Source: Candidatus Parcubacteria bacterium
GTDB taxonomy: Bacteria > Patescibacteriota > Patescibacteriia > Patescibacteriales > UBA12075
Assembly (NCBI GenBank): GCA_002869165.1
Contig: PKTK01000001.1
Coordinates: forward strand, 157,006 to 221,005
Length of the DNA stretch: 64,000 bases
Direction of reading: 5' to 3'
The notes beneath the pieces were generated by a model, which was not told the origin of the DNA, searched no databases, and saw nothing but the letters and a program-made list of their open reading frames with translations. The position numbers and the translations under genes were made by a program. How positions within the stretch are numbered: the first letter of the stretch is position 1; the number at the start of each line of letters is the position of its first letter. This document shows, piece after piece, positions 1 to 64,000 of the stretch.

Positions 1-7
1 TTTTACA

Positions 8-241
8 ATGCCCATGAAATTTGTTAGTGTTGATGCTAGTGGAGCATCAAAAATAGAACTAGATGTTAGAGAGAAGTTGTACACAAGTAGCTCAGAGGCA
101 GCAAGTATAAAATATCGAGGCAGTGCTGATTTAGAAATTGTGAATGATGGGGAGACAGTCAATATCGAGCCGATGTATTTTAACGTAATTAATGGTGATG
201 AGCTTGATGAAAACGCAAAGATAAATATTGAAACATATTAA
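8..241 (+). CDS. hypothetical protein, possibly the 3' part of a gene starting upstream of the window
   Basis: ORF track; the frame stays open back to nt 2; acidic product with no recognisable motif. Confidence 0.3.
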   Translation: MPMKFVSVDASGASKIELDVREKLYTSSSEAASIKYRGSADLEIVNDGETVNIEPMYFNVINGDELDENAKINIETY

Positions 242-299
242 ATGTTTTTAATATATGGAATCCAAAAAAAGCAGTTCTTTTTCGAACTGTTTTTTGTTC

Positions 300-328
300 T
301 TGAAAAAAAGGCTTTAAAGTTGTATGAT
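300..328 (+). promoter_or_regulatory. candidate sigma-70-type promoter for the lipoprotein/phosphoesterase/ECF-sigma gene string
   Basis: TTGAAA 300-305, 17-nt spacer, TATGAT 323-328 preceded by TG; 27 nt upstream of ATG 355. Confidence 0.4.
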
Positions 329-354
329 GAAAGGTATTAGTATTAAAAACAAAT

Positions 355-1386
355 ATGAAAATTGGGAATTATTTATTATTATTTTTTAGTCTTTTTTTGC
401 TTAGCTCTTGTTCTGAAACAGTTTCTTTTGAAGCAGGAGATATCAAGGATGATTTTTGTGGAGTACATTTAAATTATCAGTATTGTAAGTGTGCATTTCA
501 TAATGATTTTTGTGATCAGATTGCTATGAGCAAAAAAGAGGCAAAAAAGTATGTAAATGAGCAGTATGATAAATGGCTAGAAACTGAATTGGCAGATTTT
601 GAAAAAACTTGCACTGAGGACAATGGAATATTTGAGAATAAAAAATGTAAATATTGCGGAGAAGATGAACTTGCTAGTGAAGGAAAATGCATAAGCCAGG
701 CAGATGTCTTAATCGAAGAAGATGGGATAATAAGTGAGGAAGGAGATGAGGGTGAGTGTAAGTATGATAGTGATTGTAAGCCAATCTGTGAAGGTAATAC
801 AATGTGGAAGATGGGATGTAACCCCAGGCTTAATATGTGCGAAAAGACTTTTGATACGAACTGCCGTTCCAATTCCGAAAGTTTTGGTGATATGATATTT
901 TCAATGGTTTGTTCTGGAGGCGAGTGCGTTAGAGACTTGGCAGCAGTTGATAATAAAAGACAAGAACTAGAGGAGAAGAAGAAAAAAGCATCAGACTCTT
1001 TGAAAGATCTAAATAAAAAAAGAGATGATTTAAATGTGGTAATGCTCGAAAGTAATAAAAATTGTTTGAATGGCATTGCAGATATGACTAATGTAGCTAT
1101 TGTGGAATTTGCTACCAGGGTTGCAAGTATATCAACTGGCGGGGTTCCAGATCTAGCGTCAGTTAGCGTTGATTATGTTAATGATGCTTTGAATCGCTTG
1201 GGAGCATATGCAAACGGAGAACCTGAAGAAGAGGAAAAAAAGCTAAAACCTGATGAATATATAAAAATAAATTGTGATTTATATAAATATTTTTCCGAAG
1301 AACTAGCTAGTACTGACCAGGAGCTTGATGAACTTTTAGAAGAAGCAAAGTCGGCTGAAGCTAGTTTGGAGCTTTTACCTAGTTAA
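355..1386 (+). CDS. Cys-rich lipoprotein with K/E-rich coiled-coil-like C-terminal half
   Basis: Lipobox LFLLSS|C at the N-terminus; Cys-rich core (CKYDSDCKPICEG...); 1-nt gap to the next gene. Confidence 0.7.
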   Translation: MKIGNYLLLFFSLFLLSSCSETVSFEAGDIKDDFCGVHLNYQYCKCAFHNDFCDQIAMSKKEAKKYVNEQYDKWLETELADFEKTCTEDNGIFENKKCKYCGEDELASEGKCISQADVLIEEDGIISEEGDEGECKYDSDCKPICEGNTMWKMGCNPRLNMCEKTFDTNCRSNSESFGDMIFSMVCSGGECVRDLAAVDNKRQELEEKKKKASDSLKDLNKKRDDLNVVMLESNKNCLNGIADMTNVAIVEFATRVASISTGGVPDLASVSVDYVNDALNRLGAYANGEPEEEEKKLKPDEYIKINCDLYKYFSEELASTDQELDELLEEAKSAEASLELLPS

Positions 1387-1387
1387 T

Positions 1388-2506
1388 ATGAAAACTAGAC
1401 TAATGATGATAGTGTTTTTATTTATAGCTTATTTGGTTATTTTGACGGGGCATATGATATTGTATTTTTTCTTGTCCCGTTCTTTTTTTGTGTCTAATCC
1501 TGAGGCTAGAATAAATTTGGCAATCATACTATTGGCTCTTTCAATGACTTTTCTTATATCATCAGTATTAGTTCATTTGTATAGTAGTTTTTTGACTAGG
1601 ATTTTTTATACAATTTCAGGTCTTTGGCTTGGTCTCATGCTAAATCTAATAATAGCATTTAGTTTTTCTTTTTTTGTATATTATTTTTTGTCATTTCTCC
1701 CTTTTAATCTTTCCTTGAAAATGTTTTCTATTGTCTCAGTTTTATTGGCTTTGCTGTTTTCTATTTATGGTGTTTATAATGTTTATAATATCAAGATAGA
1801 GGAGGTGAATATAAGTCGAGGTACGTGGCCGGAAGTTTGGAAAGATAAAAATGTTGTTTTTTTGAGTGATGTTCATCTTGGCGAGACTTTGGGTGAGAGT
1901 TTTTTGGAAAGGTTAATTTTAAAAATAAATAGCCTTGATCCGAATATTGTTTTGATTGGAGGAGATCTTTTTGATGGTATCGATGGCCACTTGGAAGAGT
2001 TTTCTAAATTGATTGATAAAATCGAAGCAAGAGAGGGGATATATTTCGTTAGTGGAAATCATGAAACTTATATGAGAGGAGTTGATTATTCGACAGAGCT
2101 TAAAAAAACAAAAGTACATATCCTTGAAGATGAGCTAATTGAAATAGATGGAGTGCAGATTGTTGGTATATCATATCCTGAAATGCATGGACTGAAGAAT
2201 ATGACAGAAACACTAAATTTAATAAATTCATACAAAAAAGAAATACCAAGTATTTTGCTTTTTCATGAACCAAAAAATATTGGAGCAATGAAGGAGGCAG
2301 GAATAAATTTGATGTTATCAGGTCATACTCACAAGGGACAAATGTGGCCATTTGGATTTGTTACGAAGTATTTATTTAAAGGAGCTGATTATGGCTTGCT
2401 AGAAAAAGATGATTTTTCAATATATACATCAAGCGGTGCTGGTGTTTGGGGCCCTAATATGAGAACAAGCGGAAAAAGTGAGATAGTAAAAATTATTTTT
2501 AATTAA
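1388..2506 (+). CDS. membrane-anchored metallophosphoesterase (calcineurin-like)
   Basis: Hydrophobic N-terminal third, then motifs DVHLG, GGDLFDG, GNHE, GHTH. Confidence 0.85.
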   Translation: MKTRLMMIVFLFIAYLVILTGHMILYFFLSRSFFVSNPEARINLAIILLALSMTFLISSVLVHLYSSFLTRIFYTISGLWLGLMLNLIIAFSFSFFVYYFLSFLPFNLSLKMFSIVSVLLALLFSIYGVYNVYNIKIEEVNISRGTWPEVWKDKNVVFLSDVHLGETLGESFLERLILKINSLDPNIVLIGGDLFDGIDGHLEEFSKLIDKIEAREGIYFVSGNHETYMRGVDYSTELKKTKVHILEDELIEIDGVQIVGISYPEMHGLKNMTETLNLINSYKKEIPSILLFHEPKNIGAMKEAGINLMLSGHTHKGQMWPFGFVTKYLFKGADYGLLEKDDFSIYTSSGAGVWGPNMRTSGKSEIVKIIFN

Positions 2507-3094
2507 ATGATTTTAGATGAAGGAAAAATTGAAAAAATAAGCGATGAAGAGCTGGTTTCTAAAGTTTTGGAAAACGAGGATTATTTTTTGTATCTAATGA
2601 GAAGGTATGAAACGAAATTATTGGCCTATATTTTACGTATATCAAGTAATAACAGTGAAGAAGCCGAGGATATTTTGCAAGATGTTTTTATTAAGGTGTA
2701 CAAAAATTTAAATAATTTTGATACAAATCTTAAATTTTCATCTTGGATTTATCGTATAACTCATAATGAAGTAATAAGTAAATACAGAAAAAATAAAAAA
2801 ATATTGCAATTTTCTGATCAAGAATTAAAAGACGAGATTTTCAATAGAATTGTTGATGATTTTGATGTAAAAGAAAAAGTAGACAATGATATACTTCGTA
2901 ATAAGTTACTTAAAAATATTGATTTGCTAGATGAAAAATATAGGAACGTTTTGGTATTAAAGTATTTTGAAGATAAAGAGTATGCAGAGATATCTTATAT
3001 TTTAGAAAAACCAGTTGGTTCTGTTGCTACTCTTTTGTATAGAGCAAAAAAGGAGTTAGCAAATTTGCTGCATCAAGATGATTTTAAAAAATAA
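2507..3094 (+). CDS. RNA polymerase sigma-70 factor, ECF subfamily
   Basis: Region 2 (DILQDVFIKVY, WIYRITHNEVISKYRK) and region 4 HTH (EYAEISYILEKPVGSVATLLYRAKKEL); start abuts the upstream stop (TAAATG). Confidence 0.85.
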   Translation: MILDEGKIEKISDEELVSKVLENEDYFLYLMRRYETKLLAYILRISSNNSEEAEDILQDVFIKVYKNLNNFDTNLKFSSWIYRITHNEVISKYRKNKKILQFSDQELKDEIFNRIVDDFDVKEKVDNDILRNKLLKNIDLLDEKYRNVLVLKYFEDKEYAEISYILEKPVGSVATLLYRAKKELANLLHQDDFKK

Positions 3095-4094
3095 TATGAC
3101 AAAAATTGATATAAGCAAAAAAGCTTTAGAAAAAATAAAATCAAGTCGTATCAAGCCTCGCGCTAAGTGGAAGTTTTTACTTACTGAAAATTTGTTTATA
3201 CTTCTTGAAATAGTGCTTGTTTTATTTACTGCTTTGTTTTTTGCTGTTACTATTAATCAACTCATTTATAGTGATTGGGATTTTTATGGCTATATAAATG
3301 GAAATTTATTTTATTATATTCTACAAGTTTTTCCATATTTTTGGTTTTTCTTTTTATTGTTGTTTTTTGTTTTAACATATTTGAATTTTAAAAATTTGAG
3401 AAGATCGTATAGATACAGCACTTACATAGTGCTTGGAACTTTTGTTTTTGTAGTGTTTAGTGCAGGCTATATTCTGTACACTATAGGCTATGCAAAAAAA
3501 ATTGATTTAACATTGATAGATAAATCAGAAATGTATTGTAATCATGTGAACAAGAGGCTAAACACCTGGAACCAGGCTGATAAGGGAATGATTGCTGGTA
3601 GGGTGATTGAGAATAAAGACAATTTTTTCATCATGCATGATCTTGAGGGGAATGTTTGGAATATTGTGTATGGCGATAGTTTATTGTTTGACAGGGAAGT
3701 TATAAACGAGGGAATGCCAATTCGGTTAGTGGGGGGCTTTGAAGAAAAGTTCAAAAATCTTGAACATAATATTTTAATAGCCAAAGAATTGATGCAGGAG
3801 GATTATCTGAATATAAAGTATTTTGATTTTGACAATCTAATTAATTCATTTTGTTTTTCTGATGATGACTGTAGTTTATCATTTGATTTTGCTATCCAGT
3901 CCAGGTGCCCATTCGATTCAGTTTGCATTAACCATACCTGTGAAACAGTTTGCCCGATTATGAATTTAAATAGCAGTGAAGGGTGTAGTGATGTTACAGA
4001 ATGTGATTGTGCTTCTTATTTGGCAACAGACAAAAAGGATTGTATTTGTGAGAATGAGAGGTGTTTGGTGGTGGTTGATGAAGTTAAGAATTAA
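3078..4094 (+). CDS. membrane protein with Cys-rich extracytoplasmic tail, candidate anti-sigma factor
   Basis: Overlaps the sigma gene by 17 nt; several hydrophobic segments; C-terminal CSLSFD..CPFDSVCINHTCETVCP..CDC..CICENERC. The anti-sigma call rests on position only. Confidence 0.55.
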   Translation: MILKNNMTKIDISKKALEKIKSSRIKPRAKWKFLLTENLFILLEIVLVLFTALFFAVTINQLIYSDWDFYGYINGNLFYYILQVFPYFWFFFLLLFFVLTYLNFKNLRRSYRYSTYIVLGTFVFVVFSAGYILYTIGYAKKIDLTLIDKSEMYCNHVNKRLNTWNQADKGMIAGRVIENKDNFFIMHDLEGNVWNIVYGDSLLFDREVINEGMPIRLVGGFEEKFKNLEHNILIAKELMQEDYLNIKYFDFDNLINSFCFSDDDCSLSFDFAIQSRCPFDSVCINHTCETVCPIMNLNSSEGCSDVTECDCASYLATDKKDCICENERCLVVVDEVKN

Positions 4095-4139
4095 GAATTA
4101 AGAATTAAGAATTAAGAATTAAGAATTAAGAATTAAGAA
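4084..4139. repeat. tandem heptamer array (TTAAGAA x 8)
   Basis: Eight perfect head-to-tail copies, starting inside the last codons and stop of CDS 3078..4094. Confidence 0.95.
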
Positions 4140-4153
4140 TAACCTCTTTTAAT

Positions 4154-4215
4154 TGTCATTCCCGGCTGGAGTTGTGAGCGAATGCGAGCAACGGAAGGGA
4201 AGGGAATCTCGTGAA
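4154..4215 (+). repeat. copy of dispersed TGTCATTC...GGAATCTC element
   Basis: TGTCATTCCCGGCTGGAG...GGGAAGGGAATCTCGTGAA; its ends match copies at 14713, 18117 and 18256(rc). Confidence 0.8.
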
Positions 4216-4243
4216 TTGTTTTGGAACTTTATGCGTTTTATTC

Positions 4244-4276
4244 AGACCTCCGACGTCTCTGAGACGTCGGAGGTCT
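4244..4276. repeat. perfect 16+1+16 palindrome AGACCTCCGACGTCTC-T-GAGACGTCGGAGGTCT (REP-like)
   Basis: Read directly; related to the CAGACCTCCGAGGTCTG palindrome inside the RayT-like gene at 53771-53820. Confidence 0.9.
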
Positions 4277-4343
4277 TTCGTTCGTGTTATCCTTTTGTTG
4301 CTCTTGTCTGCTATATATTTATGTGAGGTGAAGACAAACAAAA

Positions 4344-4372
4344 AAAGACCTTTTTTAAGATGGTCTTTTTTT
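4344..4372. terminator. bidirectional rho-independent terminator between convergent genes
   Basis: Stem AAAGACC / GGTCTTT with an A-run upstream and a T-run downstream; lies between the + gene ending 4094 and porB ending 4383. Confidence 0.55.
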
Positions 4373-4382
4373 GTGGTAGGGC

Positions 4383-5306
4383 TTATTTTAATCCGTATTT
4401 TTTGATATTATCATTAGCGATTTGTTGAATGTATTTGATCTGCTCTTTAGCAAGTTTGTTGTTTTCCAGTAAATGCTTGAATCTGCCTTGGGCCTTTAGA
4501 TAGTTGTCAACTTTTGGTGTTTTGGTTGGTACTTTCATTACATTTGTTAATTCACCATTTTCGTATTCTAATAAGGGATAAAGGCCGGTTTGAGCAGCTA
4601 ATTTTCCGATTTGCAGAGTCTGGTCAGGCGGAAATTTCCAACCAGGTACACAAGGGACCATGATTTGAATATAACTTGGGCCTGGGGTTTCAATGGCTTT
4701 TTTAACCTTAGCTTTGATATCTTCTAGATAGCCTACAGTGGTTTGAGCAACATAATTTAGTCTATGTGCTAAAGCGATAGCTACAATATCTTTTTTTCTA
4801 AGGTGTGAACCAATTGCATCAATGGATTTACCACTTCCAGATGGAGTAGTAGTGGTTGATGATCCCCAGGGAGTGGCAGTGGATGCTTGCATACCAGTAT
4901 TGGCATAGGCTTCATTATCATAGCAAACGTAAGTAATATCTTCACCTCTTTCCCACATACCAGAAATTAACCCGAAGCCAATGTCAAATGTTCCACCATC
5001 ACCGCCTTGGGCTAGTACTCTGGTCTTTTTTCCTTTGACTCCCTTAGAGTCAAGAGCAGCACGTACTCCAGAAGCAACCGCTGCAGCGTTTTCAAATAGT
5101 GAGTGTATCCAAGGTACGCCCCATGAACTTTCAGGATATGGAGAAGTGGTTACCTCAAGACAGCCTGTACCATTGGCTATAACTGTATTTGGCCCCATAG
5201 CTTCGATCACGGTACGAGCAGCAATCAGCTGACCACAACCCGCACAAGCTCTATGACCTGAGGCAAGTAAATGTTTTTTTGATTTAGGTTTTGTAGTTGT
5301 TGGCAT
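4383..5306 (-). CDS. porB: 2-oxoacid (pyruvate):ferredoxin oxidoreductase beta subunit (TPP-binding)
   Basis: CAGCGQ N-terminal Cys motif; TPP motif GDGGTFDIGF...YDNEAYANTG. Confidence 0.9.
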   Translation of the reverse strand: MPTTTKPKSKKHLLASGHRACAGCGQLIAARTVIEAMGPNTVIANGTGCLEVTTSPYPESSWGVPWIHSLFENAAAVASGVRAALDSKGVKGKKTRVLAQGGDGGTFDIGFGLISGMWERGEDITYVCYDNEAYANTGMQASTATPWGSSTTTTPSGSGKSIDAIGSHLRKKDIVAIALAHRLNYVAQTTVGYLEDIKAKVKKAIETPGPSYIQIMVPCVPGWKFPPDQTLQIGKLAAQTGLYPLLEYENGELTNVMKVPTKTPKVDNYLKAQGRFKHLLENNKLAKEQIKYIQQIANDNIKKYGLK

Positions 5307-5322
5307 AATATCTTTAATTTAA

Positions 5323-5425
5323 AAATTTATAATTTATAATTTGTAAACAATAATTAAATTTTTAAAATTTAAGAAATTATTAATTAAAAATTGTTTAAAA
5401 ATTATAAATTAAAAATTATAAATTT
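5323..5425. repeat. long imperfect AT-rich inverted repeat (hairpin) between porB and the DUF2283-like gene
   Basis: AAATTTATAATTTATAATTTGTAAACAATAATTAA pairs with TTAATTAAAAATTGTTTAAAAATTATAAATTAAAAATTATAAATTT. Confidence 0.7.
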
Positions 5426-5633
5426 AACTGGCTGGTATTATTTTTTTAATATCTTTTATATCTTTAATTTTATCAAATTGTCCTTTGAAGCTAGAAGCAT
5501 CAAGTATTTCTATTAGAATCGGTACACCTGTTTTTGACATGTGAATTATAATATTACCTATTTCGCGCGCATAGGATATTTCCCCCTTAGCAAGTTCTAG
5601 ACATATAATATTGGCCTCTGGATCGTAAATCAT
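5424..5633 (-). CDS. DUF2283-like small protein (candidate antitoxin)
   Basis: MIYDPEANIICLELAKGE...GVPILIEILDASSF fits the DUF2283 pattern as I recall it. Confidence 0.55.
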   Translation of the reverse strand: MIYDPEANIICLELAKGEISYAREIGNIIIHMSKTGVPILIEILDASSFKGQFDKIKDIKDIKKIIPAS

Positions 5634-5642
5634 ATTATTTAA

Positions 5643-5757
5643 TAAGCACTAAATTCTAATATCTAAATTCTAAATAATATCAAAATTCAAAATACAAATG
5701 TTTGAAACTTTAGATATTTGTGTTTTGAATTTGTTTAGAGTTTAGAATTTAGTGCTT
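5643..5757. repeat. long imperfect inverted repeat (hairpin) between the two small genes
   Basis: AAGCACTAAATTCTAA...CAAAATTCAAAATACAAAT pairs with ATTTGTGTTTTGAATTTG...TTAGAATTTAGTGCTT. Confidence 0.75.
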
Positions 5758-5764
5758 AGAGTTT

Positions 5765-5980
5765 TTACTTTACTGGATAAAAAGTAACTACTTTTTTTAA
5801 ATTACCGTGTTTCTGGTACACCACTTTGATGTTATCTTTTTTAGCTGATAAGTATTTACCTTTTTTACTGATCTTGTCAGGCATATTCAAACAATCCTCA
5901 ATTTCCTCACGCCGAAAAAACACCTTGTATTTATTCAATAGTTCAAACTTTTCTTCTGCGTATTTTGTGTAGTGGATCAT
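5765..5980 (-). CDS. DUF4258-like small protein (candidate toxin)
   Basis: 71 aa ending ...KVVYQKHGNLKKVVTFYPVK; adjacent to the DUF2283-like gene, a pairing I recall as recurrent. Confidence 0.45.
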   Translation of the reverse strand: MIHYTKYAEEKFELLNKYKVFFRREEIEDCLNMPDKISKKGKYLSAKKDNIKVVYQKHGNLKKVVTFYPVK

Positions 5981-5981
5981 A

Positions 5982-6851
5982 TTAGTGTGTAGTGTCCATG
6001 CAAACTTTTTTTACTGGATCGCAATACATTTGACTTGGACAACTATCAGAATTTTTACATTTCCTGTCCGTTTCTGTTGGAGGATGAATATCGTAGTAAC
6101 CTAGTTCCTTGTCATCTCCTATTGCATTAACTTTTTCCAAATTTAAATCTTTAAATTTTACCAAATCGGGGTTAACGATCCAAAGTAAAGTATAGGAAAA
6201 CATAGCTAAGGCTAGACCAGTTAGTGCAGCAATTATCCAGTCTTTAGCACCAGAAATCCTGGAAGCATTCCCCATGGAAGTTATCCAAATCAGACCATTT
6301 ATCATGATTATTACTGTGGCTATGATACCAACTACTCCAATAGCATACTGATAAATTGATTTTATATACTTTGCTATTGAGCTCGTGTCAGCCTTGGGTA
6401 TAAAACTTGAACTTGTATTACCACCGCTTGAGTTATTTGCTTGATTAGCAAGTTCAGCTTTTTTTTTATCACAATCTTCTTTATTAAGGGCGAATACTGT
6501 ACCATTTATATTACAATAAGTATTAATCTGGTTGTTGTTATTTTGGTTGGATGAGTCGTTACTTTCATTACTAGTATCACTGGTAACATCTGCGCTATCA
6601 GGTAGAGATGAGCCGTTATCTTCATTAGATGTGTTGTCACTAGAATCATCACTAGAATCAGGGTCCCCAGTATCCCAAGTATAGCCAGCAGCTTCGCAAG
6701 TAAGTTGAGTCCAGTTTGTTTCTGGCCCCCTGGGTGTGCCGCAATAAGCTGCTAGGACAGGTAAAAAGGGGGTAAAAGTAATATAGATTAGCAAAGATAA
6801 AAATAATGCCAATTTGAAATGTGGTATCCTGTTTTTGTTTATAATTTTCAT
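5982..6851 (-). CDS. T4SS pilin-like (VirB2/TrbC class, CPR 'T4SS_pilin' type) membrane protein with S/D/N-rich N-terminal region and Cys-containing tail
   Basis: Signal anchor; core IYQYAIGVVGIIATVIIMINGLIWITSMGNASRISGAKDWIIAALTGLALAMFSYTLLWIVNP has two TM helices around a G-N-x-x-x-I-x-x-AK loop. Confidence 0.55.
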   Translation of the reverse strand: MKIINKNRIPHFKLALFLSLLIYITFTPFLPVLAAYCGTPRGPETNWTQLTCEAAGYTWDTGDPDSSDDSSDNTSNEDNGSSLPDSADVTSDTSNESNDSSNQNNNNQINTYCNINGTVFALNKEDCDKKKAELANQANNSSGGNTSSSFIPKADTSSIAKYIKSIYQYAIGVVGIIATVIIMINGLIWITSMGNASRISGAKDWIIAALTGLALAMFSYTLLWIVNPDLVKFKDLNLEKVNAIGDDKELGYYDIHPPTETDRKCKNSDSCPSQMYCDPVKKVCMDTTH

Positions 6852-6874
6852 AGTGATTGTATTGTGAATCTATT

Positions 6875-8077
6875 TTATTTGTTAATAAATTTCATCTTAT
6901 CACCTGGTTTTTTAATTTCTACTAATATTTTATCAATCATTTTCTTGGTTATATCTTTTCCGCCTAGACCCACTATGAATGACTGAACTTTGGCCAGGGT
7001 TTCATTCTTGGCAGTGGCTTTCATGTCTAGAGCTAGAGGTCCGTCAGTGGCGCCTAGGGAAACGGCCTTTTCAAGAACTGCTACGAATTTGGCCTTTTGG
7101 ATGATTTTCAAGACTTCTTTTTCAGGGAAAGGACGGAAAGTTTTGATTTTGAGTACTCCAACTGAGTTGATGTTGAGCTTGGCTTTGAGTCCAGCGTTGT
7201 TTTCTATTTCATCAACAGCATCTTTGACTGTACCGACTAGTGAGCCCATAGCTACCAAAACTGTTGTTGGGTTCTTTGGTCCATAATATTCTATCAGGGC
7301 ATTGTTAACCTGAGCTTTCTTTTCTGACTGTTTAATAACTTCAGGAATTGCTTGTTTTAGGTTTTCGTATTCTCGTTTTAGAACTTTTTGGGAATCAACT
7401 AAGGCATCATGCAATTCTTCACGAATTTCCATGTAGTATGCTGGGGCTGCAAAAGCACCAAAACTTGCAGGATTGTCAGTATCTAGGAAGGCGCCTTTGG
7501 CTGGTTTGTAGTCAGGTAGATAGTTTTTGACCTGATTTGTACTTGGTACAGAAACTCCTTCATAAGTATGAGTTAATACAAAGCCATCAACATTTACCAT
7601 TACTGGCAATCCAACTTGCTCAGAAACTTTGTAGGCTAGTAGATGTTGCTCAACAGCTTCTTGATGATTTTCAGCAAAAAGTATTATCCAGCCAGCGTCA
7701 CGGATAGACATTGCATCTTGATGATCATTCCAGATAGTAATAGGAGCTGATACACCACGATTAGCACAGGTAAGAACTACCGGTAGTCTCATACCAGCAA
7801 TATTGTATAAAACCTCAGTCATTAGTAGTATCCCTTGGGAGCTGGTAGCAGTGTAGACTCGAACACCAGTAGCTGATGAACCAGCCACGATTGAAGCAGC
7901 AGCAAATTCGCTTTCAGCTCTAACGTATGTATATTTAGCTTTGTCATCAGCTTTAAATTTGGCTAGATCCTCCACAATATGTGTTTGTGGAGTTATTGGA
8001 TATGCTGAAATCACAGCCGGATTGATATTTTTTATTGTCTGGGCAATAGCTTGTGAGCCCTCAAGTATTTGTCTCAT
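6875..8077 (-). CDS. porA: 2-oxoacid (pyruvate):ferredoxin oxidoreductase alpha subunit
   Basis: 400 aa; N-terminal G.QAIAQ...AYPITPQT motif; adjacent to the other por subunits. Confidence 0.9.
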   Translation of the reverse strand: MRQILEGSQAIAQTIKNINPAVISAYPITPQTHIVEDLAKFKADDKAKYTYVRAESEFAAASIVAGSSATGVRVYTATSSQGILLMTEVLYNIAGMRLPVVLTCANRGVSAPITIWNDHQDAMSIRDAGWIILFAENHQEAVEQHLLAYKVSEQVGLPVMVNVDGFVLTHTYEGVSVPSTNQVKNYLPDYKPAKGAFLDTDNPASFGAFAAPAYYMEIREELHDALVDSQKVLKREYENLKQAIPEVIKQSEKKAQVNNALIEYYGPKNPTTVLVAMGSLVGTVKDAVDEIENNAGLKAKLNINSVGVLKIKTFRPFPEKEVLKIIQKAKFVAVLEKAVSLGATDGPLALDMKATAKNETLAKVQSFIVGLGGKDITKKMIDKILVEIKKPGDKMKFINK

Positions 8078-8093
8078 ATTTTATTCATTTAAA

Positions 8094-8519
8094 CATATAA
8101 ACATGTAAGCATGTAAACATTTTTATTTGGTTATTATTTTAATGATTTAATTAATTTCCAGAGCATTGCTCCTATTTCATCAGACAATTTTGCAATTTCT
8201 TGATATTCTTTGTTTGAGAAATAATTTTCAATAAAAGTAAAATGTAATAAATACTTTGATTCTTTCAGTGATCCGTATGAAATTTTCCAAAAGTATTTTT
8301 TTGTTTTGCTTTGCTTTGCTCTCTTGCAAATCCTTCAATATAATTTAGTATCACAGATAGAGAGCTTCTTCTAAGTTGTGATGTACTTCCAAACTGTTCT
8401 TCTTTTGGAAATTTTTTTGTTATTTTATAAACATCATGGGCATATTTATCCATTTTTTCTTTTAGACTAATTTGAAAATCATTCATGTTTAAATGTTTAT
8501 ATGCTTACATGTTTATATG
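8094..8519. mobile_element. inverted-repeat-bounded four-helix-bundle gene cassette (IVS-like), copy 1
   Basis: CATATAAACATGTAAGCATGTAAACAT (8094-8120) matches the reverse complement of 8493-8519 at 26/27; fills the porD-porA spacer. Confidence 0.6.
8134..8486 (-). pseudogene. four-helix-bundle protein (23S rRNA IVS-protein family), frameshifted
   Basis: N-half MNDFQISLKEKMDKYAHDVYKITKKFPKEEQFGSTSQLRRSSLSVILNYIEGFAR is in one frame and C-half ..YFWKISYGSLKESKYLLHFTFIENYF...MLWKLIKSLK is in another. Adding one base to the T7 run at 8296-8302 restores the frame. Confidence 0.75.
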
Positions 8520-8520
8520 A

Positions 8521-8811
8521 TTACTTTTTCTCTAGCTTCATTTTAATAGCTTTTACTGGGCATTCGGTGGCGCAGACTCCACAACCTTTGCAGTAGTCGT
8601 AGTCGGTGACTGGTTTTTGGCTGGCTTTATTTTTTTGCATCACTATGCATGATTCAGGGCAGGCTTTGGCGCAGGTGCCACAACCAATGCATTTTTTATA
8701 ATCAGTTTCCGGGATATAAGTGCGCCATGAACCGGTTTTGTTATTTAATGTTGAAGCAGCTTTGCTTGTTATGTCCATATTTGTATATTGATAAATAATT
8801 ATTTTTGTCAT
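8521..8811 (-). CDS. porD: 2-oxoacid:ferredoxin oxidoreductase delta subunit (2x[4Fe-4S] ferredoxin)
   Basis: CIGCGTCAKACP and CKGCGVCATECP motifs. Confidence 0.9.
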   Translation of the reverse strand: MTKIIIYQYTNMDITSKAASTLNNKTGSWRTYIPETDYKKCIGCGTCAKACPESCIVMQKNKASQKPVTDYDYCKGCGVCATECPVKAIKMKLEKK

Positions 8812-8933
8812 CTCCCTGCCTGCCGGCAGGCAGGGTAGCAGAGCAGAGCAGAGAGATTCCTTAAACGTGGTATTAGTTTAAACTGAGATATTCCCAAGAC
8901 CAAGGGATTCCTCACCTCCGGTTCGGAATGGCA
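8806..8933. repeat. composite GC-rich repeat block (TGTCATCTC...CCTTAAACG unit, 20-bp palindrome, inverted TGCCATTCCGAAC...GGAATCCC unit)
   Basis: Shares ends with the copy at 39725-39759 and the palindrome CCTGCCTGCCGGCAGGCAGG (8815-8834) with 18211-18230; overlaps the porD start codon. Confidence 0.7.
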
Positions 8934-8938
8934 AGACT

Positions 8939-9481
8939 TTATGAATTAAATGCCTTAGTAACAGCTTTGATATTTTTTTCAACCAAAGACTTATCTTTTC
9001 CAGCGAACTTTTGTTTGATGGCTTTGGTGAGCCCCTCTAGACTTATAAGATTGTTTATTTTGGCTAAGGTGCCAAGGATGACTGTGTTAACAATATTCTT
9101 TCCTAAAATATCAAGAGCGATATTTGTGGCATCAATTACATAAATATTTTCCAGATCAAAGTTTATTCCCAGTTGGTCCTTAGGAAGACTTGAATTAACT
9201 ATAAGAATCGTGTCTTTGTGACAACCTTGAGCAAGGTCAACAGTTCCGATCAGGGTAGGGTCTTGTACGATTAGCGCATCAGGCTTGTAGACGTGTTCTC
9301 TGGTTCTGATAGGTTTGTCATCAATTCGAGCGTAAGCTTGTATGGGCGCACCAGTTCGCTCAACTCCAAAATGAGGAAAGGCTTGGGATTCGTGACCATC
9401 ATTAAAAGCGGCAATTGCGATGAGTTCAGCTGCAGTCACTACACCCTGACCACCACGACCGTGAATTCTAATTTGATACAT
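8939..9481 (-). CDS. porG: 2-oxoacid:ferredoxin oxidoreductase gamma subunit
   Basis: MYQIRIHGRGGQGVVTAAELIA N-terminus typical of gamma subunits. Confidence 0.9.
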   Translation of the reverse strand: MYQIRIHGRGGQGVVTAAELIAIAAFNDGHESQAFPHFGVERTGAPIQAYARIDDKPIRTREHVYKPDALIVQDPTLIGTVDLAQGCHKDTILIVNSSLPKDQLGINFDLENIYVIDATNIALDILGKNIVNTVILGTLAKINNLISLEGLTKAIKQKFAGKDKSLVEKNIKAVTKAFNS

Positions 9482-9490
9482 ATTATTTAC

Positions 9491-9603
9491 AGGCTACGAA
9501 AATACGAATCTCCACTATTTGGCGGAACGAATTTACAAATCAGCTTATAACGAACACATTAAAATTATTCGTAAATTCGTACTGATTCGTATTTTCGTAG
9601 CCT
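9491..9603. repeat. hairpin repeat, GGCTACGAAAATACGAATC family, copy 1
   Basis: AGGCTACGAAAATACGAATC (9491-9510) is a perfect reverse complement of 9584-9603; inner arms ACGAATTTAC / GTAAATTCGT. Confidence 0.85.
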
Positions 9604-9646
9604 AAGTATTATTCGATGATTAGTTTTTCGTAACCAATTAAATTAT

Positions 9647-10336
9647 TTATTTTAAATGATTAATTATAGTGTCAAAATCTTCATCAGAGATAGTTCCTTT
9701 GATGACTTGGCCATTAATAAACCAAATAGGCGTGCCTAAGTTGTGAACACCAAGTTTTTGAGCATCATCAAAATCTTGTTGGATTTTGGGGATATATTTT
9801 TTTGAATCAAAACATGATCCAAATTTTTCCATATCAACTCCGACTTGTTTAGCAAGAGTATATATTTCTTGTTTCTCCTTGACTCCTTGTTTTATAAAGA
9901 GTTTGTCATGCATTTGCCAAAATAACTCCTGCTCACCAGCACATCTTGCTGCCAGGGCCAGATCAAGTGAATAATCATGTACAATCGGTAGATCTCTCCA
10001 GATGTATTTTACCTTGTCATTATATAATGTACTTATCTCTCTGATCTTTTGAAATGAAGCTTTGCAGTAAGGACAGGAAAAATCAGCAAATTCAACTATT
10101 ACAATCTGAGCATCATCGGCACCTATAGAGTGATTACTACCATCTCCTAAAATTAACTTTTCCGCATCCAAAATGTTTTCTTCAAGTCCTGGACTTAACA
10201 GGGTTTTTTCCAGTTTACTTGATTCTAAAAATGTATTCAGTACCAACGAAGCTAGAAATATCAGAAATATTATAAAAAAAGCTTTGGAAAAAAATTTAAA
10301 AAAGGCCAATAATGATTGTTTGGAATTATTTGTCAT
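9647..10336 (-). CDS. membrane-anchored DsbA-family thiol:disulfide oxidoreductase
   Basis: N-terminal TM segment; thioredoxin-fold active site FSCPYCKAS. Confidence 0.8.
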   Translation of the reverse strand: MTNNSKQSLLAFFKFFSKAFFIIFLIFLASLVLNTFLESSKLEKTLLSPGLEENILDAEKLILGDGSNHSIGADDAQIVIVEFADFSCPYCKASFQKIREISTLYNDKVKYIWRDLPIVHDYSLDLALAARCAGEQELFWQMHDKLFIKQGVKEKQEIYTLAKQVGVDMEKFGSCFDSKKYIPKIQQDFDDAQKLGVHNLGTPIWFINGQVIKGTISDEDFDTIINHLK

Positions 10337-10407
10337 TGGCTGTTTATTATTCTATAATAAATATAAGAATAATTTTTATATTATAATATAAATTATAACA
10401 TTTTTTT

Positions 10408-10545
10408 ATGAATAGGCCAAATTTTGACAATCTAGAAAAAGATGTTTTGAAAAAAAGCCAAAAAAGGGATAAAAAAGGAAAAAAAACAATGAAGGTAAGT
10501 GGTGTTAAAGTAAAGAATTTGCAAAGAATTATTAAGGAAAAATAA
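10408..10545 (+). CDS. possible small basic protein (45 aa)
   Basis: ATG..TAA ORF MNRPNFDNLEKDVLKKSQKRDKKGKKTMKVSGVKVKNLQRIIKEK, read by hand; below the ORF-track cut-off; no homology recognised. Confidence 0.2.
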   Translation: MNRPNFDNLEKDVLKKSQKRDKKGKKTMKVSGVKVKNLQRIIKEK

Positions 10546-10547
10546 AC

Positions 10548-10595
10548 TGTTAAATGGTTAAATTGTTAAGTTATTAGCAATTTAGCCATTTAACA
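10548..10595. repeat. gene-less hairpin of the GTTAAA.GTTAAATTGTT arm family
   Basis: TGTTAAATGGTTAAATTG (10548-10565) matches the reverse complement of 10578-10595 at 17/18; same arm family as cassette 3 (41626/42033). Confidence 0.8.
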
Positions 10596-10609
10596 ATTTA
10601 TTATTTTAT

Positions 10610-12367
10610 ATGAAAAAATATTTTTTTATTTGTCTATTTTTATTCTTATTTGCTTTCTCAGTTAGCGCTGAAGAAGTTAGTGATTTTCGTCAGGAAATTT
10701 CTTTAGAGCGTGATGCTAGTTTTGTAGTAACCGAAACTATCACTTATGATTTTGGTGATTTAGAAAAACACGGTATTTATCGAGATATTATTTATAAATA
10801 CAATTCACAATTAGGTAGATATAAATTGGATTTGAAAGTGTTAAGTGTAAAAGATGACAAAGGTAATGATTGGAATTACCAGATTATCAATGATGGGGAC
10901 TATAGGAGAGTGAAAATTGGAGATGCTAATAAATTAGTTAGTGGCAAGCAAGTATATGTTATTGAGTATCAAGTCAAGAAAGGAATTACTTTCTTTGAAG
11001 ATCATGATGAATTGTATTGGAATGTGACTGGACAAAAATGGGAGGCGCTTATCAGACAATCGGTAGCTACGGTTGTTTTACCTGAGTTACTTGAAGAAAG
11101 CCAGCTTGATTTTAGTTGTTATTCTGGTGCTGTAGTATCGAATTCAGAGTGTGTGTCCAAACGTTTTTCTTATGAAGGGGCTGGCATGGTCAAAGAGGCG
11201 GTTTTTATAGATGACGTTATTCAAACTGGGAATGGCTTCACTATAGTTATGAGTTTTCCCAAAGGGTATATAGAAGAGCCAAGTTTTATTGATAAGGTAT
11301 TTTCATTTGCATGGAGTAATTGGATAATAATTCTGCCTTTATTTGTTCTTTTCTTTATGTACAAGATATGGCAAAGCAAGGGGAAAGATCCAATCGGTAG
11401 AACTACAATTGTAGCAGAGTTTGATGCTCCGGACAAGCTAAGTCCTATGGAAGTTGGGACTTTAGTTGATGAACATGCAGGTAAGGCAGAATTTAGTGCG
11501 CAAATTATTTATCTTGCCATCAAGGGTTATATCAAAATTATTCAAGATGAAAAAGGTAAATTCTTTAAGACTAAGGATTATGTGCTGTTAAAAATAAAAG
11601 ATAGTAGTGATCTTCCGAAATTAGAAAAATTATTTATTGATAAAATATTTTCTAGAGATTATCTGGAAACAAACCAAGAAGTATTAGATAAAACTAGTTC
11701 ACAAATTGATACAGACTATGATATCAAAATGGTTCGTATGTCAAAATTGAAGAATAAGTTTTACAATGAATTTCAGAGTCTTAAAAAAACTAGCTATGAG
11801 GTATTGGTTGAGAAAGGTTATTTTTCCAGAAATCCAAATTCCACCAGAGCTTTTTATACAGTATTTGGAGTACTTTTGATTCCTACTTTATACTTTCTAG
11901 CTCCTATGCTTGGACCAATTGCTATTGTCAGTATAATAATTTCATCTTTGATCATTATTGTTTTTGCCCAACTTATGCCTCAGAAAACTAGAAAAGGGAG
12001 CGTAGCTAGAGATCATATTCTTGGTTTAAAAAGATATTTGGAAGTCGCAGAAAAGGACAGATTGGAATTTCATAATGCCCCAGAAAAAAATCCCAAGGTT
12101 TTTGAGAAGTTACTTCCATTTGCCATGGCACTGGGAGTAGAGAAAAAATGGGCCAAACAATTTGAAGACATTTACAGTGGGCAAAATCCAAATTGGTATA
12201 CTGGAAATACTCATGCATTTTCTGCTTTAGCTTTGACGGATTCTATTTCAAGTTTTTCAAGCTTTACTAGTTCAAGTATGACTAGCACAGCTAGCTCGGG
12301 TGGTTCAGGCTTTTCAGGTGGCGGAGTTGGAGGAGGCTTTGGTGGTGGAGGAGGAGGATCGTGGTAG
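10610..12367 (+). CDS. DUF2207-family membrane protein
   Basis: Signal peptide, large extracytoplasmic N-domain, TM segments, C-terminal GGGVGGGFGGGGGGSW tail typical of this family. Confidence 0.75.
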   Translation: MKKYFFICLFLFLFAFSVSAEEVSDFRQEISLERDASFVVTETITYDFGDLEKHGIYRDIIYKYNSQLGRYKLDLKVLSVKDDKGNDWNYQIINDGDYRRVKIGDANKLVSGKQVYVIEYQVKKGITFFEDHDELYWNVTGQKWEALIRQSVATVVLPELLEESQLDFSCYSGAVVSNSECVSKRFSYEGAGMVKEAVFIDDVIQTGNGFTIVMSFPKGYIEEPSFIDKVFSFAWSNWIIILPLFVLFFMYKIWQSKGKDPIGRTTIVAEFDAPDKLSPMEVGTLVDEHAGKAEFSAQIIYLAIKGYIKIIQDEKGKFFKTKDYVLLKIKDSSDLPKLEKLFIDKIFSRDYLETNQEVLDKTSSQIDTDYDIKMVRMSKLKNKFYNEFQSLKKTSYEVLVEKGYFSRNPNSTRAFYTVFGVLLIPTLYFLAPMLGPIAIVSIIISSLIIIVFAQLMPQKTRKGSVARDHILGLKRYLEVAEKDRLEFHNAPEKNPKVFEKLLPFAMALGVEKKWAKQFEDIYSGQNPNWYTGNTHAFSALALTDSISSFSSFTSSSMTSTASSGGSGFSGGGVGGGFGGGGGGSW

Positions 12368-12370
12368 TTC

Positions 12371-12815
12371 AATTAAAAATTAAGAATTAAAAATTAAAAG
12401 TATTGCATGGAAGATAATGTTATCAAGAAAAAGTCTTTTGATTTTTCTGTTAGAATAGTAAAGGGGTATAAATATTTAACTACTAAAAAACGAGAGTTTG
12501 TTTTGTCAAAACAGTTATTACGAAGTGGTACCTCAATAGGAGCAAATATCGAAGAAGCAATAGGCGGTCAATCAAGAAAAGATTTTATTTCGAAATTTTC
12601 AATAGCATATAAAGAAGCCAGAGAGAGTAAATATTGGATAAGACTTTTAAGGGAAGTAAATTATTTAACTGAAGAGCAGGCAGAATCATTGCTTGATGAT
12701 TGTGATGAAATATGTAAAATAATTTCAAGCATATTAATAAGCAGTAAAAACAAAGATAATTGAAATTTTAAGAACTGAGAATTAATTCTTAATTTTTAAT
12801 TCTTAATTTTTAATT
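12371..12815. mobile_element. inverted-repeat-bounded four-helix-bundle gene cassette (IVS-like), copy 2
   Basis: AATTAAAAATTAAGAATTAAAAATTAA (12371-12397) matches the reverse complement of 12789-12815 at 27/27. Confidence 0.65.
12407..12763 (+). CDS. four-helix-bundle protein (23S rRNA intervening-sequence protein family)
   Basis: KSFDFSVRIVKGYKYL...LSKQLLRSGTSIGANIEEA.G.QSRKDFISKFSIAYKEARESKYWIRLL is the typical family pattern. Confidence 0.85.
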   Translation: MEDNVIKKKSFDFSVRIVKGYKYLTTKKREFVLSKQLLRSGTSIGANIEEAIGGQSRKDFISKFSIAYKEARESKYWIRLLREVNYLTEEQAESLLDDCDEICKIISSILISSKNKDN

Positions 12816-12822
12816 CTTTTTT

Positions 12823-13572
12823 ATGAAATTAATATCTTGGAACATAAATGGTATACGAGCTGTTATCAAAAAAGGTTTACTTGATTATTTGAAAAAAGAA
12901 AAGGCAGAGGTTTTTTGTTTTCAGGAGATCAAAATTGCCGAAGTAGCACGTATTAAGGAAGGACTAGAATTTTCAGATTGGCAGGAGTTTTGGAACTCAG
13001 CTGAACGGCCTGGTTACTCTGGGACTTTGACTTTGGTTAAGAAGGGGATTAAGGTAGGTTATTTGCACAAATTAAAATGGGATGATGAAGGGCGCATTCA
13101 GGCACTTGAGTTTGAAAAATTTATTTTGGTCAATGTTTATTTTCCCAATGCTAATCACGAGCTAAGCAGATTGGAGTTTAAAATGAAATTCAATGACAAA
13201 TTACTTGCTTATTTAAAAAAGCTTGAAAAGAAAAAGCCAGTAATAATTTGTGGTGATTATAATGTAGCTCATGAGGAAATAGATCTAGCTAGGCCAAAGG
13301 AGAATGTAGGCAATCCAGGTTTTACAGATGAGGAGAGAGCATGGATGAATAAGTTTTTGGACAAAGGTTTTACGGATACATTCAGATACAAACATCCAGA
13401 TAGTATTAAATATTCATGGTGGAGCTATCGAGCAGGAGCTAGAGCCAGGAATGTTGGCTGGAGGATTGACTATTTTTGTGTATCTAGTAGTATAAAAAAC
13501 AAAATAAAAAAAGCATATATTCAAAATGATGTTTTGGGCTCTGATCATTGTCCTGTAGGAATTGAAATGTGA
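12823..13572 (+). CDS. xth: exodeoxyribonuclease III
   Basis: MKLISWNINGIRA, CFQE, GDYNVAH, SDHCP motifs. Confidence 0.9.
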   Translation: MKLISWNINGIRAVIKKGLLDYLKKEKAEVFCFQEIKIAEVARIKEGLEFSDWQEFWNSAERPGYSGTLTLVKKGIKVGYLHKLKWDDEGRIQALEFEKFILVNVYFPNANHELSRLEFKMKFNDKLLAYLKKLEKKKPVIICGDYNVAHEEIDLARPKENVGNPGFTDEERAWMNKFLDKGFTDTFRYKHPDSIKYSWWSYRAGARARNVGWRIDYFCVSSSIKNKIKKAYIQNDVLGSDHCPVGIEM

Positions 13573-13593
13573 TTTCAAAAAGGAGGAGAAAAA

Positions 13594-13851
13594 ATGCTGG
13601 GAATATTTGTTGAGGTTCATAAAGGCTGTGAAGGGATATTCCTTCTGAACGAAAGAGACGAAATAGTATGCTCGTTTTGCAGTGTTCATCTGCATTACTG
13701 TCCAGAATGTGGCAAAAAAATGTACCTTGAAAAGCATTTGATGGCTGGTAGATGTGCGTGTGGAACGTATTATAATCCTGTGGATTTCAAAGTGATTGAA
13801 TTCAGCTCTAATGATGAAGACAAATATTTTAATCACCCAGTCCCAACTTAA
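13594..13851 (+). CDS. small zinc-ribbon protein
   Basis: Strong SD AAAGGAGGAG 8 nt upstream; CSFC..x..CPEC and C.C pairs. Confidence 0.6.
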   Translation: MLGIFVEVHKGCEGIFLLNERDEIVCSFCSVHLHYCPECGKKMYLEKHLMAGRCACGTYYNPVDFKVIEFSSNDEDKYFNHPVPT

Positions 13852-13860
13852 AAAAACAAA

Positions 13861-13892
13861 AAGGCTTGAAAAAAAAGTTCAAGCCTTTTTTA
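13861..13892 (+). terminator. rho-independent terminator
   Basis: GGCTTGAA / TTCAAGCC stem followed by a T-run. Confidence 0.75.
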
Positions 13893-14014
13893 TTTAGTAC
13901 GTATTATAGGGTATTCTAATTTTTAAGGTGAAAAATTTTATTACCGAAAGTTTGCATTTTTGGTGGTTTTAGGCTAAAATAATAAGCGTTTTTTAATTAG
14001 ATTAGTAAAAATTT

Positions 14015-16780
14015 ATGGATAAATATAACCCAAATAAAATTGAGTCGAAATGGCAGGAAAAATGGGCTCGCGATAAGGAATATGTAAGAAAAGAGAATGA
14101 AAGAGAAAAGTATTATATGCTTGATATGTTTCCCTATCCATCAGGGGATGGTCTTCATATGGGGCATACCGAATCATATACTGCATCAGACATTATTTAT
14201 AGATATAAGAGGTTAAATGGTTTTAATGTTTTACACCCACAGGGCTTTGACTCTTTTGGTTTACCGGCTGAGAATTATGCTATTAAAACTGGTGTGCATC
14301 CAAAAGTTACTACAGAGAAAAATGCTGCTAATTATATTGTACAGATGAAGATGCTTGGACTTGGGCATGACTTGGAAAATATGGTTTATACTTCAAGACC
14401 AGATTATTACAGATGGACACAATTTTTGTTCGCCAAGTTTTTTGAGGGAGGTTTGGTAGAGCGCAAGACCGATACAATTAATTGGTGTCCGAGTTGTAAT
14501 ACTGGCATTGCTAACGAGCAAGTAGAGGACTCTAAATGTGAGCGTTGTGGTACAGAGATTGAACAGAAAGAAATTCCTGGCTGGTTTTTTAAGATTACTG
14601 ATTTCGCAGATGAATTGATTGAAGGCTTAGATAAAATTGACTGGCCAGAGCATACAAAGAAGAATCAGCGGAATTGGATTGGGAAAAGTGAAGGAGCGAA
14701 GATAAAATTCTCTGTCATTCCTGGCAAGCGAAGCGAGGGAAAGGAATCTCGTGAAGAAGAGTCTCTTGAAGTTTTTACTACTCGACCGGATACGCTTTTT
14801 GGCGCAACTTATATGGTGATAGCACCTGAGCATCAACTGATTGCAAATACTAAACAACAAATAACAAATTACAAAGAAGTTGAGGAATATATTCAGAAAG
14901 CAAAAAATAAGACTGAGATGGAGAGGCAGGAGAATAAAGAAAAGACTGGGATAAAGATTGAGGGCCTTAAGGCAATTAATCCTGCAACAAATGAGGAGAT
15001 ACCTATTTTTGTGGCTGACTATGTTCTCGGGGGCTATGGTACAGGTGCGATTATGGCTGTACCAGCTCATGATGCTAGAGATTATGAGTTTGCAATTAAG
15101 TTTAATCTGCCTATTAAACAAGTGGTGGCACCTTTTTGGCAAGCAGAGAATGACTGGTATGACGCTGTACGAGAGGATTTGGAAACTGTTGAGCGAAGAC
15201 TGGTTTATGCTTTGGTTAAAAATCCAAAAGACAATAAAGTTTTACTTTTAAAATGGCCTGGATATAATACCCATACATTTATAGTTGGGGGAGTAGAAGA
15301 AGGGGAAGATCTTGTAGAGGCTGCTCGAAGAGAAGTCCTGGAAGAGACGGGTTATAAAAATTTAAAATTGATCAAGGAATATAATGATGAGGTGCATGTT
15401 AAATATTGCGCAGTTCATAAGAATCAAAATAGATATGCCATGGCCAAATGTATTCAATTTGAACTAGAAGATGAAGAAAGAACAAAAGTGAGTGATGATG
15501 AAAAAGCTAAACATGAAGCTCTTTGGGTGACTGAAGAAGAGGCTGAAAAACTGCTTGAATACAAAAATTTTACATATTTTTGGCAGATGTACAAAAAAGG
15601 AGAAGAAGTCTTTGTGGGTAATGGAAATATTATTAATTCAGGAGATTTTAATGGTTTAGATGTAACTGAAGCTAAAGAAAAAATAACCAAATTTGTAGGT
15701 GGTGAAATGACAGCGACTTATCGTTTGCGTGATTGGTCTATGTCTCGGCAGAGGTATTGGGGTGCTCCCATTCCTATAGTTTATTCACCAGAAGGCGAAG
15801 CTAAGTATGTTGGGGATGAGAATTTGCCCTGGCTGTTGCCTGAAGATGTTGATTTTGTGCCAACTGGTGAGTCGCCACTTAAACTTTCAAAAGAGTTACT
15901 CGAGCGAACTGAAAAAATCTTTGGTAAAGGATGGACTCCAGAAGTTGATACTATGGATACCTTTGTTTGTTCTTCTTGGTATTTTTTGCGCTATCCCGAT
16001 ACAAAGAATGAACAAGAGTATTGTTCAGAAGAGAAATTGAAGGATTGGTTGCCGGTTGATTTTTATATTGGTGGTCCTGAGCATACCTATATGCACCTTC
16101 TATATGCAAGGTTTTGGGTCAAGGCTATGCACAGGCTTGGCATGATAGATTTTGACGAGCCTTTTATGAAGCTTCGCCATCAGGGTATGGTCCTTGATAA
16201 GCAAGGTGTTAAAATGAGTAAGTCAAAGGGGAATGTAGTAAACCCAAATGATATGGTGAGCCAGTTCGGCGCTGATGCCACTCGTTTATATATGATGTTT
16301 GCAGGTCCCCTGGAAGATGATGTGATGTGGAATGAGGAAGGAGTGAAAGGTGTTTATCGTTTTTTAGAGAAAACTTGGAAAGTTTTTAATGAAATTGAAA
16401 TGATTGATTGTGGACCTGATTGTAGGGGGGTTGATGAAGCTATTCTAGGCCTTTACCATAAGACAATTAAAAAGGTTACAGATGATATTGAAAATATTAG
16501 TTTCAATACAGCAATTTCAGCGATGATGATATTTGTTAATGAATGTTTGAAACAGGAAAAATTACCAGCTCCTGCCATGAAAAACTTTTTAATTTTATTA
16601 TCTCCATACGCTCCTCATATTACCGAAGAATTGTGGGTAAAAATGGGAGGAAAGGGTAGCATATTTAATGCTAAGTGGCCAAAGTATGATGAGGCAATGT
16701 TGAAAGACGAGCTGATCAAAATTGTTGTACAGGTGAATGGGAAGCTTCGTGATACTTTGGAGGTGGATGCAGATATTTAA
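14015..16780 (+). CDS. leuS: leucine--tRNA ligase with embedded Nudix domain; the frame continues past the TAA at 16778 to 16897
   Basis: HMGH and KMSKS motifs, TTRPDTLFGATYMVIAPEH, YRLRDWSMSRQRYWG; the conserved C-terminal tail lies after the in-frame stop. Confidence 0.9.
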   Translation: MDKYNPNKIESKWQEKWARDKEYVRKENEREKYYMLDMFPYPSGDGLHMGHTESYTASDIIYRYKRLNGFNVLHPQGFDSFGLPAENYAIKTGVHPKVTTEKNAANYIVQMKMLGLGHDLENMVYTSRPDYYRWTQFLFAKFFEGGLVERKTDTINWCPSCNTGIANEQVEDSKCERCGTEIEQKEIPGWFFKITDFADELIEGLDKIDWPEHTKKNQRNWIGKSEGAKIKFSVIPGKRSEGKESREEESLEVFTTRPDTLFGATYMVIAPEHQLIANTKQQITNYKEVEEYIQKAKNKTEMERQENKEKTGIKIEGLKAINPATNEEIPIFVADYVLGGYGTGAIMAVPAHDARDYEFAIKFNLPIKQVVAPFWQAENDWYDAVREDLETVERRLVYALVKNPKDNKVLLLKWPGYNTHTFIVGGVEEGEDLVEAARREVLEETGYKNLKLIKEYNDEVHVKYCAVHKNQNRYAMAKCIQFELEDEERTKVSDDEKAKHEALWVTEEEAEKLLEYKNFTYFWQMYKKGEEVFVGNGNIINSGDFNGLDVTEAKEKITKFVGGEMTATYRLRDWSMSRQRYWGAPIPIVYSPEGEAKYVGDENLPWLLPEDVDFVPTGESPLKLSKELLERTEKIFGKGWTPEVDTMDTFVCSSWYFLRYPDTKNEQEYCSEEKLKDWLPVDFYIGGPEHTYMHLLYARFWVKAMHRLGMIDFDEPFMKLRHQGMVLDKQGVKMSKSKGNVVNPNDMVSQFGADATRLYMMFAGPLEDDVMWNEEGVKGVYRFLEKTWKVFNEIEMIDCGPDCRGVDEAILGLYHKTIKKVTDDIENISFNTAISAMMIFVNECLKQEKLPAPAMKNFLILLSPYAPHITEELWVKMGGKGSIFNAKWPKYDEAMLKDELIKIVVQVNGKLRDTLEVDADI
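14713..14755 (+). repeat. in-frame copy of the TGTCATTC...GGAATCTCGTGAA element inside leuS
   Basis: TGTCATTCCTGGCAAGCGAAGCGAGGGAAAGGAATCTCGTGAA; both ends match the intergenic copy at 4154-4215; encodes VIPGKRSEGKESRE. Confidence 0.75.
15128..15612 (+). other. Nudix hydrolase domain inserted in LeuRS
   Basis: Perfect Nudix box G-GVEEG-E-DLVEAAR-REVLEETGY at 15287-15355. Confidence 0.75.
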
Positions 16781-16930
16781 GAAGAAGAGATTAAAAAGCT
16801 TGCTTTAGAGTCTGAGAAGGTTGAGAAATGGACTGCTGGCAAGGAGATTAAGAAAGTTATATATGTGAAGGGGAAGTTGGTAAGCGTGGTTGTGTAGTTT
16901 TATAAAATGTATAGACTACAAAAATACTTG

Positions 16931-17028
16931 GGCTACGAAAATACGAATCTATACGAATTTACGAATAATTTTGATATGTTCGTGATGAACAGATTCGTAA
17001 ATTCGTACTTATTCGTATTTTTGTAGCC
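16931..17028. repeat. hairpin repeat, GGCTACGAAAATACGAATC family, copy 2
   Basis: 36-nt arms GGCTACGAAAATACGAATCTATACGAATTTACGAAT and the reverse complement of 16993-17028, about 32/36 matches. Confidence 0.85.
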
Positions 17029-17037
17029 TAAAGATGT

Positions 17038-18060
17038 ATGAAAAATATAGTTACAATTGGTGGAGGGACAGGTAGTTTTACTTTGCTTAATGGGCTCAAG
17101 AACTACAATGTTGATATTTCAGCGATTGTAACCATGGCCGATGATGGTGGTTCTACTGGTATTTTGCGAGATGAATTGGGCGTTTTACCTCCCGGAGATG
17201 TCAGACAATGCCTGGTAGCTTTGTCTGAGTCTAGCGATACTTTGAGGAGGCTTATGAATTATCGTTTTGAGAAAGGTGGTTTAAAAGGGCATAATTTTGG
17301 TAATTTACTGCTTTCTACGCTTGAGATGACTGAAGGTAGTTTTTTTGATGGTTTGCAGGTTGCTTCGAAAATATTAAACATCAAAGGCAAAGTAGTTCCT
17401 GTGAGTGAATCAAAGATGCATTTAGCAATCGAACTCAAAAATAACCAAGTAATGAATGGTGAATCTAACCTAGATGATTCAGAGGAAATTCGCAAAATTG
17501 GAGTGAAAAAGGTTTATTTAAGCCCAAGAGTTAAAACTAGTAAGTTGGCAATTGAAACAATTCATTCAGCTGACTTGATAGTAATAGGACCAGGAGATCA
17601 CTACGGTTCGATTGTGCCTAACTTAATAACTGATGGAATAAGTTCAGCTATAGAAAAATCAAAAGCTAAGCTTGTCTATGTTTGTAATCTGACAAACAAA
17701 AAAGGACAAACTGACGATTTTGATAAGGATGATTATGTTCGGTCTATTAATTCATACTTTGGAAGAGATGTTGTAGATTATTGTTTGGTTCCTACAGGTA
17801 CAGCTCCAAAGGAATTGGTGGAGAGGTATGAAAGGAAAGAAGGCGAGGGTTCGGTAATTGATTTTAAAGATATAAAAAAGAAGAACAGGTCATACAAAAT
17901 AATAAAAGCCAAAATATTAAAATCAAATAAGGAAAAAAATCGCAGACTTTTTTCAGTCGGGCATTCATCGTTTATTAGACATGATAGTGTTTTGCTAGCT
18001 AAGGCAGTTATTGAGATATTGGAAAGCTTGGAAGGGCAGGTAATAAAGGAGGTAATTTAA
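17038..18060 (+). CDS. YvcK/CofD-family (UPF0052) gluconeogenesis-factor-like protein
   Basis: IVTIGGGTGSFTLLNGLK...TMADDGGSTGILRDELGVLPPGDVRQCLVALS. Confidence 0.8.
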   Translation: MKNIVTIGGGTGSFTLLNGLKNYNVDISAIVTMADDGGSTGILRDELGVLPPGDVRQCLVALSESSDTLRRLMNYRFEKGGLKGHNFGNLLLSTLEMTEGSFFDGLQVASKILNIKGKVVPVSESKMHLAIELKNNQVMNGESNLDDSEEIRKIGVKKVYLSPRVKTSKLAIETIHSADLIVIGPGDHYGSIVPNLITDGISSAIEKSKAKLVYVCNLTNKKGQTDDFDKDDYVRSINSYFGRDVVDYCLVPTGTAPKELVERYERKEGEGSVIDFKDIKKKNRSYKIIKAKILKSNKEKNRRLFSVGHSSFIRHDSVLLAKAVIEILESLEGQVIKEVI

Positions 18061-18080
18061 ATTTATATATAACACAACAA

Positions 18081-18108
18081 AAAAGAGCCCCTGGTTCTTT
18101 TTTTGTTT
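18081..18108 (+). terminator. rho-independent terminator
   Basis: AAGAGCC-CCT-GGTTCTT stem-loop followed by a T-run. Confidence 0.5.
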
Positions 18109-18116
18109 TTTTCTTA

Positions 18117-18256
18117 TGTTATTCCCGGCTGGAGCTACTTAATCCTTAGGCATAAACTCCGAGTAGGGGAAGGGGATCTTGTCAGTTCTAATCTTTGCGA
18201 GATTCCCTTCCCTGTCTGCCGGCAGGCAGGCCTCCCTTCGGTCGCCGGGAATGACA
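18117..18256. repeat. composite hairpin built from two inverted TGTCATTCCCGGC... elements plus a 20-bp palindrome
   Basis: TGTTATTCCCGGCTGGAG (18117-) and GCCGGGAATGACA (-18256) are inverted; GGGGAAGGGGATCT / AGATTCCCTTCCC inner arms; CCTGTCTGCCGGCAGGCAGG at 18211-18230. Confidence 0.8.
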
Positions 18257-18260
18257 GAAG

Positions 18261-18307
18261 GTGTTATGTGATACATGTTGTATGATATGTGAAAAACGTG
18301 TTATAAT
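18261..18307 (+). promoter_or_regulatory. promoter module GTGTTATGTG-N11-ATGATATGTG-N6-GTGTTATAAT
   Basis: -10 TATAAT at 18302-18307, 33 nt upstream of ATG 18340, with AGAGGA SD between; same architecture at 21404-21451 on the minus strand. Confidence 0.5.
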
Positions 18308-18339
18308 AAATTTATTATTAACAATAAGACAAAGAGGAA

Positions 18340-19566
18340 ATGAAAATAAAATATTTCAAAGGTAGAGTCTCGAGAGGCTTTTTTTCTATATTTGCAACCA
18401 GAATTGTTTTGCGTATTTCAATGGGTTTACTTTGCATGTTTTTGCCAATTTTTTTATACAATTTTTTTAATGAAAATATATTTTTAGTTTTTGCTTATTA
18501 TTTTGTTGGTTATTTTTTGTACGCGTCTTCAATTGCAATCGCTTGTCAGTTTTTAAATAAAATTGGACTCAGATTATCACTTAGAATTTCAGTGGTTATT
18601 GGGGCGGTTTATTATTTGTTTTTGTATTTTTTTGATATTTTTTCTCGTATCGAAGTTTTTTCTCTACAAAACAAGACGCTGTTATGGTTGATCGTTTTGA
18701 TAATTGTTACTCAGGTCATACAGAGATCCTTGTATTGGGTACCACTCAATACTGATATGGCCAAGTTCACAAACAAAACAAATAGAGCCAGGCAGGTTAG
18801 TTTATTGGAAGCTGCTACTCTGGTTTTGGGAGCAGTTACACCTCTTATTTCTGGTATAATTTTGACTTATTATCAGTATGATGCTTTATTCTCTATTGCT
18901 TTGGTAATTTATTTAATAGCCCTGATCCCACTTATGTTTTTGCCAAGAACCAGAGAGAAATATACTTGGACTTACAAGAAAACATGGAAGGAATTCTTTT
19001 CAAAAGAGCGACGCGGAGCCATGCTTGCGTATGCTGGTGATGGAGCTGAGGCTGTAGTTGGTGCAGTGATTTGGCCGATCTTTATTTTTGAACTACTTGA
19101 TGGTAATTATTTTGAAGTAGGTGCTTTGTCATCTTTGATTGTTATTTTTACTATAATTCTTCAGTTAATGATTGGTGGATATGCTGATAAGGGCAGTAAG
19201 AAGAAAATGCTTCACTGGGGGAGCGCTTTGTATGCCTTAGGATGGATTATCAAGATATTCATAGTCACGGCTTTTCATATTTTTATAGTTTCTGCTTATC
19301 ATAATTTAATGAAGATAATTGCTCGTACTCCATTCAATGCTCTTAGTTATGAAAAAGCAGCTGATGAAGGTCATTATGTAGATGAGTACACAGCTTTGCA
19401 TGAAATGGCAGTTAACTATGGAAAAACAGCTATGATTGTCCTATCTTCTATTTTGGTTTGCTTTTTTTCACTTGAATGGACCTTTATTTTGGCAGCCCTT
19501 GCTTCGTTGGTAATGAATTTCATTACTCAAACTCAGGTAAAAAAAACAGGCAGAAAAAGTATATAG
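18340..19566 (+). CDS. polytopic membrane protein, MFS-transporter-like
   Basis: About 12 hydrophobic segments over 408 aa; no diagnostic motif read. Confidence 0.5.
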   Translation: MKIKYFKGRVSRGFFSIFATRIVLRISMGLLCMFLPIFLYNFFNENIFLVFAYYFVGYFLYASSIAIACQFLNKIGLRLSLRISVVIGAVYYLFLYFFDIFSRIEVFSLQNKTLLWLIVLIIVTQVIQRSLYWVPLNTDMAKFTNKTNRARQVSLLEAATLVLGAVTPLISGIILTYYQYDALFSIALVIYLIALIPLMFLPRTREKYTWTYKKTWKEFFSKERRGAMLAYAGDGAEAVVGAVIWPIFIFELLDGNYFEVGALSSLIVIFTIILQLMIGGYADKGSKKKMLHWGSALYALGWIIKIFIVTAFHIFIVSAYHNLMKIIARTPFNALSYEKAADEGHYVDEYTALHEMAVNYGKTAMIVLSSILVCFFSLEWTFILAALASLVMNFITQTQVKKTGRKSI

Positions 19567-19617
19567 AACTAAAAAACAAGACACAAGAACACAAGATACA
19601 AACAAATTAGAAATTAA

Positions 19618-19658
19618 AATAACCAAACATTAAAAATATGTTTGGTTATTTGTTTTTT
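19618..19658. terminator. bidirectional rho-independent terminator between convergent genes
   Basis: 13-bp stem AATAACCAAACAT / ATGTTTGGTTATT, loop TAAAAAT, T-run; nested in a looser inverted repeat 19566-19706. Confidence 0.8.
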
Positions 19659-19717
19659 GGATATTTTAATATGCTTGTATTTTGTGTGTTCTTGTAATTC
19701 GAGTTCTTTTTTACAGA

Positions 19718-20821
19718 TTAGAATATTTCCAAACTGTTAATTATTTCATCAAATATATCTTTGTGTGTAGTGTGACTACCAGCACTTGATAGATTAAAGA
19801 TTATCATTTGCTTATCACTTAGTTTTAGATAAACATTATAGTCTTTCATGTCTATTTCTTTGTAGTAGAATACCTCTTCTAAAGCATCAAAATTATTGAT
19901 TTGTTTGATTGTGCTTTTTTCTTTGGTAGCACCATCTTTATTCGTGCCAATAAACTTCTTTAGTTCAATAATTTCTTTACTGTTAATAAACGACACAACC
20001 ATCATTGCCTTTCTTTCTTTAAAAATATCATCTTCGTAATTTCTGATAGTTATTGCTTTATTTTCGCCATAAACTTCTTCGATTTTCCAGGTGTTAGGAT
20101 AGGTAATGCTAAAATCATTTTCAGAATCAGTGTATTTATTTTTTGAAGAGCTAACAGCTTGAGTGTTTAAGCTAGCTGTATTGGCTTGTTCTCCGTATTT
20201 TTCAATCTTTTCAAGATCAGTATTGGTTATTCCAAGACCTGTTTGTCTCATAATGTTAAAAGCATCACTTGGTCTACCTAGGAAATACCTTTCATTGTTA
20301 TAAGGATTAACATACCAGGCTTCTCCGTTCTGTTCAGCTTGAATGAGGATGCGACCAGCTTGTTTTTTGGTGAAGTCATTATCATAATTCAAAGCACTGT
20401 TATTACCCGGATTGTAGCCAGCTTGAAGTTCGGCTAGATCATTGTAGCCGTCTCCATCAGTGTCTTGTTTGGTTTTGTCAGTATTGATAGCGTCTTCAAG
20501 CAAATCAGGTAGACCATCGCTATCTGTGTCTATGCCGTTTAGACTCTGGGTGTTGATCTTGATCTTTTTAATATCTTCATTGGTTATGCCTATTCCTAGA
20601 TATTTCATAAGACTGAAGGCATCAGCAGGACGACCCATGTAGTGTCTTTTTTTAGTGGTTGGACTTACATACCAAGCCTCACCATTTTCTTCAACTTGCA
20701 GGAGGATTTTACCTTCAAGTCTACTAGTTATAGTGTCATCGGCCTTGATAAAAGAAGTGTAATATAAAAAAGAAAAAACTAATAAAAGCAGTATTATAAA
20801 TAGATTTTTTGTGTGTTTCAT
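19718..20821 (-). CDS. secreted protein with duplicated G(K/R)ILLQ.E.NGEAWYV domain and TSP3-like Ca-binding repeats
   Basis: Signal peptide; two about 50-aa repeats (GKILLQVEENGEAWYVSP..., GRILIQAEQNGEAWYVNP...); DTDSDGLPDLLED, DTDGDGYNDLAE. Confidence 0.7.
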   Translation of the reverse strand: MKHTKNLFIILLLLVFSFLYYTSFIKADDTITSRLEGKILLQVEENGEAWYVSPTTKKRHYMGRPADAFSLMKYLGIGITNEDIKKIKINTQSLNGIDTDSDGLPDLLEDAINTDKTKQDTDGDGYNDLAELQAGYNPGNNSALNYDNDFTKKQAGRILIQAEQNGEAWYVNPYNNERYFLGRPSDAFNIMRQTGLGITNTDLEKIEKYGEQANTASLNTQAVSSSKNKYTDSENDFSITYPNTWKIEEVYGENKAITIRNYEDDIFKERKAMMVVSFINSKEIIELKKFIGTNKDGATKEKSTIKQINNFDALEEVFYYKEIDMKDYNVYLKLSDKQMIIFNLSSAGSHTTHKDIFDEIINSLEIF

Positions 20822-20857
20822 ATAATTATTTTAAATTTGTATTTACCATCCACCTGA

Positions 20858-21397
20858 TTATCCACCCCCACCATATTGTCCACCTTCGCCTTCAATGGAG
20901 CTGCCTGTAGTACCACTTCCACTATCATCATCTTGTATTAATGACCCAATACCTGATCCAATCATGGAACCGATAGAAGAGCCACTCCCACCTCCACCTC
21001 CACTATTTTGTATTGACCAAATATTATAAACTGGACTATAGACAAACAAATGGTTACTAGGCGCATAGCCAAAGACAACTGAGCCGACCATGAATCCACC
21101 TCCTCCAGGAGGTTGAAATGCAGGTGTTTTACATGCATAAAAGGTAGAGTTAGCGTTTGTGCCAAATATTGGCGCTATTATGTCTTGGTCCCAAGCGCCA
21201 CAACCACAAAGAGAACAAGCTGAACAGGTATAATAATTAGTGCAAGTTGCTATTGGTATTTGTGCAGCCACTATGCCGACAAAGATTTGCATACCAGAAG
21301 CTTTTACATTTACTTGATAGGCTGAAAACAAAGATACTGATACTAGGGTAAAAATCCAAATTGACCAGTGAATTTTTTTTTCTAAAAGTTTTTTCAT
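20858..21397 (-). CDS. secreted Cys- and Gly-rich protein
   Basis: Start chosen at MKKLLEKK (21397) because a GTGTTATAAT -10 box ends 7 nt upstream; the ORF track gives a longer 21424 start. CTNYYTCSACSLCGCG cluster, poly-Gly tail. Confidence 0.6.
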   Translation of the reverse strand: MKKLLEKKIHWSIWIFTLVSVSLFSAYQVNVKASGMQIFVGIVAAQIPIATCTNYYTCSACSLCGCGAWDQDIIAPIFGTNANSTFYACKTPAFQPPGGGGFMVGSVVFGYAPSNHLFVYSPVYNIWSIQNSGGGGGSGSSIGSMIGSGIGSLIQDDDSGSGTTGSSIEGEGGQYGGGG

Positions 21398-21403
21398 GGT
21401 TTT

Positions 21404-21451
21404 ATTATAACACAAAAACCACATAACACATAGCCCATATCACATAACACA
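21404..21451 (-). promoter_or_regulatory. promoter module GTGTTATGTG-N11-GTGTTATGTG-N6-GTGTTATAAT, predicted leaderless transcript
   Basis: Reverse complement reads TGTGTTATGTGATATGGGCTATGTGTTATGTGGTTTTTGTGTTATAAT; the -10 ends at 21404, so the expected TSS is about 21397, the A of the ATG. Confidence 0.5.
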
Positions 21452-21501
21452 AAAATAGACTTGTAGCCTGTTATAAGAAAATAGTTATTAAGTGATATGT
21501 A

Positions 21502-22689
21502 TTGAACCAACACTACCAAATGTGTTATAATATACTTACAAATAATAAAATTGTGAATAATTTAAATAAAGAAAAACTGATAATATTTTTATTAGCTGTA
21601 CCTTTGTGTATAATGCCGATTTTTTTGTATTTTTTGAATAATACTTTTAGTGCCTCAGCAGAGGACGAATACAACACAGAAACTATTTATGAGTGTAGAG
21701 AATGTAGTGATTGTAATTGTCGGGATTCTGGAAAAAAATTAATTTCTTTTAAGGGTCCTGATGCTGACTGTGAATCTTATCAAAGTGAAGACGATAGGAT
21801 GAGTTGTTATTTTAAAAACTCTCATGCCTCTTATGTTTGTCCCGATCTAGAGGATAGTGGAGCCTTGGAAGATTGCTATGAAAAATACAAAGGATCCACT
21901 TTTAATTATTATCAGGGTGGGCCAGGCACTTTGGTGGCTAATCAATCGGTTACATCTAATGGTAGTAGAGCTTATTTTACTGGTTATGATTGTAATGGTG
22001 AACATGTTATCAGGACGGGAGCTGAAGAACCTAATAATAGTGTTGTTACCCTGCGTGAAGGAAGTAGGGATGTGGAGTATGGAGGTGATGTAAATATAAA
22101 TGGAAGCCTGATTCTTGAGTCTGAACAGGGTGGAGTTTACTTTGGTTCAGATGTGGATTATAGTTACGATGATTTGGGGCATGGTTTACGTGGGCAAACT
22201 ATCACTAATTATGAAAATCTTAATGGACTTAATTTAAATAGATGCCTGGATTTAAAAGTAATAGCAAACCATAATCATCTCATGACTATTCCAGGAAAAG
22301 AAAGAACAGGTGGAGATGCGCCTAACGTTGGTTTGGAGATAGAGACTGGTCTGGAAGTAAATGGAGACTTGAAGGCACAGTTCATGTGGATGCAGGGACG
22401 TTTTCTTCGTTGGTCAGAACCTATTCGGGGTAATTGGATATTGTATTATAATAGCCCAGCAGTAGAACCTCCAGGCTGTACATTGCCAGATTATGAACGA
22501 GATACGCCAGTAACTGAAACCCCAGCCCTAGTTGGCACTGGAGAACCAGGGCCAGGTGGCTATGGAGCTACTAGCGGTGAGAGCGACGGAGGTGGTCAGA
22601 CAGACGGTGAAGGAGATAGTGAAGGAGACAGTGGAGAAAACAGCGAAACTGAAGTAGACGATGAGTCAGGAGGACCAGGTGGAGTATAA
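21502..22689 (+). CDS. secreted/membrane-anchored Cys-rich protein, paralog family member 1
   Basis: ORF track; the likely true start is GTG 21553 (MNNLNKEKLIIFLL...) downstream of GTGTTATAAT at 21522-21531; acidic G/D/E-rich tail. Confidence 0.65.
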   Translation: MNQHYQMCYNILTNNKIVNNLNKEKLIIFLLAVPLCIMPIFLYFLNNTFSASAEDEYNTETIYECRECSDCNCRDSGKKLISFKGPDADCESYQSEDDRMSCYFKNSHASYVCPDLEDSGALEDCYEKYKGSTFNYYQGGPGTLVANQSVTSNGSRAYFTGYDCNGEHVIRTGAEEPNNSVVTLREGSRDVEYGGDVNINGSLILESEQGGVYFGSDVDYSYDDLGHGLRGQTITNYENLNGLNLNRCLDLKVIANHNHLMTIPGKERTGGDAPNVGLEIETGLEVNGDLKAQFMWMQGRFLRWSEPIRGNWILYYNSPAVEPPGCTLPDYERDTPVTETPALVGTGEPGPGGYGATSGESDGGGQTDGEGDSEGDSGENSETEVDDESGGPGGV

Positions 22690-22720
22690 TTTTTAAAAAG
22701 AAATAAATATTTATTAAAAC

Positions 22721-23782
22721 ATGGATAGTATTTCCAAAAAAAGAATATTCTTAGCTTTACTGCCATTGATAATTTTTAATTTTATCTTTGCTTTGGATAT
22801 TTTTGTTTTCAAAAAGTCTGCTTGGTCACAAGTGCATGATCCGTATGAATGGGATGAAAATGAAAGGCTTTATACTTCTACCAAGTCACAAACAGTAAGT
22901 TCAAATGGCCAGCCTCTTTTTTCTTATGAAGGACAAGACGCTAATTGTTGGGAATATGAGAAAGCTTGGCAAAGAGATCAGTGTTTAAATGAGCATCCAT
23001 ACGGCGGACAAGGTACAATGATTATGGAAGGTAATTTGGAAATAACCAATGCTCAAGCTTTATATTTGAATGGTTATGATAGTGCTGGCTATAATTGGCT
23101 TATGTCAAGTTCCACTGAAGTAATGGGAAATGCTCTCGCAACCCAAAGAGACAATACTGAAATTACCCATGGCAATCACATGTTAGCTGATGGTTCTATG
23201 ACAGGAGGTTCAATTGGTTTTACATCTGCTGATGCTACGGTCTCTTTTGTGCCAGGCGAAGCTGATGCTGCTTTAGTTGAGATAGGCGAGGTTATTGATA
23301 AGGTTGTTTATTCTACTATTATAGATGATCAGCAGGTAAATGCTTTACAGATTCTTGAAAAGGGTATTTGTGGTATGTGTGATGGCAGGTGTGGTGCAGG
23401 ATTTACAGGAAGGGGCTATACTTTTGTCTCTGAAGAGGGCATACAAGTTAAAGGAACGGTAAAAGTTAATCAGCAAATGAGACACTGTGGTTCACAGGCA
23501 GAATGTCAGGAAAAGTGCTGTCGAGAACTTCAGTATTTAACTGATGATACATATGATAATTTTATTGGCGATCCCTGTAATTCTGCACAGGGTTTTGACC
23601 CTTGGTGTATTAACGAAACCCCACCTGAAAATTGTTATGCTCATGACTATAGTGCTAGACCTGAGTGCACATATTGCTATCCCCAGCCATATATGCATTA
23701 CACCGAAGTAGGAGCAAATCTAGATTCTGTATACGAGACAGATGGTAATGGAAATAGAGTTAGAAGAGGTAGCGAGGAATAA
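22721..23782 (+). CDS. secreted/membrane-anchored Cys-rich protein, paralog family member 2
   Basis: N-terminal TM; PLFSYEGQDANCWEY resembles KLISFKGPDADCESY of the upstream gene. Confidence 0.65.
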   Translation: MDSISKKRIFLALLPLIIFNFIFALDIFVFKKSAWSQVHDPYEWDENERLYTSTKSQTVSSNGQPLFSYEGQDANCWEYEKAWQRDQCLNEHPYGGQGTMIMEGNLEITNAQALYLNGYDSAGYNWLMSSSTEVMGNALATQRDNTEITHGNHMLADGSMTGGSIGFTSADATVSFVPGEADAALVEIGEVIDKVVYSTIIDDQQVNALQILEKGICGMCDGRCGAGFTGRGYTFVSEEGIQVKGTVKVNQQMRHCGSQAECQEKCCRELQYLTDDTYDNFIGDPCNSAQGFDPWCINETPPENCYAHDYSARPECTYCYPQPYMHYTEVGANLDSVYETDGNGNRVRRGSEE

Positions 23783-23842
23783 ATTGGTTTGCAAATTATT
23801 GTATAAAGAGATTATTTAGCTTAAAAACAGTTTAACAAAATA

Positions 23843-26800
23843 ATGAAAAAAATAATTTCACAATATATTTTTTATTATTCGGCGATGTTTGTGGCCGGTG
23901 TTTTTGTATTTAGTAGTTTGTCGTTAATTCATAGTCAATCAAATTGCGGTTCAAATATATCATTTTTTAAAAGCTTGATAAATTATGCCTACGCGAATCC
24001 CTACGCTTCTGACCAACGAGGATCTTGTCAAATAGAGTATGAAACATATGAGCTGTCCGGTTCTTATGTTCAAGTTCCGCTTCATGGAAATTCTGAACAA
24101 AGTCAAGATTTTGAAGGATATGATGTGTATGAATATTTTTATCCTGCCAATCCGGAAAAAAATGATGACAAACGGAAGAAACTCTATTCGTTTAATGGAA
24201 ATGGAAGTGTTGAGATGGGAGGAAATATTGTGGTTCGAGGAGAAAGAACAAGTCTTTATAATGAATTTGATAATGGTAATATCGGTATTGCCAGCTATGA
24301 TGAAGATGGGTCTGGCGAAAGATCAAATGTTACACATTCTATTCAAACAAGTCCGCGCAGTAACGATGTTACATTGAGTGGAAATGCCAGGATAAATGGT
24401 ACTTGGCAAAGTGAGGAGACAACTGGAGGATTAGGTCCGAGTGTATTTTTTGATTTGAATTCATCACGACTTGAAATGCAGGACAATCATTATCTTGCTG
24501 GCGCTAGAAAAGATGCTATCATAGAAACTTCACTTAAGAGTAGTCAATCAGAGTATGTTTGGATAGAACACCTGTCTGACCCAACTGTAAAAGTCAAACA
24601 ACTCAGTAATGCTAGAGCCATGGCTTTTAAAGACCCTGCTGTGTATATATCAGATATGGGGAATAGAGCAATTGTGGGTTATGATTTGAATACAGAGACT
24701 TATATATCACTTGGCAAAAGAGATTGGAATTGGTCTATTGAAGGGGTGGCAATTGATGATGACCGGTATCTATATTTATCTGATACTGCTATGAATACTA
24801 TTGTTAAGACAAAAATAACTGGTGAAGGCTGGGAAGAATCTTACAAGGATCTAGATGATTATCAGTCTAGGCTTTTTCTTGATGGATCAGAAGAGTTTAT
24901 AGCTAGAGGTATGATTGAGAGCTACGCTAGAGAAGCTGAAATAAGTGATTGCGGTTATAATAAACATGATGTAAGCATTTCAAGTTCTCGAAATTATATT
25001 GACATAGATCCTGAAACCAAAAGACCTCTTATGAGCACTTCAACTGATTGTGTATTTGGTGAAGCTTGTTTTTCTTTTAATGGCAGAGAACATATTCAGA
25101 TGTCTGATCATGCTGCTTGGAATTTTGAAGAAGACTTTTTTACTTTTGATTTGTGGGTAAGATTTGATTCTCTTGAGAGAACTATGGCTTTGGTATCCCA
25201 TCCTGGATCATATCTTTTCGAATGGAAGCCAGAGTCAGGCAATATGTCACAATCAGTCCTTAGCTTCACATTTATTAATAGCGATAGAAATGAAAGTGAT
25301 GATAGCTTCACTTCTCAGAGTTTTCAGGAGAACTGGCTACCAGAAGTAGGAGAGTGGTATAATCTGGCAATAGTTAGACGGGAAGATAATACCTTGACCA
25401 TGATGGTGGACGGTGAACAGCTGGGTCCTAGTGTTCCAATTACCGGTTCTCTTAGGAATGGGGTAGGAGAATTTGAAATTGGAGGTTATATTAATGGCAA
25501 AGAGCTTGATGGAGCCATGGATAATATCAGGGTAGCTCGGGGTGATACTCAATGGGAGGTTGATTATTCTTTTAGATATCAGTTTGATGATCCTATGGGT
25601 CTTATAGTTGTTAAAGAAGGAGGAAAAGATTATTTATATGTAGCTGACTCGGGTAATTCAAGAATAGTAAAAATCTCTACTGATTTTACAGAGTGGTGGA
25701 CTTTTGGTGAAAAAGGTAGTGATATATATCAATTTGATCACCCAACTGATATTTATTATTACGCTGGTTATTTTTATATTACTGATGCAGGGAATTCAAG
25801 AGTTATTAAAACTAATCTAGCTCAAATGCAAAAGTATTTTAAAGGTGAGGTAAGCGGAAGTTGGGAAGTGATTTATTCCAGTGATAGCCCTGATCTTCAC
25901 AGTATTTATGTTGATGCCGATGGTTATGCAATTACTGATGCTTACAATGGCATGATTATAACTAGTAATGGGGTGGTAGGAAGTAAAAATGCTTGGGATA
26001 AACTTTTTGAATTTACCGCTCCTGTTGATATAGCTAGAAGAGATAATGGAAATTATCTGATACTAGACGGAACTAGCAATACAGACTTTACTACTCATGT
26101 GGAGCAGAGGACTATGGATAGTTATGGAACTGCACAAAGAGAAGGCTTGAATACCAGGTTTTATTCAGGCGGAGTAATGGTCTATCGAGCGTATTTCGAA
26201 ACTGCTGTTGCCATGCTTAAGGGAGATGAGTGGAGGAGATGGATAGCGGATGATATTCATTTAGGAATCTCTCATTGTCCAGAAATTCCTAATAGTACAG
26301 CAAATTTTGGTGGTTGTAACGGCGGACTGTTTACAGGAGAAGGTGCTAATGTTAGTTGCAGTATTCCTTCTGAATGTGTGGGGCAGTGGGATTGGGAGGT
26401 TTATTGGCCAACTTGTGTACATTATGTCCCTACTATGAAAAGGGTGAGTGTTTGTACAGGGACTAATGGCGATGGTTCATGTGCAAGCTATGAAAATGAT
26501 TGCTATACATACTGTGAGCCAGTCGAGGAGGAATGCCATGTAGGTTTTGCCGTTTGGCATGAGTTTGTGGAAAGTGGCCCTCCGGAATATGCTCCAACCC
26601 GACCCGATGTTCCGCTTGAGAGTGCGCCAAATCCAGTTGGTAGTCATTTGTTTTTACCAGATCCTTCTTTTTCATTTTCTGGTAGTTTTTCTAATGATTT
26701 CTGGACAGCAGTTGAAGGTTTGAACCCAAGTAGAGAAAATATCCCAACTGTAGTAAATAGATTGAATGGCATGGGCTATGATGCGAGTATTTATGAAGAA

Positions 26801-26923
26801 CCAAGCACATATTGTCCAAACGGAGGTTGTGTTTATGACAAGATATTCGTAAATGGCCAAAGATACGATATTTTGGTAGTTGAGTCAGTAGTTCCTAAAT
26901 GGAACAGCCCTTTTCCTAGATAA
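23843..26923 (+). CDS. large secreted protein with LamG/ConA-like lectin domain and NHL-type beta-propeller repeats, paralog family member 3
   Basis: FTFDLWVRFDSL...NLAIVRREDNTLTMMVDGEQLG...LDGAMDNIRVARG (LamG-like); YLYVADSGNSRIVKIS and FYITDAGNSRVIKTN (NHL-like). Confidence 0.7.
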   Translation: MKKIISQYIFYYSAMFVAGVFVFSSLSLIHSQSNCGSNISFFKSLINYAYANPYASDQRGSCQIEYETYELSGSYVQVPLHGNSEQSQDFEGYDVYEYFYPANPEKNDDKRKKLYSFNGNGSVEMGGNIVVRGERTSLYNEFDNGNIGIASYDEDGSGERSNVTHSIQTSPRSNDVTLSGNARINGTWQSEETTGGLGPSVFFDLNSSRLEMQDNHYLAGARKDAIIETSLKSSQSEYVWIEHLSDPTVKVKQLSNARAMAFKDPAVYISDMGNRAIVGYDLNTETYISLGKRDWNWSIEGVAIDDDRYLYLSDTAMNTIVKTKITGEGWEESYKDLDDYQSRLFLDGSEEFIARGMIESYAREAEISDCGYNKHDVSISSSRNYIDIDPETKRPLMSTSTDCVFGEACFSFNGREHIQMSDHAAWNFEEDFFTFDLWVRFDSLERTMALVSHPGSYLFEWKPESGNMSQSVLSFTFINSDRNESDDSFTSQSFQENWLPEVGEWYNLAIVRREDNTLTMMVDGEQLGPSVPITGSLRNGVGEFEIGGYINGKELDGAMDNIRVARGDTQWEVDYSFRYQFDDPMGLIVVKEGGKDYLYVADSGNSRIVKISTDFTEWWTFGEKGSDIYQFDHPTDIYYYAGYFYITDAGNSRVIKTNLAQMQKYFKGEVSGSWEVIYSSDSPDLHSIYVDADGYAITDAYNGMIITSNGVVGSKNAWDKLFEFTAPVDIARRDNGNYLILDGTSNTDFTTHVEQRTMDSYGTAQREGLNTRFYSGGVMVYRAYFETAVAMLKGDEWRRWIADDIHLGISHCPEIPNSTANFGGCNGGLFTGEGANVSCSIPSECVGQWDWEVYWPTCVHYVPTMKRVSVCTGTNGDGSCASYENDCYTYCEPVEEECHVGFAVWHEFVESGPPEYAPTRPDVPLESAPNPVGSHLFLPDPSFSFSGSFSNDFWTAVEGLNPSRENIPTVVNRLNGMGYDASIYEEPSTYCPNGGCVYDKIFVNGQRYDILVVESVVPKWNSPFPR

Positions 26924-26924
26924 A

Positions 26925-27749
26925 ATGATGAATTTATTAGATAGAACTAAAAAAATATGTCAGGAGGAGCAAATCAAACCAAGCAGGAATAAGGGCCAGA
27001 ATTTTTTAATAGATGATAGTTATTATGATGAAATAATAAGAGCAAGTAACTTACAAAATACCGATGTGGTTTTGGAAGTTGGCCCAGGGCTGGGGTTCCT
27101 GACAGAAAAAATAGCTAAAAAGTCGGCTAAGCTGATTACAGTTGAATTAGATGAAACAATTCAAGACTATATTAAAAGGAAGAAAAATAAAGAAAAAATT
27201 GAAAATCTTGAACTTGTTAGGAAAAATATCTTAGATTTGGAACCTGAGGTAAAGTACAATAAGATAATTGCAAACTTACCTTATAATATCACTTCTAGAT
27301 TTTTACAAATCTTTCTTTCCACTAGAGCAAGGCCGGATTTTTTTGTTTTAATGCTTCAAAAAGAGGTTGTGGATAGAATCTGTGCCAAACCTGGTAAAAT
27401 GAGTTTATTGGGGATATCTGTTCAGTATTTTTCCTCTCCTGAGCTTATCTGTAATGTTCCTAAAAATGTTTTTTGGCCTGAGCCAAAAGTGGATAGTGCT
27501 GTTGTGAAGCTAGTTTGTAATAAAGAAGCTTTTGTAGAAAAAATGAAGCCAATTGAAAAAGAGTTTTTTCGCCTTGTAAAAATAGGCTTTTCTAGCAAAA
27601 GAAAGATGCTTAAGAACAATTTGACCAGTGGTTATCAAATAAGCCAAAAACAAGCAGAAGAGTATATTATAAAATCAGGTCTAGATGCAAAAGTCAGAGC
27701 ACAGGAACTGAGTCTAGAAAATTGGCTTAAATTACTTGGAAGTTTTTAA
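26925..27749 (+). CDS. rsmA: 16S rRNA (adenine1518/1519-N6)-dimethyltransferase
   Basis: GQNFLID, SAM motif VLEVGPGLGFLT, ANLPYNITS. Confidence 0.9.
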   Translation: MMNLLDRTKKICQEEQIKPSRNKGQNFLIDDSYYDEIIRASNLQNTDVVLEVGPGLGFLTEKIAKKSAKLITVELDETIQDYIKRKKNKEKIENLELVRKNILDLEPEVKYNKIIANLPYNITSRFLQIFLSTRARPDFFVLMLQKEVVDRICAKPGKMSLLGISVQYFSSPELICNVPKNVFWPEPKVDSAVVKLVCNKEAFVEKMKPIEKEFFRLVKIGFSSKRKMLKNNLTSGYQISQKQAEEYIIKSGLDAKVRAQELSLENWLKLLGSF

Positions 27750-27755
27750 AAAAAA

Positions 27756-27764
27756 TGTTATAAT
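27756..27764 (+). promoter_or_regulatory. candidate extended -10 box (TGTTATAAT) for the 27885-46614 locus
   Basis: Same 9-mer as at 18299 and 21404(rc)/21523; 120 nt upstream of ATG 27885. Confidence 0.4.
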
Positions 27765-27790
27765 ATTAATATAATTATAAACACATTAAG

Positions 27791-27819
27791 TGTCATTCTG
27801 AGTGTTAGCGAAGAATCTC
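27791..27819 (+). repeat. copy of the TGTCATTCTGAG...GAAGAATCTC element in the putative 5' leader
   Basis: TGTCATTCTGAGTGTTAGCGAAGAATCTC. Confidence 0.7.
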
Positions 27820-27884
27820 TTTTTATATTAGGAAATATGATATTTTTTGCTTGCGTTTAGAATAAAAAAACTTAAGTTTTCCCC

Positions 27885-28562
27885 ATGCAACAAGAGAATA
27901 ACACAAGGAATGAATACGAGGGTCAGGTACCAGAGGATTTTTCTATTGGTCGCGCTGAATACAACCCGAATAAACTTCATGAATTAGACAAAAGCCAAAA
28001 AATTGCGGTGGTAATTTTGGCTTTTTTTGCTTTTTTTGTAGTTGGTCTTTGGTTTACCCAAGCCAAAAAAGGCCTAATGGGTAATAAAGCCAGTACTACA
28101 GCAACAAGCGAATGTACAAGTGGAACTTGCTCTAATAATTCAAGCGTACAAGATACCTTAAAAGATACTGATAAGGATGGCTTAACAGATTATAATGAAT
28201 TGAATTTTTATAATACTTCTCCGTATTTAGAAGATACTGATAGTGATGGCTATAATGATAAATATGAAATTGATAATAACACCGATCCAAATTGCCCGCA
28301 AGGTAATAATTGTACAGCCATCGAAGCTGAAACAGTGTCTGAAAATAATGTTTTGGAACCCGTGGACATGGGAGAACTTCCTAGTAATACACCCAGCGAT
28401 GTTACTAGTCAGATCAATTCAGCTCAAACTATTCTCGAGGGCAGTAGTGATGCCTCTAGTTTGCGACAGTTTTTGCTTGATGCTGGCATGGATCCGGCTG
28501 TATTGAATCAAATAAGCGATGAGGAACTAATGACAAGCTATCAAGATGTTTTACAAGGTTGA
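27885..28562 (+). CDS. membrane-anchored protein with TSP3-like Ca-binding repeats
   Basis: One TM (VVILAFFAFFVVGLWF); DTDKDGLTDYNE, DTDSDGYNDKYE. Confidence 0.7.
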   Translation: MQQENNTRNEYEGQVPEDFSIGRAEYNPNKLHELDKSQKIAVVILAFFAFFVVGLWFTQAKKGLMGNKASTTATSECTSGTCSNNSSVQDTLKDTDKDGLTDYNELNFYNTSPYLEDTDSDGYNDKYEIDNNTDPNCPQGNNCTAIEAETVSENNVLEPVDMGELPSNTPSDVTSQINSAQTILEGSSDASSLRQFLLDAGMDPAVLNQISDEELMTSYQDVLQG

Positions 28563-28595
28563 TAATTATTTTGGCTATATTGGCCATTTTAAAAT

Positions 28596-31500
28596 ATGAT
28601 TTTTAAAAAGTTTACAATTAAATTTTTAATAGTAAGTGTTTTATTATTTAGTTTTGTTTTTGCTGGTAGTTCACGGGCTGTAGGAATGGAAGTTATGGTT
28701 GGCGATAAGACTCATATAGGTACCACCATCGCACAGATGGGGAAAGATGTGGCAAATTGGGCTAAAGACTATTCCTATCAGCTGTATGAATGGACAAGAG
28801 ATGAAGGTATAGCCCTGGCTTACAAGAAGGCAGTGGGTTATTTTTTAAAGCAGTTAGCTTATGATGCGGCTACATACTTAGCAACCGGTGACAAGGGACA
28901 GGATTCTATGTTTTACACTGAGAATTGGGGGGATTATTTAAGCAATGTAGGAGATAATGCAGTTGGTCATTTTTTGGAAGAACTCGGTCAAAGTGGAACC
29001 GCCAAGTTTAATCTTTGTAATCCAGGAATTGATATTACAGCTAAGATCGGTTTAGGTATCGCTGAAACAAAGAATCCTGACGAACCTGACTGTACATTTA
29101 CTGAAATGAAAAATAATTGGGAATCAGAACTAGAAAGAGATGATTTTTTGCAACGTTTTGGTAGTATGTTTGAACCTGAATCAAATGACTTTGGTATAGC
29201 TCTTTCCCTTCATATGGAAGCAATGGAAGTAGAAATAGCTGAAAAGGAGGCAGCTACTTTAACCAGAGATGTAAATGATGGATTTAAAGATGTGACAGAA
29301 GGTATTAGTGGAGCTATCAAGACTCCTGGGGCGGTTATTAGAGATTATACAAATGATGTGATTGAAAAATCGGGTGAGAATTATTTTACATACACTGGTC
29401 ATATTTTGGCTGACGCGATTGATGTTTTTACCACCACACTTACAGGCAAGCTACTTGAGGAGTGGTTGCGAAAGGGATTGGCTAGATCAAGCGAAGACAC
29501 CAGCTATACTGGTGATTGGGGGGATTTTAGTTCAAGTGGAGGTTCATATTCAGGCGGTAGTTTAAGCTCTCGTGGCAGCTCAGGTTCTAGTGGTGGTTCT
29601 GGTTCTAGCTCGGGTGGTTCTGGTAGTTCTAAATCAAGCGGTTCTTCGAGTTACTCCAGCGGAGGTGGTTCATCAAACTATGAAAGTTCTGGGTCAAGTG
29701 GCTCTGGTATCACTCAGGCCAAAAAACAATTCGAATCATTAATTGAGCCAGATTTTGCTATAAGAGGAGACTATAATGCTATGAATGAACTAGTTGCATG
29801 TTCTGACCCGGTAAATGCTGGGCCAAATGAATGTGTGGTTACAAATAATTTCAGACAAGCCATAGAAAACAGAATGACAGTTGGTGAAGCCATGGAGGAT
29901 GAATATATTAGTAAATACGGAGTGTTTGGCTTCAAGGCTGATGGGCTTGAGCCAGCTTATAATGAAGGTGTTCCATATAGGTCTATGATGATTTTGAGAA
30001 AATACAGGATCGTACCAGTTGGGTGGGAGTTGGCAGCGCAATATATCATGGAAAATAGAGAAAATCTTCACAGGACTTTTAGTCTTTATGATATGATAGC
30101 TTGTTTTGATCCAGATGATAGATATGTTGGCTATGAAGGTGAGAATAACAATGCTTGGTGTGAAGGATTGGTGGATCCAAGCTGGGTACTTAAGTCACCG
30201 CAGAATTTTTGTAAACGAGAAGGGGCTGGTCCACATATTATAACAGCTCAAGTTTTTGGAGAAGGGAATGATTCTAAATATATGATTACTAGAAACGAAG
30301 ATTATTGCGCTGATGAACAGACATGTATCATGGAAAATGATGATGGTAGTTGTGATATGTATGGTTACTGTACTGAGGATAGACGAAAATATAATTTTGA
30401 AGGTGAATCATGTGATCCAAGGTATAATAGTTGTGAGACTTTTAGATCTAGTAATGGCAGTACTCTCGGGTTGTTACAAAATACTTTGGATTATGAAACT
30501 TGCGATTCTTCAAATGTAGGTTGCGAGATGTATGCTTATGCTACTTCATATGAAGATGGTTTAGGAGTGTATGATCTAGATACTGGTAAAGTAAATTGGG
30601 CTTCGACAACAGGTCGGATAAGACTTGATGAAGATGCCTCGGAGTGCGATGAGGAAAATGAAGGTTGTCATTCTTTTATTCGAACAAACCCAGGTCTAGG
30701 TGTAAATTTACTACCTAATTCAGATTTTGAAGACTATGATTATGAAAAAGGTGAATTTGCTTATTGGGGTAGCGATATTGGCACTCAGTATTATGATGAA
30801 AATCTAGGTGTTAATACAGTTTTACTGAACAATAATTTTGTTCATAGTGTTGTAATTGACGCGCTTGATTACATGACAGGAGCCAGTGACTATGACCTAG
30901 GGGGTAATATTTTTACCTTGTCTTTTTATATTAGAAATTGTAACGGTGAGGTCAGGTTAGGTGAGACAACCAAGACTATAAATGCCAGTTCAGGCCAAGA
31001 CTGGTCTTATGTGGCTTTGAGTAATACCTTTCCAGAAGGTAGTGGAAATGTGATTGAAATAGAATTTTTAAATACGGAAGGATGCTATATGGACGGCATT
31101 AAACTTGAAAGAAATAGTCCAGAAGCAGATGGCGTACCTACAGAATATGTTCGTTATGGTGAAGTAGGGACTATATTTGAAAGATTAATTCCAGACTATC
31201 TTTTTGCTAGTTGCTACATGGATAGTGATGAAAATGGCTTCTTGGAGATGAGATTGGATGCTCCTGATGTTTGTAGTGATTATGCCAGGTATTGCACAGC
31301 CAAAGAAGTGAATTGTGATATGTACACATCAGAAAGCGATAATTTCAGTGTTCCAGCTGTTGTGTCAGCTAGTGATTATTGTCCTTCAGAATGTGTTGGT
31401 TTTGATTTGTTCATGCAAACCGAAACTGATTTTGAAGAATCAGAAACAGAGCTTTTAATACCTGATACAGCGGATACTTGTAGCGCAGTAGAAGTAGGAT

Positions 31501-34500
31501 GTGATGAATTTACCAATCTAGACGAAACTTTTAGTGGTGAGCAAAGAGAATATTTCAAGAATTTGAGACAATGTGTTTCTCCTGAAACCACTACTTGCAA
31601 TCCTTTCTTTGTATGGGAGGGATCTGATGAAACCGGTTATCAGCTTCGTGTACACAATCTTGATACAGACGGTAGTGGTATTAGAAATGTTGACGCAACG
31701 GTCTCGGCTTGTAGTACAGATATTTTGGACGCTAATTATGACCCAGCTTGTCGAGAATTCTATGATGCCGATGGTCAAGTTTATTTCGAGATTTATTACA
31801 ATACTTTTTCTTGTACTGATGAGTGTTATCCTTATCGCAGGACTATCATGGACGACGATTCAGACCTTGAAGCTGCTAATTGTGCTTATGGCGGTGGAGC
31901 TATGCAGACAGTTGGTGGGATAGAGCATTGTGTTTATATGGCAGTACCATCAGAAGGAGAAACATGTAGTGCTGAAGCAGCTGGTTGTAGGGAATACAAT
32001 GGTAATAGTGGTGCTAATTCTAGAATTTTGTTTGAAACAAGCTTTGAAGATGGCACTGACATGAATTGGGAAGGCGGCGAAAACAGCACAGCTTCAGTTA
32101 TTGCAGGCGAGCATTCACTGGCAATTGATACGAGCGTCTATTTTGAACTAGGAGATACTTTGATTGAGAGTAGATCCTACGTATTACAATTTTTAGTTTT
32201 TACAAACGATGCAAATGCAATTACAGAAATAGCTATTGAAAACCCAAATACAAATGAAAAAACAAGCTTTTTACCTGAAGATGGTTTAGCTATTAGCGCA
32301 GGTGGATGGCAAAGTTTAGAGTTAAATATCGAGAAATTGGACCATGAAATTGATGTTGGGGTAGAAAGAATTGTTATAGAAACAAGTTCAAATGTATTTT
32401 TTGATAATATTAGATTGACTGAAATTGAGGATAGGTATTATTTAATTGAAAATACTTTGGCAGATAATTGCGAATACGTAAATGCTGATCCAAGTGGAGA
32501 GTTACTAGATGATCATGGCTTCTATGCTGGTTGTGATGCGTATAATGATAGAGATGGTGATGTTCATCATTTGCACGAATTCAGTAATCTGTGTTCAGAG
32601 GATGCTGTGGGTTGTGAATTAATGATTGACACTCACAACTATAGTAGCTGGAAAGCAGGAAATTGGTTTGCAAGTTCGACAGATTCTTTTACCGTAGCTA
32701 CAGATACTTATGCCTATGTTGTGTATGATGAATCAAAAGTATGTAATGAAGCAGACAAAGGATGTGAGAAAGTGGGTATGCGTTACGAATACGAGTATGA
32801 TGGTGAACCGTATTATCAGTATTTTGATAGTTATATTTTCAATAATCCAGATGATTATAACGAATCTTTGTGTGAAATAGAAGCAGTCCGTTGTGATGCT
32901 TGGGAATACAGAGATGGCATAAGTTATTTTAAAGATCCTAATGATATGCTCTGTGAATGGCGCATTGAGGATGATATGGGGGTTGGGGCCTGGAATTGGC
33001 TCAAAATAGAAGCTAAACGTTGTGATTTTAATGCTGACGGGATTATCGCTACTACGACCAATGAATTTGGTGAAGTGGTAACAGGTGAAAGCGAAAGGAT
33101 CCTTTGTTCTGAATCAAGCGATTGTGGGCTTATGAATGATAATTATTGCGATGATTCAAGTCCATGTGATGGGGGTGAATGTATAGATAATCAATGCTAT
33201 GTAGCCTGTGTTTTAGATGAAAATGATTATCCATGTAAACTTGATAATAACGAAAATTATCCACCAAAAACAATCGGTTATGGTGGACCTGGCTCAATGG
33301 TGGCTCAACCACTTGGTTATCTCGAAGGTAGTAGCTGGTCAGCACTTTGCCCAGCTGGACAAGGTGATTGTACAGAGTATATCGATCCTCAGTCAGTTTT
33401 CTCTTTTGATGTTGATGTGTTGAAGCCTTATACTTTATATATCAGTGAAGATAGTACTTGGCCTGAATCTGAAGTTAACACCTCTTGTGACGTTTATTAT
33501 GTTTTTGATAATGAAACCAATAGACTAGTTGATGAGTCGTTAGTTGATGAACCAACTTTGTTTTATTATTATGGCGAAGAAGAATGCACCTTTAATCCTG
33601 ATTCTTACGAGATAAGAAAAGCTGTGGTTGATTATCAATTGGAAAATACACTTGATAAAGAAACTTGTAATGGCATAGTTGATTTTGAAGAGGGTTGTGT
33701 GCTTTTAAATGAAAGAGTGGTAGAATCAGCAGATACATATAATAAATTAATTTTTGACTCAACAGCTGATTACACTTTGCCTGCCTCACCAGTTTTAGCT
33801 GAGCCAGGAGATACCAATCAACTTCTCAAAGTAACACCAGATAGGGTATGCAATACCTGGCTGTCTTGTCGAAGTTTTATTAAAGATGCTGAAGGTAATG
33901 ATGTTTGTTATGATGTTGGGCTTTGTGAAAGATTTGATGATAATGGAAATTGTTCGTATTTTTCTCCTAAAGAAGAAGGGGTGAACCAAGTCTATACTTC
34001 TTCAGGTGATTTGGATATCAGTAATTTAACTGGCTATTCACTGGTTGGTTACAGTCCTGATACTTCTGAATTCGCTCAGTATAAGGTTGGTGATATGGAG
34101 CAGGTAGGTCAGTTAGCAGAGGTGCCTAATGGTAGCTTTGAGTTATTTGATGATAGTTTGTATCCCCTAGGCTGGACTCCAGGTACAGCTAATAATAGCG
34201 GTAATGCTGACTGGGAAAGAGATATGTTTAAGGTTATAGGAAATCCAGTTACAGCCCAAAAGGAGGGAATTGACTATCCAATGGATGGAAAAGCATTTTT
34301 AAAGTTTGGAGCCAAAGATAGTGTAAGATCTGAACCAATTGATTTGGTGCCAGGCTCAGAATACATTATTACTTATTATATAAATACCAAAAACTTGGCA
34401 GCAGGACAGGCAGTTTTGGATATTAGTTCACTTGGTGGAGGAGTTTTTAATACTGAAAGATCAAGAAATTGGGAGATGAAATTTCATAGATTTACAGCCG

Positions 34501-36278
34501 GTGGCAATACTGATGCCCGGATTGAATTTTTTACTTCAAATGGTGATGGGAACGTTTATATAGATAATGTGTCTATTAGGCCTGCTTTGGACACAAAAGA
34601 TAACTGGAGTGTTTCTCAAACTTGTCGCTTGTATCCAGAGGCTGATTCTTTGGCTTGTGATTATTATGATGAATCCGGAAAGCGTATGAAAGGTTGGTAT
34701 GGTTATTGTTTGCAATATGATAGATATCCAGGGGACCCTGATGCTTGTTTGCTTTGGTATCCGGTTGATCGAGTAAATGGAGACGGTGTTGAAGAAGGTG
34801 GTGGGTACATAGACAGAAAACCGCTCTACTATTGTACAGCTGCAGAGACTTTTATATACGGTACTAAGTGGTATAATGAAACTCCGCCTGATGGACATGA
34901 GGCAGACACTGAAACATTTGCCAAGGAAAATAATCTAGGTGTCCAAAGTAGCGGAGACATAGATGTTACTCACAGAAATCCTAATGGTTACTCTGAGGAT
35001 GAATGGACTCTTGAACAACTTGGCCTTGGTTCAGTAGAAGAGAGATGGTTGCTTTGGGAAAATATTGATCATATTACTATCAGACATTCCTCAGCATCTG
35101 TTTATTGTGATGGTAAATTCTCTGGCCCATGGGATTACTATTACCGATTTGATAAAGAAAATTCTGGTAATCCTTGTCCAAAAAATCCTGGAGGTCAAAC
35201 AGACTGCGTCCCTTGGGGTACAGAGGGTCTACATCAAGGAGGAGTGAGAAATGATGATGAGTGGTATGAAGAACTTGATCCTATCGCGCATGAATTATTT
35301 GATGATGACCCTAAGTATGACAAAAACACTACTACAGGAGGTATTGAAATATTGTCAACTCAAGAGTTTGGCGGAGATTTGGTGGCAGCAAGTGCGGGCG
35401 AATATTTTGGTGGTATCAAAACTTCAAATTTTGACTCATATTGTAATCATCCTGACTATAAGATACTTGAAGTAGCAATATACCCTAAGTCAGCTTTTTG
35501 TAAGACAGTTATTCAAACTGTGACTCCTATGGGTCAGAGTATGCACTATAGTGCGAACGTGTATGAAGGAAGTGATAAAGAATACCCATGCAATTCCGGC
35601 ATTAGTTACGCAGATTTCTTTACTTGCGACTATATGGCTGATTTGGCTCCTTTTGGCGCTGTGTCTCAGCCAGGCCTTGAAATAAATGATTGGGCTATTA
35701 TGTCGAATCCATACATGTGGGATTCACGAGAAGGCACGCCAAACAACCAGCCACTTTTTTATGAAGAGCCAAGTTCATCCATGTATGGCACTTCTCAAGC
35801 TCGTATGGGGCAGCATCTCACAGAAGGTACGATAACAGGTAATTTATTTAGAAAATATTACGGTAAGTGGACTTTCCAGTCAGATGCAGAGGGCGGAGAT
35901 GGTATTCAGCAAGTAATGGGGCATTATGAATTTAGTGGAGCTCCAAATGCGGGTGGAGGCGGAAGTGCTCCAAATGTATCAAACGCAAAAACCATCCCTT
36001 CGAATGGTGTGCAGATAAATCAGTTAGTAAATCTAGTCTTTACTATAGATGTAAATGAAAATCAATTACCTCTTACAAGTCTTAAGATAGATTGGGGAGA
36101 TGAAACCGAAACAACGATTTCTGGAATAGAAATGAGAGACAGACCAGAACCAGAAGAACCTTTTAGTATGTATCATATATATAGTGAACCAGGTGGATAC
36201 GGTATTAGAATCGAGGCTAGGGATAATTGGGGAGCAGAAGGTAGTGGCGGAACCAGTGTAAGAGTTTCAGGGTATTAA
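28596..36278 (+). CDS. giant (2560 aa) secreted Cys-rich surface protein with three CenC-like carbohydrate-binding modules and a PKD-like C-terminal domain
   Basis: Signal peptide; S/G linker (about 29521-29712); NSDFEDY..W, TSFEDG..W and NGSFELF..W module starts, each closed by (F/Y)(M/F/I)D(G/N)(I/V) motifs; terminal IDWGDE...YHIYSEPGGYGIRIEARD. Confidence 0.8.
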   Translation: MIFKKFTIKFLIVSVLLFSFVFAGSSRAVGMEVMVGDKTHIGTTIAQMGKDVANWAKDYSYQLYEWTRDEGIALAYKKAVGYFLKQLAYDAATYLATGDKGQDSMFYTENWGDYLSNVGDNAVGHFLEELGQSGTAKFNLCNPGIDITAKIGLGIAETKNPDEPDCTFTEMKNNWESELERDDFLQRFGSMFEPESNDFGIALSLHMEAMEVEIAEKEAATLTRDVNDGFKDVTEGISGAIKTPGAVIRDYTNDVIEKSGENYFTYTGHILADAIDVFTTTLTGKLLEEWLRKGLARSSEDTSYTGDWGDFSSSGGSYSGGSLSSRGSSGSSGGSGSSSGGSGSSKSSGSSSYSSGGGSSNYESSGSSGSGITQAKKQFESLIEPDFAIRGDYNAMNELVACSDPVNAGPNECVVTNNFRQAIENRMTVGEAMEDEYISKYGVFGFKADGLEPAYNEGVPYRSMMILRKYRIVPVGWELAAQYIMENRENLHRTFSLYDMIACFDPDDRYVGYEGENNNAWCEGLVDPSWVLKSPQNFCKREGAGPHIITAQVFGEGNDSKYMITRNEDYCADEQTCIMENDDGSCDMYGYCTEDRRKYNFEGESCDPRYNSCETFRSSNGSTLGLLQNTLDYETCDSSNVGCEMYAYATSYEDGLGVYDLDTGKVNWASTTGRIRLDEDASECDEENEGCHSFIRTNPGLGVNLLPNSDFEDYDYEKGEFAYWGSDIGTQYYDENLGVNTVLLNNNFVHSVVIDALDYMTGASDYDLGGNIFTLSFYIRNCNGEVRLGETTKTINASSGQDWSYVALSNTFPEGSGNVIEIEFLNTEGCYMDGIKLERNSPEADGVPTEYVRYGEVGTIFERLIPDYLFASCYMDSDENGFLEMRLDAPDVCSDYARYCTAKEVNCDMYTSESDNFSVPAVVSASDYCPSECVGFDLFMQTETDFEESETELLIPDTADTCSAVEVGCDEFTNLDETFSGEQREYFKNLRQCVSPETTTCNPFFVWEGSDETGYQLRVHNLDTDGSGIRNVDATVSACSTDILDANYDPACREFYDADGQVYFEIYYNTFSCTDECYPYRRTIMDDDSDLEAANCAYGGGAMQTVGGIEHCVYMAVPSEGETCSAEAAGCREYNGNSGANSRILFETSFEDGTDMNWEGGENSTASVIAGEHSLAIDTSVYFELGDTLIESRSYVLQFLVFTNDANAITEIAIENPNTNEKTSFLPEDGLAISAGGWQSLELNIEKLDHEIDVGVERIVIETSSNVFFDNIRLTEIEDRYYLIENTLADNCEYVNADPSGELLDDHGFYAGCDAYNDRDGDVHHLHEFSNLCSEDAVGCELMIDTHNYSSWKAGNWFASSTDSFTVATDTYAYVVYDESKVCNEADKGCEKVGMRYEYEYDGEPYYQYFDSYIFNNPDDYNESLCEIEAVRCDAWEYRDGISYFKDPNDMLCEWRIEDDMGVGAWNWLKIEAKRCDFNADGIIATTTNEFGEVVTGESERILCSESSDCGLMNDNYCDDSSPCDGGECIDNQCYVACVLDENDYPCKLDNNENYPPKTIGYGGPGSMVAQPLGYLEGSSWSALCPAGQGDCTEYIDPQSVFSFDVDVLKPYTLYISEDSTWPESEVNTSCDVYYVFDNETNRLVDESLVDEPTLFYYYGEEECTFNPDSYEIRKAVVDYQLENTLDKETCNGIVDFEEGCVLLNERVVESADTYNKLIFDSTADYTLPASPVLAEPGDTNQLLKVTPDRVCNTWLSCRSFIKDAEGNDVCYDVGLCERFDDNGNCSYFSPKEEGVNQVYTSSGDLDISNLTGYSLVGYSPDTSEFAQYKVGDMEQVGQLAEVPNGSFELFDDSLYPLGWTPGTANNSGNADWERDMFKVIGNPVTAQKEGIDYPMDGKAFLKFGAKDSVRSEPIDLVPGSEYIITYYINTKNLAAGQAVLDISSLGGGVFNTERSRNWEMKFHRFTAGGNTDARIEFFTSNGDGNVYIDNVSIRPALDTKDNWSVSQTCRLYPEADSLACDYYDESGKRMKGWYGYCLQYDRYPGDPDACLLWYPVDRVNGDGVEEGGGYIDRKPLYYCTAAETFIYGTKWYNETPPDGHEADTETFAKENNLGVQSSGDIDVTHRNPNGYSEDEWTLEQLGLGSVEERWLLWENIDHITIRHSSASVYCDGKFSGPWDYYYRFDKENSGNPCPKNPGGQTDCVPWGTEGLHQGGVRNDDEWYEELDPIAHELFDDDPKYDKNTTTGGIEILSTQEFGGDLVAASAGEYFGGIKTSNFDSYCNHPDYKILEVAIYPKSAFCKTVIQTVTPMGQSMHYSANVYEGSDKEYPCNSGISYADFFTCDYMADLAPFGAVSQPGLEINDWAIMSNPYMWDSREGTPNNQPLFYEEPSSSMYGTSQARMGQHLTEGTITGNLFRKYYGKWTFQSDAEGGDGIQQVMGHYEFSGAPNAGGGGSAPNVSNAKTIPSNGVQINQLVNLVFTIDVNENQLPLTSLKIDWGDETETTISGIEMRDRPEPEEPFSMYHIYSEPGGYGIRIEARDNWGAEGSGGTSVRVSGY

Positions 36279-36282
36279 ACAT

Positions 36283-36885
36283 ATGGCAATAACTAGCGAG
36301 TTTACAAGCGTAGATTCAAGAATAATGAATCGTAATATGGAGGAGGAGGCTGCTCGGGAAATAAGAGCGGATCAGGTTCAGGCCAGAAGAGAGGAAGAGA
36401 ATGAATTAAGTGATGATGAATTAAAAGAGGAGCTTAGAGAAAGTCTTGAGGACATTGCTAGAAAGAGATCAGTAGCAAGTGCTCTAGAGCATGGCGTAAA
36501 GCTTGGTTTTATTCTGAGACAGGAGATCAATGATTTGCGATTTGATGGTTTAGTTTTTTGGTTTGTTTTGGGGATATCTTTCGTGAAAGATTTTTCGGAC
36601 TTGTTTACTGGAACATTAGGTGGAATTTTTACAAATTGGTTTATACCCCCTATTTTATTTATAGTTTTTTTCTTGAGAAAGTCTTATTTAAAAAAATATA
36701 TTATTAAAAAAATAGGTTATAAATTTTTTATTTTGGTGATTGCTGAATTTTTGCCTGTTACAAGTGGGTTCCCAAATTATCTTATATCTACTATTTTGTT
36801 AAGAATGAATGTTGATAAAAAACGGAGAAAAAAGGATAAAGAGTTAGAGCTACTGGAAGAGGAAATAAAAAAATTAAAAGCTTAA
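36283..36885 (+). CDS. small membrane protein with acidic N-terminus and basic coiled-coil tail
   Basis: 3 hydrophobic segments; 4-nt gap upstream; the stop abuts the next start (TAAATG). Confidence 0.65.
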   Translation: MAITSEFTSVDSRIMNRNMEEEAAREIRADQVQARREEENELSDDELKEELRESLEDIARKRSVASALEHGVKLGFILRQEINDLRFDGLVFWFVLGISFVKDFSDLFTGTLGGIFTNWFIPPILFIVFFLRKSYLKKYIIKKIGYKFFILVIAEFLPVTSGFPNYLISTILLRMNVDKKRRKKDKELELLEEEIKKLKA

Positions 36886-38655
36886 ATGATAAAAAATTTA
36901 ATAAAAAATCGAAAACAGTTATTATCCATATTTATTTTGGCTTTTTTTTGTATATCATTTTTTAAAGTAGATTATGCTTTGGCTGATGCGGGAGATATGA
37001 TAGTTGGCTTTGCTAAAGGGGCTGTTCTATCAGCTATTGGAGTAGCCGTTTCTTTAATTGTTAGTTTGTTAGGCTTTTTCCTTAATTTAGTAACTTCAGC
37101 AGTTTTTGTAGTTGCTAAATATAATAATTTTGTTAATGAATTTGCTGTTACAGAAGGCTGGGAGCAAGTAAGAGATCTTTGTAATATGTTTTTCATATTA
37201 ATTCTTTTGGTGATTGCTTTCGCAACAATTTTGCGGGTAGAGAATTACAATATAAAAAAACTGCTTCCAAAGCTTCTTATTATGGCAGTGTTAATAAATT
37301 TTTCAAAGGCAATTGCAGGTTTTATAATAGAGTTTGCTCAAGTTGTAATGATGACTTTTATGAACGTGATTAATGCTAATGGATCAGGGTTTATTGATGC
37401 TTTTGGAGTTAGCAAGTATTTAGAAACAGTTAAAAGCGATATTTTTAATTCAGATAATATTGCAAATAATAAATTAAATTTTAATTCTACAGTTGTTGGT
37501 TATTTGTCAGCTTTGATTTTTTTGGCAGTGTCTTTATTTACAATGTTAGCCTTATTGATGGTTTTACTAATGAGAATGATAATGATTTGGGTGTATATAG
37601 TACTTTCCCCTTTAGCTTATTTATTAGCTGCTTTTCCACAAGGACAAAAGTATGCCAGTAGATGGTGGGATGAATTTATTAAATATGTTGTCACTGGGCC
37701 AGTACTTGCTTTTTTTATTTGGTTAGCACTAGTAGCTGCAAATAAAACTCCTGTATCAATGGCAGGAAATACCGCTTGTTTTGGACCAGCAGAAATGTTT
37801 TGTACTAATAGTTTTTTGCAGTTTTTAATTGCAATAGGAATGCTTATAGGTGGCTTAAAAGTAACATCAGAAATAGGTGGAGCGGTAGGAGGTGCGGCAG
37901 GTGATGCTTTGAAAAGAATAAATTCTGGAAAAGCTATGACAGTTAAGTTTGCCAAAAATAGAACTAAAGTTACAGCTAAGTGGGGAGGAAGAAGTTTGAT
38001 TGGTGGAGCTGGATTTGCTTTACAAAAAACTCCTCTCAGTAAGATTCCAGGAGCTAAGAGTGCCGGACAAGTGGCTAGTACTTGGGCTAGTGATTTAAGA
38101 AATAGTCGTTTTGAAGAAAAGGGCAAGGCTAGACTTAAGACCCTTGAAAAACTAGGAATGGGAACTAAGACTCAAGGTAAGCTAAAAGAAATAAAAGAGA
38201 ATGCAAGCGAAACTAAGGTAGGTAAGTTAGCTACAACTATTAATCGTTTTATGAGTTTTCCAGATAGAAAAGAGATGAGGGATTATAGAGAAAAGAATAG
38301 AGAATCGCTTGAGACTAGAGGAAGAATATCAGATAATACAATTAAATTAGAGGGATTAAAAGAGCAATTGAAACGAGAAGTAGATATTAACAAGAAATCA
38401 TTGTTAAAGATTGAGATTTCTTCAACTGAAAAGGCTATTCATGAAGATCAACAAAAATATGATAGCTTGCAGAAAGATATTAAAGATAATTTTTCTAGTA
38501 TTGCAAAAAGTCAAGGAAGTGTTACAAGCGGTGCTTTGGCAACGGGAGAAGCCAAGAGAGCAAAAAAGAAAAAGACTGATAATTTTCAAGAAATTATTAG
38601 CGCTCAAGTTGATGAGAAGGCAAAAGATAGTGCTAGCGATACTAAAACAGCCTAA
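36886..38655 (+). CDS. polytopic membrane protein, VirB6/TrbL-like candidate
   Basis: Signal-like N-terminus, 6 or more TM segments, hydrophilic coiled-coil C-terminal third; sits upstream of PrgI/VirB4 as in Gram-positive T4SS. Confidence 0.5.
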   Translation: MIKNLIKNRKQLLSIFILAFFCISFFKVDYALADAGDMIVGFAKGAVLSAIGVAVSLIVSLLGFFLNLVTSAVFVVAKYNNFVNEFAVTEGWEQVRDLCNMFFILILLVIAFATILRVENYNIKKLLPKLLIMAVLINFSKAIAGFIIEFAQVVMMTFMNVINANGSGFIDAFGVSKYLETVKSDIFNSDNIANNKLNFNSTVVGYLSALIFLAVSLFTMLALLMVLLMRMIMIWVYIVLSPLAYLLAAFPQGQKYASRWWDEFIKYVVTGPVLAFFIWLALVAANKTPVSMAGNTACFGPAEMFCTNSFLQFLIAIGMLIGGLKVTSEIGGAVGGAAGDALKRINSGKAMTVKFAKNRTKVTAKWGGRSLIGGAGFALQKTPLSKIPGAKSAGQVASTWASDLRNSRFEEKGKARLKTLEKLGMGTKTQGKLKEIKENASETKVGKLATTINRFMSFPDRKEMRDYREKNRESLETRGRISDNTIKLEGLKEQLKREVDINKKSLLKIEISSTEKAIHEDQQKYDSLQKDIKDNFSSIAKSQGSVTSGALATGEAKRAKKKKTDNFQEIISAQVDEKAKDSASDTKTA

Positions 38656-38675
38656 AAAAGTAAATTTTTTAATAT

Positions 38676-39686
38676 ATGAACGTAAACATTGAAGAAAGCG
38701 TAAGAAAATTTAATGAGTTTCACTCAGTGGTAGTCTTTACTATTGATAATGGCAAGGTCGCCAAGAAACTTGGTGATATAGGAACTAAACATGAGGTTAG
38801 TTTGTACCCCTTGCTTATTTTTGTTTGTACTGGTGATGTTTCCGAAGATGCTATTCCTACCTATTTGAGTGAAGTTCAGGGAAAAAGTAAGATGGCAATT
38901 GATAGGATAGTGCCCGAGTTCAAGAAAGAAGTTTTAGATGTATTGGTGAGGAGACTTAATTTCTTAAATCAAGAACCTGATAAAGAAATGACTCAAAAGC
39001 AAGAAAAACAATATTTAAGAGAAATGTTTGAGAATCATTTGACAGAAGAATTCACCAATCATGAAGTGATAATAGAGGCAGTTAATGATCGGATATTTTC
39101 AATATTTGCTTCAGAACTTAATTTTAAGAATGAACTAGAGAAAATACTTTATGAAAACAATGAAAAACTAACTACCAAGAAGTTTATTTTGGATGGCAAG
39201 GTAGTTGAACCTACTATTAAAAATTGGTTGAAATATTTTATAGAGAAACGAGGTACAGAAATGATTGATAGTATAAATATGTCAGTGTTTGTTTCTCAGT
39301 CAGAAAATTCTAAAATTTTAGACGAGGATGAAAAAAGATTTTTGTTTAAGCTATTAACTCTTTATAGAAATTTGAAATTCTTTCCCCAAAGTATGCCTAG
39401 TGACGATGGAGAGGGTTGGGAGATTATACCTACTGAAAAAAAAGAAGAGGTAAGTAAAGCAGCCCAGCTTAGTAGAGAAAAGAAAACAGGCACCCAAGAG
39501 GTGGTTGAGCAACTCGGAGGAGATGTTAGTGATTATCCTGAAGGCAGTTTAGAAAGGGAAATACTAGAAGAAGAGGATGAAAAGGAAAAAGAGTATCAAA
39601 AGTTATTGCTACTGTCCAATAAATATGAAGAAGGTAGTCTTGAGAGAAGGGCAATCGAAGAGGAAATTAAAAAAATTAAAAATTAA
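38676..39686 (+). CDS. hypothetical acidic protein
   Basis: ORF track; no motif recognised; its 3' end runs into a repeat arm. Confidence 0.6.
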   Translation: MNVNIEESVRKFNEFHSVVVFTIDNGKVAKKLGDIGTKHEVSLYPLLIFVCTGDVSEDAIPTYLSEVQGKSKMAIDRIVPEFKKEVLDVLVRRLNFLNQEPDKEMTQKQEKQYLREMFENHLTEEFTNHEVIIEAVNDRIFSIFASELNFKNELEKILYENNEKLTTKKFILDGKVVEPTIKNWLKYFIEKRGTEMIDSINMSVFVSQSENSKILDEDEKRFLFKLLTLYRNLKFFPQSMPSDDGEGWEIIPTEKKEEVSKAAQLSREKKTGTQEVVEQLGGDVSDYPEGSLEREILEEEDEKEKEYQKLLLLSNKYEEGSLERRAIEEEIKKIKN

Positions 39687-39700
39687 GAATTAAAAATTAA
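39674..39700. repeat. solo copy (27/27) of the cassette-2 arm
   Basis: AATTAAAAATTAAGAATTAAAAATTAA is identical to 12371-12397; overlaps the last codons and stop of CDS 38676..39686; no inverted partner nearby. Confidence 0.85.
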
Positions 39701-39724
39701 GAATTAAGAACATCTCTCATCAAT

Positions 39725-39759
39725 TGTCATCTCGAACGAAGTGAGAGACCCCTTAAACG
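39725..39759 (+). repeat. copy of the TGTCATCTC...CCTTAAACG element
   Basis: TGTCATCTCGAACGAAGTGAGAGACCCCTTAAACG; both ends match 8806-8867. Confidence 0.7.
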
Positions 39760-39820
39760 TTCTATTATCTTTTATTTAAAGGTTTTTCAAACTCACAGGG
39801 TTTGAAGACAAATAAGAGAT

Positions 39821-39840
39821 GTGTATCTTTAAAGATACAC
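39821..39840. promoter_or_regulatory. perfect 20-bp palindrome, candidate operator
   Basis: GTGTATCTTTAAAGATACAC, 48 nt upstream of ATG 39888. Confidence 0.35.
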
Positions 39841-39887
39841 AAAGCTAAATACTTGATACTAAATACTATATACTAACAAACAAGGAG

Positions 39888-41606
39888 ATGATAAATTATC
39901 TTGAAAAATATAAAAATTTACCCAAAGAGTTAAGAGACAGGGTGTCTACCCCAGCTGTAATGGAAGCAATTCATGAATTGGAGCAGAAGTACAATGTAAA
40001 ACTAGCAACCATAATAATGCGAGTAATGGTGAGGGATATTGAGATAGAGCGTTTACATAGTCTTTTTGTATATGAAAACGGCTTGGATGATAATAATGCC
40101 AAGGAGCTTATAAAAGAGTTAAATGAAAGGGTTTTTTCTAGTATCTCTGCGTATTTAGATTATATTCATAACAGTAATGTGCGTATTCCCACTGAAGAAG
40201 GAGCTAAACAAGAACCAGTAAACACGTCTAATACGAAAAATTCAGCTGACTTTTATTTCTCAGCTGAGGATGAGGAGGAGGTTCGAAGTCAGGCAAAGGA
40301 TCTAGGTGACTTGGATAAGAGGGAGTTAATTGCCAAGCAAGTAGAAAACAAGATAGATCAGATATTGGCTGAAGTTAATGTTATTTTTAGCTCTGAGGAT
40401 ATGATGCTCCGTTTGCGTCAAATTCTTAAGACATATTTAAAAGGCGTTAGGAATAAAATAGACACTATTTCAGTTTTAAAAAGAGAAATAGAGAATGGAG
40501 GCTTAGCCTTGGATGATGAGATCGCAGATGATATTCTGAAGGTGGTTGACTTGATAAAGAAAGATGAAGCAGAACATCCAGGTCGACCCCTAGAAGAAGT
40601 TAAAAAAATTGATTTTGAAAAAGAAGAAAAAATAAAGATCGAAAAAGAAAATATAAATAACGATGTGCCATATGATTTTAGTGGTTTACAAAATCAAAAA
40701 AATATTAAAACCGATGAGCAAGACCCTGTTGTAATAGATACACAAAATAATATTGAAGAAAAGGAATCTTTGATGGTTGATAGTCTTGAAGTTGAAAATG
40801 AGCCCAATGTAGAGAAAGAAGAACAAGAAGATAAAACAAAAAACACATTACCAGATCATAATTTTGGGGAAATCAGTCCAGAGGAGAAGAGTAGCAATAT
40901 TGATCTTCGTATCCCTGAAGAAAAAGAAGAAGTAAAAGATGAAAATAAAGAAGAGCTTGTTTTTGTAAGCGATAAGATTGCTTCAGATTCTTCTCCAGCA
41001 GATAATAATTCTGTTATAGAACAAGAGCAAAAAGAAGGAGAAAAAAAAGAAGAGGAAAAAGAGATGGTTATTGACCTAAAAGCAGGTCAAGAAGATAATA
41101 ACCAGACAGAAGTTTTGGCTGAAAAAACAGAAGAGGGTAGCGGTGATGTTGGATTTAAGCCTGGCATGATGGCCAAAGCTAGAAATAGTACACCAAGCAA
41201 TAATGAATTTAAAGAAAGGTTTGCTAGTCAGTTTAATTCACAAAATAATGGCAAAGTAAGAATGGAAGACATAAAGCATGTTTCTAAATTATCAGGACCT
41301 GAAGAAGAATTGGCCTCCATGACTTTAGTTGACTTTCGCCGTTTAGGTGATTCACCTAATGAAAGAATTGATAAAATAATAAATATGTTAAATCTTTTGG
41401 AAGAAGAAAGTTTTAGTAAAAGAATGATCGGCATCAAAGCTTGGCGGAAAAGTCCTTTAAATACTATGTACAGACAACTTGGGCAAGAGAGTATGACTAA
41501 ACAAAAAGACATTAGAGAGCTTTTGTACGAAAAAGATGAAAGTGAATGTATGAGCAAAGAAGAGTTTGATGCAGTTATGCAGTTGAATAAGAAATTGAGA
41601 TATTAA
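39888..41606 (+). CDS. hypothetical protein with long E/K-rich low-complexity centre
   Basis: ORF track; AAGGAG directly abuts the ATG, so the exact start is uncertain. Confidence 0.6.
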   Translation: MINYLEKYKNLPKELRDRVSTPAVMEAIHELEQKYNVKLATIIMRVMVRDIEIERLHSLFVYENGLDDNNAKELIKELNERVFSSISAYLDYIHNSNVRIPTEEGAKQEPVNTSNTKNSADFYFSAEDEEEVRSQAKDLGDLDKRELIAKQVENKIDQILAEVNVIFSSEDMMLRLRQILKTYLKGVRNKIDTISVLKREIENGGLALDDEIADDILKVVDLIKKDEAEHPGRPLEEVKKIDFEKEEKIKIEKENINNDVPYDFSGLQNQKNIKTDEQDPVVIDTQNNIEEKESLMVDSLEVENEPNVEKEEQEDKTKNTLPDHNFGEISPEEKSSNIDLRIPEEKEEVKDENKEELVFVSDKIASDSSPADNNSVIEQEQKEGEKKEEEKEMVIDLKAGQEDNNQTEVLAEKTEEGSGDVGFKPGMMAKARNSTPSNNEFKERFASQFNSQNNGKVRMEDIKHVSKLSGPEEELASMTLVDFRRLGDSPNERIDKIINMLNLLEEESFSKRMIGIKAWRKSPLNTMYRQLGQESMTKQKDIRELLYEKDESECMSKEEFDAVMQLNKKLRY

Positions 41607-41625
41607 ATTAGTAAATGACTACATT

Positions 41626-42033
41626 GTTAAAGTGTTAAATTGTTTATGGAAAGCAAGTTTTTGATGTTAGGAGATTTAAACTCTTATTGTATTTCTTTTG
41701 GATTGTCAAATTATGTTTGGGGTGTTGTGGTTAATTGGGATAATTTTAGCAAGATAACAGTAGGGAAGCAATTTGTTAGGTCTGTAGATTCGATTTCAGC
41801 AAATACTGCAGAAGGTTTTGGCCGTTACAATAAGAAAGATAAAATAAAATTTTATAGATATAGCTTTGGCTCAGTAAAAGAATCTTTAGATTGGAATCAA
41901 AAAGCATTTTCAAGAAATTTGATAAACAAACAAGCGCATAGCCATATATATCATGAGCTTGATAAAATGCCAAAAAGAGATAAATTCATTAATTAAATAT
42001 ACTAACCAAAAATTAACAATTTAACAGTTTAAC
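41626..42033. mobile_element. inverted-repeat-bounded four-helix-bundle gene cassette (IVS-like), copy 3
   Basis: GTTAAAGTGTTAAATTGTT (41626-41644) matches the reverse complement of 42015-42033 at 18/19. Confidence 0.6.
41646..41996 (+). CDS. four-helix-bundle protein (23S rRNA IVS-protein family)
   Basis: ATG at 41646 preferred over the track's TTG at 41640; GKQFVRSVDSISANTAEGFGRYNKKDKIKFYRYSFGSVKESLDW is the family pattern. Confidence 0.8.
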   Translation: MESKFLMLGDLNSYCISFGLSNYVWGVVVNWDNFSKITVGKQFVRSVDSISANTAEGFGRYNKKDKIKFYRYSFGSVKESLDWNQKAFSRNLINKQAHSHIYHELDKMPKRDKFIN

Positions 42034-42045
42034 TATTTATATAAA

Positions 42046-42522
42046 ATGCAACAATTTACCGTACCACAATTTATTGATGTCGAAGATAAGGTGATTGGCT
42101 TTATTACTGTTAGGCAGTTTATTATACTTTTGGTAGCAGCCTTGATAATTGCTATTTTGTACAAATTGCTTTACTTTGAAACATTTATTATCAGCGCTGT
42201 TATAGTTGCTTTTATTGCTATTATTGTCGCATTTGCCAAAATAAATGGTGTTAATTTTCATATCTTTTTTACTAATTTCCTAATAACATTATTCAAACCC
42301 AATGTTAGAGTTTGGAATAATGCTTTTGGAAAAGATTATGTGAAAATTGTTGCTGAAAAGGTGGTGGAAGACTCAAAAGAACCAGAAGTGATAAAGACTT
42401 ATAGTTCTTCAAGACTTACTGAATTGTCTATGATTGTAGATACCCAGGGTGTTTTTAAGGGAACTGAGACACCTGAAGATCAGAATGTTGATTATAAAAA
42501 AACATTACATAGTAGAAATTAA
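42046..42522 (+). CDS. PrgI-family (VirB3-like) T4SS membrane protein
   Basis: MQQFTVPQFIDVEDKVIGFITVRQFIILLVAALI plus a second TM; immediately upstream of VirB4-type genes. Confidence 0.7.
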   Translation: MQQFTVPQFIDVEDKVIGFITVRQFIILLVAALIIAILYKLLYFETFIISAVIVAFIAIIVAFAKINGVNFHIFFTNFLITLFKPNVRVWNNAFGKDYVKIVAEKVVEDSKEPEVIKTYSSSRLTELSMIVDTQGVFKGTETPEDQNVDYKKTLHSRN

Positions 42523-42533
42523 TAATTATATTT

Positions 42534-43223
42534 ATGCCTGAGAGAGGAAATTTATCTAGAAAAAAAATTAGACAATCAACACAACAATTTCTTGATATTG
42601 CTGAGATCAAAGAAGATGTTGTTATCATGAGAGACGGGACTCTTAGAGGAGTGTTGCTTGTTTCTAGTATTAATTTTGCCTTAAAAAGTGAAGAAGAGCA
42701 AGATTCAATAATATCAGCTTATATTAGTTTTTTGAATAATATTAATTTTCCCATTCAAATAGTGATTCAATCAAGAGAGTTGAATATTGAAGGCTATTTG
42801 AATATGCTCGAAGAGAAAAGAAAAGTACAGACCAATGAACTTTTGAAGATTCAAACCAGTGAATACATTCATTATATCTCAGAACTTGTTTCTATGAGTA
42901 AGATTATGAACAAGCGTTTTTATATTGTTATCCCATATAACCCATTAGCCGACAAGGAAAAATCCCTGGGATCCAAGTTAATGGATGTCCTTAGGCCAGC
43001 GACTGTTATTAAAATGAAAGAGGAAAAGTTTTTGAAAAATAAGGCAGAGTTAAATCGTCTGATAGAGAACGTGATGGGAGGTCTTACTTCGGCTGGTCTG
43101 CATTCAGTACAGCTAGACACCCAGAGCTTAATAGAACTTTATTATAATTCTTATAATCCTGGCACCTCAAGTTTGCAGAGAATGGCAGATGTTAAGGATT
43201 TGAGAATTTCTAGAGATTTATAA
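42534..43223 (+). CDS. T4SS-associated protein resembling the N-terminal domain of Gram-positive VirB4 proteins
   Basis: QQFLDIAEIKEDVVIMRDGTLRGVLLVSSINFALKSEEEQDSIISAYISFLNNINFPIQIVIQS; pattern recalled from Orf16/TcpF-type VirB4 N-termini; no ATPase motifs. Confidence 0.4.
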   Translation: MPERGNLSRKKIRQSTQQFLDIAEIKEDVVIMRDGTLRGVLLVSSINFALKSEEEQDSIISAYISFLNNINFPIQIVIQSRELNIEGYLNMLEEKRKVQTNELLKIQTSEYIHYISELVSMSKIMNKRFYIVIPYNPLADKEKSLGSKLMDVLRPATVIKMKEEKFLKNKAELNRLIENVMGGLTSAGLHSVQLDTQSLIELYYNSYNPGTSSLQRMADVKDLRISRDL

Positions 43224-43239
43224 ATTTTATAATTTAAAT

Positions 43240-45177
43240 ATGTTTGATTTTTTAAGTTCACAAAAGACAAAGCTAAATAAACAAAATCAAGACGCTAAAG
43301 CAGAACAGCCAGTAGAAGCTAATATTGAAGAGACCAAGGAATACATTGAAGAGGAAAAAGCCTATCGGCGTGGTGTGATAGGTATAAAAGACTTGATCGC
43401 TCCAGCTAGTATGAAAGTAACCCCTAGCTATCTTGAGCTTGGTAATAAAAAGGTTCGTACCATTTTTGTGATGACTTATCCTCGCTATATTACAGTTGGA
43501 TGGTTTGCGCCAATTATCAACCTTAATTCCATGTTTGATGTTTCAATGTTCTTCTATCCAGTGGATTCAGCAGTGATATTGAAACAGTTAAAAAACAAAG
43601 CTGGTAATATTGAAGCTCAGCTTTATGAAGATCAGGAAAAAGGTGCAGCTAGAGATCCAATGAGAGAGAACGCTTTGAGAGATATTGAGGCTTTGCGTGA
43701 TGCCTTGACTCAGGGTGTAGAGAAGTTTTTTCAGTTTGCCTTATATGTAACAATGTACGAGGATGATTTAGTGACTTTGGATAGACAAAGCAGGACAGTT
43801 GAAAATCTTTTAGGAGCTAGGTTGGTATATTCTAAAAAAGTTTTTTATCAGGCAGAACAGGGCTTCAATTCAACTCTACCAGTTTGTAATGATGAGCTGA
43901 TTGTTAGTTTTAATATGAACTCTTCTCCAATTGCTTCGTCATTTCCATTTATTTCCAGTGACCTTTCAACAGATAATGGAATTCTTTATGGAATCAATAG
44001 ACACAACAACAGTTTGATATTATTTGACAGATTCAGTTTGCAAAACGCCAATGCTGTTGTTTTTGCTACTTCTGGTGCTGGTAAGTCATATGCAATCAAG
44101 CTTGAAGTTTTGCGTTCATTGATGCTTGGAACAGATGTGATTATCATTGATCCTGAGTATGAATATAAGCATTTATCTGAAGCAGTGGGAGGCACTTACT
44201 TTAATTTCTCTTTGTCTGGAGAGAACAAGATTAATCCTTTTGACTTGCCTCGAGCTGTAGGTGGAAATGCAAAATCTGGAGACATTATTCGTAATGCGGT
44301 TATTACAGTTAAGGGTCTTCTCAGATTAATGCTTGGTGATTTGACCCATGAGGAGGATTCTATTGTTGACCAGGCTTTGTTACAAACATATGCCAAAAAG
44401 GATATAACCCCTGATAGTGATTTGGCTAATGTTGAAGCTCCTCTTATGCAAGATTTTAAAGAAATACTTGAAGGTATGAATGGTGGAGCTAGTATTGCTC
44501 TTAGACTTAATAAATATACCGAAGGAACCTTTTCGGGTTTATTTAATAGCCCAACTAATGTCAGAATGAAGAATAAATTAATTTGTTTTTCTGTTAGAGA
44601 CTTGGAAGATGAATTAAGGCCAATTGCTATATATATGATTATTAATTATATATGGAATGTTGTTCGAAGTGAGATGAAGAAGAGAATATTGGTAATTGAT
44701 GAGGCTTGGTGGCTGATGCAATACGAGGATTCAGCCAAGTTTGTATATGCTATGGCAAAACGTTGTCGTAAATATTATTTAGGAATTACTACCATCACAC
44801 AAGATGTAAATGACTTTTTGGTCTCACCATATGGCCAAGCTATTGTAACCAACTCTTCTTTGCAGTTATTGCTCAAGCAGTCAACCGCGTCAATTGATCT
44901 AGTACAAAAAACATTTGCTCTAACAGAAGGAGAGAAATATTTATTACTAGAATGCGGGATTGGTGAAGGTATATTCTTTGCTGGGGCAAAGCATGCAGCC
45001 ATTAAGGTAGTAGCATCTTATACTGAAGATCAGCTTATCACATCTGATCCTCGTCAGATCATGGAGATTGAGCAAGCCAAAAAAGAATTTTCAGATAGCA
45101 TGAATACTGACTCAGGAGCCAGACAGAGTTCCACAGATATTGCCGATCCTGAGGGTGTTGAAGACATGGATATTTAA
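43240..45177 (+). CDS. VirB4/TraE-type T4SS ATPase
   Basis: Walker A FATSGAGKSYAIK, Walker B RILVIDEAWWLM, TQDVNDF; N-domain YPRYITVGWFAPIINL. Confidence 0.8.
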   Translation: MFDFLSSQKTKLNKQNQDAKAEQPVEANIEETKEYIEEEKAYRRGVIGIKDLIAPASMKVTPSYLELGNKKVRTIFVMTYPRYITVGWFAPIINLNSMFDVSMFFYPVDSAVILKQLKNKAGNIEAQLYEDQEKGAARDPMRENALRDIEALRDALTQGVEKFFQFALYVTMYEDDLVTLDRQSRTVENLLGARLVYSKKVFYQAEQGFNSTLPVCNDELIVSFNMNSSPIASSFPFISSDLSTDNGILYGINRHNNSLILFDRFSLQNANAVVFATSGAGKSYAIKLEVLRSLMLGTDVIIIDPEYEYKHLSEAVGGTYFNFSLSGENKINPFDLPRAVGGNAKSGDIIRNAVITVKGLLRLMLGDLTHEEDSIVDQALLQTYAKKDITPDSDLANVEAPLMQDFKEILEGMNGGASIALRLNKYTEGTFSGLFNSPTNVRMKNKLICFSVRDLEDELRPIAIYMIINYIWNVVRSEMKKRILVIDEAWWLMQYEDSAKFVYAMAKRCRKYYLGITTITQDVNDFLVSPYGQAIVTNSSLQLLLKQSTASIDLVQKTFALTEGEKYLLLECGIGEGIFFAGAKHAAIKVVASYTEDQLITSDPRQIMEIEQAKKEFSDSMNTDSGARQSSTDIADPEGVEDMDI

Positions 45178-45204
45178 TAGGAATTTAAAATAATTTAATA
45201 TAAT

Positions 45205-45870
45205 ATGAACAAAAATTTAGGAATATTATTAATATTATTTTTAGGACTCGCCCTTATCGGTGCTATTGTTTATTTTGTATTTTTTGCAAATTTGCAATCA
45301 GACTCTGTTCAAACTTTTGATATTGATGCAGGAGTTAATCAAAATACAGCAAATGATACGAGTTCTCAGGTCAATAATCAAGACAATGAACCAGTAGTCC
45401 ATAAAATAGAAAAAAAAGAAGAGGAGGGAAATAACACATCAAAAGTTGTTAGTAGTGGGAAAACAACAGTAGAAGCTGTAGTAACAGCTAGTGTTCTTGA
45501 AAGAATGGCCAGCTCATTTGCGGAAAGATTTGGCAGTTTTTCCAATCAATCAAACTACAGCAATGTTTTGGATTTACGTATGTTCATGACAGAGAAAATG
45601 AAGGCATGGGCTGAGAATTATGTTGAAAAAAACAAAAAAAATAGCGTGGCAAGCGATATATACTTTGGCGTGACAACCAAAGCAGTTTCCTCAAATACCG
45701 AGACTTTTGATGAAGACAAAGGCGAAGCGATTATCTTAGTAAAAACCAGAAGACGTGAAGCCACTGGAACTACTAATAATTCAAGCAAAATCTACAACCA
45801 GGATATTTTAATTTCTTTTGTAAAGGAGGATGAAGCTTGGAAAGTTGATAGTGCATATTGGCAGAATTAG
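45205..45870 (+). CDS. bitopic membrane protein, VirB8-like candidate
   Basis: Single N-terminal TM plus an extracytoplasmic domain of about 130 aa ending ...ILISFVKEDEAWKVDSAYWQN (my guess: NTF2-like); call by architecture only. Confidence 0.35.
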   Translation: MNKNLGILLILFLGLALIGAIVYFVFFANLQSDSVQTFDIDAGVNQNTANDTSSQVNNQDNEPVVHKIEKKEEEGNNTSKVVSSGKTTVEAVVTASVLERMASSFAERFGSFSNQSNYSNVLDLRMFMTEKMKAWAENYVEKNKKNSVASDIYFGVTTKAVSSNTETFDEDKGEAIILVKTRRREATGTTNNSSKIYNQDILISFVKEDEAWKVDSAYWQN

Positions 45871-45873
45871 TTT

Positions 45874-46614
45874 ATGTTTAGAGAAATATTTAAAAATGAG
45901 TTAACAGTTAAGCTATTTGTGATAGTTTCTTTGTTGGCTTTTTTTGTTTTTAGTGCCTTTTTGATTTTGAATATTGAAAAAGGCGATAATACTAACGATG
46001 AAGCAGAAGAAGATATGAACGTTAAATATTATTTGAATGAGGACTATAATCATAAAGATCCCTATACCACCAAAGTTCCTAATTTGGAGGATATGTTACG
46101 TGGGCCAATTATCTCAGAACTGGACCCGGTACTAGGGGATATAAATTCTTCTGTAATGTTAGTTATTTTTACAGATTTTGAGTGTGAATATTGCAAAAAA
46201 CAGGAAAAAATAGTAAAAGAATTAGTAGAAGATGATAATGTAAGTTTGATGTGGAAGGATTATCCAGCCAATGATATTGATTCTAGGTCTTTTAAAGCAG
46301 CAATAGCTGCTAGGTGTGCGCAAAAAGAAGGAGCGTTTTGGGAGTATCATGATGAGTTATATAAGTCTAATTTGAGCGATGAATCATTTTTACAAATTGC
46401 TCGAGACTTGAATTTTGACATGGATGATTTCGAGGATTGCTTGGTGAGTTCAGAAGCAAAACAGTCAGTAGTAGATAATATAATAGAGGCTGATGCCTTA
46501 GGAATAGTAGGTATTCCTTATATGTATATAAATGATCAGGAAGTATTCGGAGAGACTTCAAAAGAAGAGTTACTTCAACTAATAAATATTGAAAAGGAGA
46601 AAGTAAAACAATAA
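45874..46614 (+). CDS. membrane-anchored DsbA-like thioredoxin-fold protein
   Basis: N-terminal TM; active site FECEYCKKQ; similar in layout to 9647..10336. Confidence 0.75.
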   Translation: MFREIFKNELTVKLFVIVSLLAFFVFSAFLILNIEKGDNTNDEAEEDMNVKYYLNEDYNHKDPYTTKVPNLEDMLRGPIISELDPVLGDINSSVMLVIFTDFECEYCKKQEKIVKELVEDDNVSLMWKDYPANDIDSRSFKAAIAARCAQKEGAFWEYHDELYKSNLSDESFLQIARDLNFDMDDFEDCLVSSEAKQSVVDNIIEADALGIVGIPYMYINDQEVFGETSKEELLQLINIEKEKVKQ

Positions 46615-47960
46615 TGTCCAAAGAACTTAAAAAAATATTTTCTTGCAATAATTGCGGCGCCCAATTTCCTAAATGGAGTGGGCGTTGTTTGGAATGCGGA
46701 ACTTGGGGATCTTTAGAAGAAGAGATTGCTTCAAAGAAAAATACAAGCAGCGAAAAAGTTGAAGCAATAGATCTTAAGAACCTAGACAATATTCCAGATG
46801 AAAATTTATCTAGAATGAAGATAGGAGTAACAGAGGTTGATAGAGTTTTCGGTGGGGGAATAGTACCTGGTTCGCTTATTCTTCTTTCTGGTGAGCCAGG
46901 AGTAGGCAAATCAACTATACTTGCACAAATAACTGGCAGAGTAGCTAAAAGTTACAAGGATGAGGAATATCCAGTGATATATATAAGTGGTGAAGAATCA
47001 GCTCCTCAGGTAAAATCTCGCTTCAAAAGATTGAAAGGAGATTTGTCTAAAGTTTTTTTTGAATCAGTTACTAGTATTGAAAAAGTTGTAGCTACCGCCA
47101 AAAAGCATAAACCAAAACTTTTGATTATAGACTCTGTGCAAACTGTGCATAGTGATATGGTGCCTAGTGAGACTGGTAGTATAAATCAAATTAGAGCTGT
47201 AACTGTGAGTTTGTTGGAATTGGCAAAGCAAAATAACATATCTGTTATTATTGTCGGACATATAACCAAGGATGGACAAGTAGCAGGACCAAAGTCACTT
47301 GAGCACATTGTTGATGCTGTAATAAATCTTGAGCATGATTCTTCCAATCAATATCGAATTTTGCGTGCTTCTAAAAATAGATTTGGCTCTGTGAATGAAA
47401 TTGGAATATTTGAAATGACTGCTCAAGGTTTTGTGGAAATAAAAAATCCTAGCCTCGCATTTGCTTCTGATGAAAATGGACAAGTTTCAGGGTCTGTTGT
47501 GGCCTGTATTATGGAAGGAAGTAGACCTTTTATGGTGGAGGTACAAGCTTTGGTTGCTAAAACAGTTTTTGGCTATCCACAAAGAAAAGCATCTGGTTAT
47601 GATCTGAACCGCCTGCAAGTTTTAAGCGCGGTATTGCAAAAAAAGGCCGGGCTAAACTTAACAAATCAAGATATTATAATAAATATAGTCGGCGGTTTAA
47701 AAGTTAATGATACTTCATTGGATTTAGCAGTATGCGCTGCAGTTATTTTGTCTTTGGCTGGGAGTAGTTTGAAACAAAAAACTTTGTTTATTGGCGAGGT
47801 TGGTTTAGGAGGAGAAATTAGACCAGTTTCTAGAATGAATGAGAGGGTAGAAGAGGCCAAAAGACTTGGATTTAAAGAAATTTATATTCCTAAAAATACT
47901 AAAACCAAACAAGGAATAATGATCGATTCACTGGAAAATCTGAAAAGCGAATTGATATAA
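46614..47960 (+). CDS. radA: DNA repair protein RadA/Sms
   Basis: Zn-ribbon CNNCGAQFPKWSGRCLECGTWGS, Walker A GEPGVGKST, KNRFG, Lon-like C-domain; start overlaps the upstream stop (TAATG). Confidence 0.9.
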   Translation: MSKELKKIFSCNNCGAQFPKWSGRCLECGTWGSLEEEIASKKNTSSEKVEAIDLKNLDNIPDENLSRMKIGVTEVDRVFGGGIVPGSLILLSGEPGVGKSTILAQITGRVAKSYKDEEYPVIYISGEESAPQVKSRFKRLKGDLSKVFFESVTSIEKVVATAKKHKPKLLIIDSVQTVHSDMVPSETGSINQIRAVTVSLLELAKQNNISVIIVGHITKDGQVAGPKSLEHIVDAVINLEHDSSNQYRILRASKNRFGSVNEIGIFEMTAQGFVEIKNPSLAFASDENGQVSGSVVACIMEGSRPFMVEVQALVAKTVFGYPQRKASGYDLNRLQVLSAVLQKKAGLNLTNQDIIINIVGGLKVNDTSLDLAVCAAVILSLAGSSLKQKTLFIGEVGLGGEIRPVSRMNERVEEAKRLGFKEIYIPKNTKTKQGIMIDSLENLKSELI

Positions 47961-47963
47961 ATA

Positions 47964-47999
47964 AGCTACAAAAATACAAATCTATACGAATTTACAAAT
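47964..47999. repeat. solo degenerate arm of the GGCTACGAAAATACGAATC family
   Basis: AGCTACAAAAATACAAATCTATACGAATTTACAAAT versus the 16931-16966 arm; no inverted partner found. Confidence 0.7.
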
Positions 48000-48204
48000 T
48001 AGTTTTTGTCATCTTTGGTCTCTATAATGATGCAAAAGAAAACCAGGAATCAATCGTTTTATTTAAGAAGAATCTTAGATTTTTTTTAAGTAATGCTTCA
48101 GAATCCAGAAAGACAAAAATGCATGATTCAAAATTTTTAATGATTTGTGGTATTGTAGCTTTTTGTAATACTATTGAAAAATTATTTAAAATTAGCTACA
48201 ATAT

Positions 48205-48942
48205 ATGTATAAAAACATGAAAAATTTGTCCCATATTTGGTATAATTATGTTAGCTATACTAGTGTAATGCTAGTAATTTTGTTGTTGCTTGGAGGATGC
48301 AGTATTTTTGCAAATGAAAAAGATCAGGATTTGTCCTGGAAAAATGATGTTTTGTTAGCCCAGGAATGTGGTGAAGAAGGTTTAATGTGTTGTTTAGAAA
48401 AAGATCCTCTTTGTAAATATGGTGATTGTTGTTTTGATCCAAATAATCCTGAGAATAATATTTGTTCACAAAGTTGTGATTATGGGACTTTGGATAATTT
48501 TTGCCGAGAGGGAAACGACTGTGATGCTAGTTTGTCTTGCTATGAAAGTTTTTGTGTGGTATGTGGAGGACTAGAACAGCCTTGTTGTGCGGATGAAACA
48601 TGCTCAGACGGAGGGACATGTTTTCGTGGAGAGTGTGTTGAGTGTGGTGTAACTGGTAATCCCTGTTGTGAAGGTGAAAAAAAATGTTTTAATCAAGCAC
48701 TAGAAAATTCTGATCGAGCAGAGTGTATAGACGAGATGTGCACTTTGTGTGGCCATGATGGAAATATTAAGTGTCAAAAAGAACCCTTCTGTAATGAGAA
48801 CCATTTACAGAATAATTATATGTGTTTACAATGCGGTGGTTTTAATCAACCATGTTGTAGAGAGATTGTTGCTCCAGGCGAAACCAGAAAATACTGCTTA
48901 GAAGAAGATTTGGAATGTAAATTAGATTTTTGTAGTAAATAA
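48205..48942 (+). CDS. Cys-rich repeat lipoprotein
   Basis: Lipobox LLLLGG|C; repeated C..CG....PCC modules (CGGLEQPCC, CGVTGNPCC, CGGFNQPCC). Confidence 0.7.
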   Translation: MYKNMKNLSHIWYNYVSYTSVMLVILLLLGGCSIFANEKDQDLSWKNDVLLAQECGEEGLMCCLEKDPLCKYGDCCFDPNNPENNICSQSCDYGTLDNFCREGNDCDASLSCYESFCVVCGGLEQPCCADETCSDGGTCFRGECVECGVTGNPCCEGEKKCFNQALENSDRAECIDEMCTLCGHDGNIKCQKEPFCNENHLQNNYMCLQCGGFNQPCCREIVAPGETRKYCLEEDLECKLDFCSK

Positions 48943-48962
48943 TTTAATATTTTATAAAAAAA

Positions 48963-49190
48963 ATGGAAAATTTATTTAAAAAAATCAACAACAAAATAAA
49001 CGGTGTCATTTTATCATTTTTTACAACTGGAATAGTGTTGATAATTGTGGCTATTTTAGTTGCTTGGACTGAGTTTGTTCTTAGGTTGTTAGTCGCCTTA
49101 TTTATATTGTTGATAGCTTATACTTTTATTTATGCTTCCTATAAACTTAGGAGCATAAAAAAGGAGATTGAAAAACATTTTAAATTTTAA
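48963..49190 (+). CDS. small two-TM membrane protein
   Basis: ORF track; two hydrophobic helices. Confidence 0.5.
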   Translation: MENLFKKINNKINGVILSFFTTGIVLIIVAILVAWTEFVLRLLVALFILLIAYTFIYASYKLRSIKKEIEKHFKF

Positions 49191-49194
49191 AAAT

Positions 49195-49656
49195 ATGAAA
49201 AAAGTAGTAATAACCCTTTTGCTTTTGGTTTTGCCAATTTTAAGTTCCTGTAGTTCAAAAAGAGATTTACCAACTGATAAAGCTTTGGAGGATGGTAGTT
49301 TTTTTTATCGAAATACTTCACTAGCTTTTTCAGTTATATTACCAAAAGAATTTGAGAATTATCATACTCAAAAAACAAGCGGAGTAAATTATATAGACGT
49401 TGAGTTTTTTGTACCAACCTCTGATGAACGTTTTGGTACTCAGGTGCCTGGTTATGCTAAACCTATTGTTATTAGAGTTTTTGATGAAGATGAATGGGCA
49501 ACTATCAATGAAGCAAGCTCCATTTATAAAAAACTTGGTGAAGGAAACAACAAAGTATATACAATTTTGTTTTGGGAAAAGGAGCCAAAAGATTGGCAAG
49601 AAGTATGGCATGGTGAAGTTGAACAAGCAATTATTGACAATTTTGAAATCGAATAA
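49195..49656 (+). CDS. lipoprotein
   Basis: Start moved to MKKVVITLLLLVLPILSS|C (lipobox), which removes the overlap with the upstream gene. Confidence 0.65.
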   Translation: MKKVVITLLLLVLPILSSCSSKRDLPTDKALEDGSFFYRNTSLAFSVILPKEFENYHTQKTSGVNYIDVEFFVPTSDERFGTQVPGYAKPIVIRVFDEDEWATINEASSIYKKLGEGNNKVYTILFWEKEPKDWQEVWHGEVEQAIIDNFEIE

Positions 49657-49661
49657 TAAAT

Positions 49662-51326
49662 ATGGTTAATCCAACTTTGTCTCAAAAGAAGGAGCAGACC
49701 TTATCTGTTGGAGATAGAGCCAAGAAGCTCTTCCAGGCTGTTTATTTTGAGCAAAACACAAAAGATAATTTAAGTGATAATATTCCTAGAATATCAGTAT
49801 CTGATTTGATTTCTAAGATGTCTTTTTATTATGAGAAAATCAGAAATTCAGTTGATTATAAAGAAGAGCATTTACTTCGGAAAAATGCTATTGAAAGAAT
49901 TCTTAAAAGACAAATCGTGATTGAAGGAACAATTTCAATGCGTGCTTTGAATTCTCAAGAGATTGCCAAGCACTTAATCACCGAACTTATTAGAGCTGGG
50001 TATTTGCCAAATAACACTTTACCCGAGTATAAGATAGATGAAATAAGTGAAGTTATAAAAAAATATCTTCATTTAAGAGATTACAGTGCTCAATCCTTAA
50101 AGGGAAGATCGATTGAGCAAAAAAATACTATACTTAGGTGGATTATTGCGATTGCTGCTTCTGATATTGAAGATCGTTTAGGAAGAAACAAAGTTGATTT
50201 GGCAGTTATTGATCATATTTATGAAATTCTAGCTAATAATATTGAACTCCCTGATAATTCACCGCATATAGAAGACAGAGAGATTCAGATATATATTGGC
50301 ATTCATCGAAATATGCTCAAGTTCGACAACGAAATGTTGAGTTATATTTTGTTTAGGTACTATATAGAAAATTGGGCTGATGCTGATGATAATACTATTA
50401 AACAAACAGCTGCTGATATTGTAGATTTAAAAGAAATTATTGATGCCCAGATAAATCATCCTTTTACAGGGCAACTTAACAGGTTGATTAAAAGATACGC
50501 GGTTTTTTTCTCTATTTTAGTTGATGTTATTTCAGAGAATCCTGAAAAATCTTATGAGGCATTGCGTTTGGATCATGGAGAATTTGCCAGAATGGTAAAA
50601 GAAGTTTGTGATAAGCGCTATAAACAGGCTAGGGCAAAATTGTGGCGCGCTGGCTTGCGAAGTATTTTATATATTTTTATCACTAAATCATTTTTTGTTT
50701 TATTATTAGAAATTCCAGCAATTAAATTTTTTGGTGAGGATGTTAATGTCTTGTCATTGGCTATCAACATATCTTTTCCAGCTGTGCTACTTTTTTTGAT
50801 AATCTTTTTTACACGTATTCCAGGAGCTGATAATACACAAAAAATATTAGAAGGAATTGAGGAGATAGCTTATATTGAAAAAGAAAGAAATGAGCCTTTT
50901 AAGTTTCGTAAAGCAGGTAAGCGTGGCGGAATTATGAATACGACTTTTGGTTTATTTTATATTGTTACCTTTTTTATTTCTTTTGGTGCAGTGGTGTGGG
51001 CGCTTGATAAGATACATTTTACTTGGGTATCCACTATTATATTTTTGTTTTTCTTGGCATTTGTTAGTTTTTTTAGTATTCGCATTAGAAAAAGTGCCAA
51101 GGAGCTTTACGTCATAAAGCAAAAGGAGAATATTTTAGGATTTTTTGCTGACTTTTTCTATCTGCCGATAATTGTTGTTGGCAAATGGTTAAGTGAAAAA
51201 TTTTCTCGAATAAATGTTTTTGTATTTGTTTTAGATTTTATTATTGAAGCACCGTTTAAGATATTTGTTGAAATCACTGAAGAGTGGACAAAATATGTAA
51301 AAGAAAGAAAGGAGAACATTGAATAA
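49662..51326 (+). CDS. hypothetical membrane protein (soluble N-half, 4-5 TM C-half)
   Basis: ORF track; no motif recognised. Confidence 0.6.
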   Translation: MVNPTLSQKKEQTLSVGDRAKKLFQAVYFEQNTKDNLSDNIPRISVSDLISKMSFYYEKIRNSVDYKEEHLLRKNAIERILKRQIVIEGTISMRALNSQEIAKHLITELIRAGYLPNNTLPEYKIDEISEVIKKYLHLRDYSAQSLKGRSIEQKNTILRWIIAIAASDIEDRLGRNKVDLAVIDHIYEILANNIELPDNSPHIEDREIQIYIGIHRNMLKFDNEMLSYILFRYYIENWADADDNTIKQTAADIVDLKEIIDAQINHPFTGQLNRLIKRYAVFFSILVDVISENPEKSYEALRLDHGEFARMVKEVCDKRYKQARAKLWRAGLRSILYIFITKSFFVLLLEIPAIKFFGEDVNVLSLAINISFPAVLLFLIIFFTRIPGADNTQKILEGIEEIAYIEKERNEPFKFRKAGKRGGIMNTTFGLFYIVTFFISFGAVVWALDKIHFTWVSTIIFLFFLAFVSFFSIRIRKSAKELYVIKQKENILGFFADFFYLPIIVVGKWLSEKFSRINVFVFVLDFIIEAPFKIFVEITEEWTKYVKERKENIE

Positions 51327-51331
51327 AGATT

Positions 51332-52090
51332 ATGAATAAATTATATATTGTTGCAACACCAATTGGAAATTTAGAAGATATTTCTATGAGGGCCTTACGA
51401 ATTCTTGGTGAGGTTGATTTTATTTTATGTGAAGACACTAGAGTAACAGCAAAACTTTTGGATCATTATAATATTAACACCAAGAAGATATCTTATCATC
51501 AACACTCTGATGAAAAGAAAACAAAAGAAATTATTGAATTATTAATGGAAGGCAAAAATTTGGCCTTAGTAACTGATGCGGGTACTCCGGGAATATCTGA
51601 TCCAGGAGGCAGATTGGTAGCAGAAGCTATTAAAAAACTTGATAGTAGAATAGAAGTAGAGTCAATTCCTGGCCCCTCAGCTGTTACAGCTGCCTTATCA
51701 ATCTCTGGTATCCCAACAGACAAATTTATTTTTTTAGGCTTTCCACCACACAAAAAAGGAAGACAGACTTTTCTGGAGCAGATTTCTAATTTTGTTTATC
51801 CAGTGGTGGTGTATGAATCAAAACATAGAATCATCAAATTCTTAGAAGAAATTCAAACAATGAATAAAGGTATTGAAAAATACAATAAGGAAATTGAGGT
51901 TTATAATTTGAACGTAAACAAAAAAGATAGAAAGGAAAAGAAAATTCCTGTTACTTCTGTAGTAGTTTGTCGAGAATTATCCAAAATGCACGAAACTGTT
52001 TATAGAGGCGAATTAGAAAGTATTATAAATAAAATCAAGAATAATCAAGACGACCAAAAAGGGGAATTTGTTGTCGTAATTGGAAAATAA
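51332..52090 (+). CDS. rsmI: 16S rRNA (cytidine1402-2'-O)-methyltransferase
   Basis: LYIVATPIGNLEDIS, CEDTR, DAGTPGISDPG. Confidence 0.85.
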   Translation: MNKLYIVATPIGNLEDISMRALRILGEVDFILCEDTRVTAKLLDHYNINTKKISYHQHSDEKKTKEIIELLMEGKNLALVTDAGTPGISDPGGRLVAEAIKKLDSRIEVESIPGPSAVTAALSISGIPTDKFIFLGFPPHKKGRQTFLEQISNFVYPVVVYESKHRIIKFLEEIQTMNKGIEKYNKEIEVYNLNVNKKDRKEKKIPVTSVVVCRELSKMHETVYRGELESIINKIKNNQDDQKGEFVVVIGK

Positions 52091-52159
52091 CTATAAATTT
52101 TGGTACCTACCCCTTCCAAGGTGGGCAGGCATGGTACGTACCAAGGTACCTTACTAAAT

Positions 52160-53593
52160 ATGAAAAATAAATTTTATATAACTACAACCCTTCCTTATGT
52201 TAATGCTGACCCACATATCGGCTTTGCGGCAGAAATATTGCGAGCAGATGTATTGGCTCGTTTTGCTAGATTAGAAGGAAAAGAAGTTTTTTTTAATACA
52301 GGCACAGATGAGCATGGTTTAAAAATACATCGCAAGGCAATTGAGCAAAAAAAAGATCCTCAAGTATATGTTGATGAATATGCAAAGAAATTTGATGAGC
52401 TAAAAAAAGCCTTGAATTTAAGTTACAATAATTTCATTCGAACAACCGATAAAAATCACAAAAAGTCAGCTCAAGAGTTCTGGAAAAAATGTAATGCTAG
52501 TGGAGATATATATAAAAAGAATTATAAAGTTAATTATTGTGTTGGCTGTGAATTAGAATTAACAGAATCAGAACTAGTTGATGGTAAGTGTCCACATCAC
52601 CCTAATCAGGAAATTGAATACATTGAAGAAGAGAATTATTTTTTTCGTTGGAGTAAGTATGCTGACAAATTACTAGATTTTTATGAAAGAAATCCAGATT
52701 TTATTGTGCCAAAACACAGAATGAATGAAATTAAACGTTTTATTGAAGCTGGGCTTCAGGATTTTTCTATTTCTCGATTAAAATCAAAAATGCCCTGGGG
52801 GGTTCCTGTGCCAGGAGATGGTGAGCATGTAATGTATGTTTGGTTTGATGCTTTGACTAATTACATAAATTGTTTAAATTGGGTAGAGGATGATAAAATG
52901 TTTCATGACTTTTGGCCAGGGATGCAAGTAGCTGGCAAGGATAATCTTCGTCAGCAAACAGCCATGTGGCAAGCCATGTTAATGAGCGCTGGTCTTCCTA
53001 ATTCAAAGCAGATTTTGATATTTGGTTTTATTAATTCAAATGGTCAAAAAATGAGTAAAAGCTTGGGAAATGTGGTTAACCCATATGATTTAATAAAGAA
53101 ATATGGAATAGATGCTACCAGATATTATTTATTGTCGGGATTAAAGCCTTTTGAGGATTCTGATTTTACTTATGATAAATTTGAAGAAAAATATAACGCT
53201 GATTTAGCTAATGGTCTTGGAAATCTAGTAGCCAGAGTTTCCAATATGCTTGAGAAAAATAAAATCGAAATAGATATTAAAATTGGCTCAGATGATGATT
53301 TAAAAAAACGAGTGAAAGAGAAATTGGACAAATATCTTTTTGATGAAGCCTTGAAAGTGTTGTGGGATGAATTACGCAAAGATGATGAATTTTTAAGCCA
53401 AAAAACTCCATGGAAGTTAAAAGACGTAAAAGAAATTAAGGAAGTTTTGGAGCCGGTGGCACAAAGCATATTGAATGCGGCTGACTTACTTTCAGTATTT
53501 CTTCCAGATGTGGCTGAAAAAATAATTACTCAATTTAATCAAAATCAAGTAAAAAAAGGCGAGCCTTTGTTTACAAGATTAACAAAAGAGTAA
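52160..53593 (+). CDS. metG: methionine--tRNA ligase (short form)
   Basis: ATG 52160 (MKNKFYITTTLPYVNADPHIGFA) preferred over the track's TTG 52100; KMSKS; Zn knuckle CVGCE...CPHH. Confidence 0.9.
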   Translation: MKNKFYITTTLPYVNADPHIGFAAEILRADVLARFARLEGKEVFFNTGTDEHGLKIHRKAIEQKKDPQVYVDEYAKKFDELKKALNLSYNNFIRTTDKNHKKSAQEFWKKCNASGDIYKKNYKVNYCVGCELELTESELVDGKCPHHPNQEIEYIEEENYFFRWSKYADKLLDFYERNPDFIVPKHRMNEIKRFIEAGLQDFSISRLKSKMPWGVPVPGDGEHVMYVWFDALTNYINCLNWVEDDKMFHDFWPGMQVAGKDNLRQQTAMWQAMLMSAGLPNSKQILIFGFINSNGQKMSKSLGNVVNPYDLIKKYGIDATRYYLLSGLKPFEDSDFTYDKFEEKYNADLANGLGNLVARVSNMLEKNKIEIDIKIGSDDDLKKRVKEKLDKYLFDEALKVLWDELRKDDEFLSQKTPWKLKDVKEIKEVLEPVAQSILNAADLLSVFLPDVAEKIITQFNQNQVKKGEPLFTRLTKE

Positions 53594-53594
53594 T

Positions 53595-54092
53595 ATGAAA
53601 TACGAAGGAGGGTATTATCATGTTTATAATCGAGGAGTTGACAAGAGAAAGGTTTTTAATACAGAAAAAGATTATAAGAGGTTTTTGCAATCGTTGATAG
53701 AGTTTAATACGGTAAATCCAATAGGTAGCATTAGAGAAGTTAATAGATATAAAGTCTTAGAAAATAGCACCGTTTCCAGACCTCCGAGGTCTGCAGATGC
53801 AGACCTCGGAGGTCTGGAAACTACGGTTTCTTTAGTTAAGATATATGCATATTGTTTATTGCCAAATCATTTTCATTTATTGGTCAAAGAAGAGCAAGAG
53901 AAAGGTGTTGGTAGGTTTATGAGTAAGGTTGGGAATGGTTATACAAAATATTTTAACATTATCAACAACCGCTCGGGTTTTTTATTTCAAGGCAAGTACA
54001 AAAAGAAATTGATTGACAATGAAAATTATCTTGCGTATTTAACTGCTTATATAAATTGTAATTCTGAGATTCACGAAATAAAAAAGGCATAA
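53595..54092 (+). CDS. IS200/RayT-like HUH (Y1) transposase family protein; the frame continues past the TAA at 54090 to 54272
   Basis: YHVYNRG, LLPNHFHLLV (HUH), YLAYLTAYINCN (catalytic Tyr region); the family-typical W.WSS..DYL follows the stop in frame. Confidence 0.7.
   Translation: MKYEGGYYHVYNRGVDKRKVFNTEKDYKRFLQSLIEFNTVNPIGSIREVNRYKVLENSTVSRPPRSADADLGGLETTVSLVKIYAYCLLPNHFHLLVKEEQEKGVGRFMSKVGNGYTKYFNIINNRSGFLFQGKYKKKLIDNENYLAYLTAYINCNSEIHEIKKA
53771..53820. repeat. 50-nt nested palindrome inside the RayT-like CDS
   Basis: GTTTCCAGACCTCCGAGGTCTGCA-GA-TGCAGACCTCGGAGGTCTGGAAAC, perfect 24-nt arms. Confidence 0.9.
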
Positions 54093-54292
54093 AAATGGAA
54101 ATGGTCTAGTTTGAATGATTATTTGAATAAAATTGTTACTAAAGTCTCAGATTATCGTATCAATAAAGGACTAGATAAAGAGATAAGTTATAGCGAGCAC
54201 ATGAAGGACGTTGTAAAAAATGCTAAATCAATCAAAGATGACAAAAGACTATATTTATTTGAAAATATTTAAAAATTAAATTAATAAAACCT

Positions 54293-55963
54293 ATGCAAAA
54301 AGCATTTATCTCAATGTTGACAATGACATTGTTATTAGGGTCTTTGTCTATGCCGGTATTAGCGACATACGATGACTCAACAAGCGACACAAGTTCTAGT
54401 GTTAATTCTATTACGCTTTCGGGAACTGGAAGTTCCATTGAGTGGAGCGTTAATGGTTATAGCTCAAAAGGATTTAAAGTTGTGTGGTCAAAAAATGAAA
54501 ATCCAACCTATCCATTACGTGATGGTGACAAGTATAATTATTATACTGATCCAGAAAAAAGTAGTGATATTTTGACAGCTTTTTCTGGAGAAGGGACTTA
54601 TTATGTTCGAGTTTGTGAGTATCTTGGTGGATCCTGTGGAGTGTATTCAAATCAAATTACTTTGAGCCTGGGGAGCGGCTCTCAAGTAGCTTGTACCATG
54701 GAATATAATCCAGTTTGTGGAGCAAATGGTAATACCTATTCAAATAAGTGCATGGCTGAAGCCGCTGGTACTAGTAAGGCATATTATGGTGAATGCACGA
54801 ATGAGGAAAGTGGAAATGTAAATTCAATAACCTTACAAGTAGAGGGAGATTATGCAATTTGGGAAATAGATGGCACTAGCACAAAAGGATTTAAAGTTGT
54901 GTGGTCAAAAAATGAAAATCCAACATATCCAAACAGAGAAGGTGACAAGTATTATTATTTTTCTGATCCAAGTAAGCGCAAAGCAGAGCTTAAAGCTTTT
55001 TCAGGTGATGGTATATATTATGTAAGAGTATGTGAGTATTTAGGAGGAGCCTGTGGTGTCTACTCAAATCAGATGGAGATTGAATTGAATGAGGGTGGTA
55101 GTGTGACAGCATGTACTAAGGAATACGATCCAGTTTGTGGGGCTGATGGTAAGACCTATTCAAATAAATGTATGGCTGAAGCCTCTGGAACATACAAAGA
55201 GTATTATGGTATGTGCACTGATAAAGAACTTGAACAAATTGAAGAAAATGCAGAAAAACTAAGTCAAAATGATCTAGATTCAATATTAACTGAATTAGAA
55301 GAGTTAAGAAATACAGTAAAAGAGCAAGAAAATCAAATAAAGTATTTACAAAAATTATTATCAAATGTTCAGGCAATAAGTGATGAAATGCAAACCTCTA
55401 TAAATAATTTTATTACTTATGGGGTTGATAAAAATACCAAGGAACTTGGCGAGGGAGAAAGAGCAGCTGTTATTTATTCATTTAAAGCTGCCTATGGTAA
55501 GTTGCCAGAAGATGAATTAGAGTTAAGTGATGCAGTAAAAATTGCCAATGGTCGTTTTCCAAGTATGAAGAGCAAAGATGCTGAGAGTGAAGCTCAAGAA
55601 AAATTTCAAGAAATTTACAAAAGAATAGCTGATATGCGAGATTCTCGTGATGAAGCGGCTATTACGGTTATGGCATACGGTTTAAGACAAAAAGCAGAAA
55701 ATAGAAACTTGAAATCAGAAGAAAATGGAATAAAGATTTTCAGGAGTGTATTTGGTAAAAATCCTGAGACAACTGAAGAGTGGAATGCTATGCAAGCTAT
55801 AACATATTCTGGAGCTACCAGAGGAGTAGATAGCGACGGAGATTTGTTAGTTGATGAGCGAGAAGGAGAACTTGGTACAGATCCTGAAAATCCTGATACT
55901 GACAGTGATGGATATTTAGATGGAATTGAAGTAGCTAACGGCCATGACCCATTGAATGGTTAA
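54293..55963 (+). CDS. secreted protein with two tandem [beta-rich domain + Kazal-type inhibitor-like domain] modules, coiled coil and TSP3-like repeats
   Basis: Signal peptide; ACTMEYNPVCGANGNTYSNKCMAEAAG...GEC and ACTKEYDPVCGADGKTYSNKCMAEASG...GMC; C-terminal DSDGDLLVDERE, DTDSDGYLDGIE. Confidence 0.75.
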   Translation: MQKAFISMLTMTLLLGSLSMPVLATYDDSTSDTSSSVNSITLSGTGSSIEWSVNGYSSKGFKVVWSKNENPTYPLRDGDKYNYYTDPEKSSDILTAFSGEGTYYVRVCEYLGGSCGVYSNQITLSLGSGSQVACTMEYNPVCGANGNTYSNKCMAEAAGTSKAYYGECTNEESGNVNSITLQVEGDYAIWEIDGTSTKGFKVVWSKNENPTYPNREGDKYYYFSDPSKRKAELKAFSGDGIYYVRVCEYLGGACGVYSNQMEIELNEGGSVTACTKEYDPVCGADGKTYSNKCMAEASGTYKEYYGMCTDKELEQIEENAEKLSQNDLDSILTELEELRNTVKEQENQIKYLQKLLSNVQAISDEMQTSINNFITYGVDKNTKELGEGERAAVIYSFKAAYGKLPEDELELSDAVKIANGRFPSMKSKDAESEAQEKFQEIYKRIADMRDSRDEAAITVMAYGLRQKAENRNLKSEENGIKIFRSVFGKNPETTEEWNAMQAITYSGATRGVDSDGDLLVDEREGELGTDPENPDTDSDGYLDGIEVANGHDPLNG

Positions 55964-55983
55964 TATTAAGTAATTTTAAATAA

Positions 55984-56017
55984 AAAACCACCTTGAAATA
56001 AGGTGGTTTTTGTTTTT
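55984..56017 (+). terminator. rho-independent terminator
   Basis: AAAACCACCTT / AAGGTGGTTTT stem followed by a T-run. Confidence 0.85.
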
Positions 56018-56037
56018 ATAAAATAGTTAAATAAGCC

Positions 56038-56066
56038 TTGTTTACGACTCAAAACTAAGGTATAAT
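56038..56066 (+). promoter_or_regulatory. candidate sigma-70 promoter
   Basis: TTGTTT 56038-56043, 17-nt spacer, TATAAT 56061-56066; 21 nt before ATG 56087. Confidence 0.45.
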
Positions 56067-56086
56067 ACTTATATAAAAGAAAATTT

Positions 56087-57154
56087 ATGAATGACCCAAA
56101 AATTCCACAATATATAAATATTTCAGTTGCCTCTGTGATTAAAATTATACTAGTATTTATACTTTTTTATGTATTGTTTTTAATTAAAGATATATTAGCA
56201 CTTTTATTTATTTCTTTGGTTTTAGCTTCAGCAATTGATCCGTGGGTTGATTATTTTCAGACCAAAAAAATTCCCAGAGGTTTGAGTGTTTTTGGCATTT
56301 ATTTCATTGCTTTTTTTGCAATTGTTTCCGCAATCATCATGATAACACCTCCAATTGTTGAACAAATTGATGAACTTGTTAGCAATTTTCCCAATATAAT
56401 CCAGAATATTATTTCTGGAGTGAATGTACTTAAAGATTTTTCCAGCCAATATGGGCTATTAAATAATTTGGAAGAGGGCTTGCAAAGTGTTAATACCGGA
56501 ATTACTGGTGCTGCTAGTGGTGTTTTTTCTGGCTTAACAAATGTTCTTGGTAATATATTTTCATTTTTTGTTGTTCTAGTTATTACTTTTTATATGGTAG
56601 TAGAAGAAAAGGCAATGAAAAAAGTTGTTTGGTCAATAGCTCCTCCAAAATATCAGATGTATATTATGGGGCTTATTAATAGAATGCAACAAAAAATAGG
56701 TTTGTGGTTACGCGGCCAGTTAATACTTTCATTGATTATTTTCTTCTTAACTTTTATTGGTTTGTCTATCCTGGGAGTAAAATATGCTCTAGTGTTAGCA
56801 TTGATTGCTGGTATGACAGAATTTGTTCCTTATTTAGGGCCTATTTTTGCTTCTATCCCAGCAATATTTTTAGCTTTTACTCAATCACCTATGCTTGGTT
56901 TATTTGTTGCAATCCTATACTATATCATTCAATTAACTGAGAATAATATAATAGTACCTAAGCTGATGCAAAAAGTAGTTGGCTTAAATCCAATTGTAAG
57001 TATTGCGGTTTTATTAATTGGTTTTGAGGTTGCTGGTATTGCTGGAGCAGTTCTTTCTATACCAGTAGCTACAGCTGTTAATGTATTCTTGTCAGATATT
57101 TTTGAGAATAAAATAGTTATCGAGGAGGACAGAGAAGAGGAAGCTCAAGCTTAA
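56087..57154 (+). CDS. AI-2E (PerM/UPF0118) family transporter
   Basis: 355 aa, about 8 TM; conserved ...TEFVPYLGP... block. Confidence 0.75.
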   Translation: MNDPKIPQYINISVASVIKIILVFILFYVLFLIKDILALLFISLVLASAIDPWVDYFQTKKIPRGLSVFGIYFIAFFAIVSAIIMITPPIVEQIDELVSNFPNIIQNIISGVNVLKDFSSQYGLLNNLEEGLQSVNTGITGAASGVFSGLTNVLGNIFSFFVVLVITFYMVVEEKAMKKVVWSIAPPKYQMYIMGLINRMQQKIGLWLRGQLILSLIIFFLTFIGLSILGVKYALVLALIAGMTEFVPYLGPIFASIPAIFLAFTQSPMLGLFVAILYYIIQLTENNIIVPKLMQKVVGLNPIVSIAVLLIGFEVAGIAGAVLSIPVATAVNVFLSDIFENKIVIEEDREEEAQA

Positions 57155-57162
57155 TAATTACA

Positions 57163-58803
57163 ATGAATAGAATAGTTTCGTTTTTCCAAACCAATAATAC
57201 TTTAAAAATAATGGTGTTTTTTCTTCCATTGTTTTTTTTACCTTTTTCAGGTGCAATTTATAGCTCTGATGTGTTGTCAAAAGTTTTTTTATTATCTTTA
57301 ATACTTCCGGTTTTTTTATTGGTTGAGATTATAAAAAATACCAAAAAAGAATATTTCATATTTTATTTGACTAAAATAGATTTTTTGTTATTGATGTTCT
57401 TTTTGTTTTCATTAGCATCAATTTTGTTTAGCGTTAATAAATATAACTCTATTTATGGAGCTTATCAATTTGCCAACATTCCCTTTGTGGCTATTTATGT
57501 TTTGGCTTTATTTTACGCAATGCTTCGCTATAAAATAAAAGACAAGCAAGAAGTATACAGTTATCTACGTTATTTGATCGTATTGTATTTTGTCTCTTCA
57601 TTGGCATCTTTTGTGGGGATATTATTTTTAGAGAACACATTTTTTATTAGATATTTACGTTTAGCACTTGCTAATTCCCACGATATTTCAATTTTTTTAT
57701 CAGTTTTAACTATTTTATTTTTCTCTATTACAAGCTCAAAAGAATTTAGTAGAGAAATATTTAAGAATAAAACATTTTTGTATTTTACAAGATTGGCTGT
57801 ATTTTTTTCTTTGATAGTATTAGTAAGTATAAATTTTGTGTACAGCTGGTTTGTTCTTTTATTCGGAGCAATAATTATTTTTTGTTTTAGAGTTAAAATA
57901 TATCAAAAAGAAAAAGAACAAGGAAATCACAGTAAGAGACCTTTAATTTTCCAAGTTTTGTTATTCTTGTTTGCTTTAAATTATCTATTAAACTTTTTTA
58001 TTGTATACAAAGATGCTAGTCTTGATAACTATTTGGCAAATTATCGGCAACTAGACACTGGTCATACATGGCAAATTGTTTTTTCAAATTTAAAAGAAAA
58101 TACTTTTTTTGGTATAGGTTTAGAAAATTTTGATTATGCATTTTCAAAGTATCGCCCAGCTTCGATGAATAATGCTGTAAATTGGGATTTACGCTACGAA
58201 AGAACAGGTAGTTTTTTTCAGGATATACTTATTTGTGGTGGTATTTTGTTGGGATTTGTTTTGCTTTTTATTGTTTTTTTGTTTTTGCAACGGCTTAAGA
58301 AGCACGCAAAATCTCTACAAAAAAACCCTGATTTATTTACGATTTTATTATCTATTAGCCTTTTGTTGTTTTTGATGTTTTTCGTAAATTTTAATTTTAA
58401 TTTATTATTTATTTTTATTGTATTGATCGCATTATTTGTTTCAGCAGAAAGAGGAGATGATAAGAAATTTATTTACTATAAAATAAACACTAGTAATGCT
58501 CAAAGAGTTATTCCATTTTTAATTATAGGTTTTTTGATAGTATTGTATATTGTATTTAATTTAAAAATGATAAAAATTGTGTACAGCAATTTTATTTTAT
58601 CAAAAACAGACTTTAGCCAGGAATCATTGATCCAAGCTGATTTGTTGGAAGAAGATAGATATGAATATAAACTCCGTTTGGCAAAGATTTTCGCAAAAAA
58701 ATCTATTGAATCTTCTGAAGCTGGTCAAAAAGACCTAAGCTTGAAATACGAAGAAAAGTCTTTAGCTTATATAAGTGAAGCTACTAAATATCATCCCGAA
58801 TAA
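57163..58803 (+). CDS. O-antigen-ligase-like polytopic membrane protein; the frame continues past the TAA at 58801 into the TPR ORF
   Basis: 10 or more TM; FFGIGLENFDYAFSKYR loop; C-terminal soluble TPR-like start. Confidence 0.65.
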   Translation: MNRIVSFFQTNNTLKIMVFFLPLFFLPFSGAIYSSDVLSKVFLLSLILPVFLLVEIIKNTKKEYFIFYLTKIDFLLLMFFLFSLASILFSVNKYNSIYGAYQFANIPFVAIYVLALFYAMLRYKIKDKQEVYSYLRYLIVLYFVSSLASFVGILFLENTFFIRYLRLALANSHDISIFLSVLTILFFSITSSKEFSREIFKNKTFLYFTRLAVFFSLIVLVSINFVYSWFVLLFGAIIIFCFRVKIYQKEKEQGNHSKRPLIFQVLLFLFALNYLLNFFIVYKDASLDNYLANYRQLDTGHTWQIVFSNLKENTFFGIGLENFDYAFSKYRPASMNNAVNWDLRYERTGSFFQDILICGGILLGFVLLFIVFLFLQRLKKHAKSLQKNPDLFTILLSISLLLFLMFFVNFNFNLLFIFIVLIALFVSAERGDDKKFIYYKINTSNAQRVIPFLIIGFLIVLYIVFNLKMIKIVYSNFILSKTDFSQESLIQADLLEEDRYEYKLRLAKIFAKKSIESSEAGQKDLSLKYEEKSLAYISEATKYHPE

Positions 58804-58872
58804 ATCTTAGTTAGAGAAACAGCTGCATCGTTATATCGAGATTTTAGTAGTGGTCTGGATGGTTATAATCAA

Positions 58873-59364
58873 TTGGCTATTCAGGAATTTTCCAAAGCTC
58901 ACGAGCTTGAGCCATCAAATCCTGTTTTATTAGCTGAGTTAGGACAAGTATTTTTAGATGCTGGGAACTTGGAGAAAGCTCAAGAATCATTTTTCGCGGC
59001 AGTTGATCTCAAGCCGGATCATAGCATATCACTATTTGGAAAAGCCAAAGTACTTGTAAGAAAAAACGAATTTGCTGAAGCAGAAGCTATATTAAATGAA
59101 TTAATAACTACCAATAATAATCCAGAAGTTTATTATGAATTAGGTTTGTTATATTTTAATAATGAAATGATTGATGAGGCATATAAATATTTTCAAATTG
59201 CTACTACCTATAATCCGTTACATTCAAACTCGTTGTTTGGTTTAGCTTTGATTTTAGAAAAAAGAGGAGACACAGATCAGGCTTTGGCTTATTTGAGAAA
59301 AGTGCAGAAAATTAATCCTAACAATATTGAAATTATTAGGAAAATAGAAGAGCTAGAGCAATAG
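58873..59364 (+). CDS. tetratricopeptide-repeat protein (probably the C-terminal part of the upstream gene)
   Basis: TPR units (AELGQVFLDAGNLEKAQESFFAAVDLKPDH etc.); the track start is a TTG in the same frame as 57163..58803, with a single TAA between them. Confidence 0.6.
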   Translation: MAIQEFSKAHELEPSNPVLLAELGQVFLDAGNLEKAQESFFAAVDLKPDHSISLFGKAKVLVRKNEFAEAEAILNELITTNNNPEVYYELGLLYFNNEMIDEAYKYFQIATTYNPLHSNSLFGLALILEKRGDTDQALAYLRKVQKINPNNIEIIRKIEELEQ

Positions 59365-59439
59365 ACTATATATTTTTGACAAATACAAAATATTACTTTA
59401 TAATATTTTTGATACCTATTTTTTAGGTATTTTTTCATT

Positions 59440-59523
59440 GCCCAGGTGGCGGAACTGGTAGACGCGCGGGACTCAAAATCCCGTTCTGGCAACAGAGTGC
59501 GAGTTCGATTCTCGCCCTGGGCA
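59440..59523 (+). tRNA. tRNA-Leu (anticodon CAA), long variable arm, no encoded CCA
   Basis: Acceptor GCCCAGG/CCTGGGC, anticodon stem CGGGA/TCCCG with loop CTCAAAA, T-arm GCGAG-TTCGATT-CTCGC. Confidence 0.9.
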
Positions 59524-59532
59524 CAAAAACAG

Positions 59533-59559
59533 AGAAAGCTAAAAAGCTTTCTTTTTTTG
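59533..59559 (+). terminator. rho-independent terminator after the tRNA
   Basis: AGAAAGCT-AAAA-AGCTTTCT followed by T7. Confidence 0.8.
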
Positions 59560-59725
59560 TAGGTCCAGGGTGGAAGCAAACTCGCATATGAGAAGTACAG
59601 AATTCAGCACCAACTAAGCTTTAGAGTAATCAGAATATAAATTGAGAACAAGGAAATTCTTGAGGGGGTGCCCTTTACAAAACAAGCCTTAATGAGCTTG
59701 TTTTTTATTGGCAGTTTTATGTTTA

Positions 59726-59765
59726 AAAGGTATTAATAGGGTATTAATACCATATTAATACCTTT
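59726..59765. promoter_or_regulatory. 40-bp near-palindrome with three TATTAATA cores spaced 11 bp apart, candidate operator or centromere-like site upstream of parAB
   Basis: AAAGGTATTAATAGGGTATTAATACCATATTAATACCTTT; cores at 59731, 59742 and 59753. Confidence 0.35.
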
Positions 59766-59895
59766 TTGTTTGAAATAAGCAAAATTGCGTTTAATGTTGT
59801 TGTGAATAAAATTTTTTATTATTTGCCGTATGGTAAATTTTAGTGTATAATATGGATAACTATTTCTATAAATAGTAGTTTATTATTGTAATAAA

Positions 59896-60699
59896 ATGGC
59901 TAAAATAATATCGGTTGTAAACCAAAAAGGAGGAGTTGGTAAGACTACCACAGCTGTAAATTTGGGGGCGTATTTGGCTTTTTTGGGAAAGAAAGTGTTG
60001 TTAGTTGACATTGATCCTCAGGCAAATGCCACTAGTGGTATTGGTATCGATCACAAGGAATTACCTCACGGAATATACGAGGCTTTGATTGGCAAGGAGC
60101 CTGTTTTTAAAGTTGTTAAAAGAACTATTCAAGATGGTTTTAAAATTGTTCCTTCTACATTATCTTTGGCCGGGGCTGGAATTGAATTAGTTGATATGGA
60201 TCAACGTGAATATAGATTGAAGAATATTTTGGAAGAAGTGAGAAATGAATATTATTATATTATAATTGATGGGCCACCATCTCTTGGTCTTTTAACAGTA
60301 AACTCTTTAGTGGCAGCTGATGAGGTTTTAATCCCAATTCAAAGTGAGTACTATGCTTTGGAGGGACTTAGCCAGTTGCTTGAAACTGTTAATTTAGTAC
60401 AGACACATTTAAAGCCAGAGTTGTCTGTAATGGGAGCTGTTATTACTATGTTTGATAAACGCAACAAGCTTTCAACTCAAGTTATGAACGAGCTATATGA
60501 ACATTTTCCTAATAAAGTTTTTCGTACCGTTATTCCTCGAAGTGTTAGATTAGCCGAAGCTCCAAGTTTTGGTAGATCAATTTTGCATTACGAACCCAAA
60601 TCAAAAGGCGGTAAAGCTTATGAAAGACTTGCTAAAGAGCTAATAGATTTGGAAGTTAACAATGAAGTCGCATCTAATCCCTATAAAATAAATTTTTAA
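59896..60699 (+). CDS. parA: chromosome partitioning ATPase ParA/Soj
   Basis: Deviant Walker A NQKGGVGKTTTAVNLG; IIIDGPPSLG. Confidence 0.9.
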   Translation: MAKIISVVNQKGGVGKTTTAVNLGAYLAFLGKKVLLVDIDPQANATSGIGIDHKELPHGIYEALIGKEPVFKVVKRTIQDGFKIVPSTLSLAGAGIELVDMDQREYRLKNILEEVRNEYYYIIIDGPPSLGLLTVNSLVAADEVLIPIQSEYYALEGLSQLLETVNLVQTHLKPELSVMGAVITMFDKRNKLSTQVMNELYEHFPNKVFRTVIPRSVRLAEAPSFGRSILHYEPKSKGGKAYERLAKELIDLEVNNEVASNPYKINF

Positions 60700-60703
60700 A
60701 ATT

Positions 60704-61567
60704 ATGGCAAATAAAGGTTTGGGCCGAGGTTTAGGTTCATTAATACCAAACAAACAAGCAACAGTGCAGGTTGATTCTAGTCAAACCCAGGTTTCTGATA
60801 GTGATGTGATAAGACATGTAGATATAAATGAGATTAAAGCTAATCATTTGCAACCAAGAAAGCAATTTCGTGACTATAAACTGGAGGAGCTTAGTGAGTC
60901 TATTAAAGAGCATGGAATTTTACAACCTTTGATAGCTACCAAAAAAGGCGATAAATATGAACTTATTGCTGGTGAGCGTCGTCTGCGAGCTAGTAAATTA
61001 GCAGGACTTACTGAAGTGCCGGTAATTATTCGTGAAGTTGATGAGCAAAAAAGACTAGAACTTGCCTTGATAGAAAATATTCAAAGAGAACAGCTCAATC
61101 CAATTGATTTAGCTAAATCATATTCTCAGCTTATGGGAGAGTTCAATTTAACCCAGGAAGATGTAGCTAAAAAAGTTGGTAAGGCTAGATCGTCAATCGC
61201 TAATGTACTTCGCATGCTTAAGTTGCCAGAGGAGATACAGCTTGCTTTAATTGATGGAAAGATTACTGAAGGTCACGCAAAATATTTAATTGGAATCGAA
61301 GAAGAAGGCAAACAACTTAGACTTTTTAGAACAATTTTACATAACAATCTATCAGTAAGTGACACTAGTCAAGAAGCAAGAAAAATGGGTGGTACTAAAA
61401 AGGCCAGGGTGAAAATAAATTACACTGACAAAGATAAGGAGTTCAAGTTAAGAGAGTTTTTTGGTGCTAAGGTTGAAATAAAAAGAAAGGGTAAGGGGGG
61501 TAGGATAATGATTGACTTTTTTTCTGATGATGAACTTCAAGAAATAATGGGTAAAATTAAAAGTTAA
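60704..61567 (+). CDS. parB: chromosome partitioning protein ParB/Spo0J
   Basis: GLGRGLGSLI, ParB box LIAGERRLRASKLAG, HTH QEDVAKKVGKARSSIANVLR. Confidence 0.9.
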   Translation: MANKGLGRGLGSLIPNKQATVQVDSSQTQVSDSDVIRHVDINEIKANHLQPRKQFRDYKLEELSESIKEHGILQPLIATKKGDKYELIAGERRLRASKLAGLTEVPVIIREVDEQKRLELALIENIQREQLNPIDLAKSYSQLMGEFNLTQEDVAKKVGKARSSIANVLRMLKLPEEIQLALIDGKITEGHAKYLIGIEEEGKQLRLFRTILHNNLSVSDTSQEARKMGGTKKARVKINYTDKDKEFKLREFFGAKVEIKRKGKGGRIMIDFFSDDELQEIMGKIKS

Positions 61568-61583
61568 GACTACTTTTTTATAT

Positions 61584-61656
61584 GTGTCATTCTGAGCAGA
61601 GTGGAGGATCTTGTAAATAACGGGATTTTTCACTCCGCTCAGAATGACACTTTTTT
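61584..61656 (+). terminator. hairpin made of two inverted GTGTCATTCTGAGC elements plus a T-run, probable parB terminator
   Basis: GTGTCATTCTGAGCAGAG (61584-61601) matches the reverse complement of 61633-61650 at 17/18; TTTTTT follows. Confidence 0.65.
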
Positions 61657-61751
61657 ATTTGAAGTAGAATCCCAAGCAGTGAACGTGATTGTTTAATAAT
61701 TTGAATATATTTGCAAAAAAATATGCAATCTGGCCTAATATTATTGCAATT

Positions 61752-61779
61752 TTGCTTTTAAAAAATAAAGTGATATAAT
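61752..61779 (+). promoter_or_regulatory. candidate promoter of dnaE with extended -10
   Basis: TTGCTT 61752-61757, 16-nt spacer, TGATATAAT 61771-61779. Confidence 0.45.
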
Positions 61780-61869
61780 GAAGTATCATGTAAGCATGTA
61801 GGCAAGTAAATGTATAAGTAATTTAGAAAATTATTTAAGAAATGTGTTAAATGTTTTAGTATTTTAAAT

Positions 61870-64000
61870 GAAAAATAATAATTTTGTTCATCTTCATGTG
61901 CATACTCATTATTCACTGCTTGATGGACTAACAAAATTAGATGAACTTATTACCACTGCTAAAGAGCAGGGGTCACCGGCTGTAGCCATAACTGATCATG
62001 GGGTCATGTATGGTGTTGTTGAGTTTTATCAGAAGTGCGTAAAGGCTGGTATTAAACCTATTATTGGTTTAGAGGGCTACATGGCACCTGGTTCCCGTTT
62101 TGACAAGATTACTAGAACGGATGGTAAACTTAATTATCATCTGCTTTTATTAGCTAAAAATGAAACTGGTTACAGAAATCTAATTAAACTCACATCCATA
62201 GCTCATTTGGAAGGATTTTATTATAAACCAAGGTTTGATTGGGAGAGTTTAGAAAAATATTCAGAAGGCTTAATCGCATGTTCTGCTTGTTTAGGCGGCG
62301 AATTACCTACTTTGGTTAGAAGTGAGAATTGGGCAAAAGCCAAAGAAAGGGCTGGAGATTTTTTACGTCTTTTTGGTGAAGGGAATTATTATTTTGAACT
62401 TATGCATCATCCTAATTTACCAGAACAAAAGATAAGTAATGAAGGACTTATAAAGTTGGGTAAGGAGATGGGTATACCTATTGTGGCCACCAATGATGTT
62501 CATTATTTAAAAAAAGAAGATAATGAAGCTCAGGATATTTTGCTTTGTTTAAAAAATAAGAAAAAACGAGAAGATATGGACAGAATGATAATGACTGATA
62601 GTGACTATTCCTTTCGTCCAAATCAAGAAATGATAGATAATTTTCATGATTATCCTGAAGCAATTGAAAATACGATAAAGATCGCAGATAAATGTAATGT
62701 TGAAATTGAACTTGGTAATATTCAGTTGCCATTTTTTCAGGTTGAAGAAGGTTATGATGAGTTTACATATTTGCGAAAATTGTGTGAAGACGGTTTAATG
62801 AAGCGATATGGGAAAAACTATCAGGAAGTTGAAGAAGTTACTAGAGAGAGAATGGATTATGAGCTTTCAGTAATTCAAAATATGGGCTGGCCATCATATT
62901 TTTTGATTGTGGCTGATTTTGTGAATTGGGCTAAGAGACAAGGTATTGTAGTTGGGCCTGGTAGAGGATCGGCTGCTGGATCACTGGTTTGTTACTTGAC
63001 TGGTATCACTAACCTTGATCCACTTGAATATAATCTGCTCTTTGAAAGATTTCTAAATCCTGACCGTATTTCTATGCCTGATATTGATCTCGATTTTGCT
63101 GATGCTAGACGAGAAGAGGTGATAAATTATGTAGAAGATAAATACGGTAAGGATCATGTTGCTCAGATAATTACTTTTGGAACCATGGCTGCTCGAGCAG
63201 CGGTTAGGGATGTGGGGAGAGTCTTGGGAGCGCCATATGATTATTGTGATACTCTAGCCAAGATGATACCAATGTTTACTAAAATTAAAGATGCTTTGGA
63301 TAATGTAGCTGAATTTAGTGATATTTATAAAAGAGAAGATACAGCTAGACAGATAATTGACTATGCATTGCGCTTAGAAGGCGTATCTAGACATGCCTCA
63401 ACTCATGCTTGTGGCGTGCTAATTACCAAGAAGCCATTAATAGAATATACTCCAGTCCAGTATGCTTCATCAGCTGACAAGTCTGTTGTATCTCAGTATT
63501 CACTTCACCCAGTAGAGGATTTAGGTCTTTTGAAAATGGATTTTTTAGGGCTTAAGAACTTAACTATTATTGAGTCGGCAATCAGGATTATTAAAAATGT
63601 AAAAGGTGATGATGTTGATATAGACAAGATACCTCTTGATGATGAAAAAACATTTAAGCTTTTTCAAAAAGGTGAAACTACTGGTGTATTCCAATTTGAA
63701 TCTTCTGGTATGAAAAGGTATTTAAAAGAACTAAAACCTTCTGAGTTTGAGGATGTGGTAGCTATGGTAGCCTTGTATCGACCTGGGCCAATGGAATGGA
63801 TCCCAGATTATATTTCAGGTAAGCACGGACGTAAACAACCGAGTTATTTACACCCAAAGCTAGAGCCAATTCTTAGAAAAACTTATGGGGTGGCAATTTA
63901 CAAAGAGCAAGTTATGCAGATGGCCAGGGATTTGGCAGGCTTTACTATGGCGGAGGCTGATGTTTTGAGAAAAGCAGTAGGAAAAAAAATTCTCAAACTA
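61870..64000 (+). CDS. dnaE: DNA polymerase III alpha subunit, 5' part (runs off the window)
   Basis: PHP domain FVHLHVHTHYSLLDG; ...GVFQFESSGM..., ALYRPGP; I saw no stop in the parts I translated, and the ORF track lists no closed + strand ORF here. Confidence 0.9.

Follow-up and report, generated by a model that had tools for sequence, protein, structure and literature searches.

Four-subunit por operons have the canonical arrangement porG/C-D-A-B, known from archaea, Thermotoga and Helicobacter, and toxin-antitoxin pairs of the RelE/ParE-DUF2283 type are usually sporadic and mobile. 23S rRNA IVSs that encode an S23p/IVP protein, for which we know of no catalytic function, occur in Leptospira and Salmonella as well as in Coxiella, and hairpin repeats of the MITE/REP type that are processed in mRNA include the Correia elements of Neisseria. 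The 23S rRNA IVS of Coxiella burnetii is 428 nt long, is bounded by a 28-bp terminal stem, carries tandem heptamers upstream of its S23p ORF and is cleaved by RNase III in mid-stem (PMC4990558), and rRNA insertion sequences are sited on stem-loops, either at their top or at their base (PMC11270868). Here we compare with these systems a por gene cluster of an uncultured member of the Patescibacteria, within a 64-kb window (the whole stretch of DNA analysed) and against 80 related Patescibacteria loci, which are designated by L and a number. The reading that we consider probable is one of two layers, in which younger, selfish, hairpin-bounded cassettes of the IVS type have been added to ancient residents of the por locus.

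As a preliminary description of this DNA had stated, porG, porD, porA and porB follow in turn on the minus strand, with porA and porB separated by 1568 nt that hold three genes (Table 1). The four-subunit domain set is complete, with gamma, delta, alpha and beta subunits each bearing their characteristic domains, and the best NCBIfam matches are PorC, PorD, PorA (PorA_Arch) and PorB (NF008819, 341.6 bits), respectively. PorG reaches the cut-off of 225 bits for NF006321 with 227 bits, thereby passing at equivalog level; overall, the delta and gamma subunits score above pyruvate/2-ketoisovalerate subfamily cut-offs and the alpha and beta subunits below strict equivalog cut-offs, with Por models ranking first and Vor models second for substrate. 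The porD start is the ATG at 8778, not that at 8811: the gene is called at 85 aa in L081, and the start context is conserved among relatives. The best sigma-70-like site on the minus strand lies at 10420-10392. The subunit families and their gamma-delta-alpha-beta order are those of the canonical operon; here, however, three conserved unrelated genes part alpha from beta, a dsbA-like gene is the conserved upstream neighbour (found upstream of porG in 64 related loci), and the spacers are colonised by hairpin elements. A contiguous G-D-A-B arrangement is thus absent, and within the clade it is the split between porA and porB that is conserved.

Table 1. Features of the por gene cluster and of IVS-like cassettes in the window, with positions counted from its first nucleotide.
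Feature	Position	Strand	Properties
dsbA (DsbA/thioredoxin-like)	9647..10336	-	PF13462/PF01323; conserved first gene of cluster
Long hairpin upstream of porG	9491..9603	-	no ORF; arms of ACGAAWWT units; 20-nt perfect inverted repeat
porG (gamma subunit)	8939..9481	-	PF01558, 135.7 bits
GC-rich block, porG-porD spacer	8812..8938	-	palindrome CCCTGCCTGCCGGCAGGCAGGG at 8814-8835
porD (delta subunit, 85 aa)	8521..8778	-	two Fer4 domains (2x4Fe-4S); TIGR02179, 93.6 bits
IVS-like cassette, 434 nt	8090..8523	-	arms 8491-8523 / 8090-8122 around frameshifted 23S_rRNA_IVP gene
23S_rRNA_IVP four-helix-bundle gene	8265-8486 (truncated ORF); 8134-8486 (full)	-	PF05635/TIGR02436
porA (alpha subunit)	6875..8077	-	POR_N, 230 bits; PFOR_II, 81 bits
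T4SS-pilin-like membrane protein	5982..6851	-	PF18895, 24.7 bits (cut-off 26.6)
o71, 71-aa protein	5765..5980	-	conserved in 31 orthologues; predicted RelE/YafQ/ParE-type fold
AT-rich hairpin, o71-DUF2283 slot	5643..5758	-	no ORF; inverted repeat; -33.4 kcal/mol, z -7.9
DUF2283 protein	5424..5633	-	PF10049, 38.8 bits (cut-off 23)
AT-only hairpin, DUF2283-porB slot	5314..5427	-	no ORF; TTTATAA-type units; 44-nt arms, 84% complementary
porB (TPP-binding beta subunit)	4383..5306	-	PF02775 (TPP_enzyme_C)
Terminator-like hairpin directly 3' of porB	4338..4374	-	inverted repeat; fold is a stem, then a U run
Second IVS-like cassette (intact IVP 12407-12763)	12371..12815	+	between DUF2207 and Exo_endo_phos genes
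Third IVS-like cassette (IVP 41640-41996)	41620..42039	+	upstream of PrgI-family gene

The four-helix-bundle gene that the preliminary description had placed between porD and porA is a 23S_rRNA_IVP gene, and that description had missed both the repeat enclosing it and the frameshift within it. The arms of the cassette form a 33-nt inverted repeat (94% complementary), and in the minimum-energy fold their stem closes the entire cassette (z -5.5). The truncated protein matches PF05635 with 53.8 bits. The frameshift lies in an A7 run at about 8296-8302 and is present also in the independent assembly L081, and addition of one A gives a 115-aa IVP that covers positions 3-109 of the 109 of TIGR02436 (93 bits); decay of the ORF is further evident from three truncated IVP copies in relatives. 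In ORF family (PF05635/TIGR02436) and size (434 nt against 428 nt in Coxiella), in the terminal inverted repeats that would pair into a stem of about 30 bp around the ORF, in the tandem repeats, about 7 nt each, that the arm carries beside the start codon, and in its decay-prone ORF and sporadic, selfish-looking distribution, the element resembles the 23S rRNA IVSs. It differs in occupying an intergenic spacer of a protein-coding operon rather than a helix of 23S or 16S rRNA (there is no rRNA in the 64-kb window), and in having relatives in many different mRNA slots as well as ORF-less derivatives; moreover, RNase III excision has been demonstrated for the rRNA elements, whereas for the por cassettes we infer it. 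No RNase III gene lies within the window, which is a part of the genome and uninformative for the whole. IVP also shares its four-helix-bundle fold family with the Avd protein of diversity-generating retroelements, and matches the bAvd and DivGenRetAVD models weakly (up to 39 bits for the repaired IVP), but no IVP score reaches the 80 bits set as the cut-off for Avd, and the surroundings of the IVP gene contain neither a reverse transcriptase nor a template or variable repeat.

The same anatomy recurs outside the por genes. The second cassette of the window has a 27-nt perfect inverted repeat and a PF05635 score of 107.9 bits, the third a 28-nt inverted repeat (86% complementary) and 65 bits, and inverted repeats enclose all three IVP genes of the window together with 17 of the 18 in related loci (repeats of at least 15 nt), compared with 0-21% for other genes and 13 of 780 random 380-nt segments (1.7%). 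Within the set of 18, L016 and L060 have no detectable inverted repeat. The flanking repeats of L091 are direct, not inverted. Occupancy is sporadic: IVP genes are found in six slots (dsbA-porG, porD-porA, porA-pilin, o71-DUF2283, DUF2283-porB and porA-porB), and across genomes each slot is trimodal, being either tight (<40 nt), a hairpin (about 80-250 nt) or a cassette (410-620 nt). Wherever they occur, in related loci or in operons of other phyla, IVP genes have the orientation of the upstream gene. Of 82 arms, 66 show a period of 7-9 nt, and 31 reach a self-match of at least 0.75, against 0.9% of shuffles. Arm sequence tracks IVP relatedness across slots, as in L023 and L043, where IVPs that are 72% identical have similar arms in different slots. 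Further afield, IVPs 65-66% identical to that of the second cassette lie between RND efflux genes in Chitinophagaceae and Bacteroidia and share with it the TTAAGAA/TTAAAAA arm units on their flanks, and other IVPs are found in trp, ars-like and R-M operons. At the level of sequence, these comparisons establish that the arms are linked to the ORF across genomes and phyla. The small elements are not specific to por: they turn up at other sites of the window, and other phyla have them in unrelated operons.

In the two-layer reading, the cassette is a unit of about 430 nt, in which two arms, each 20-40 nt long and composed of 7-9-nt tandem repeats, form a long stem around a four-helix-bundle (IVP/S23p, Avd-like) ORF that runs in the direction of the upstream host gene. 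Such cassettes would probably be transcribed within a polycistronic dsbA-por mRNA. By analogy with the rRNA IVSs, RNase III would then cut their stems, excising the IVP segment from the por transcript and splitting the latter into separately stable pieces, and the downstream cistrons would each keep their own leader of 5-13 nt after cutting.

Only 5-13 nt lie between the end of a stem and the start codon that follows, which could also mean that the stems affect translation or mRNA stability, and the hairpins might accordingly be read as host devices, that is, as processing sites, stabilisers or attenuators for subunit stoichiometry, with IVP as a domesticated RNA-binding factor. No obvious Shine-Dalgarno sequences are seen before the por genes, and IVP has a relative in Avd, which binds nucleic acids; both would suit such a role. 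We consider it unlikely, however, given that presence, position and sequence vary at every slot, that many genomes have tight spacers, that IVP copies decay and that the same arm-plus-ORF units are found in unrelated Bacteroidetes operons; nor do the hairpins match any family in Rfam.

The genes between porA and porB have a different history. Among the 80 related loci the order dsbA-porG-porD-porA-pilin (1-2 copies)-o71-DUF2283-porB recurs, and about 30 genomes with PorA identities of 57-74% have it in common; the pilin-like gene follows porA in about 56 loci, and the DUF2283 gene comes directly after o71 in 33. More distant relatives have porA-pilin-porB only, and L021 and L078 have no resident genes between porA and porB, L078 carrying an IVP cassette there. 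Against the window, o71 has a median identity of 56%, DUF2283 of 60% and PorA of 63%, and identity correlates with that of PorA for both o71 (Spearman 0.58) and DUF2283 (0.72). Since gene order is shared and divergence is matched to that of the por genes, the pilin-like gene, o71 and DUF2283 are no recent landings; judged by these comparisons they are old, vertically inherited, fixed residents diverging in step with the por genes, and the cluster is the por arrangement typical of a Falkowbacteria-like clade of Patescibacteria.

This bears directly on the preliminary description, in which the operon has served as a landing pad, and on the corresponding proposal that the IVP gene, the pilin-like gene, the 71-aa gene, DUF2283 and the hairpins are all independent and fairly recent accessory insertions. 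The proposal stands for the IVP cassette, the AT-rich hairpins and the GC-rich block, which are sporadic, with both presence and slot varying from genome to genome. Inverted repeats are, in addition, about twice as frequent in por-locus spacers as in flanking ones (at least 16 nt; 69/326 against 23/224, p=7e-4, on crude ORF-based gene calls), and, in deep time, the space between porA and porB must have received first the pilin and later the o71-DUF2283 genes, since distant relatives have the pilin alone and L021 and L078 no such genes. For the pilin-like gene, o71 and DUF2283 it is already refuted, as far as gene order tells, by their same positions in about 30 genomes and their co-divergence with por, an outcome that the preliminary description had itself named as refuting it. 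The occurrence of the small elements in unrelated operons, both of the window and of other phyla, also speaks against it. Taken as a whole, we regard the proposal as quite improbable.

As for the identity of these residents, the pilin-like protein of the window falls below the PF18895 cut-off, but 30 of 31 orthologues match PF18895 at E ≤1e-3 (best E 1.8e-10). The label 'DUF4258-like' for o71 finds no support in Pfam: the protein scores 14.8 bits where the cut-off is 25, and none of 31 orthologues, which have a mean column identity of 71%, matches DUF4258 (PF14076) at E ≤0.01. The protein belongs to no family in Pfam, and none of 44 database homologues has a Pfam domain. Its predicted fold is nonetheless RelE/YafQ/ParE-like: the AlphaFold2 model has a pLDDT of 97, and the top Foldseek matches are YafQ, RelE, YoeB and ParE (prob about 1, TM 0.6-0.66, every E at least 7e-3). 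A predicted RelE/YafQ/YoeB-like small protein followed by DUF2283, in toxin-first order with o71 in the putative toxin place, recalls RelE/ParE type II toxin-antitoxin pairs of the DUF4258-DUF2283 type, and on the strength of this model the DUF2283 protein may be an antitoxin-like partner of o71. Unlike those pairs, o71 falls short of the DUF4258 model, and o71-DUF2283 is a fixed part of a metabolic operon, with which it co-diverges.

The two AT-rich hairpins previously described between porA and porB are real. That in the DUF2283-porB slot folds with -21 kcal/mol (z -3.7), which is weakly better than AT-rich shuffles (2/200 as good), and the o71-DUF2283 slot, where the more stable of the two lies, is in relatives tight, a hairpin or an IVP cassette. 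A third long hairpin, upstream of porG, had been overlooked; it folds with -54 kcal/mol (z -8.7), and a second copy of its family lies at 16913-17030, oriented likewise with respect to the gene that follows it. Another ORF-less hairpin, at 10538-10605, resembles the arms of the third cassette. The relation of hairpin to cassette is clearest in the porA-pilin slot, where L048 has a hairpin and L023 a cassette: arms plus ORF termini match over 34/38 and 30/33 nt, in loci whose PorA proteins are only 65% identical. Since the L048 hairpin retains both ends of the IVP ORF, it is an internal-deletion derivative and not an empty target. L048 is the one documented case and the remaining gene-less hairpins could have another origin, but at least some gene-less AT-rich hairpins would, in the two-layer reading, be MITE-like cassette derivatives of this kind.

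The reverse order of events, in which local intergenic hairpins came first and later received IVP, GxxExxY or GIY-YIG genes in their loops, the arms remaining outside the mobile unit, would fit with the greater number of gene-less hairpins than of cassettes, with the stem-loop siting of rRNA insertion sequences (PMC11270868) and with the three unrelated types of ORF found in loops. We hold it to be very unlikely, as arm sequence co-varies with IVP relatedness over slots, genomes and phyla, each ORF type has its own style of arm, and the L048 loop holds both IVP ORF termini, pointing to deletion. With the cassette as the parent, the hairpins resemble Correia-type MITEs in being short units (about 70-170 nt) with inverted repeats at their ends and dispersed in operon spacers, in varying between related genomes, in being long enough to serve as RNase III substrates, and in that one of them derives by internal deletion from a longer element with an ORF. 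They differ in that their arms consist of low-complexity 7-9-nt tandem repeats that are specific to subfamilies, with no single conserved terminal repeat, and in that the parent encodes, instead of a transposase, a four-helix-bundle protein; no target-site duplication was evident on inspection of the flanks, and no transposase is associated with the hairpins.

Although the source is a MAG, in which palindromes, homopolymer frameshifts and interposed ORFs can arise by misassembly, such an origin can be practically dismissed, since L081, an independent ENA assembly at 23x coverage, is 99.95% identical and gap-free over 6.2 kb, L082, a third contig from another sample, has identical gene spacing, and the same architecture is found in dozens of unrelated MAGs.

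The GC-rich block had been described as lying between porG and porD and overlapping the porD start codon; it does lie in that spacer, which varies among relatives, but overlaps only the spurious upstream ATG. It belongs to a family of its own, REP-like and made up of dispersed palindromes: the window has a second copy at 18211-18230 (0 expected by chance), exact copies of 20-22 nt are found in L050, L030, L021 and L046, and copies at 93-95% in L017 and, twice, in L058.

The main result of this analysis is that intervening sequence (IVS)-type cassettes, in which inverted-repeat arms enclose an ORF of the four-helix-bundle IVP/S23p family (PF05635/TIGR02436), form a family outside rRNA. The preliminary description, which read the pyruvate:ferredoxin oxidoreductase (por) operon as a landing pad for small elements, was largely correct in what it observed and half right in how it interpreted it: the operon has been colonised by small selfish elements, whereas the pilin-like, o71 and DUF2283 genes that lie between porA and porB belong to the locus as fixed members. 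Gene assignments for the minus-strand ORFs of 4383-10336 were drawn from Pfam and NCBIfam (Table), and in the NCBIfam comparison the best model for all four por proteins was Por. The window has a G+C content of 34.5%, its nearest relatives are Candidatus Falkowbacteria and further Patescibacteria MAGs, and an Rfam search at gathering thresholds over the full window matched only a tRNA-Leu. Since L081, an ENA assembly made independently at 23x coverage, matches the window over 6.2 kb at 99.95% identity with no gaps, and the gene spacing is repeated in L082, a third contig from a different sample, nothing in the por locus is an assembly artefact. The 1568 nt reported between porA and porB were confirmed, as were the two AT-rich hairpins in this interval, using inverted-repeat search and folding. 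The GC-rich block said to cover the porD start, however, overlaps only a spurious upstream ATG; the true start is ATG 8778 (85 aa), which is also the call in L081 and whose context is kept in relatives.

Table. Coordinates of the por-cluster genes and of comparison features in other loci.
Feature	Locus	Position	Strand	Assignment or remarks
DsbA-like	window	9647-10336	minus	thioredoxin/DsbA family
porG	window	8939-9481	minus	PF01558
porD	window	8521-8778	minus	two 4Fe-4S domains
IVP	window	8265-8486 (73 aa)	minus	23S_rRNA_IVP / TIGR02436 four-helix-bundle
porA	window	6875-8077	minus	POR_N + PFOR_II
pilin-like	window	5982-6851 (289 aa)	minus	T4SS_pilin, weak match
o71	window	5765-5980 (71 aa)	minus	no family
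DUF2283	window	5424-5633	minus	PF10049
porB	window	4383-5306	minus	TPP_enzyme_C
IVPb-like genes (64-70% identical)	L083/L085; L092; L090; L091	2501-2857; 2001-2357; 2001-2360; 2001-2360		co-directional, RND/trp/ars-like/R-M operons, non-CPR bacteria
Inverted-repeat loops (about 400 nt) in spacers of por loci	L006; L027; L019; L030; L023	6432-6979, 8198-8756; 1368-1932; 5584-6049; 4634-5140; 4449-4921		GIY-YIG or GxxExxY (PD-(D/E)XK) instead of IVP

A scan for PorA relatives, limited to one genome per species, yielded 80 loci (54-81% identity; L-numbers denote comparison loci), which we annotated with the window's proteins. The order dsbA-porG-porD-porA-pilin(1-2 copies)-o71-DUF2283-porB is found in essentially every sufficiently long locus (about 30 genomes); in remoter relatives the order is porA-pilin-porB, and porB is often followed by another pilin gene. 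Only L021, L061 and L078 have a porA-porB interval that lacks a pilin gene. Median identity to the window is 56% for o71 and 60% for DUF2283, compared with 63% for PorA and 60% for PorD, and the identities of o71 and DUF2283 follow that of PorA (Spearman 0.58 and 0.72), so that, judged by sequence identity, the pair is as conserved as the por genes. This conserved gene order, which the preliminary description had itself named as the observation that would count against it, refutes the landing pad for these three genes. The pilin-like gene, and then the o71-DUF2283 pair, are long-ago arrivals that have since been inherited vertically. An assignment of o71 to DUF4258 could not be upheld, with a score of 14.8 bits against a cut-off of 25, no match in 31 orthologues and no Pfam domain in any of 44 database homologues. 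Its predicted model (pLDDT 97) resembles the YafQ, RelE, YoeB and ParE toxins (Foldseek probability about 1, TM 0.6-0.66, E at least 7e-3), and o71 and the following DUF2283 gene look like a toxin-antitoxin-type pair. As for the pilin-like label, the window protein falls under the PF18895 cut-off, but 30 of 31 orthologues match. The C-terminal tail of this protein is rich in Cys and conserved (C265, C277), and the DsbA-like gene is a constant neighbour upstream of porG; together these hint at a DsbA-pilin link apart from POR chemistry. A pilin-like gene and a toxin-antitoxin-like pair in a central-metabolism operon of Patescibacteria constitute a smaller, separate puzzle.

The IVP gene is sporadic, and in the related loci it occupies six slots, or spacers between neighbouring genes: dsbA|porG, porD|porA, porA|pilin, o71|DUF2283, DUF2283|porB and porA|porB. 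Across genomes a slot is either tight (<40 nt), filled by a gene-less hairpin (about 80-250 nt), or filled by a small gene between inverted repeats (410-620 nt). In the window, the por IVP gene lies within a 33-nt inverted repeat (8491-8523 / 8090-8122, 94% complementary) that closes the entire 434-nt cassette in the minimum-energy fold (z -5.5), and the other two IVP genes, at 12407-12763 (IVPb, cassette 12371-12815) and 41640-41996 (cassette 41620-42039), are likewise enclosed. Such enclosure holds for 17 of 18 IVP genes in the related loci, for 0-21% of other genes and for 13 of 780 random 380-nt segments. The arms vary in sequence among cassettes, yet 66 of 82 have an internal period of 7-9 nt, and strong self-similarity is seen in 31 of 82 (against 0.9% of shuffles). 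The ORF starts at or inside the left arm and stops at or inside the right arm, every cassette is oriented like the gene upstream, and in the window 5-13 nt separate the end of the 3' arm from the next start codon. The cassettes also decay: the por IVP gene is frameshifted by the loss of one A from an A-run (about 8296-8302), restoration of which yields a 115-aa protein matching TIGR02436 end to end, and truncated copies are found three times among relatives. Inspection of the flanks revealed no recognisable target-site duplication. Elsewhere in the window, eight tandem TTAAGAA copies (4084-4139) reach into the stop codon of the ORF at 3078-4094; they share their unit with the arms of the IVPb cassette, have no inverted partner nearby and may be an arm left on its own. 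At 42046-42522 lies a gene of the PrgI family (type IV secretion).

Sequence comparisons indicate that arms and ORF travel together. Close IVP relatives share similar arms even across slots: the IVPs of L023 and L043 are 72% identical, yet one occupies porA|pilin whereas its counterpart is found in DUF2283|porB. In the porA|pilin slot, local alignments of the gene-less hairpin of L048 with the cassette of L023 show 34/38 and 30/33 nt shared over the arms and both ORF termini, and the L048 hairpin is therefore an internal-deletion derivative. Because the PorA proteins of these two loci are only 65% identical, such near-identical non-coding arms cannot reflect old vertical inheritance. IVPb homologues with 64-72% identity occur in Bacteroidetes and Acidobacteria. 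In Chitinophagaceae and Bacteroidia genomes such a gene separates the adaptor gene of an RND efflux operon from the pump gene, with arms of TTAAGAA/TTAAAAA units as in the window's IVPb cassette; others, with ACGAATT-type arms, are placed in a trpD-trpC spacer, an ars-like operon and a restriction-modification operon, and in L091 the repeats on the two sides are direct instead of inverted. Phages as vectors for this cross-phylum spread were dismissed, since among 50,697 phage records only 2 encode an IVPb-like protein. Spacers inside por loci contained inverted repeats of 16 nt or more in 69/326 cases versus 23/224 for flanking ones (odds ratio 2.3, p=7e-4, with crude gene calls), a modest enrichment of elements, which nevertheless occur outside por too.

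Several related loci carry loops with GIY-YIG or GxxExxY ORFs (Table). The small GIY-YIG loops of L006 have GC-rich arms of the GTCATTYC/GTCATYTC type and the GxxExxY/PD-(D/E)XK loops are bounded in L023 by arms of the GCTAATC/GCGAAT type and in L019 and L030 by shorter ATTCAAATGCTTCAAAT arms; the styles of L006 and L023 differ from the AT-only arms of IVP cassettes. The gene-less window hairpins at 9491-9603 and 16913-17030 consist of ACGAAWWT units and resemble the ACGAATT-type arms of the trp, ars-like and R-M cassettes. The second of these (about 16910-17049) matches 9491-9603 at 88% identity over 76 nt that include the loop; it immediately precedes the next gene and has the same orientation relative to it. 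The window's GC-rich block contains the palindrome CCCTGCCTGCCGGCAGGCAGGG, of which another copy lies at 18211-18230; four other genomes have exact copies of 20-22 nt, and a further two have copies at 93-95%. On these matches we assign the block to a dispersed REP-like family. GC-rich (near-)perfect palindromes, all intergenic in this AT-rich genome, are located at 4244-4276, 53772-53821, 61584-61650 and 18118-18265, examples being GACCTCCGACGTCTC/GAGACGTCGGAGGTC and motifs like TGTCATTCC...GGAATGACA.

The IVS of Coxiella 23S rRNA is 428 nt long with a 28-bp stem of terminal inverted repeats, carries tandem heptamers just 5' of an S23p ORF that is in reductive evolution, and is cleaved by RNase III in mid-stem (PMC4990558). 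The por cassette corresponds to it in size, in ORF family, in its stem and in the repeats that make up its arms, and is unlike it in one defining feature, its site not being in rRNA; we therefore regard it as an IVS-type element in an mRNA operon. The IVP protein bears only a distant likeness to Avd of diversity-generating retroelements and, to our knowledge, has no known catalytic activity. In CPR bacteria, IVP and GIY-YIG ORFs lie within rRNA insertions (PMC11270868), and IVP genes between cmr3 and cmr2 were interpreted as cas-associated (PMC3936711). A literature search of incomplete coverage gave no paper describing IVP cassettes bounded by hairpins in mRNA operons, and annotators may know the pattern informally.

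As to expression, transcription of the cluster as a single unit would begin at a promoter preceding dsbA (best site 10420-10392) and end at a terminator-like hairpin at 4338-4374. Sigma-70-like sites are not enriched (22 versus 25.3+-5.5 in shuffles, in a scan that may not suit this organism), and none stands out before porB, where the preliminary description had suggested looking for internal promoters. The 20-40-bp stems would be RNase III substrates, so that the IVP segment would be cut out and the mRNA split at each hairpin; the RNase III signature motif is absent from the window, which at this scope is uninformative. Each cistron would retain its own short leader, and insertions would therefore be tolerated.

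Where IVS elements and the S23p/IVP protein come from, how they move and what they do have been questions since about 1990, and the Coxiella study still offers only hypotheses (PMC4990558). We tentatively propose, at somewhat less than even chances, that IVP/S23p IVSs are one pan-bacterial class of hairpin-bounded mobile cassettes and not an rRNA peculiarity, in which arms and ORF move as a unit, settle in sense orientation between the genes of operons (por, trp, RND efflux, ars, R-M), cross phyla, leave MITE-like hairpins on ORF deletion and are excised by RNase III from mRNA as from 23S rRNA. Under such a pan-bacterial reading, the Avd-like protein could work on the RNA so released, for instance by taking part in RNA-mediated copying. 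A stem-plus-ORF unit found between protein genes in many slots and several phyla turns an rRNA curiosity into a tractable element class, since cassette-bearing and related gene-less sites can be compared and operon mRNAs can be examined for RNase III processing. Genes that lie in operons and are annotated as 'four helix bundle protein', among them the IVP genes 'associated' with cas genes, become recognisable as probable selfish insertions, not functional partners.

The window also contains an ORF of 2560 aa (28596-36278). The Patescibacteria-type por locus occurs in many MAG records labelled 'uncultured Gammaproteobacteria bacterium' (binchicken; L002, L011, L015, L017, L021 and others) and in one labelled 'Nanoarchaeia archaeon' (L058), taxonomic titles that are probably wrong.

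Follow-up and report, generated by a model that had tools for sequence, protein, structure and literature searches.

The window analysed here, a stretch of 64,000 nt (64 kb) from Candidatus Parcubacteria bacterium (GCA_002869165.1, PKTK01000001.1:157006-221005), carries por genes on the minus strand, and the spacer between porD and porA is occupied by a 434-bp unit with 33-nt inverted arms at its ends and a gene for a four-helix-bundle (4HB) protein between them. Features of the locus are listed in por mRNA order; coordinates are those of the window, and the four por genes were assigned with Pfam.

9481-8939, minus strand: porG
8521..8811, minus strand: porD (delta subunit, 2x[4Fe-4S]), the upstream host gene
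8491..8523, minus strand: 5′ arm (por mRNA sense), octamers CATATAAA CATGTAAG CATATAAA CATTTAAA; it opens with the porD stop TAA (8523-8521)
8265..8486, minus strand: N-terminal frame of the 4HB gene, from ATG (8486-8484) over 73 codons to a premature TGA (8267-8265)
8296..8319, no strand assigned: frameshift zone, composed of T7 (8296-8302), G, T and (TTTGC)3 at 8305-8319 (GCAAA three times in the mRNA)
8134..8328, minus strand: C-terminal part of the 4HB gene in the -1 frame, with the natural stop TAA (8136-8134) and all family-invariant residues kept
8090..8122, minus strand: 3′ arm, pairing with the 5′ arm at 31/33 positions and ending 12 nt ahead of the porA ATG
8074..8088, minus strand: four-codon uORF AUGAAUAAAAUAUGA, first base 8088, just 3′ of the 3′ arm (8090)
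6875..8077, minus strand: porA (alpha subunit), the downstream host gene
5306-4383, minus strand: porB

Arms, folding and further copies in the window

The two arms were located by a repeat search of the window; they lie 368 nt apart and are 94% complementary. The first-pass annotation had bounded the unit with arms of 27 nt, and this core (8094-8120 against the reverse complement of 8493-8519, 26/27) was recovered and extended to 33 nt; an alternative register pairs 8086-8113 with 8484-8511. Its statement that the unit almost exactly fills the spacer holds for the 27-nt-arm version (426 bp), which lies 1 nt from the end of porD and 16 nt from the porA ATG (8077), and with the 33-nt arms the porD TAA is inside the arm. 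The arms are built of tandem octamers (CATTTAAA CATATAAA CATGTAAG CATGTAAA CAT), and the four 8-nt units of the 5′ arm finish 4 nt ahead of the 4HB ATG. With up to three mismatches allowed, a 19-mer of the arm occurs seven times in the window against 0.02 expected, six of the seven matches being the arms themselves in shifted registers. When the por strand was folded as RNA, the terminal stem was present in both the MFE and the centroid structure (z = -4.6, 0/100 shuffles as good), and folding of the unit as DNA was of comparable significance (z = -5.7, 0/100 shuffles as good). A chance inverted repeat was excluded by the 19-mer excess, the folding z-scores and the family-wide flank repeats described below. 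GC content is 24% in the cassette compared with 40% in porA and 34.5% in the window; Rfam gave no match in the unit and a single match in the window, a tRNA-Leu, with no rRNA. The uORF begins within the eight bases following the last full octamer, and its UGA overlaps the porA AUG (AUGA); a functional meaning of this short frame ahead of porA is presumed.

Besides the porD-porA copy, two intact 4HB genes were detected by tblastn and HMM search of the window, giving three cassettes in all; the first-pass annotation was right in seeing the insert of the porD-porA spacer, one of these three, as a self-contained 4HB cassette with inverted repeats at its ends. The other copies are as follows.

12371..12815, plus strand: intact sister cassette with perfect 27-nt arms (AATTAAAAATTAAGAATTAAAAATTAA) at 12371-12397 and 12789-12815 and a 118-aa 4HB gene at 12407-12763
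41620..42039, plus strand: intact sister cassette with 28-nt arms (..TTGTTAAAGTGTTAAATTGTT..; 86%) at 41620-41647 and 42012-42039 and a 4HB gene at 41646-41996
61787..61870, plus strand: decayed ORF-less remnant with octamers CATGTAAG CATGTAGG CAAGTAAA ... TGTTAAATG TTTTAGTA TTTTAAATG

Neighbours of the first sister cassette are a DUF2207 gene and an exonuclease-III-like gene, those of the second a 572-aa ORF and a PrgI-like gene; in both cases everything is on one strand. Their arms differ in sequence and have the periodic build in common; terminal stems are present in both, and whole-unit folding z-scores are not significant. The solo motif that had been noticed at 61787 is real and forms part of the decayed arm pair, whose last TTTAAATG supplies the ATG of dnaE (61868-61870). 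Two ORF-less hairpins of the window, at 9490-9660 and 16895-17049, are about 95% alike.

The four-helix-bundle gene and its reading frame

Homologues of the cassette protein number more than 3600; the best of them, with 72-74% identity and a length of 115-118 aa, carry the names of Patescibacteria (Falkowbacteria, Andersenbacteria, Moranbacteria). The motif R-x3-S-x3-N-x2-E of the PF05635 / TIGR02436 family (PMC3936711) is present in the cassette protein as QLRRSSLSVILNYIEG, and the nearest solved structure (E = 1e-9) is XCC0516 (PDB 2GSC), a homopentamer of four-helix bundles (PMC4990558). Viral contigs scanned with the 4HB alignment yielded no relatives. The fold is homologous to that of the four-helix-bundle DGR accessory protein Avd (bAvd), with sub-threshold matches to PF22296 and NF033474, but the protein reaches 39 bits against the NF033474 equivalog cutoff of 80, and identity as Avd was ruled out on that score; among the ORFs scanned, no reverse transcriptase and no template/variable repeats were found beside the cassette, the neighbours being por genes. 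An integron cassette was likewise ruled out, the unit having neither an attC-like single site nor an integrase.

The gene had been reported as split between two frames, which is what was found (8486 to 8265 and 8328 to 8134); the intact ORF expected of a PF05635 / TIGR02436 member is lacking in the window gene, which is divided by a net +5 nt. Adding one T to the T7 run at 8296-8302, the repair that had been put forward, does give a full-length ORF of 117 aa that matches PF05635 (23S_rRNA_IVP; E = 5.8e-25, 88 bits, cutoff 33.8) and TIGR02436 (four helix bundle protein; E = 1.2e-26, 93 bits, cutoff 24), but the product is not family-typical as had been thought: it contains two extra residues between EGFAR and FW, which were absent from 24/24 aligned homologues. 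This insertion lies in a loop that could be measured in 117 of the top 120 homologues; exactly 8 residues were counted in 117 of the 120, and the 10 residues of the repaired protein in none of the 117. Aligned as DNA with the 12 closest cassettes, the window gene is 5 nt longer than every one of them, with a single 5-nt gap in each. When one GCAAA unit was taken out of the mRNA, a gap-free protein of 115 aa (..FAREQSKTKKYFWKISYG..) with an 8-residue loop was obtained, inside the family length of about 115-120 aa.

The window holds two 5-mers repeated three times, one of which is the (TTTGC)3 at the lesion and the sole one inside a gene. The gene had been described as broken at a homopolymer; this does not agree with a net gain of 5 nt at or beside the only (TTTGC)3 of the region, nor with the 91 other A/T runs of at least 7 nt that lie inside 47 intact ORFs of the window (one ORF having 2560 codons). 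Since these runs leave their ORFs intact, the assembly does not appear error-prone at homopolymers and, taken together with the net +5 nt, a homopolymer miscall is an unlikely cause. The 5-nt lesion is more likely a real slippage mutation, to judge from the sequence, and the simplest event would be a one-step slippage duplication of the TTTGC pentamer, the place of the extra 5 nt being ambiguous. The break would be recent, because 39 of the 39 family-invariant residues are intact on its two sides.

That the frameshift is real is considered quite probable. An intact gene in the cell, with the frameshift introduced as an assembly or consensus error, is unlikely: the retention of the 39 invariant residues on both sides of the break, the rarity of disrupted 4HB copies (about 1 in 100 of the sample) and the low complexity of the sequence at the lesion (T7 plus pentamer repeat) would all be expected of such an error, but the departure from the family is +5 nt and not ±1 nt, the A/T runs in intact ORFs indicate a low indel error, and exact searches (protein look-ups with porA and porD, and a DNA search of metagenomes with the lesion region) gave no match and no second copy of the locus for comparison. 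Recoding, by which some full-length 117-aa protein would be made after the ribosome slips by -1 at A_AAA_AAU (mRNA 8302-8296 plus U) or transcription slips at A7, is far less probable still. The zero-frame heptamer A AAA AAU does have the canonical X XXY YYZ form, and a -1 shift on it yields exactly the protein of the +1 repair; a downstream stimulatory structure is, however, not evident, the loop length of the product matches no homologue, and no homologue uses such a site in the DNA alignment of the closest cassettes.

Related cassettes and hairpins in other genomes

A search with porA returned 80 loci in Patescibacteria genomes (best 81% identity), in 70 of which the porD-porA spacer could be measured. 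Presence and absence of an insert at this junction, a comparison already suggested by the first-pass annotation, were both seen among these relatives, and spacer length is trimodal: 0-50 nt in 26/70, 65-237 nt in 34/70 and 439-548 nt in 10/70. Spacers of the middle class mostly consist of one long ORF-less hairpin; nine of the ten long ones contain a 4HB gene and the tenth (locus L006) a GIY-YIG gene between GC-rich arms. Further 4HB genes precede porG, separate porA from porB or follow porB, and every one of them is on the por strand. At least five 4HB lineages are represented among the junction cassettes of relatives; these lineages are identical to each other at 40% or less or not detectably related (their porA proteins being 61-77% identical), and none is orthologous to the window cassette. 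Close pairs in different states were a filled and an empty junction (L026 with 475 nt, L003-5 with 28-35 nt; porA nucleotide identity 86%) and a 144-nt hairpin (L040) versus a 1-nt spacer (L041) at 91% porA identity. Neither a target-site duplication nor a clean empty site could be resolved in L026 versus L003-5, in L040 versus L041/L039 or in Nostoc L167/L174 versus L172/L173; in the Nostoc comparison the cassette stands in place of about 250 nt of another small ORF and is not a clean insertion. Two solo hairpins (L023, L077) carry the arm motif TTTCTAAATTATAATTTCTAA of full cassettes (L002, L026), and from these common motifs we infer that ORF-less hairpins derive from cassettes; no 4HB coding remnants were found in the ORF-less hairpins apart from one weak match in L033 (E = 0.04). 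The sequences of the junction occupants show no relationship to each other, which looks like the result of repeated colonisation and not like a conserved device; judged by these sequences, the porD-porA junction has been colonised repeatedly, and the window lineage came to it independently of the occupants in relatives.

Metagenomes were scanned with the 4HB alignment, which gave 80 loci of the window's subfamily at 56-70% identity; these loci, the por loci and the window together provided 82 non-identical cassettes. Flank inverted repeats exceed the 99th percentile of shuffles in 79% of the 82 (median score 15 vs 8), arm autocorrelation is highest at lag 8 (0.64) and next at lag 7 (0.49), and a typical unit is 390-490 bp long. 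Between the upstream stop and the 5′ arm the median gap is about 6 nt, and the next start follows the 3′ arm after a median of about 8 nt; in about a quarter of the cassettes a host stop or start codon lies within an arm. Neighbours are co-oriented with the 4HB gene in 76/78 cases upstream and 62/69 downstream, a bias that could also stem from the direction of replication instead of transcription. The octamer CATNTAAA or CATNTTAA is common to the window and its closest relatives, distant lineages having other units, and the closest relatives (59-70% amino-acid identity, CATNTAAA arms) stand in non-por contexts; a logo of the octamers aligned at the ATG lacked sharpness because their register varies. 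Por genes were present at 0/80 metagenome loci, where the 147 neighbouring proteins fell into 82 clusters, often type IV pilus genes, and cassette pairs with ORFs up to 87-89% identical have unrelated flanks on one or both sides.

Duplex energy was -26.7 kcal/mol for the two arms of the same cassette versus -13.8 kcal/mol for cross pairs, and within one protein subfamily the arms of a unit matched each other (14.4) better than those of other members (9.1; Wilcoxon p = 4e-11), so that both arms of a unit evolve in concert. Mismatches of the sense-strand stem comprise 58 A.C and 48 G.U, which means no wobble excess and no RNA-specific signal; pairing could thus equally matter in DNA. With a median dN/dS of 0.14 over 29 pairs, the 4HB protein is under purifying selection. 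Absence of a Shine-Dalgarno sequence at the 4HB and downstream genes was dropped as an argument, since only about 5% of background ORFs show one in the same test.

Outside Patescibacteria, tblastn detected 4HB genes on plasmids, mostly of Nostocales and also of Bacteroidota, Bacillota and Chloroflexota. Inverted tandem-heptamer arrays flank 10 of the 11 plasmid 4HB genes that were fetched (Cyanobacteriota, Bacteroidota, Bacillota, Chloroflexota) and score above all 100 shuffles. Those of Nostoc flagelliforme, (CAATTCG)4.7 and (CGAATTG)4.7, are perfect across 33 nt; others are (TAATTCG)n in Dolichospermum, (AATCGTA)n in Planktothrix and (TAGTGAT)n in Bernardetia, and cyanobacterial plasmid 4HB genes with heptamer arrays come from Nostoc, Dolichospermum, Planktothrix, Gloeocapsa and Euhalothece. 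Several plasmid 4HB genes lie inside operons, between hsdS and hsdR, helicase and methylase, DUF1156 and Swt1-HEPN, and cas2 and cas1, the last copy being antisense to its neighbours. Cyanobacterial STRR hairpins have the same architecture of inverted tandem short-repeat arrays: heptamer hairpins lie between the co-transcribed genes hupS and hupL (PMC2670836), and one is cited from inside the RNase P RNA gene (Vioque 1997 as cited in PMC4046671). The window unit fits this architecture with a period of 8 nt instead of 7 and in another phylum, and the ORF-less hairpins of the window and of the por spacers of relatives look like STRR hairpins. In the open-access literature searched, no link of STRRs to 4HB genes was found; we infer that STRR hairpins derive from 4HB cassettes.

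The elements closest in build are the intervening sequences (IVSs) of 23S rRNA. The Coxiella burnetii IVS is 428-444 nt long and has a 28-bp terminal stem with an S23p ORF in the loop; two to three tandem heptamers (GACAGAT), whose copy number varies by strain, directly precede the ATG, the site of RNase III cleavage is halfway along the stem, where the first repeat begins, GC is lower than in the genome, the ORF was reported as unexpressed and decaying, and the authors regarded the IVS as a selfish element of unknown mobility (PMC4990558). The window unit shares with it the PF05635 family, the size (434 bp), tandem 7-8-nt arm repeats adjoining the ATG and a GC content below that of the host; like ORF-bearing 23S rRNA IVSs in general, it is in the size range of about 0.4-0.75 kb with a terminal stem of about 28-33 bp and the ORF as loop and, as with the IVSs of Coxiella and Leptospira, the distribution is patchy, suggesting horizontal spread, and there are copies in which the ORF has decayed and the stem is kept. 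Differences are that 23S rRNA IVSs sit in helix 25 or helix 45 whereas the window unit lies between two protein genes of an operon, that the cassettes here occur several per genome with unlike arm sequences, that the Coxiella ORF is decaying whereas the present family is under strong purifying selection (dN/dS 0.14), and that rRNA IVSs are cut out of the primary transcript by RNase III and the ends not religated, whereas the window unit is known from sequence. Non-intron insertions of CPR rRNA genes carry 23S_rRNA_IVP and GIY-YIG ORFs (10.1101/2024.02.27.582315), the same cargo types as the por spacers, and where 23S_rRNA_IVP genes occur among cas genes, this has been taken as an association (PMC3936711; PMC10910872). 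REP/BIME and MITE-type palindromes are similar as short inverted-repeat elements in operon spacers, with multi-copy ORF-less forms in the window (9490-9660, 16895-17049); in contrast to them, the full form of the cassettes has a conserved non-transposase ORF and periodic, lineage-specific arms. No RAYT or transposase partner was identified and no transposase is encoded in the unit. Open-access text yielded no account of operon spacers holding 4HB cassettes whose inverted arms are periodic, and the cassettes are apparently an undescribed, widespread variant of the S23p IVS element.

Interpretation of the cassette

Identity of the window unit as an IVS-type 4HB cassette is held with high confidence. 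Its fuller interpretation, which is favoured by a modest margin of belief over doubt, is that 8090-8523 of the window represents a selfish cassette of the S23p/4HB IVS type, lacking a promoter and located in a transcribed operon spacer, with a stem proposed to be cut by RNase III. Having no promoter of its own, the cassette would rely on read-through from the host operon and be transcribed within the porG-porD-porA message; co-transcription with the por genes is presumed, as are the consequences for por expression. The arms, as inverted arrays of 8-nt repeats, would pair into a stem of about 33 bp that loops out the 4HB gene and puts the porD stop beside the porA start. By analogy with the IVSs of Coxiella and Leptospira, the stem would be a substrate of RNase III, and cleavage would free the cassette RNA and split the por message into porGD, cassette and porA(B) RNAs. 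For this processing of the por mRNA, which is argued from the rRNA elements, our judgement is evenly divided; a gene for RNase III was not found in the scanned part of the window. The 4HB gene would just have been inactivated by the net +5 nt, most simply by one extra TTTGC gained through slippage, and this copy, being newly inactivated, may therefore be heading to the ORF-less hairpin state of many spacers in relatives. The 8-nt periodicity of the arms goes beyond what an RNase III stem alone explains; it could result from growth of the stem by slippage or from recognition of the repeats by the pentamer, or it could provide stop and start codons in all three frames, because 8 is not divisible by 3.

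This periodicity also speaks for a DNA-level explanation, since pairing alone does not need a lag-8 autocorrelation of 0.64. The unit would then be a mobile element of DNA whose arms serve as inverted arrays of 7-8-bp binding sites at its termini, or form a cruciform or single-stranded DNA hairpin, and are recognised by the pentameric 4HB protein or by a recombinase supplied in trans, with the RNA stem and RNase III cleavage being incidental. The repeat unit varies by cassette lineage with both arms changing together, G.U pairs are not in excess, folding is no less significant as DNA than as RNA, the likeness of the hairpins 9490-9660 and 16895-17049 (about 95%) suggests mobilisation in trans, and homologues are homopentameric (2GSC; PMC4990558). 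Such an element would, however, have to move with no nuclease or recombinase encoded in the unit and with no target-site duplication in the filled/empty comparisons; co-orientation with host genes and exact placement from stop to start fit reliance on host transcription instead, and RNA-level processing has been demonstrated for the homologous rRNA elements (PMC4990558). As a whole, the DNA-level explanation is thought unlikely. Still less credit is given to a domesticated operon device, in which the host keeps the stem for mRNA processing, stability or translational coupling of porD and porA and the 4HB gene is dispensable cargo. Broken as the gene is, the arms are still 94% complementary; the stem places the porD stop beside the porA start, the four-codon uORF that starts just past the 3′ arm shares bases with the porA AUG, 34/70 relatives have an ORF-less hairpin of 65-237 nt at the same junction, and for the STRR hairpins between the co-transcribed hupS and hupL a role as an operon mRNA device has been proposed (PMC2670836). 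Against a conserved role, 26/70 relatives have a spacer of 0-50 nt and no hairpin, the occupants of the junction are unrelated (arm types differ, and some are GC-rich hairpins of the GIY-YIG type), and elsewhere the 4HB protein is under strong purifying selection. The selfish transcribed cassette is the preferred reading. More speculatively, and with considerable doubt, the cassettes and spacer hairpins of Patescibacteria might belong with S23p IVSs and STRR hairpins to one class of mobile elements, whose only gene would encode the pentameric 4HB protein; this protein would recognise the tandem 7-8-nt repeats of the element's own arms, about one per subunit, and mediate maintenance or movement with no conventional transposase; if so, a mobility or maintenance system of this kind would act within transcribed, structured RNA or DNA.

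If the preferred reading is true, the S23p/IVS element, which since the early 1990s has been familiar only as a peculiarity of 23S rRNA, would be a general inhabitant of transcribed spacers, its signature being inverted arrays of 7-8-nt repeats on either side of a 4HB gene. There would then be a simple reason for the presence of 'four helix bundle protein' genes in CRISPR-cas, restriction-modification and metabolic operons, where they have been read as functional partners (PMC3936711, PMC10910872), and a tie to the unexplained STRR repeats of cyanobacteria, in which genetics and RNase III mutants allow direct tests of processing. Annotation of Patescibacteria genomes would be affected where host stop or start codons lie inside arms, as with the porD TAA and, in the remnant, the dnaE ATG, and expression of the subunits should be influenced by a long double-stranded RNA stem midway along the por message.

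Hairpins and solo arrays related to cassette arms

ORF-less hairpins with arms of TACGAAAA/TACGAATC-type octamers (arm length 40–57 nt), solo tandem arrays without an inverted partner nearby and a further hairpin with units like those of a sister cassette were found in the window:

9490–9660, minus strand: ORF-less octamer hairpin
16895–17049: ORF-less octamer hairpin
47960–48164: ORF-less octamer hairpin, loop 137 nt
4095–4140: solo tandem array of GAATTAAG/GAATTAAA
39687–39711: solo tandem array of GAATTAAG/GAATTAAA
10538–10605: hairpin, 32-nt arms (..CTGTTAAATGGTTAAATTGTTAA..), in the divergent spacer before a DUF2207 gene

The hairpins at 9490–9660 and 16895–17049 look like MITE-type copies, because their sequences are about 95% alike, loop included. 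Similar ACGAAT-type arms occupy the por spacers of three relatives (L012, L014 and L019). The GAATTAAG/GAATTAAA unit is also the arm unit of the sister cassette at 12371, and the 'empty' por spacers of the relatives L003–L005 (28–35 nt) are likewise made of it. Arm units of the hairpin at 10538–10605 are similar to those of the cassette at 41620. At 53772–53821, within an ORF or at its border, there is a perfect palindrome with 24-nt arms (GTTTCCAGACCTCCGAGGTCTGCA|TGCAGACC..); a related one (AGACCTCCGACGTCT) is found in a spacer at about 4243–4276. Separately, the leucyl-tRNA synthetase (14015–16780) carries a NUDIX domain inserted after the editing domain (residues 395–513; Pfam E = 3e-13).

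A second, GC-rich cassette class

A second class of cassette has inverted GC-rich arms (TTGTCATCTCGACCGAGCGAAGCGAG.. / GTGTCATTCTGAGC.. / TGTCATTGCGAGG..) around a GIY-YIG gene. It was found in the relative's locus L006, and ORF-less hairpins with akin arms were found in the window, together with a GC-rich palindrome:

L006, 4432–4979: GIY-YIG cassette, gene of about 110 aa (Pfam E = 5e-14)
61584–61650: ORF-less hairpin
about 18120–18290: ORF-less hairpin
about 4150–4330: ORF-less hairpin
8815–8836: palindrome CCCTGCCTGCCGGCAGGCAGGG in the porG-porD spacer, adjoining (AGCAG)3

ORF-less hairpins with such arms also lie in the porD-porA spacers of relatives (L013, L021, L029, L036, L047, L056, L062, L067 and L073), and the palindrome recurs at about 18214 and in the por spacers of L056 and L058.

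Junctions of the por operon and downstream gene starts

The porA-porB gap of about 1.57 kb, within the region 4383–6874, contains:

5982–6851: 289-aa secreted protein, weak T4SS-pilin match
5314–5427: long AT-rich periodic hairpin
5643–5764: long AT-rich periodic hairpin

With this extra gene and these hairpins, the por operon is interrupted at more than one junction. At seven loci of the window cassette's four-helix-bundle (4HB) subfamily (L085, L089, L094, L099, L100, L102 and L107), the 3' arm's last octamer contains the start of the downstream pilin gene (ATGAATAAGGG.., protein MNKGFTLIE). In the window the same ATGAATAA follows the 3' arm of the cassette, where it forms a uORF of four codons that overlaps the start of porA.

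4HB cassettes on plasmids of other phyla

Plasmid 4HB genes with flanking inverted arrays of tandem heptamers were found in Nostoc, Dolichospermum, Planktothrix, Gloeocapsa, Euhalothece, Bernardetia, Monoglobus and Chlorohelix (L161–L170). At one Nostoc locus, sister plasmids (L172/L173) carry a small Cys/His-rich ORF without annotation, and the 4HB cassette (L167/L174) stands in place of about 250 nt of it. The cassette is a replacement rather than a clean insertion, and the comparison showed no target-site duplication. The host operons of L161–L170 encode restriction-modification, helicase/methylase and CRISPR adaptation functions, and heptamer arrays around 4HB genes in such operons suggest that this type of cassette, by inserting into defence loci, accounts for many of the 'associations' reported between the family and those loci.

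Follow-up and report, generated by a model that had tools for sequence, protein, structure and literature searches.

A four-helix-bundle gene between inverted heptamer arrays in a Parcubacteria gene row, probably one copy of a widespread hairpin cassette

The 445-bp unit that separates two housekeeping genes, DUF2207 and xth, of a Candidatus Parcubacteria bacterium is probably one copy of a widespread type of self-contained hairpin cassette, in which a PF05635 gene is enclosed by inverted arrays, typically of five 7- or 8-nt units each, and every protein subfamily has a unit of its own. PF05635/TIGR02436 genes are very common (at least 8000 scored candidates in our search) and their function is unknown, yet the family is named after its rare location in the intervening sequences (IVSs) of 23S rRNA. 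The evidence joins PF05635 genes, rRNA IVSs, and the unexplained heptamer arrays of Xanthomonas, cyanobacteria, Beggiatoaceae, and Bacteroidetes in a single picture, that of a gene within inverted arrays of a subfamily-specific unit, harmlessly inserted in operon spacers.

The window, that is, the whole stretch of 64,000 nucleotides analyzed here, contains three such units (Table 1), of which cassette 2 is the one under study. Its arms had been described, in a reading of the sequence alone, as a perfect inverted repeat, and both inspection of the sequence and a repeat finder bear this out: the 27 nt of 12371–12397 and 12789–12815 are 100% complementary (27/27) and lie 391 nt apart, and in an inverted-repeat scan the pairing reaches 31 nt at 94% when extended. 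Because the arms are tandem arrays of a short unit, pairing is possible in several registers. The duplex of the two arms has a predicted ΔG of −24.4 kcal/mol, and MFE and centroid folds alike close the terminal stem. Taken over its full length, the cassette has an unremarkable fold energy (z = −0.59), and the terminal stem alone stands out. The AATTAAR ×4 array stops 9 nt 5′ of the ATG. The reported gaps to the neighboring genes are likewise correct, with the left arm 3 nt past the DUF2207 stop (12367) and the right arm 7 nt short of the xth ATG (12823), and excision of the cassette in silico leaves a 10-nt spacer, TTC+CTTTTTT.

Table 1. Cassettes, gene-less arrays, and hairpins located in the window
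Feature	Position	Strand	Description
Cassette 1	8090–8523	−	inside operon between porD (8521–8811) and porA (6875–8077)
Cassette-1 arms	8090–8122 / 8491–8523		octamers TAAACATN ×4; 33 nt, 94% complementary
Cassette-1 gene	8134–8486	−	PF05635; frameshifted by 5-bp TTTGC duplication at 8305–8309
Cassette 2, whole unit	12371–12815	+	445 bp: left arm, four-helix-bundle gene, right arm; between DUF2207 and xth
Cassette-2 left arm	12371–12397	+	four tandem heptamers, AATTAAA, AATTAAG, AATTAAA, AATTAA; TRF array 12371–12399, period 7, 4.1 copies
Cassette-2 ORF	12407–12763	+	four-helix bundle, 118 aa, PF05635 / TIGR02436, pI 9.0
Cassette-2 right arm	12789–12815	+	inverted heptamers TTAATTC / TTAATTT; full array 12782–12818, 5.3 units
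Cassette-2 flanking genes	DUF2207 10610–12367; xth 12823–13572		both co-oriented with the cassette ORF
Cassette 3	41620–42039	+	between 572-aa ORF and PrgI-family gene
Cassette-3 arms	41620–41647 / 42012–42039		octamers TGTTAAAN ×3; 28 nt, 86% complementary
Cassette-3 gene	41640–41996	+	118 aa, PF05635
Solo array, AATTAAR ×5.3	39674–39710	+	no adjacent gene; gives stop codon to ORF 38676–39686
Solo array, perfect (AATTAAG)×8	4084–4140	+	gives stop codon to ORF 3078–4094
Gene-less hairpin, cassette-3-type octamers (GTTAAATN)	10548–10595	+	4-nt loop; immediately 5′ of DUF2207 start codon; −26.5 kcal/mol
Gene-less hairpin, CTAAATT / AATTTAG heptamers	5649–5764	not assigned	
Gene-less inverted heptamer arrays, TAATTTA / AAATTAT	5315–5425	not assigned	
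Gene-less hairpin, TACGAAT-type units	16934–17020	not assigned	3′ of leuS
Short solo array, cassette-1-type units (CATGTAAR)	61787–61809	+	

A scan of the 64-kb window for long-range inverted repeats (at least 18 nt, at least 85% identity, and 150–800 nt spacing) returned three sites only, each enclosing one PF05635/TIGR02436 gene. Twenty Markov shuffles of the window gave 0–3 inverted repeats each, none longer than 23 nt, and a chance origin of the three sites is excluded. The two further cassettes that the sequence-only reading had listed are real, and all three genes are arm-flanked; its description of the arm sequences as different needs amending, in that the arms are not private to each copy but arrays of a unit that is subfamily-specific and conserved across phyla. 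The suggested check of whether all four-helix-bundle genes are arm-flanked gave 3/3 in the window and most relatives elsewhere. The cassette-1 gene, broken in the window, is intact (115 aa) in L003, a strain with 98.6% identity across the 6.4 kb that the two have in common.

The assignment of the single cassette-2 ORF to a 118-aa four-helix-bundle protein, likewise proposed from the sequence, is supported by its profile scores: 107.9 bits for PF05635, where the cut-off is 33.8, and 117.2 bits for TIGR02436, where it is 24. The proteins of cassettes 1 and 3 pass as well. The pI values fall between 9.0 and 9.6. Profile comparison matched PDB 2RLD at E 2.7e-36 and 2GSC at 3.5e-10, each entry with five chains, and, judged by sequence similarity alone, the cassette-2 protein is probably pentameric like these crystallized homologues. 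The published motif of the family is GxxRxxxSxxxNxxE (PMC3936711); R39, S43, N47, and E50 are invariant in our alignment, so that its R-x3-S-x3-N-x2-E part is present, as are Q36, S40, and E73, with Q36 occupying the position of the motif's G in the cassette-2 subfamily. Seven further positions (N4, E49, I52, G53, G54, Y68, and R72) are conserved in the AATTAnn group and variable in groups with other units, and six of them adjoin the invariant N47, E50, or E73; with only nine out-group sequences and relatedness uncorrected, they may be taken as a lead and not as a result. No catalytic function is known for the four-helix-bundle protein.

Kinship with bAvd, the accessory protein of diversity-generating retroelements (DGRs), raises the question of whether the protein is an Avd-like accessory of a DGR or another reverse-transcriptase system, with the arms part of its template RNA. 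The relationship is real and weak matches exist (PF22296 at 21.5 bits, NF033474 at 17.9 bits), but these scores are far under the respective cut-offs of 40 and 80, the neighbors are DUF2207 and xth, porD and porA, or PrgI, with no adjacent reverse transcriptase or template/variable repeat pair, and no PADLOC model matched any of the three window proteins. The explanation is very improbable, and it was rejected on its sub-cut-off scores and gene context.

Beyond the window, inverted AATTAnn arrays were called (inverted-repeat score of at least 15) at 64 of 79 loci with cassette-2-type homologues, which come from MAGs labelled as more than 10 phyla, versus none of 480 control positions taken from those loci. 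In the cassette-3 subfamily, 26 of 35 metagenome relatives have inverted arms of ATTGYTnn octamers. Plasmids of Nostoc, Planktothrix, Bernardetia, and Treponema differ in the unit that they carry. Of eight plasmid loci in organisms that had been cultured or enriched, seven have inverted arms built from unit arrays, again each with its own unit; at the eighth, from Anabaena cylindrica, units of the GTAAAAA type pair weakly (score 12.5). Among IMG/VR loci, 14 of 21 were arm-flanked; the cassette-1 protein had no match in a viral-contig search, and its subfamily is known here from one species only. A prediction made beforehand was also met, in that the XCC0516-type gene of Xanthomonas, situated between accB and accC, has GGGAATC-type arrays inverted on both sides, and AATCCCC (= GGGGATT) units border the Planktothrix gene. 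Arms have a median of 5 units and cassettes a median size of 448 bp; many arms are imperfect, at 70–90% complementarity. The hairpin-bounded design of PF05635 genes is general, and comparison of the loci shows that the unit type follows the protein subfamily and is kept across phyla.

Values of dN/dS between 0.01 and 0.1 in most gene pairs, including 8/8 syntenic pairs, show that purifying selection on the cassette gene is strong. The arms are unaltered at dS up to 1.0 and, on this measure, outlive synonymous saturation. Gene GC follows host GC (r = 0.90), and the arms remain AATTAnn in hosts of 60–63% GC; arm sequence is held independent of host base composition. Complementarity is greater within than between elements (p = 5e-6 and 1e-5), so that the two arms of an element match by more than their common unit. 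Among arm mismatches, G·T is not significantly in excess of A·C (101 vs. 82, p = 0.18), which does not establish that selection acts on an RNA stem; it could concern a DNA-level feature, or the arms could owe their match to shared descent.

These data leave practically no room for the view that the unit is an ordinary small gene between terminator or stabilizer hairpins, its inverted repeat being due to chance or an artefact of AT-rich low-complexity sequence. That view draws its support from a genome of 34.5% GC and from arms of AT-rich, low-complexity sequence. However, repeats of such length are absent from the shuffles, no control position reaches the score, AATTAnn units also occur in the high-GC hosts, and the design is found in complete genomes of cultured isolates as well; on this combined evidence we regard it as already refuted.

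Two relatives, L119 and L121, are syntenic over porA-porD-dsbA-DUF2207-xth (Xth 75% and 72% identical, respectively) and lack a PF05635 gene at both the DUF2207-xth and the porD-porA junction, that is, they are without cassettes 1 and 2. Their DUF2207-xth spacers measure 13 nt (L119) and 25 nt (L121). It follows from these empty spacers that cassette 2 is a discrete insertion, as its tight fit between the flanking genes had suggested, and comparison of the junctions shows that it entered a gap of some 10 nt within a row of genes arranged like an operon. With Xth identity of only 72–75%, loss in the relatives instead of gain here is not formally excluded. The L121 spacer holds a mini-array (AATTATG, AATGAAA, AATT) that could be a footprint. 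Elsewhere, cassette genes that are 90–99% identical occur in unrelated flanks, and copies in MAGs labelled Terriglobia and Gemmatimonadota share 81% nucleotide identity. No target-site duplication was seen at the 28 best-defined elements or at the window copy (TTC / CTTTTTT), and no transposase adjoins any inspected locus. As the route of movement, recombination between arrays or mobilization in trans would be the visible options.

Mobility of this kind invites comparison with a MITE-type nonautonomous transposon, bounded by terminal inverted repeats, served by an unlinked transposase, and carrying the four-helix-bundle gene as a passenger. Terminal inverted repeats, a small fixed size around the median, insertion polymorphism, and short gene-less derivatives would all fit, as would termini that regularly read AATT at the start and AATT at the end. 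Such an origin is nevertheless improbable: besides the lack of target-site duplications in well-defined elements and of transposase genes next to the inspected loci, the arms consist of tandem arrays whose unit number varies, with no fixed terminal sequence, the supposed passenger is the one constant and most conserved part, and units and protein subfamilies change together from phylum to phylum, a co-variation that a passenger gene would not produce.

The units of the cassettes also occur without a gene. The window holds 16 arrays of period 7–8 where about 0.3 would be expected; periods 5, 6, and 9 are not represented. Orphan units among the arrays are TACGAAT, CTAAATT, ATAACAC, and ACAAGAC. 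A search for other copies of the arms recovered the cassette-2 27-mer again at 39674–39700, where the first 27 nt of a solo array are identical to the left arm, and the perfect (AATTAAG)×8 array. The ORFs that terminate in these two solo AATTAAR arrays encode unrelated proteins, and the arrays are therefore not part of a gene duplication. The hairpin 5′ of DUF2207 is missing in both L119 and L121, and the CTAAATT / AATTTAG unit also borders a second four-helix-bundle gene in L055. Fold energies of the gene-less hairpins, computed strand by strand, are contradictory relative to the direction of transcription. The gene-less hairpins and solo arrays of cassette units are found in the genomes that have the cassettes and are part of the same picture.

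Where these arrays lie is one attraction of a different explanation, in which the system is dispersed and regulatory and not selfish: the protein would bind heptamer arrays in RNA or DNA in trans, gene-less arrays would be operators of translation, termination, or mRNA stability, and the arrays around its own gene would serve autoregulation. The arrays stand exactly at gene boundaries, over stop codons or just 5′ of start codons, published heptamer arrays prefer sites just 5′ of start codons (PMC4679880), and one gene-less hairpin scores as terminator-like; the protein is under strong purifying selection, and the adaptation of gene GC to host GC implies long residence. Against this, presence differs at two junctions of syntenic relatives, near-identical cassettes occur in unrelated contexts and different phyla, relatives sit within rRNA genes, a place in which regulation would not be expected (PMC4990558, PMC11270868), and copies decay, as in the cassette-1 frameshift and the reductive evolution reported for Coxiella. 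We consider a regulatory system unlikely, although it and the selfish-insertion view are not mutually exclusive.

How a hairpin cassette could persist between cistrons can at present only be inferred. The gene 5′ of the cassette is co-oriented in 71 of 80 cases, with a median distance of 4 nt from the preceding gene to the left arm and of 7 nt from the right arm to the next gene, and a promoter and terminator scan gave no convincing promoter for the cassette; without a promoter of its own, it would depend on read-through from the gene 5′ of it. Once transcribed, the arms would pair into a 27-bp stem whose loop holds the ORF, and RNase III may cut this stem as it does in ORF-bearing 23S rRNA IVSs, an analogy for which there are no RNA data. 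A cut there would release the ORF while the flanking host RNA stays usable, which would explain how rRNA helices and the gaps between cistrons can both tolerate the element. The basic, probably pentameric protein may recognize arrays of its own unit, perhaps with one subunit per unit; such recognition would account for the association of unit type with protein subfamily. That arms have five units and the pentamer five subunits is so far only a numerical coincidence. An RNase III signature motif or gene is absent from the 64 kb, a sample too small to inform, and Rfam at the gathering threshold found only a tRNA (59440–59523) in the window and no RNA family over the arms.

A more far-reaching proposal can be offered only tentatively, as one that we think may well prove wrong. 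PF05635 pentamers would be sequence-specific readers, and perhaps propagators, of arrays of 7–8-nt units. On this view, a ubiquitous selfish class of repeat and reader would have the gene with its inverted arrays as its autonomous form, the orphan heptamer families (GGGAATC of Xanthomonas, GGGGAYT of Nostoc, STRR, and possibly TAACTGA) its gene-less derivatives, and the classical ORF-bearing IVSs its rare insertions into rRNA helices, the whole being similar to REP/RAYT with an unrelated fold and an unknown mechanism of mobility. On the evidence as a whole, three questions become testable, namely, what the protein binds, why IVSs are built as they are, and where heptamer arrays originate, and cultivable carriers whose proteins have crystal structures exist (B. 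thetaiotaomicron, 2RLD; X. campestris, 2GSC). There is also a use in annotation. The window proteins, which match no PADLOC model, do not qualify as components of an anti-phage defense system. Neighbors at some other PF05635 loci are cas, restriction-modification, and helicase genes, as fits insertion into any operon spacer, and PF05635 genes in cas, restriction-modification, or metabolic operons are probably insertions and not functional partners.

No description of arm-flanked PF05635 genes outside rRNA was found in the searchable literature, which does not cover older key papers, so that the lack of such a description is unproven. The nearest known element is the ORF-bearing rRNA IVS of Coxiella burnetii and Leptospira, together with the 16S and 23S insertions of CPR bacteria, in which PF05635 relatives reside inside the rRNA genes (PMC4990558, PMC11270868). 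The likeness to an rRNA IVS that had been suggested for cassette 2 holds in size, stem, heptamers, and loop ORF: the Coxiella IVS has 444 nt (445 here), a 28-bp terminal stem (27 bp here), tandem GACAGAT heptamers in its 5′ arm (×3–4, against AATTAAR ×4 here), and a sense ORF in the loop, and RNase III cuts within its stem (PMC4990558). Both kinds of element have the loop ORF in the sense of the host transcript with its start codon abutting the arm, differ in unit number among strains, and are prone to decay, and cassette 2 meets the IVS criterion of a stem of about 25–30 bp, a sense PF05635 ORF, and an overall length of about 430–760 nt. Unlike an IVS, the cassette lies between protein-coding genes and not in an rRNA helix, and E. 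coli 23S rDNA had no blastn match in the window or in the 152 loci examined. The Coxiella ORF is decaying and probably untranslated, whereas purifying selection on the cassette gene is strong. RNase III excision has been shown for rRNA IVSs and is inferred only for the cassette.

Comparison with mobile elements and their proteins is more partial. Cassettes resemble MITEs in small size, inverted termini, intergenic site, and insertion polymorphism, but carry a conserved gene, end in termini of variable unit number, and show no target-site duplication. With bAvd, a basic, pentameric four-helix-bundle barrel that binds nucleic acid together with a reverse transcriptase, the cassette protein has the fold superfamily in common, but it stays under the Avd cut-offs and has neither a reverse transcriptase nor template/variable repeats adjacent. 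In REP/RAYT systems (REPtrons), a small gene is flanked by inverted short repeats, the repeat is subfamily-specific, and it is also dispersed without the gene as intergenic hairpins. The cassettes show the same arrangement of flanking and dispersed repeats, but the four-helix bundle lacks the HUH/Y1 transposase motifs of RAYT and matches no Pfam transposase, the repeats are tandem arrays of 7–8-nt units and not single imperfect palindromes, and DNA activity has not been shown.

The arrays themselves find their counterpart in the orphan heptamer families (GGGAATC, GGGGAYT, TAACTGA, and the STRR of Calothrix and Nostoc), which are likewise tandem heptamers in intergenic spacers with a patchy phyletic distribution. 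GGGAATC in Xanthomonas and GGGGAYT in Nostoc were described as orphan intergenic heptamers, the former often in convergent inverted pairs, of which there are 70–75 (PMC4692102), and TAACTGA heptamers in Beggiatoaceae, cyanobacteria, and Bacteroidetes, where for horizontal spread "no mechanism is evident" (PMC4679880); neither paper mentions PF05635 genes. For TAACTGA and STRR, the sole hint of a connection is a 6-of-7 resemblance to the units of Euhalothece. Most arrays of the orphan families are gene-less, but those of the GGGAATC type border the XCC0516-type gene of Xanthomonas and GGGGATT units the gene of Planktothrix, as the heptamers of cassette 2 border its own.

Cassette 2 is bounded by the perfect 27-bp inverted repeat that the sequence-only reading had claimed, AATTAAAAATTAAGAATTAAAAATTAA at 12371-12397 being complementary at 27/27 positions to 12789-12815; the stretch that separates the arms is 391 nt long. 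The single ORF that they enclose, also as read (12407-12763, 118 aa), encodes a predicted protein which, judging from profile searches (PF05635, 107.9 bits; TIGR02436, 117.2 bits), is a clear member of the proposed four-helix-bundle family, and which matches PDB entry 2RLD, an entry of five chains, with an E value of 2.7e-36. The left arm begins 3 nt 3′ of the DUF2207 stop and the right arm stops 7 nt before the xth start, in agreement with that reading, and both further cassettes that it named are confirmed (cassettes 1 and 3; table).

Scanned over its whole length for inverted repeats (at least 18 nt, at least 85% identity, spacing 150-800 nt), the window, which lies on a 500-kb contig (ERZ794999) of a Candidatus Parcubacteria MAG, has a GC content of 34.5% and whose 64 kb are the entire scope for this genome, yields the three cassettes only, as compared with 0-3 matches of at most 23 nt in Markov shuffles. 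By six-frame profile search, the window has exactly three PF05635 genes, of which long-range inverted repeats enclose 3/3, and each of the three repeats encloses such a gene; the expectation that all four-helix-bundle genes are arm-flanked is thus met within the window, the full genome lying outside the scope. All three cassettes share the orientation of both neighbours, and cassette 1 lies inside the por operon. Cassette 3 is neighboured on one side by a 572-aa acidic low-complexity ORF without a match in Pfam (39888-41606), and on the other by a gene of the PrgI family (42046-42522), a type IV secretion component; its surroundings are possibly conjugative or mobile. A separate observation concerns leuS (14015-16897, plus strand), in which a NUDIX hydrolase domain (PF00293; NUDIX box GGVEEGEDLVEAARREVLEETGY) separates the halves of the catalytic domain, to our knowledge an unusual domain insertion for LeuRS.

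In all three cassettes, the arms consist of short units repeated in tandem. Period-7 and period-8 arrays number 11 and 5 in the window, against approximately 0.17 and 0.13 in shuffles, and the same count returned none of period 5, 6 or 9. As anticipated, the cassette-2 arm sequence recurs elsewhere in the window, in an array of five AATTAAR units at 39674-39710 whose first 27 nt are those of the left arm. On the 3′ side of the two solo AATTAAR arrays stand modules that resemble each other, 'AAC.TCT...AATTGTCAT(T/C)C', each containing a GC-rich hairpin (4141-4215, 39711-39770); they appear to be another type of short repeat element, linked to the arrays; the ORFs 5′ of the two arrays are unrelated to each other.

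Cassettes and gene-less arrays in the window, and arm units of PF05635 loci on plasmids
Feature	Position	Strand	Unit	Site
Cassette 1	8090-8523	minus	TAAACATN x4	porD-porA junction
Cassette 2	12371-12815		AATTAAR, x4 left, x5 right	DUF2207-xth junction
Cassette 3	41620-42039	plus	TGTTAAAN x3	5′ of PrgI-family gene
Solo array	4084-4140		(AATTAAG)x8, perfect	
Gene-less hairpin	5315-5425			
Gene-less hairpin	5649-5764			
Gene-less hairpin	10548-10595		cassette-3-type	
Gene-less hairpin	16934-17020			
Gene-less array	61787-61809		cassette-1-type	
Plasmid loci, two Nostoc species			(CAATTCG)x5 / (CGAATTG)x5	
Plasmid locus, Bernardetia			(GATTAGT)n	
Plasmid locus, Euhalothece			CAGTTAC / CACTGGT	
Plasmid locus, Treponema			GAAAGNG	
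Plasmid locus, Planktothrix			AATCGTA and AATCCCC	
Plasmid locus, Chlorohelix			GATGAAN	
Plasmid locus, Anabaena cylindrica			GTAAAAA-type; weak inverted pairing (score 12.5)	

That cassette 2 is a discrete insertion, with empty DUF2207-xth junctions in relatives, is upheld by two syntenic loci from only moderately close organisms, L119 (GCA_021107875.1) and L121, whose Xth homologues are 75% and 72% identical to that of the window and which share the gene order porA-porD-dsbA-small ORF-DUF2207-xth (porG is also called in L121). Neither carries a PF05635 gene at the DUF2207-xth junction, where their spacers measure 13 and 25 nt and that of the window, after removal of the cassette, 10 nt; nor does either carry one at the porD-porA junction (44 and 103 nt). 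Both L121 spacers hold arrays, a mini-array of 2-3 units between DUF2207 and xth (AATTATG AATGAAA AATT; 3976-4000) and a gene-less hairpin of ACGAAT-type units between porD and porA (185-289); at these two sites, both of them occupied in the window, the arrays could represent footprints, seeds or landing pads. L003 (ERZ794998), a strain 98.6% identical across the shared 6.4 kb, has both cassettes 1 and 2. Its cassette-1 gene is intact, and that of the window is disrupted by a tandem duplication of 5 bp (TTTGC, 8305-8309); therefore, cassette genes decay within a species.

The same design extends across bacteria. Homologues of the cassette-2 protein number at least in the thousands, the best among the matches listed being 65-73% identical and mainly from Bacteroidota. 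Eighty cassette-2-type loci were surveyed from species-representative genomes labelled Bacteroidota, Ignavibacteria, Planctomycetota, Verrucomicrobiota and Lentisphaeria, Acidobacteriota, Gemmatimonadota, Latescibacterota, Chloroflexota, Desulfobulbia, several Proteobacteria, and Shapirobacteria; most are MAGs, so individual taxon labels may be wrong. Of the 79 testable loci, 64 are flanked by inverted repeats with a score of 15 or more, compared to 0 of 480 control positions of the same span in the same loci. In nearly all, the arm unit is AATTAnn, reverse-complemented in the downstream arm (AATTACG is the commonest variant, followed by those ending in AAG, AGG, and AAA), with a median of five units per arm (IQR 4-5). 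Departures from the regular unit in one arm are often mirrored by the other (34/34 in locus L036, 31/31 in locus L045), and complementarity is greater within than between elements, the p-values being only indicative because locus pairs are not phylogenetically independent.

Relatives of the cassette-3 protein, 35 from metagenomes, are associated with inverted ATTGYTnn octamer arrays (score at least 13.5 in 26/35), and one survey locus, L055, has a second, distinct PF05635 gene with AATTTAG / CTAAATT arms. Further units come from plasmids of cultured or enriched organisms and from IMG/VR contigs, where 14/21 loci are clearly arm-flanked; the comparison loci are mostly MAG or metagenome contigs, against whose assembly artefacts the plasmids and Xanthomonas genomes are a safeguard. 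At one IMG/VR locus (L147, 1425-1849) the arms are 'everted': (TAATTCG)n precedes the gene and (AATTACG)n follows it, the two pair at 33/33 positions, and the unit, that of the cassette-2 family, is reversed in polarity with respect to the gene. In L041 (2777-2860, 4771-4846) and L053 (1303-2431), from high-GC hosts (MAG labels Gemmatimonadota, Opitutales), gene-less hairpins and solo arrays of AT-rich units (AATTAGG/AATTAAA) recur several times within a few kb; the L053 arrays are bracketed by GC-rich palindromes (GGCGCC). In the proteins, positions 49, 52-54, 68, and 72 (cassette-2 numbering) are conserved in all AATTAnn-flanked members, variable in close homologues with other units, and clustered beside the family-invariant N47/E50/E73; on the basis of a small sample, these residues are candidates for determining specificity.

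A prediction open to failure was borne out in Xanthomonas, whose GGGAATC heptamer arrays, 70-75 convergent pairs included, had been described without an associated gene (Rehm et al., PMC4692102). The partial sequence of XCC0516 (2GSC), a crystallised PF05635 protein of Xanthomonas, was taken from a PDB alignment and traced to genomic orthologues and their gene context. The XCC0516-type gene lies at the accB-accC junction and is flanked by inverted GGGAATC-type arrays, GGGAATC GGGAGTG GAGAATC GGGAATC before it and CCCATTC CCCATTC CCGACTC CCTATTC, the unit inverted, after it. The AATCCCC unit of Planktothrix is the Nostoc GGGGATT unit of PMC4692102; the PF05635 family is unmentioned both there and in the TAACTGA-repeat paper (PMC4679880).

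Elements span a median of 448 nt (86 well-defined elements), and of the 80 scorable for neighbour orientation, 71 have an upstream gene that runs in their own direction. The left arm lies a median of 4 nt behind the upstream stop codon, and the next gene a median of 7 nt beyond the right arm; the left arm abuts or contains the start codon, and the C-terminus often extends into the right arm. None of the 152 loci examined lies in 23S rDNA. Array-flanked PF05635 genes were also seen between cas2 and cas1, on the opposite strand, in Anabaena cylindrica pANACY.01 (L125, 989-1336), between a helicase-related gene and an N6 DNA methylase in Chlorohelix (L130, 995-1360), and between a helicase-domain gene and a large hypothetical gene in Planktothrix (L129, 1001-1360). 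Insertion into operon spacers, and not a common function, may explain why an association of the family with cas loci has been reported (PMC3936711).

Among 15 pairs of cassette genes, dN/dS is approximately 0-0.09 at dS 0.2-1.0 in the eight syntenic pairs, reaches 0.24 in pairs with unrelated flanks, and is 0.43 in one pair with a frameshifted copy. In syntenic pairs, the cassette gene is conserved more than its coding neighbours, and the arms are nearly identical at those divergences (e.g., right arm 35/35 at dS 1.0), differing mainly by gains or losses of whole units. Cassette-gene GC follows host GC (r = 0.90, range 26-54%). AATTAnn arms are kept in hosts of 60-63% GC, and thus the sequence itself is maintained, beyond mere pairing ability. 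Evidence of movement consists of unrelated or half-unrelated flanks around cassette genes 90-99% identical, and of 81% nucleotide identity between copies in MAGs labelled Terriglobia and Gemmatimonadota; no target-site duplication was visible at cassette ends.

The nearest documented object to cassette 2 is the Coxiella 23S intervening sequence (IVS), 444 nt long and closed by a terminal stem of 28 bp, with three to four GACAGAT heptamers 5′ of the start codon, and a PF05635 ORF in sense orientation in the loop (PMC4990558). By analogy, the cassette would be transcribed by read-through from the upstream gene, its arms would pair into a 27-bp stem in the transcript, and RNase III cleavage would part it from the flanking cistrons. 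The stem (dG -24.4 kcal/mol) is closed in both MFE and centroid folds; the arm mismatch spectrum does not discriminate between RNA-level and DNA-level pairing. Most likely, the PF05635 protein recognises its own arrays. This is inferred, without binding data, from the co-variation of unit with subfamily, from arm sequence conserved against host composition, and from approximately five units per arm, five chains in each of crystal entries 2RLD and 2GSC, and the basic nature of the proteins (pI 9.0-9.6). RNA processing and protein binding by the cassettes, like every functional statement here, remain inferences.

No description of arm-flanked PF05635 genes outside rRNA, of subfamily-specific unit arrays around them, or of a link between PF05635 and orphan heptamer repeats was found in the full-text literature, older primary papers being outside reach, and there is a substantial chance that the cassette represents a broader, undescribed class. 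Membership tests rejected the protein as a DGR Avd or a recognised defence gene, and the cassette as a classical MITE. REP/RAYT systems have a similar logic, with a gene between copies of its own dispersed repeat, but differ in protein and in repeat type. With ORF-bearing IVSs, cassette 2 has every structural feature in common except location in rRNA; because that is the defining feature of an IVS, we call it an IVS-like cassette.
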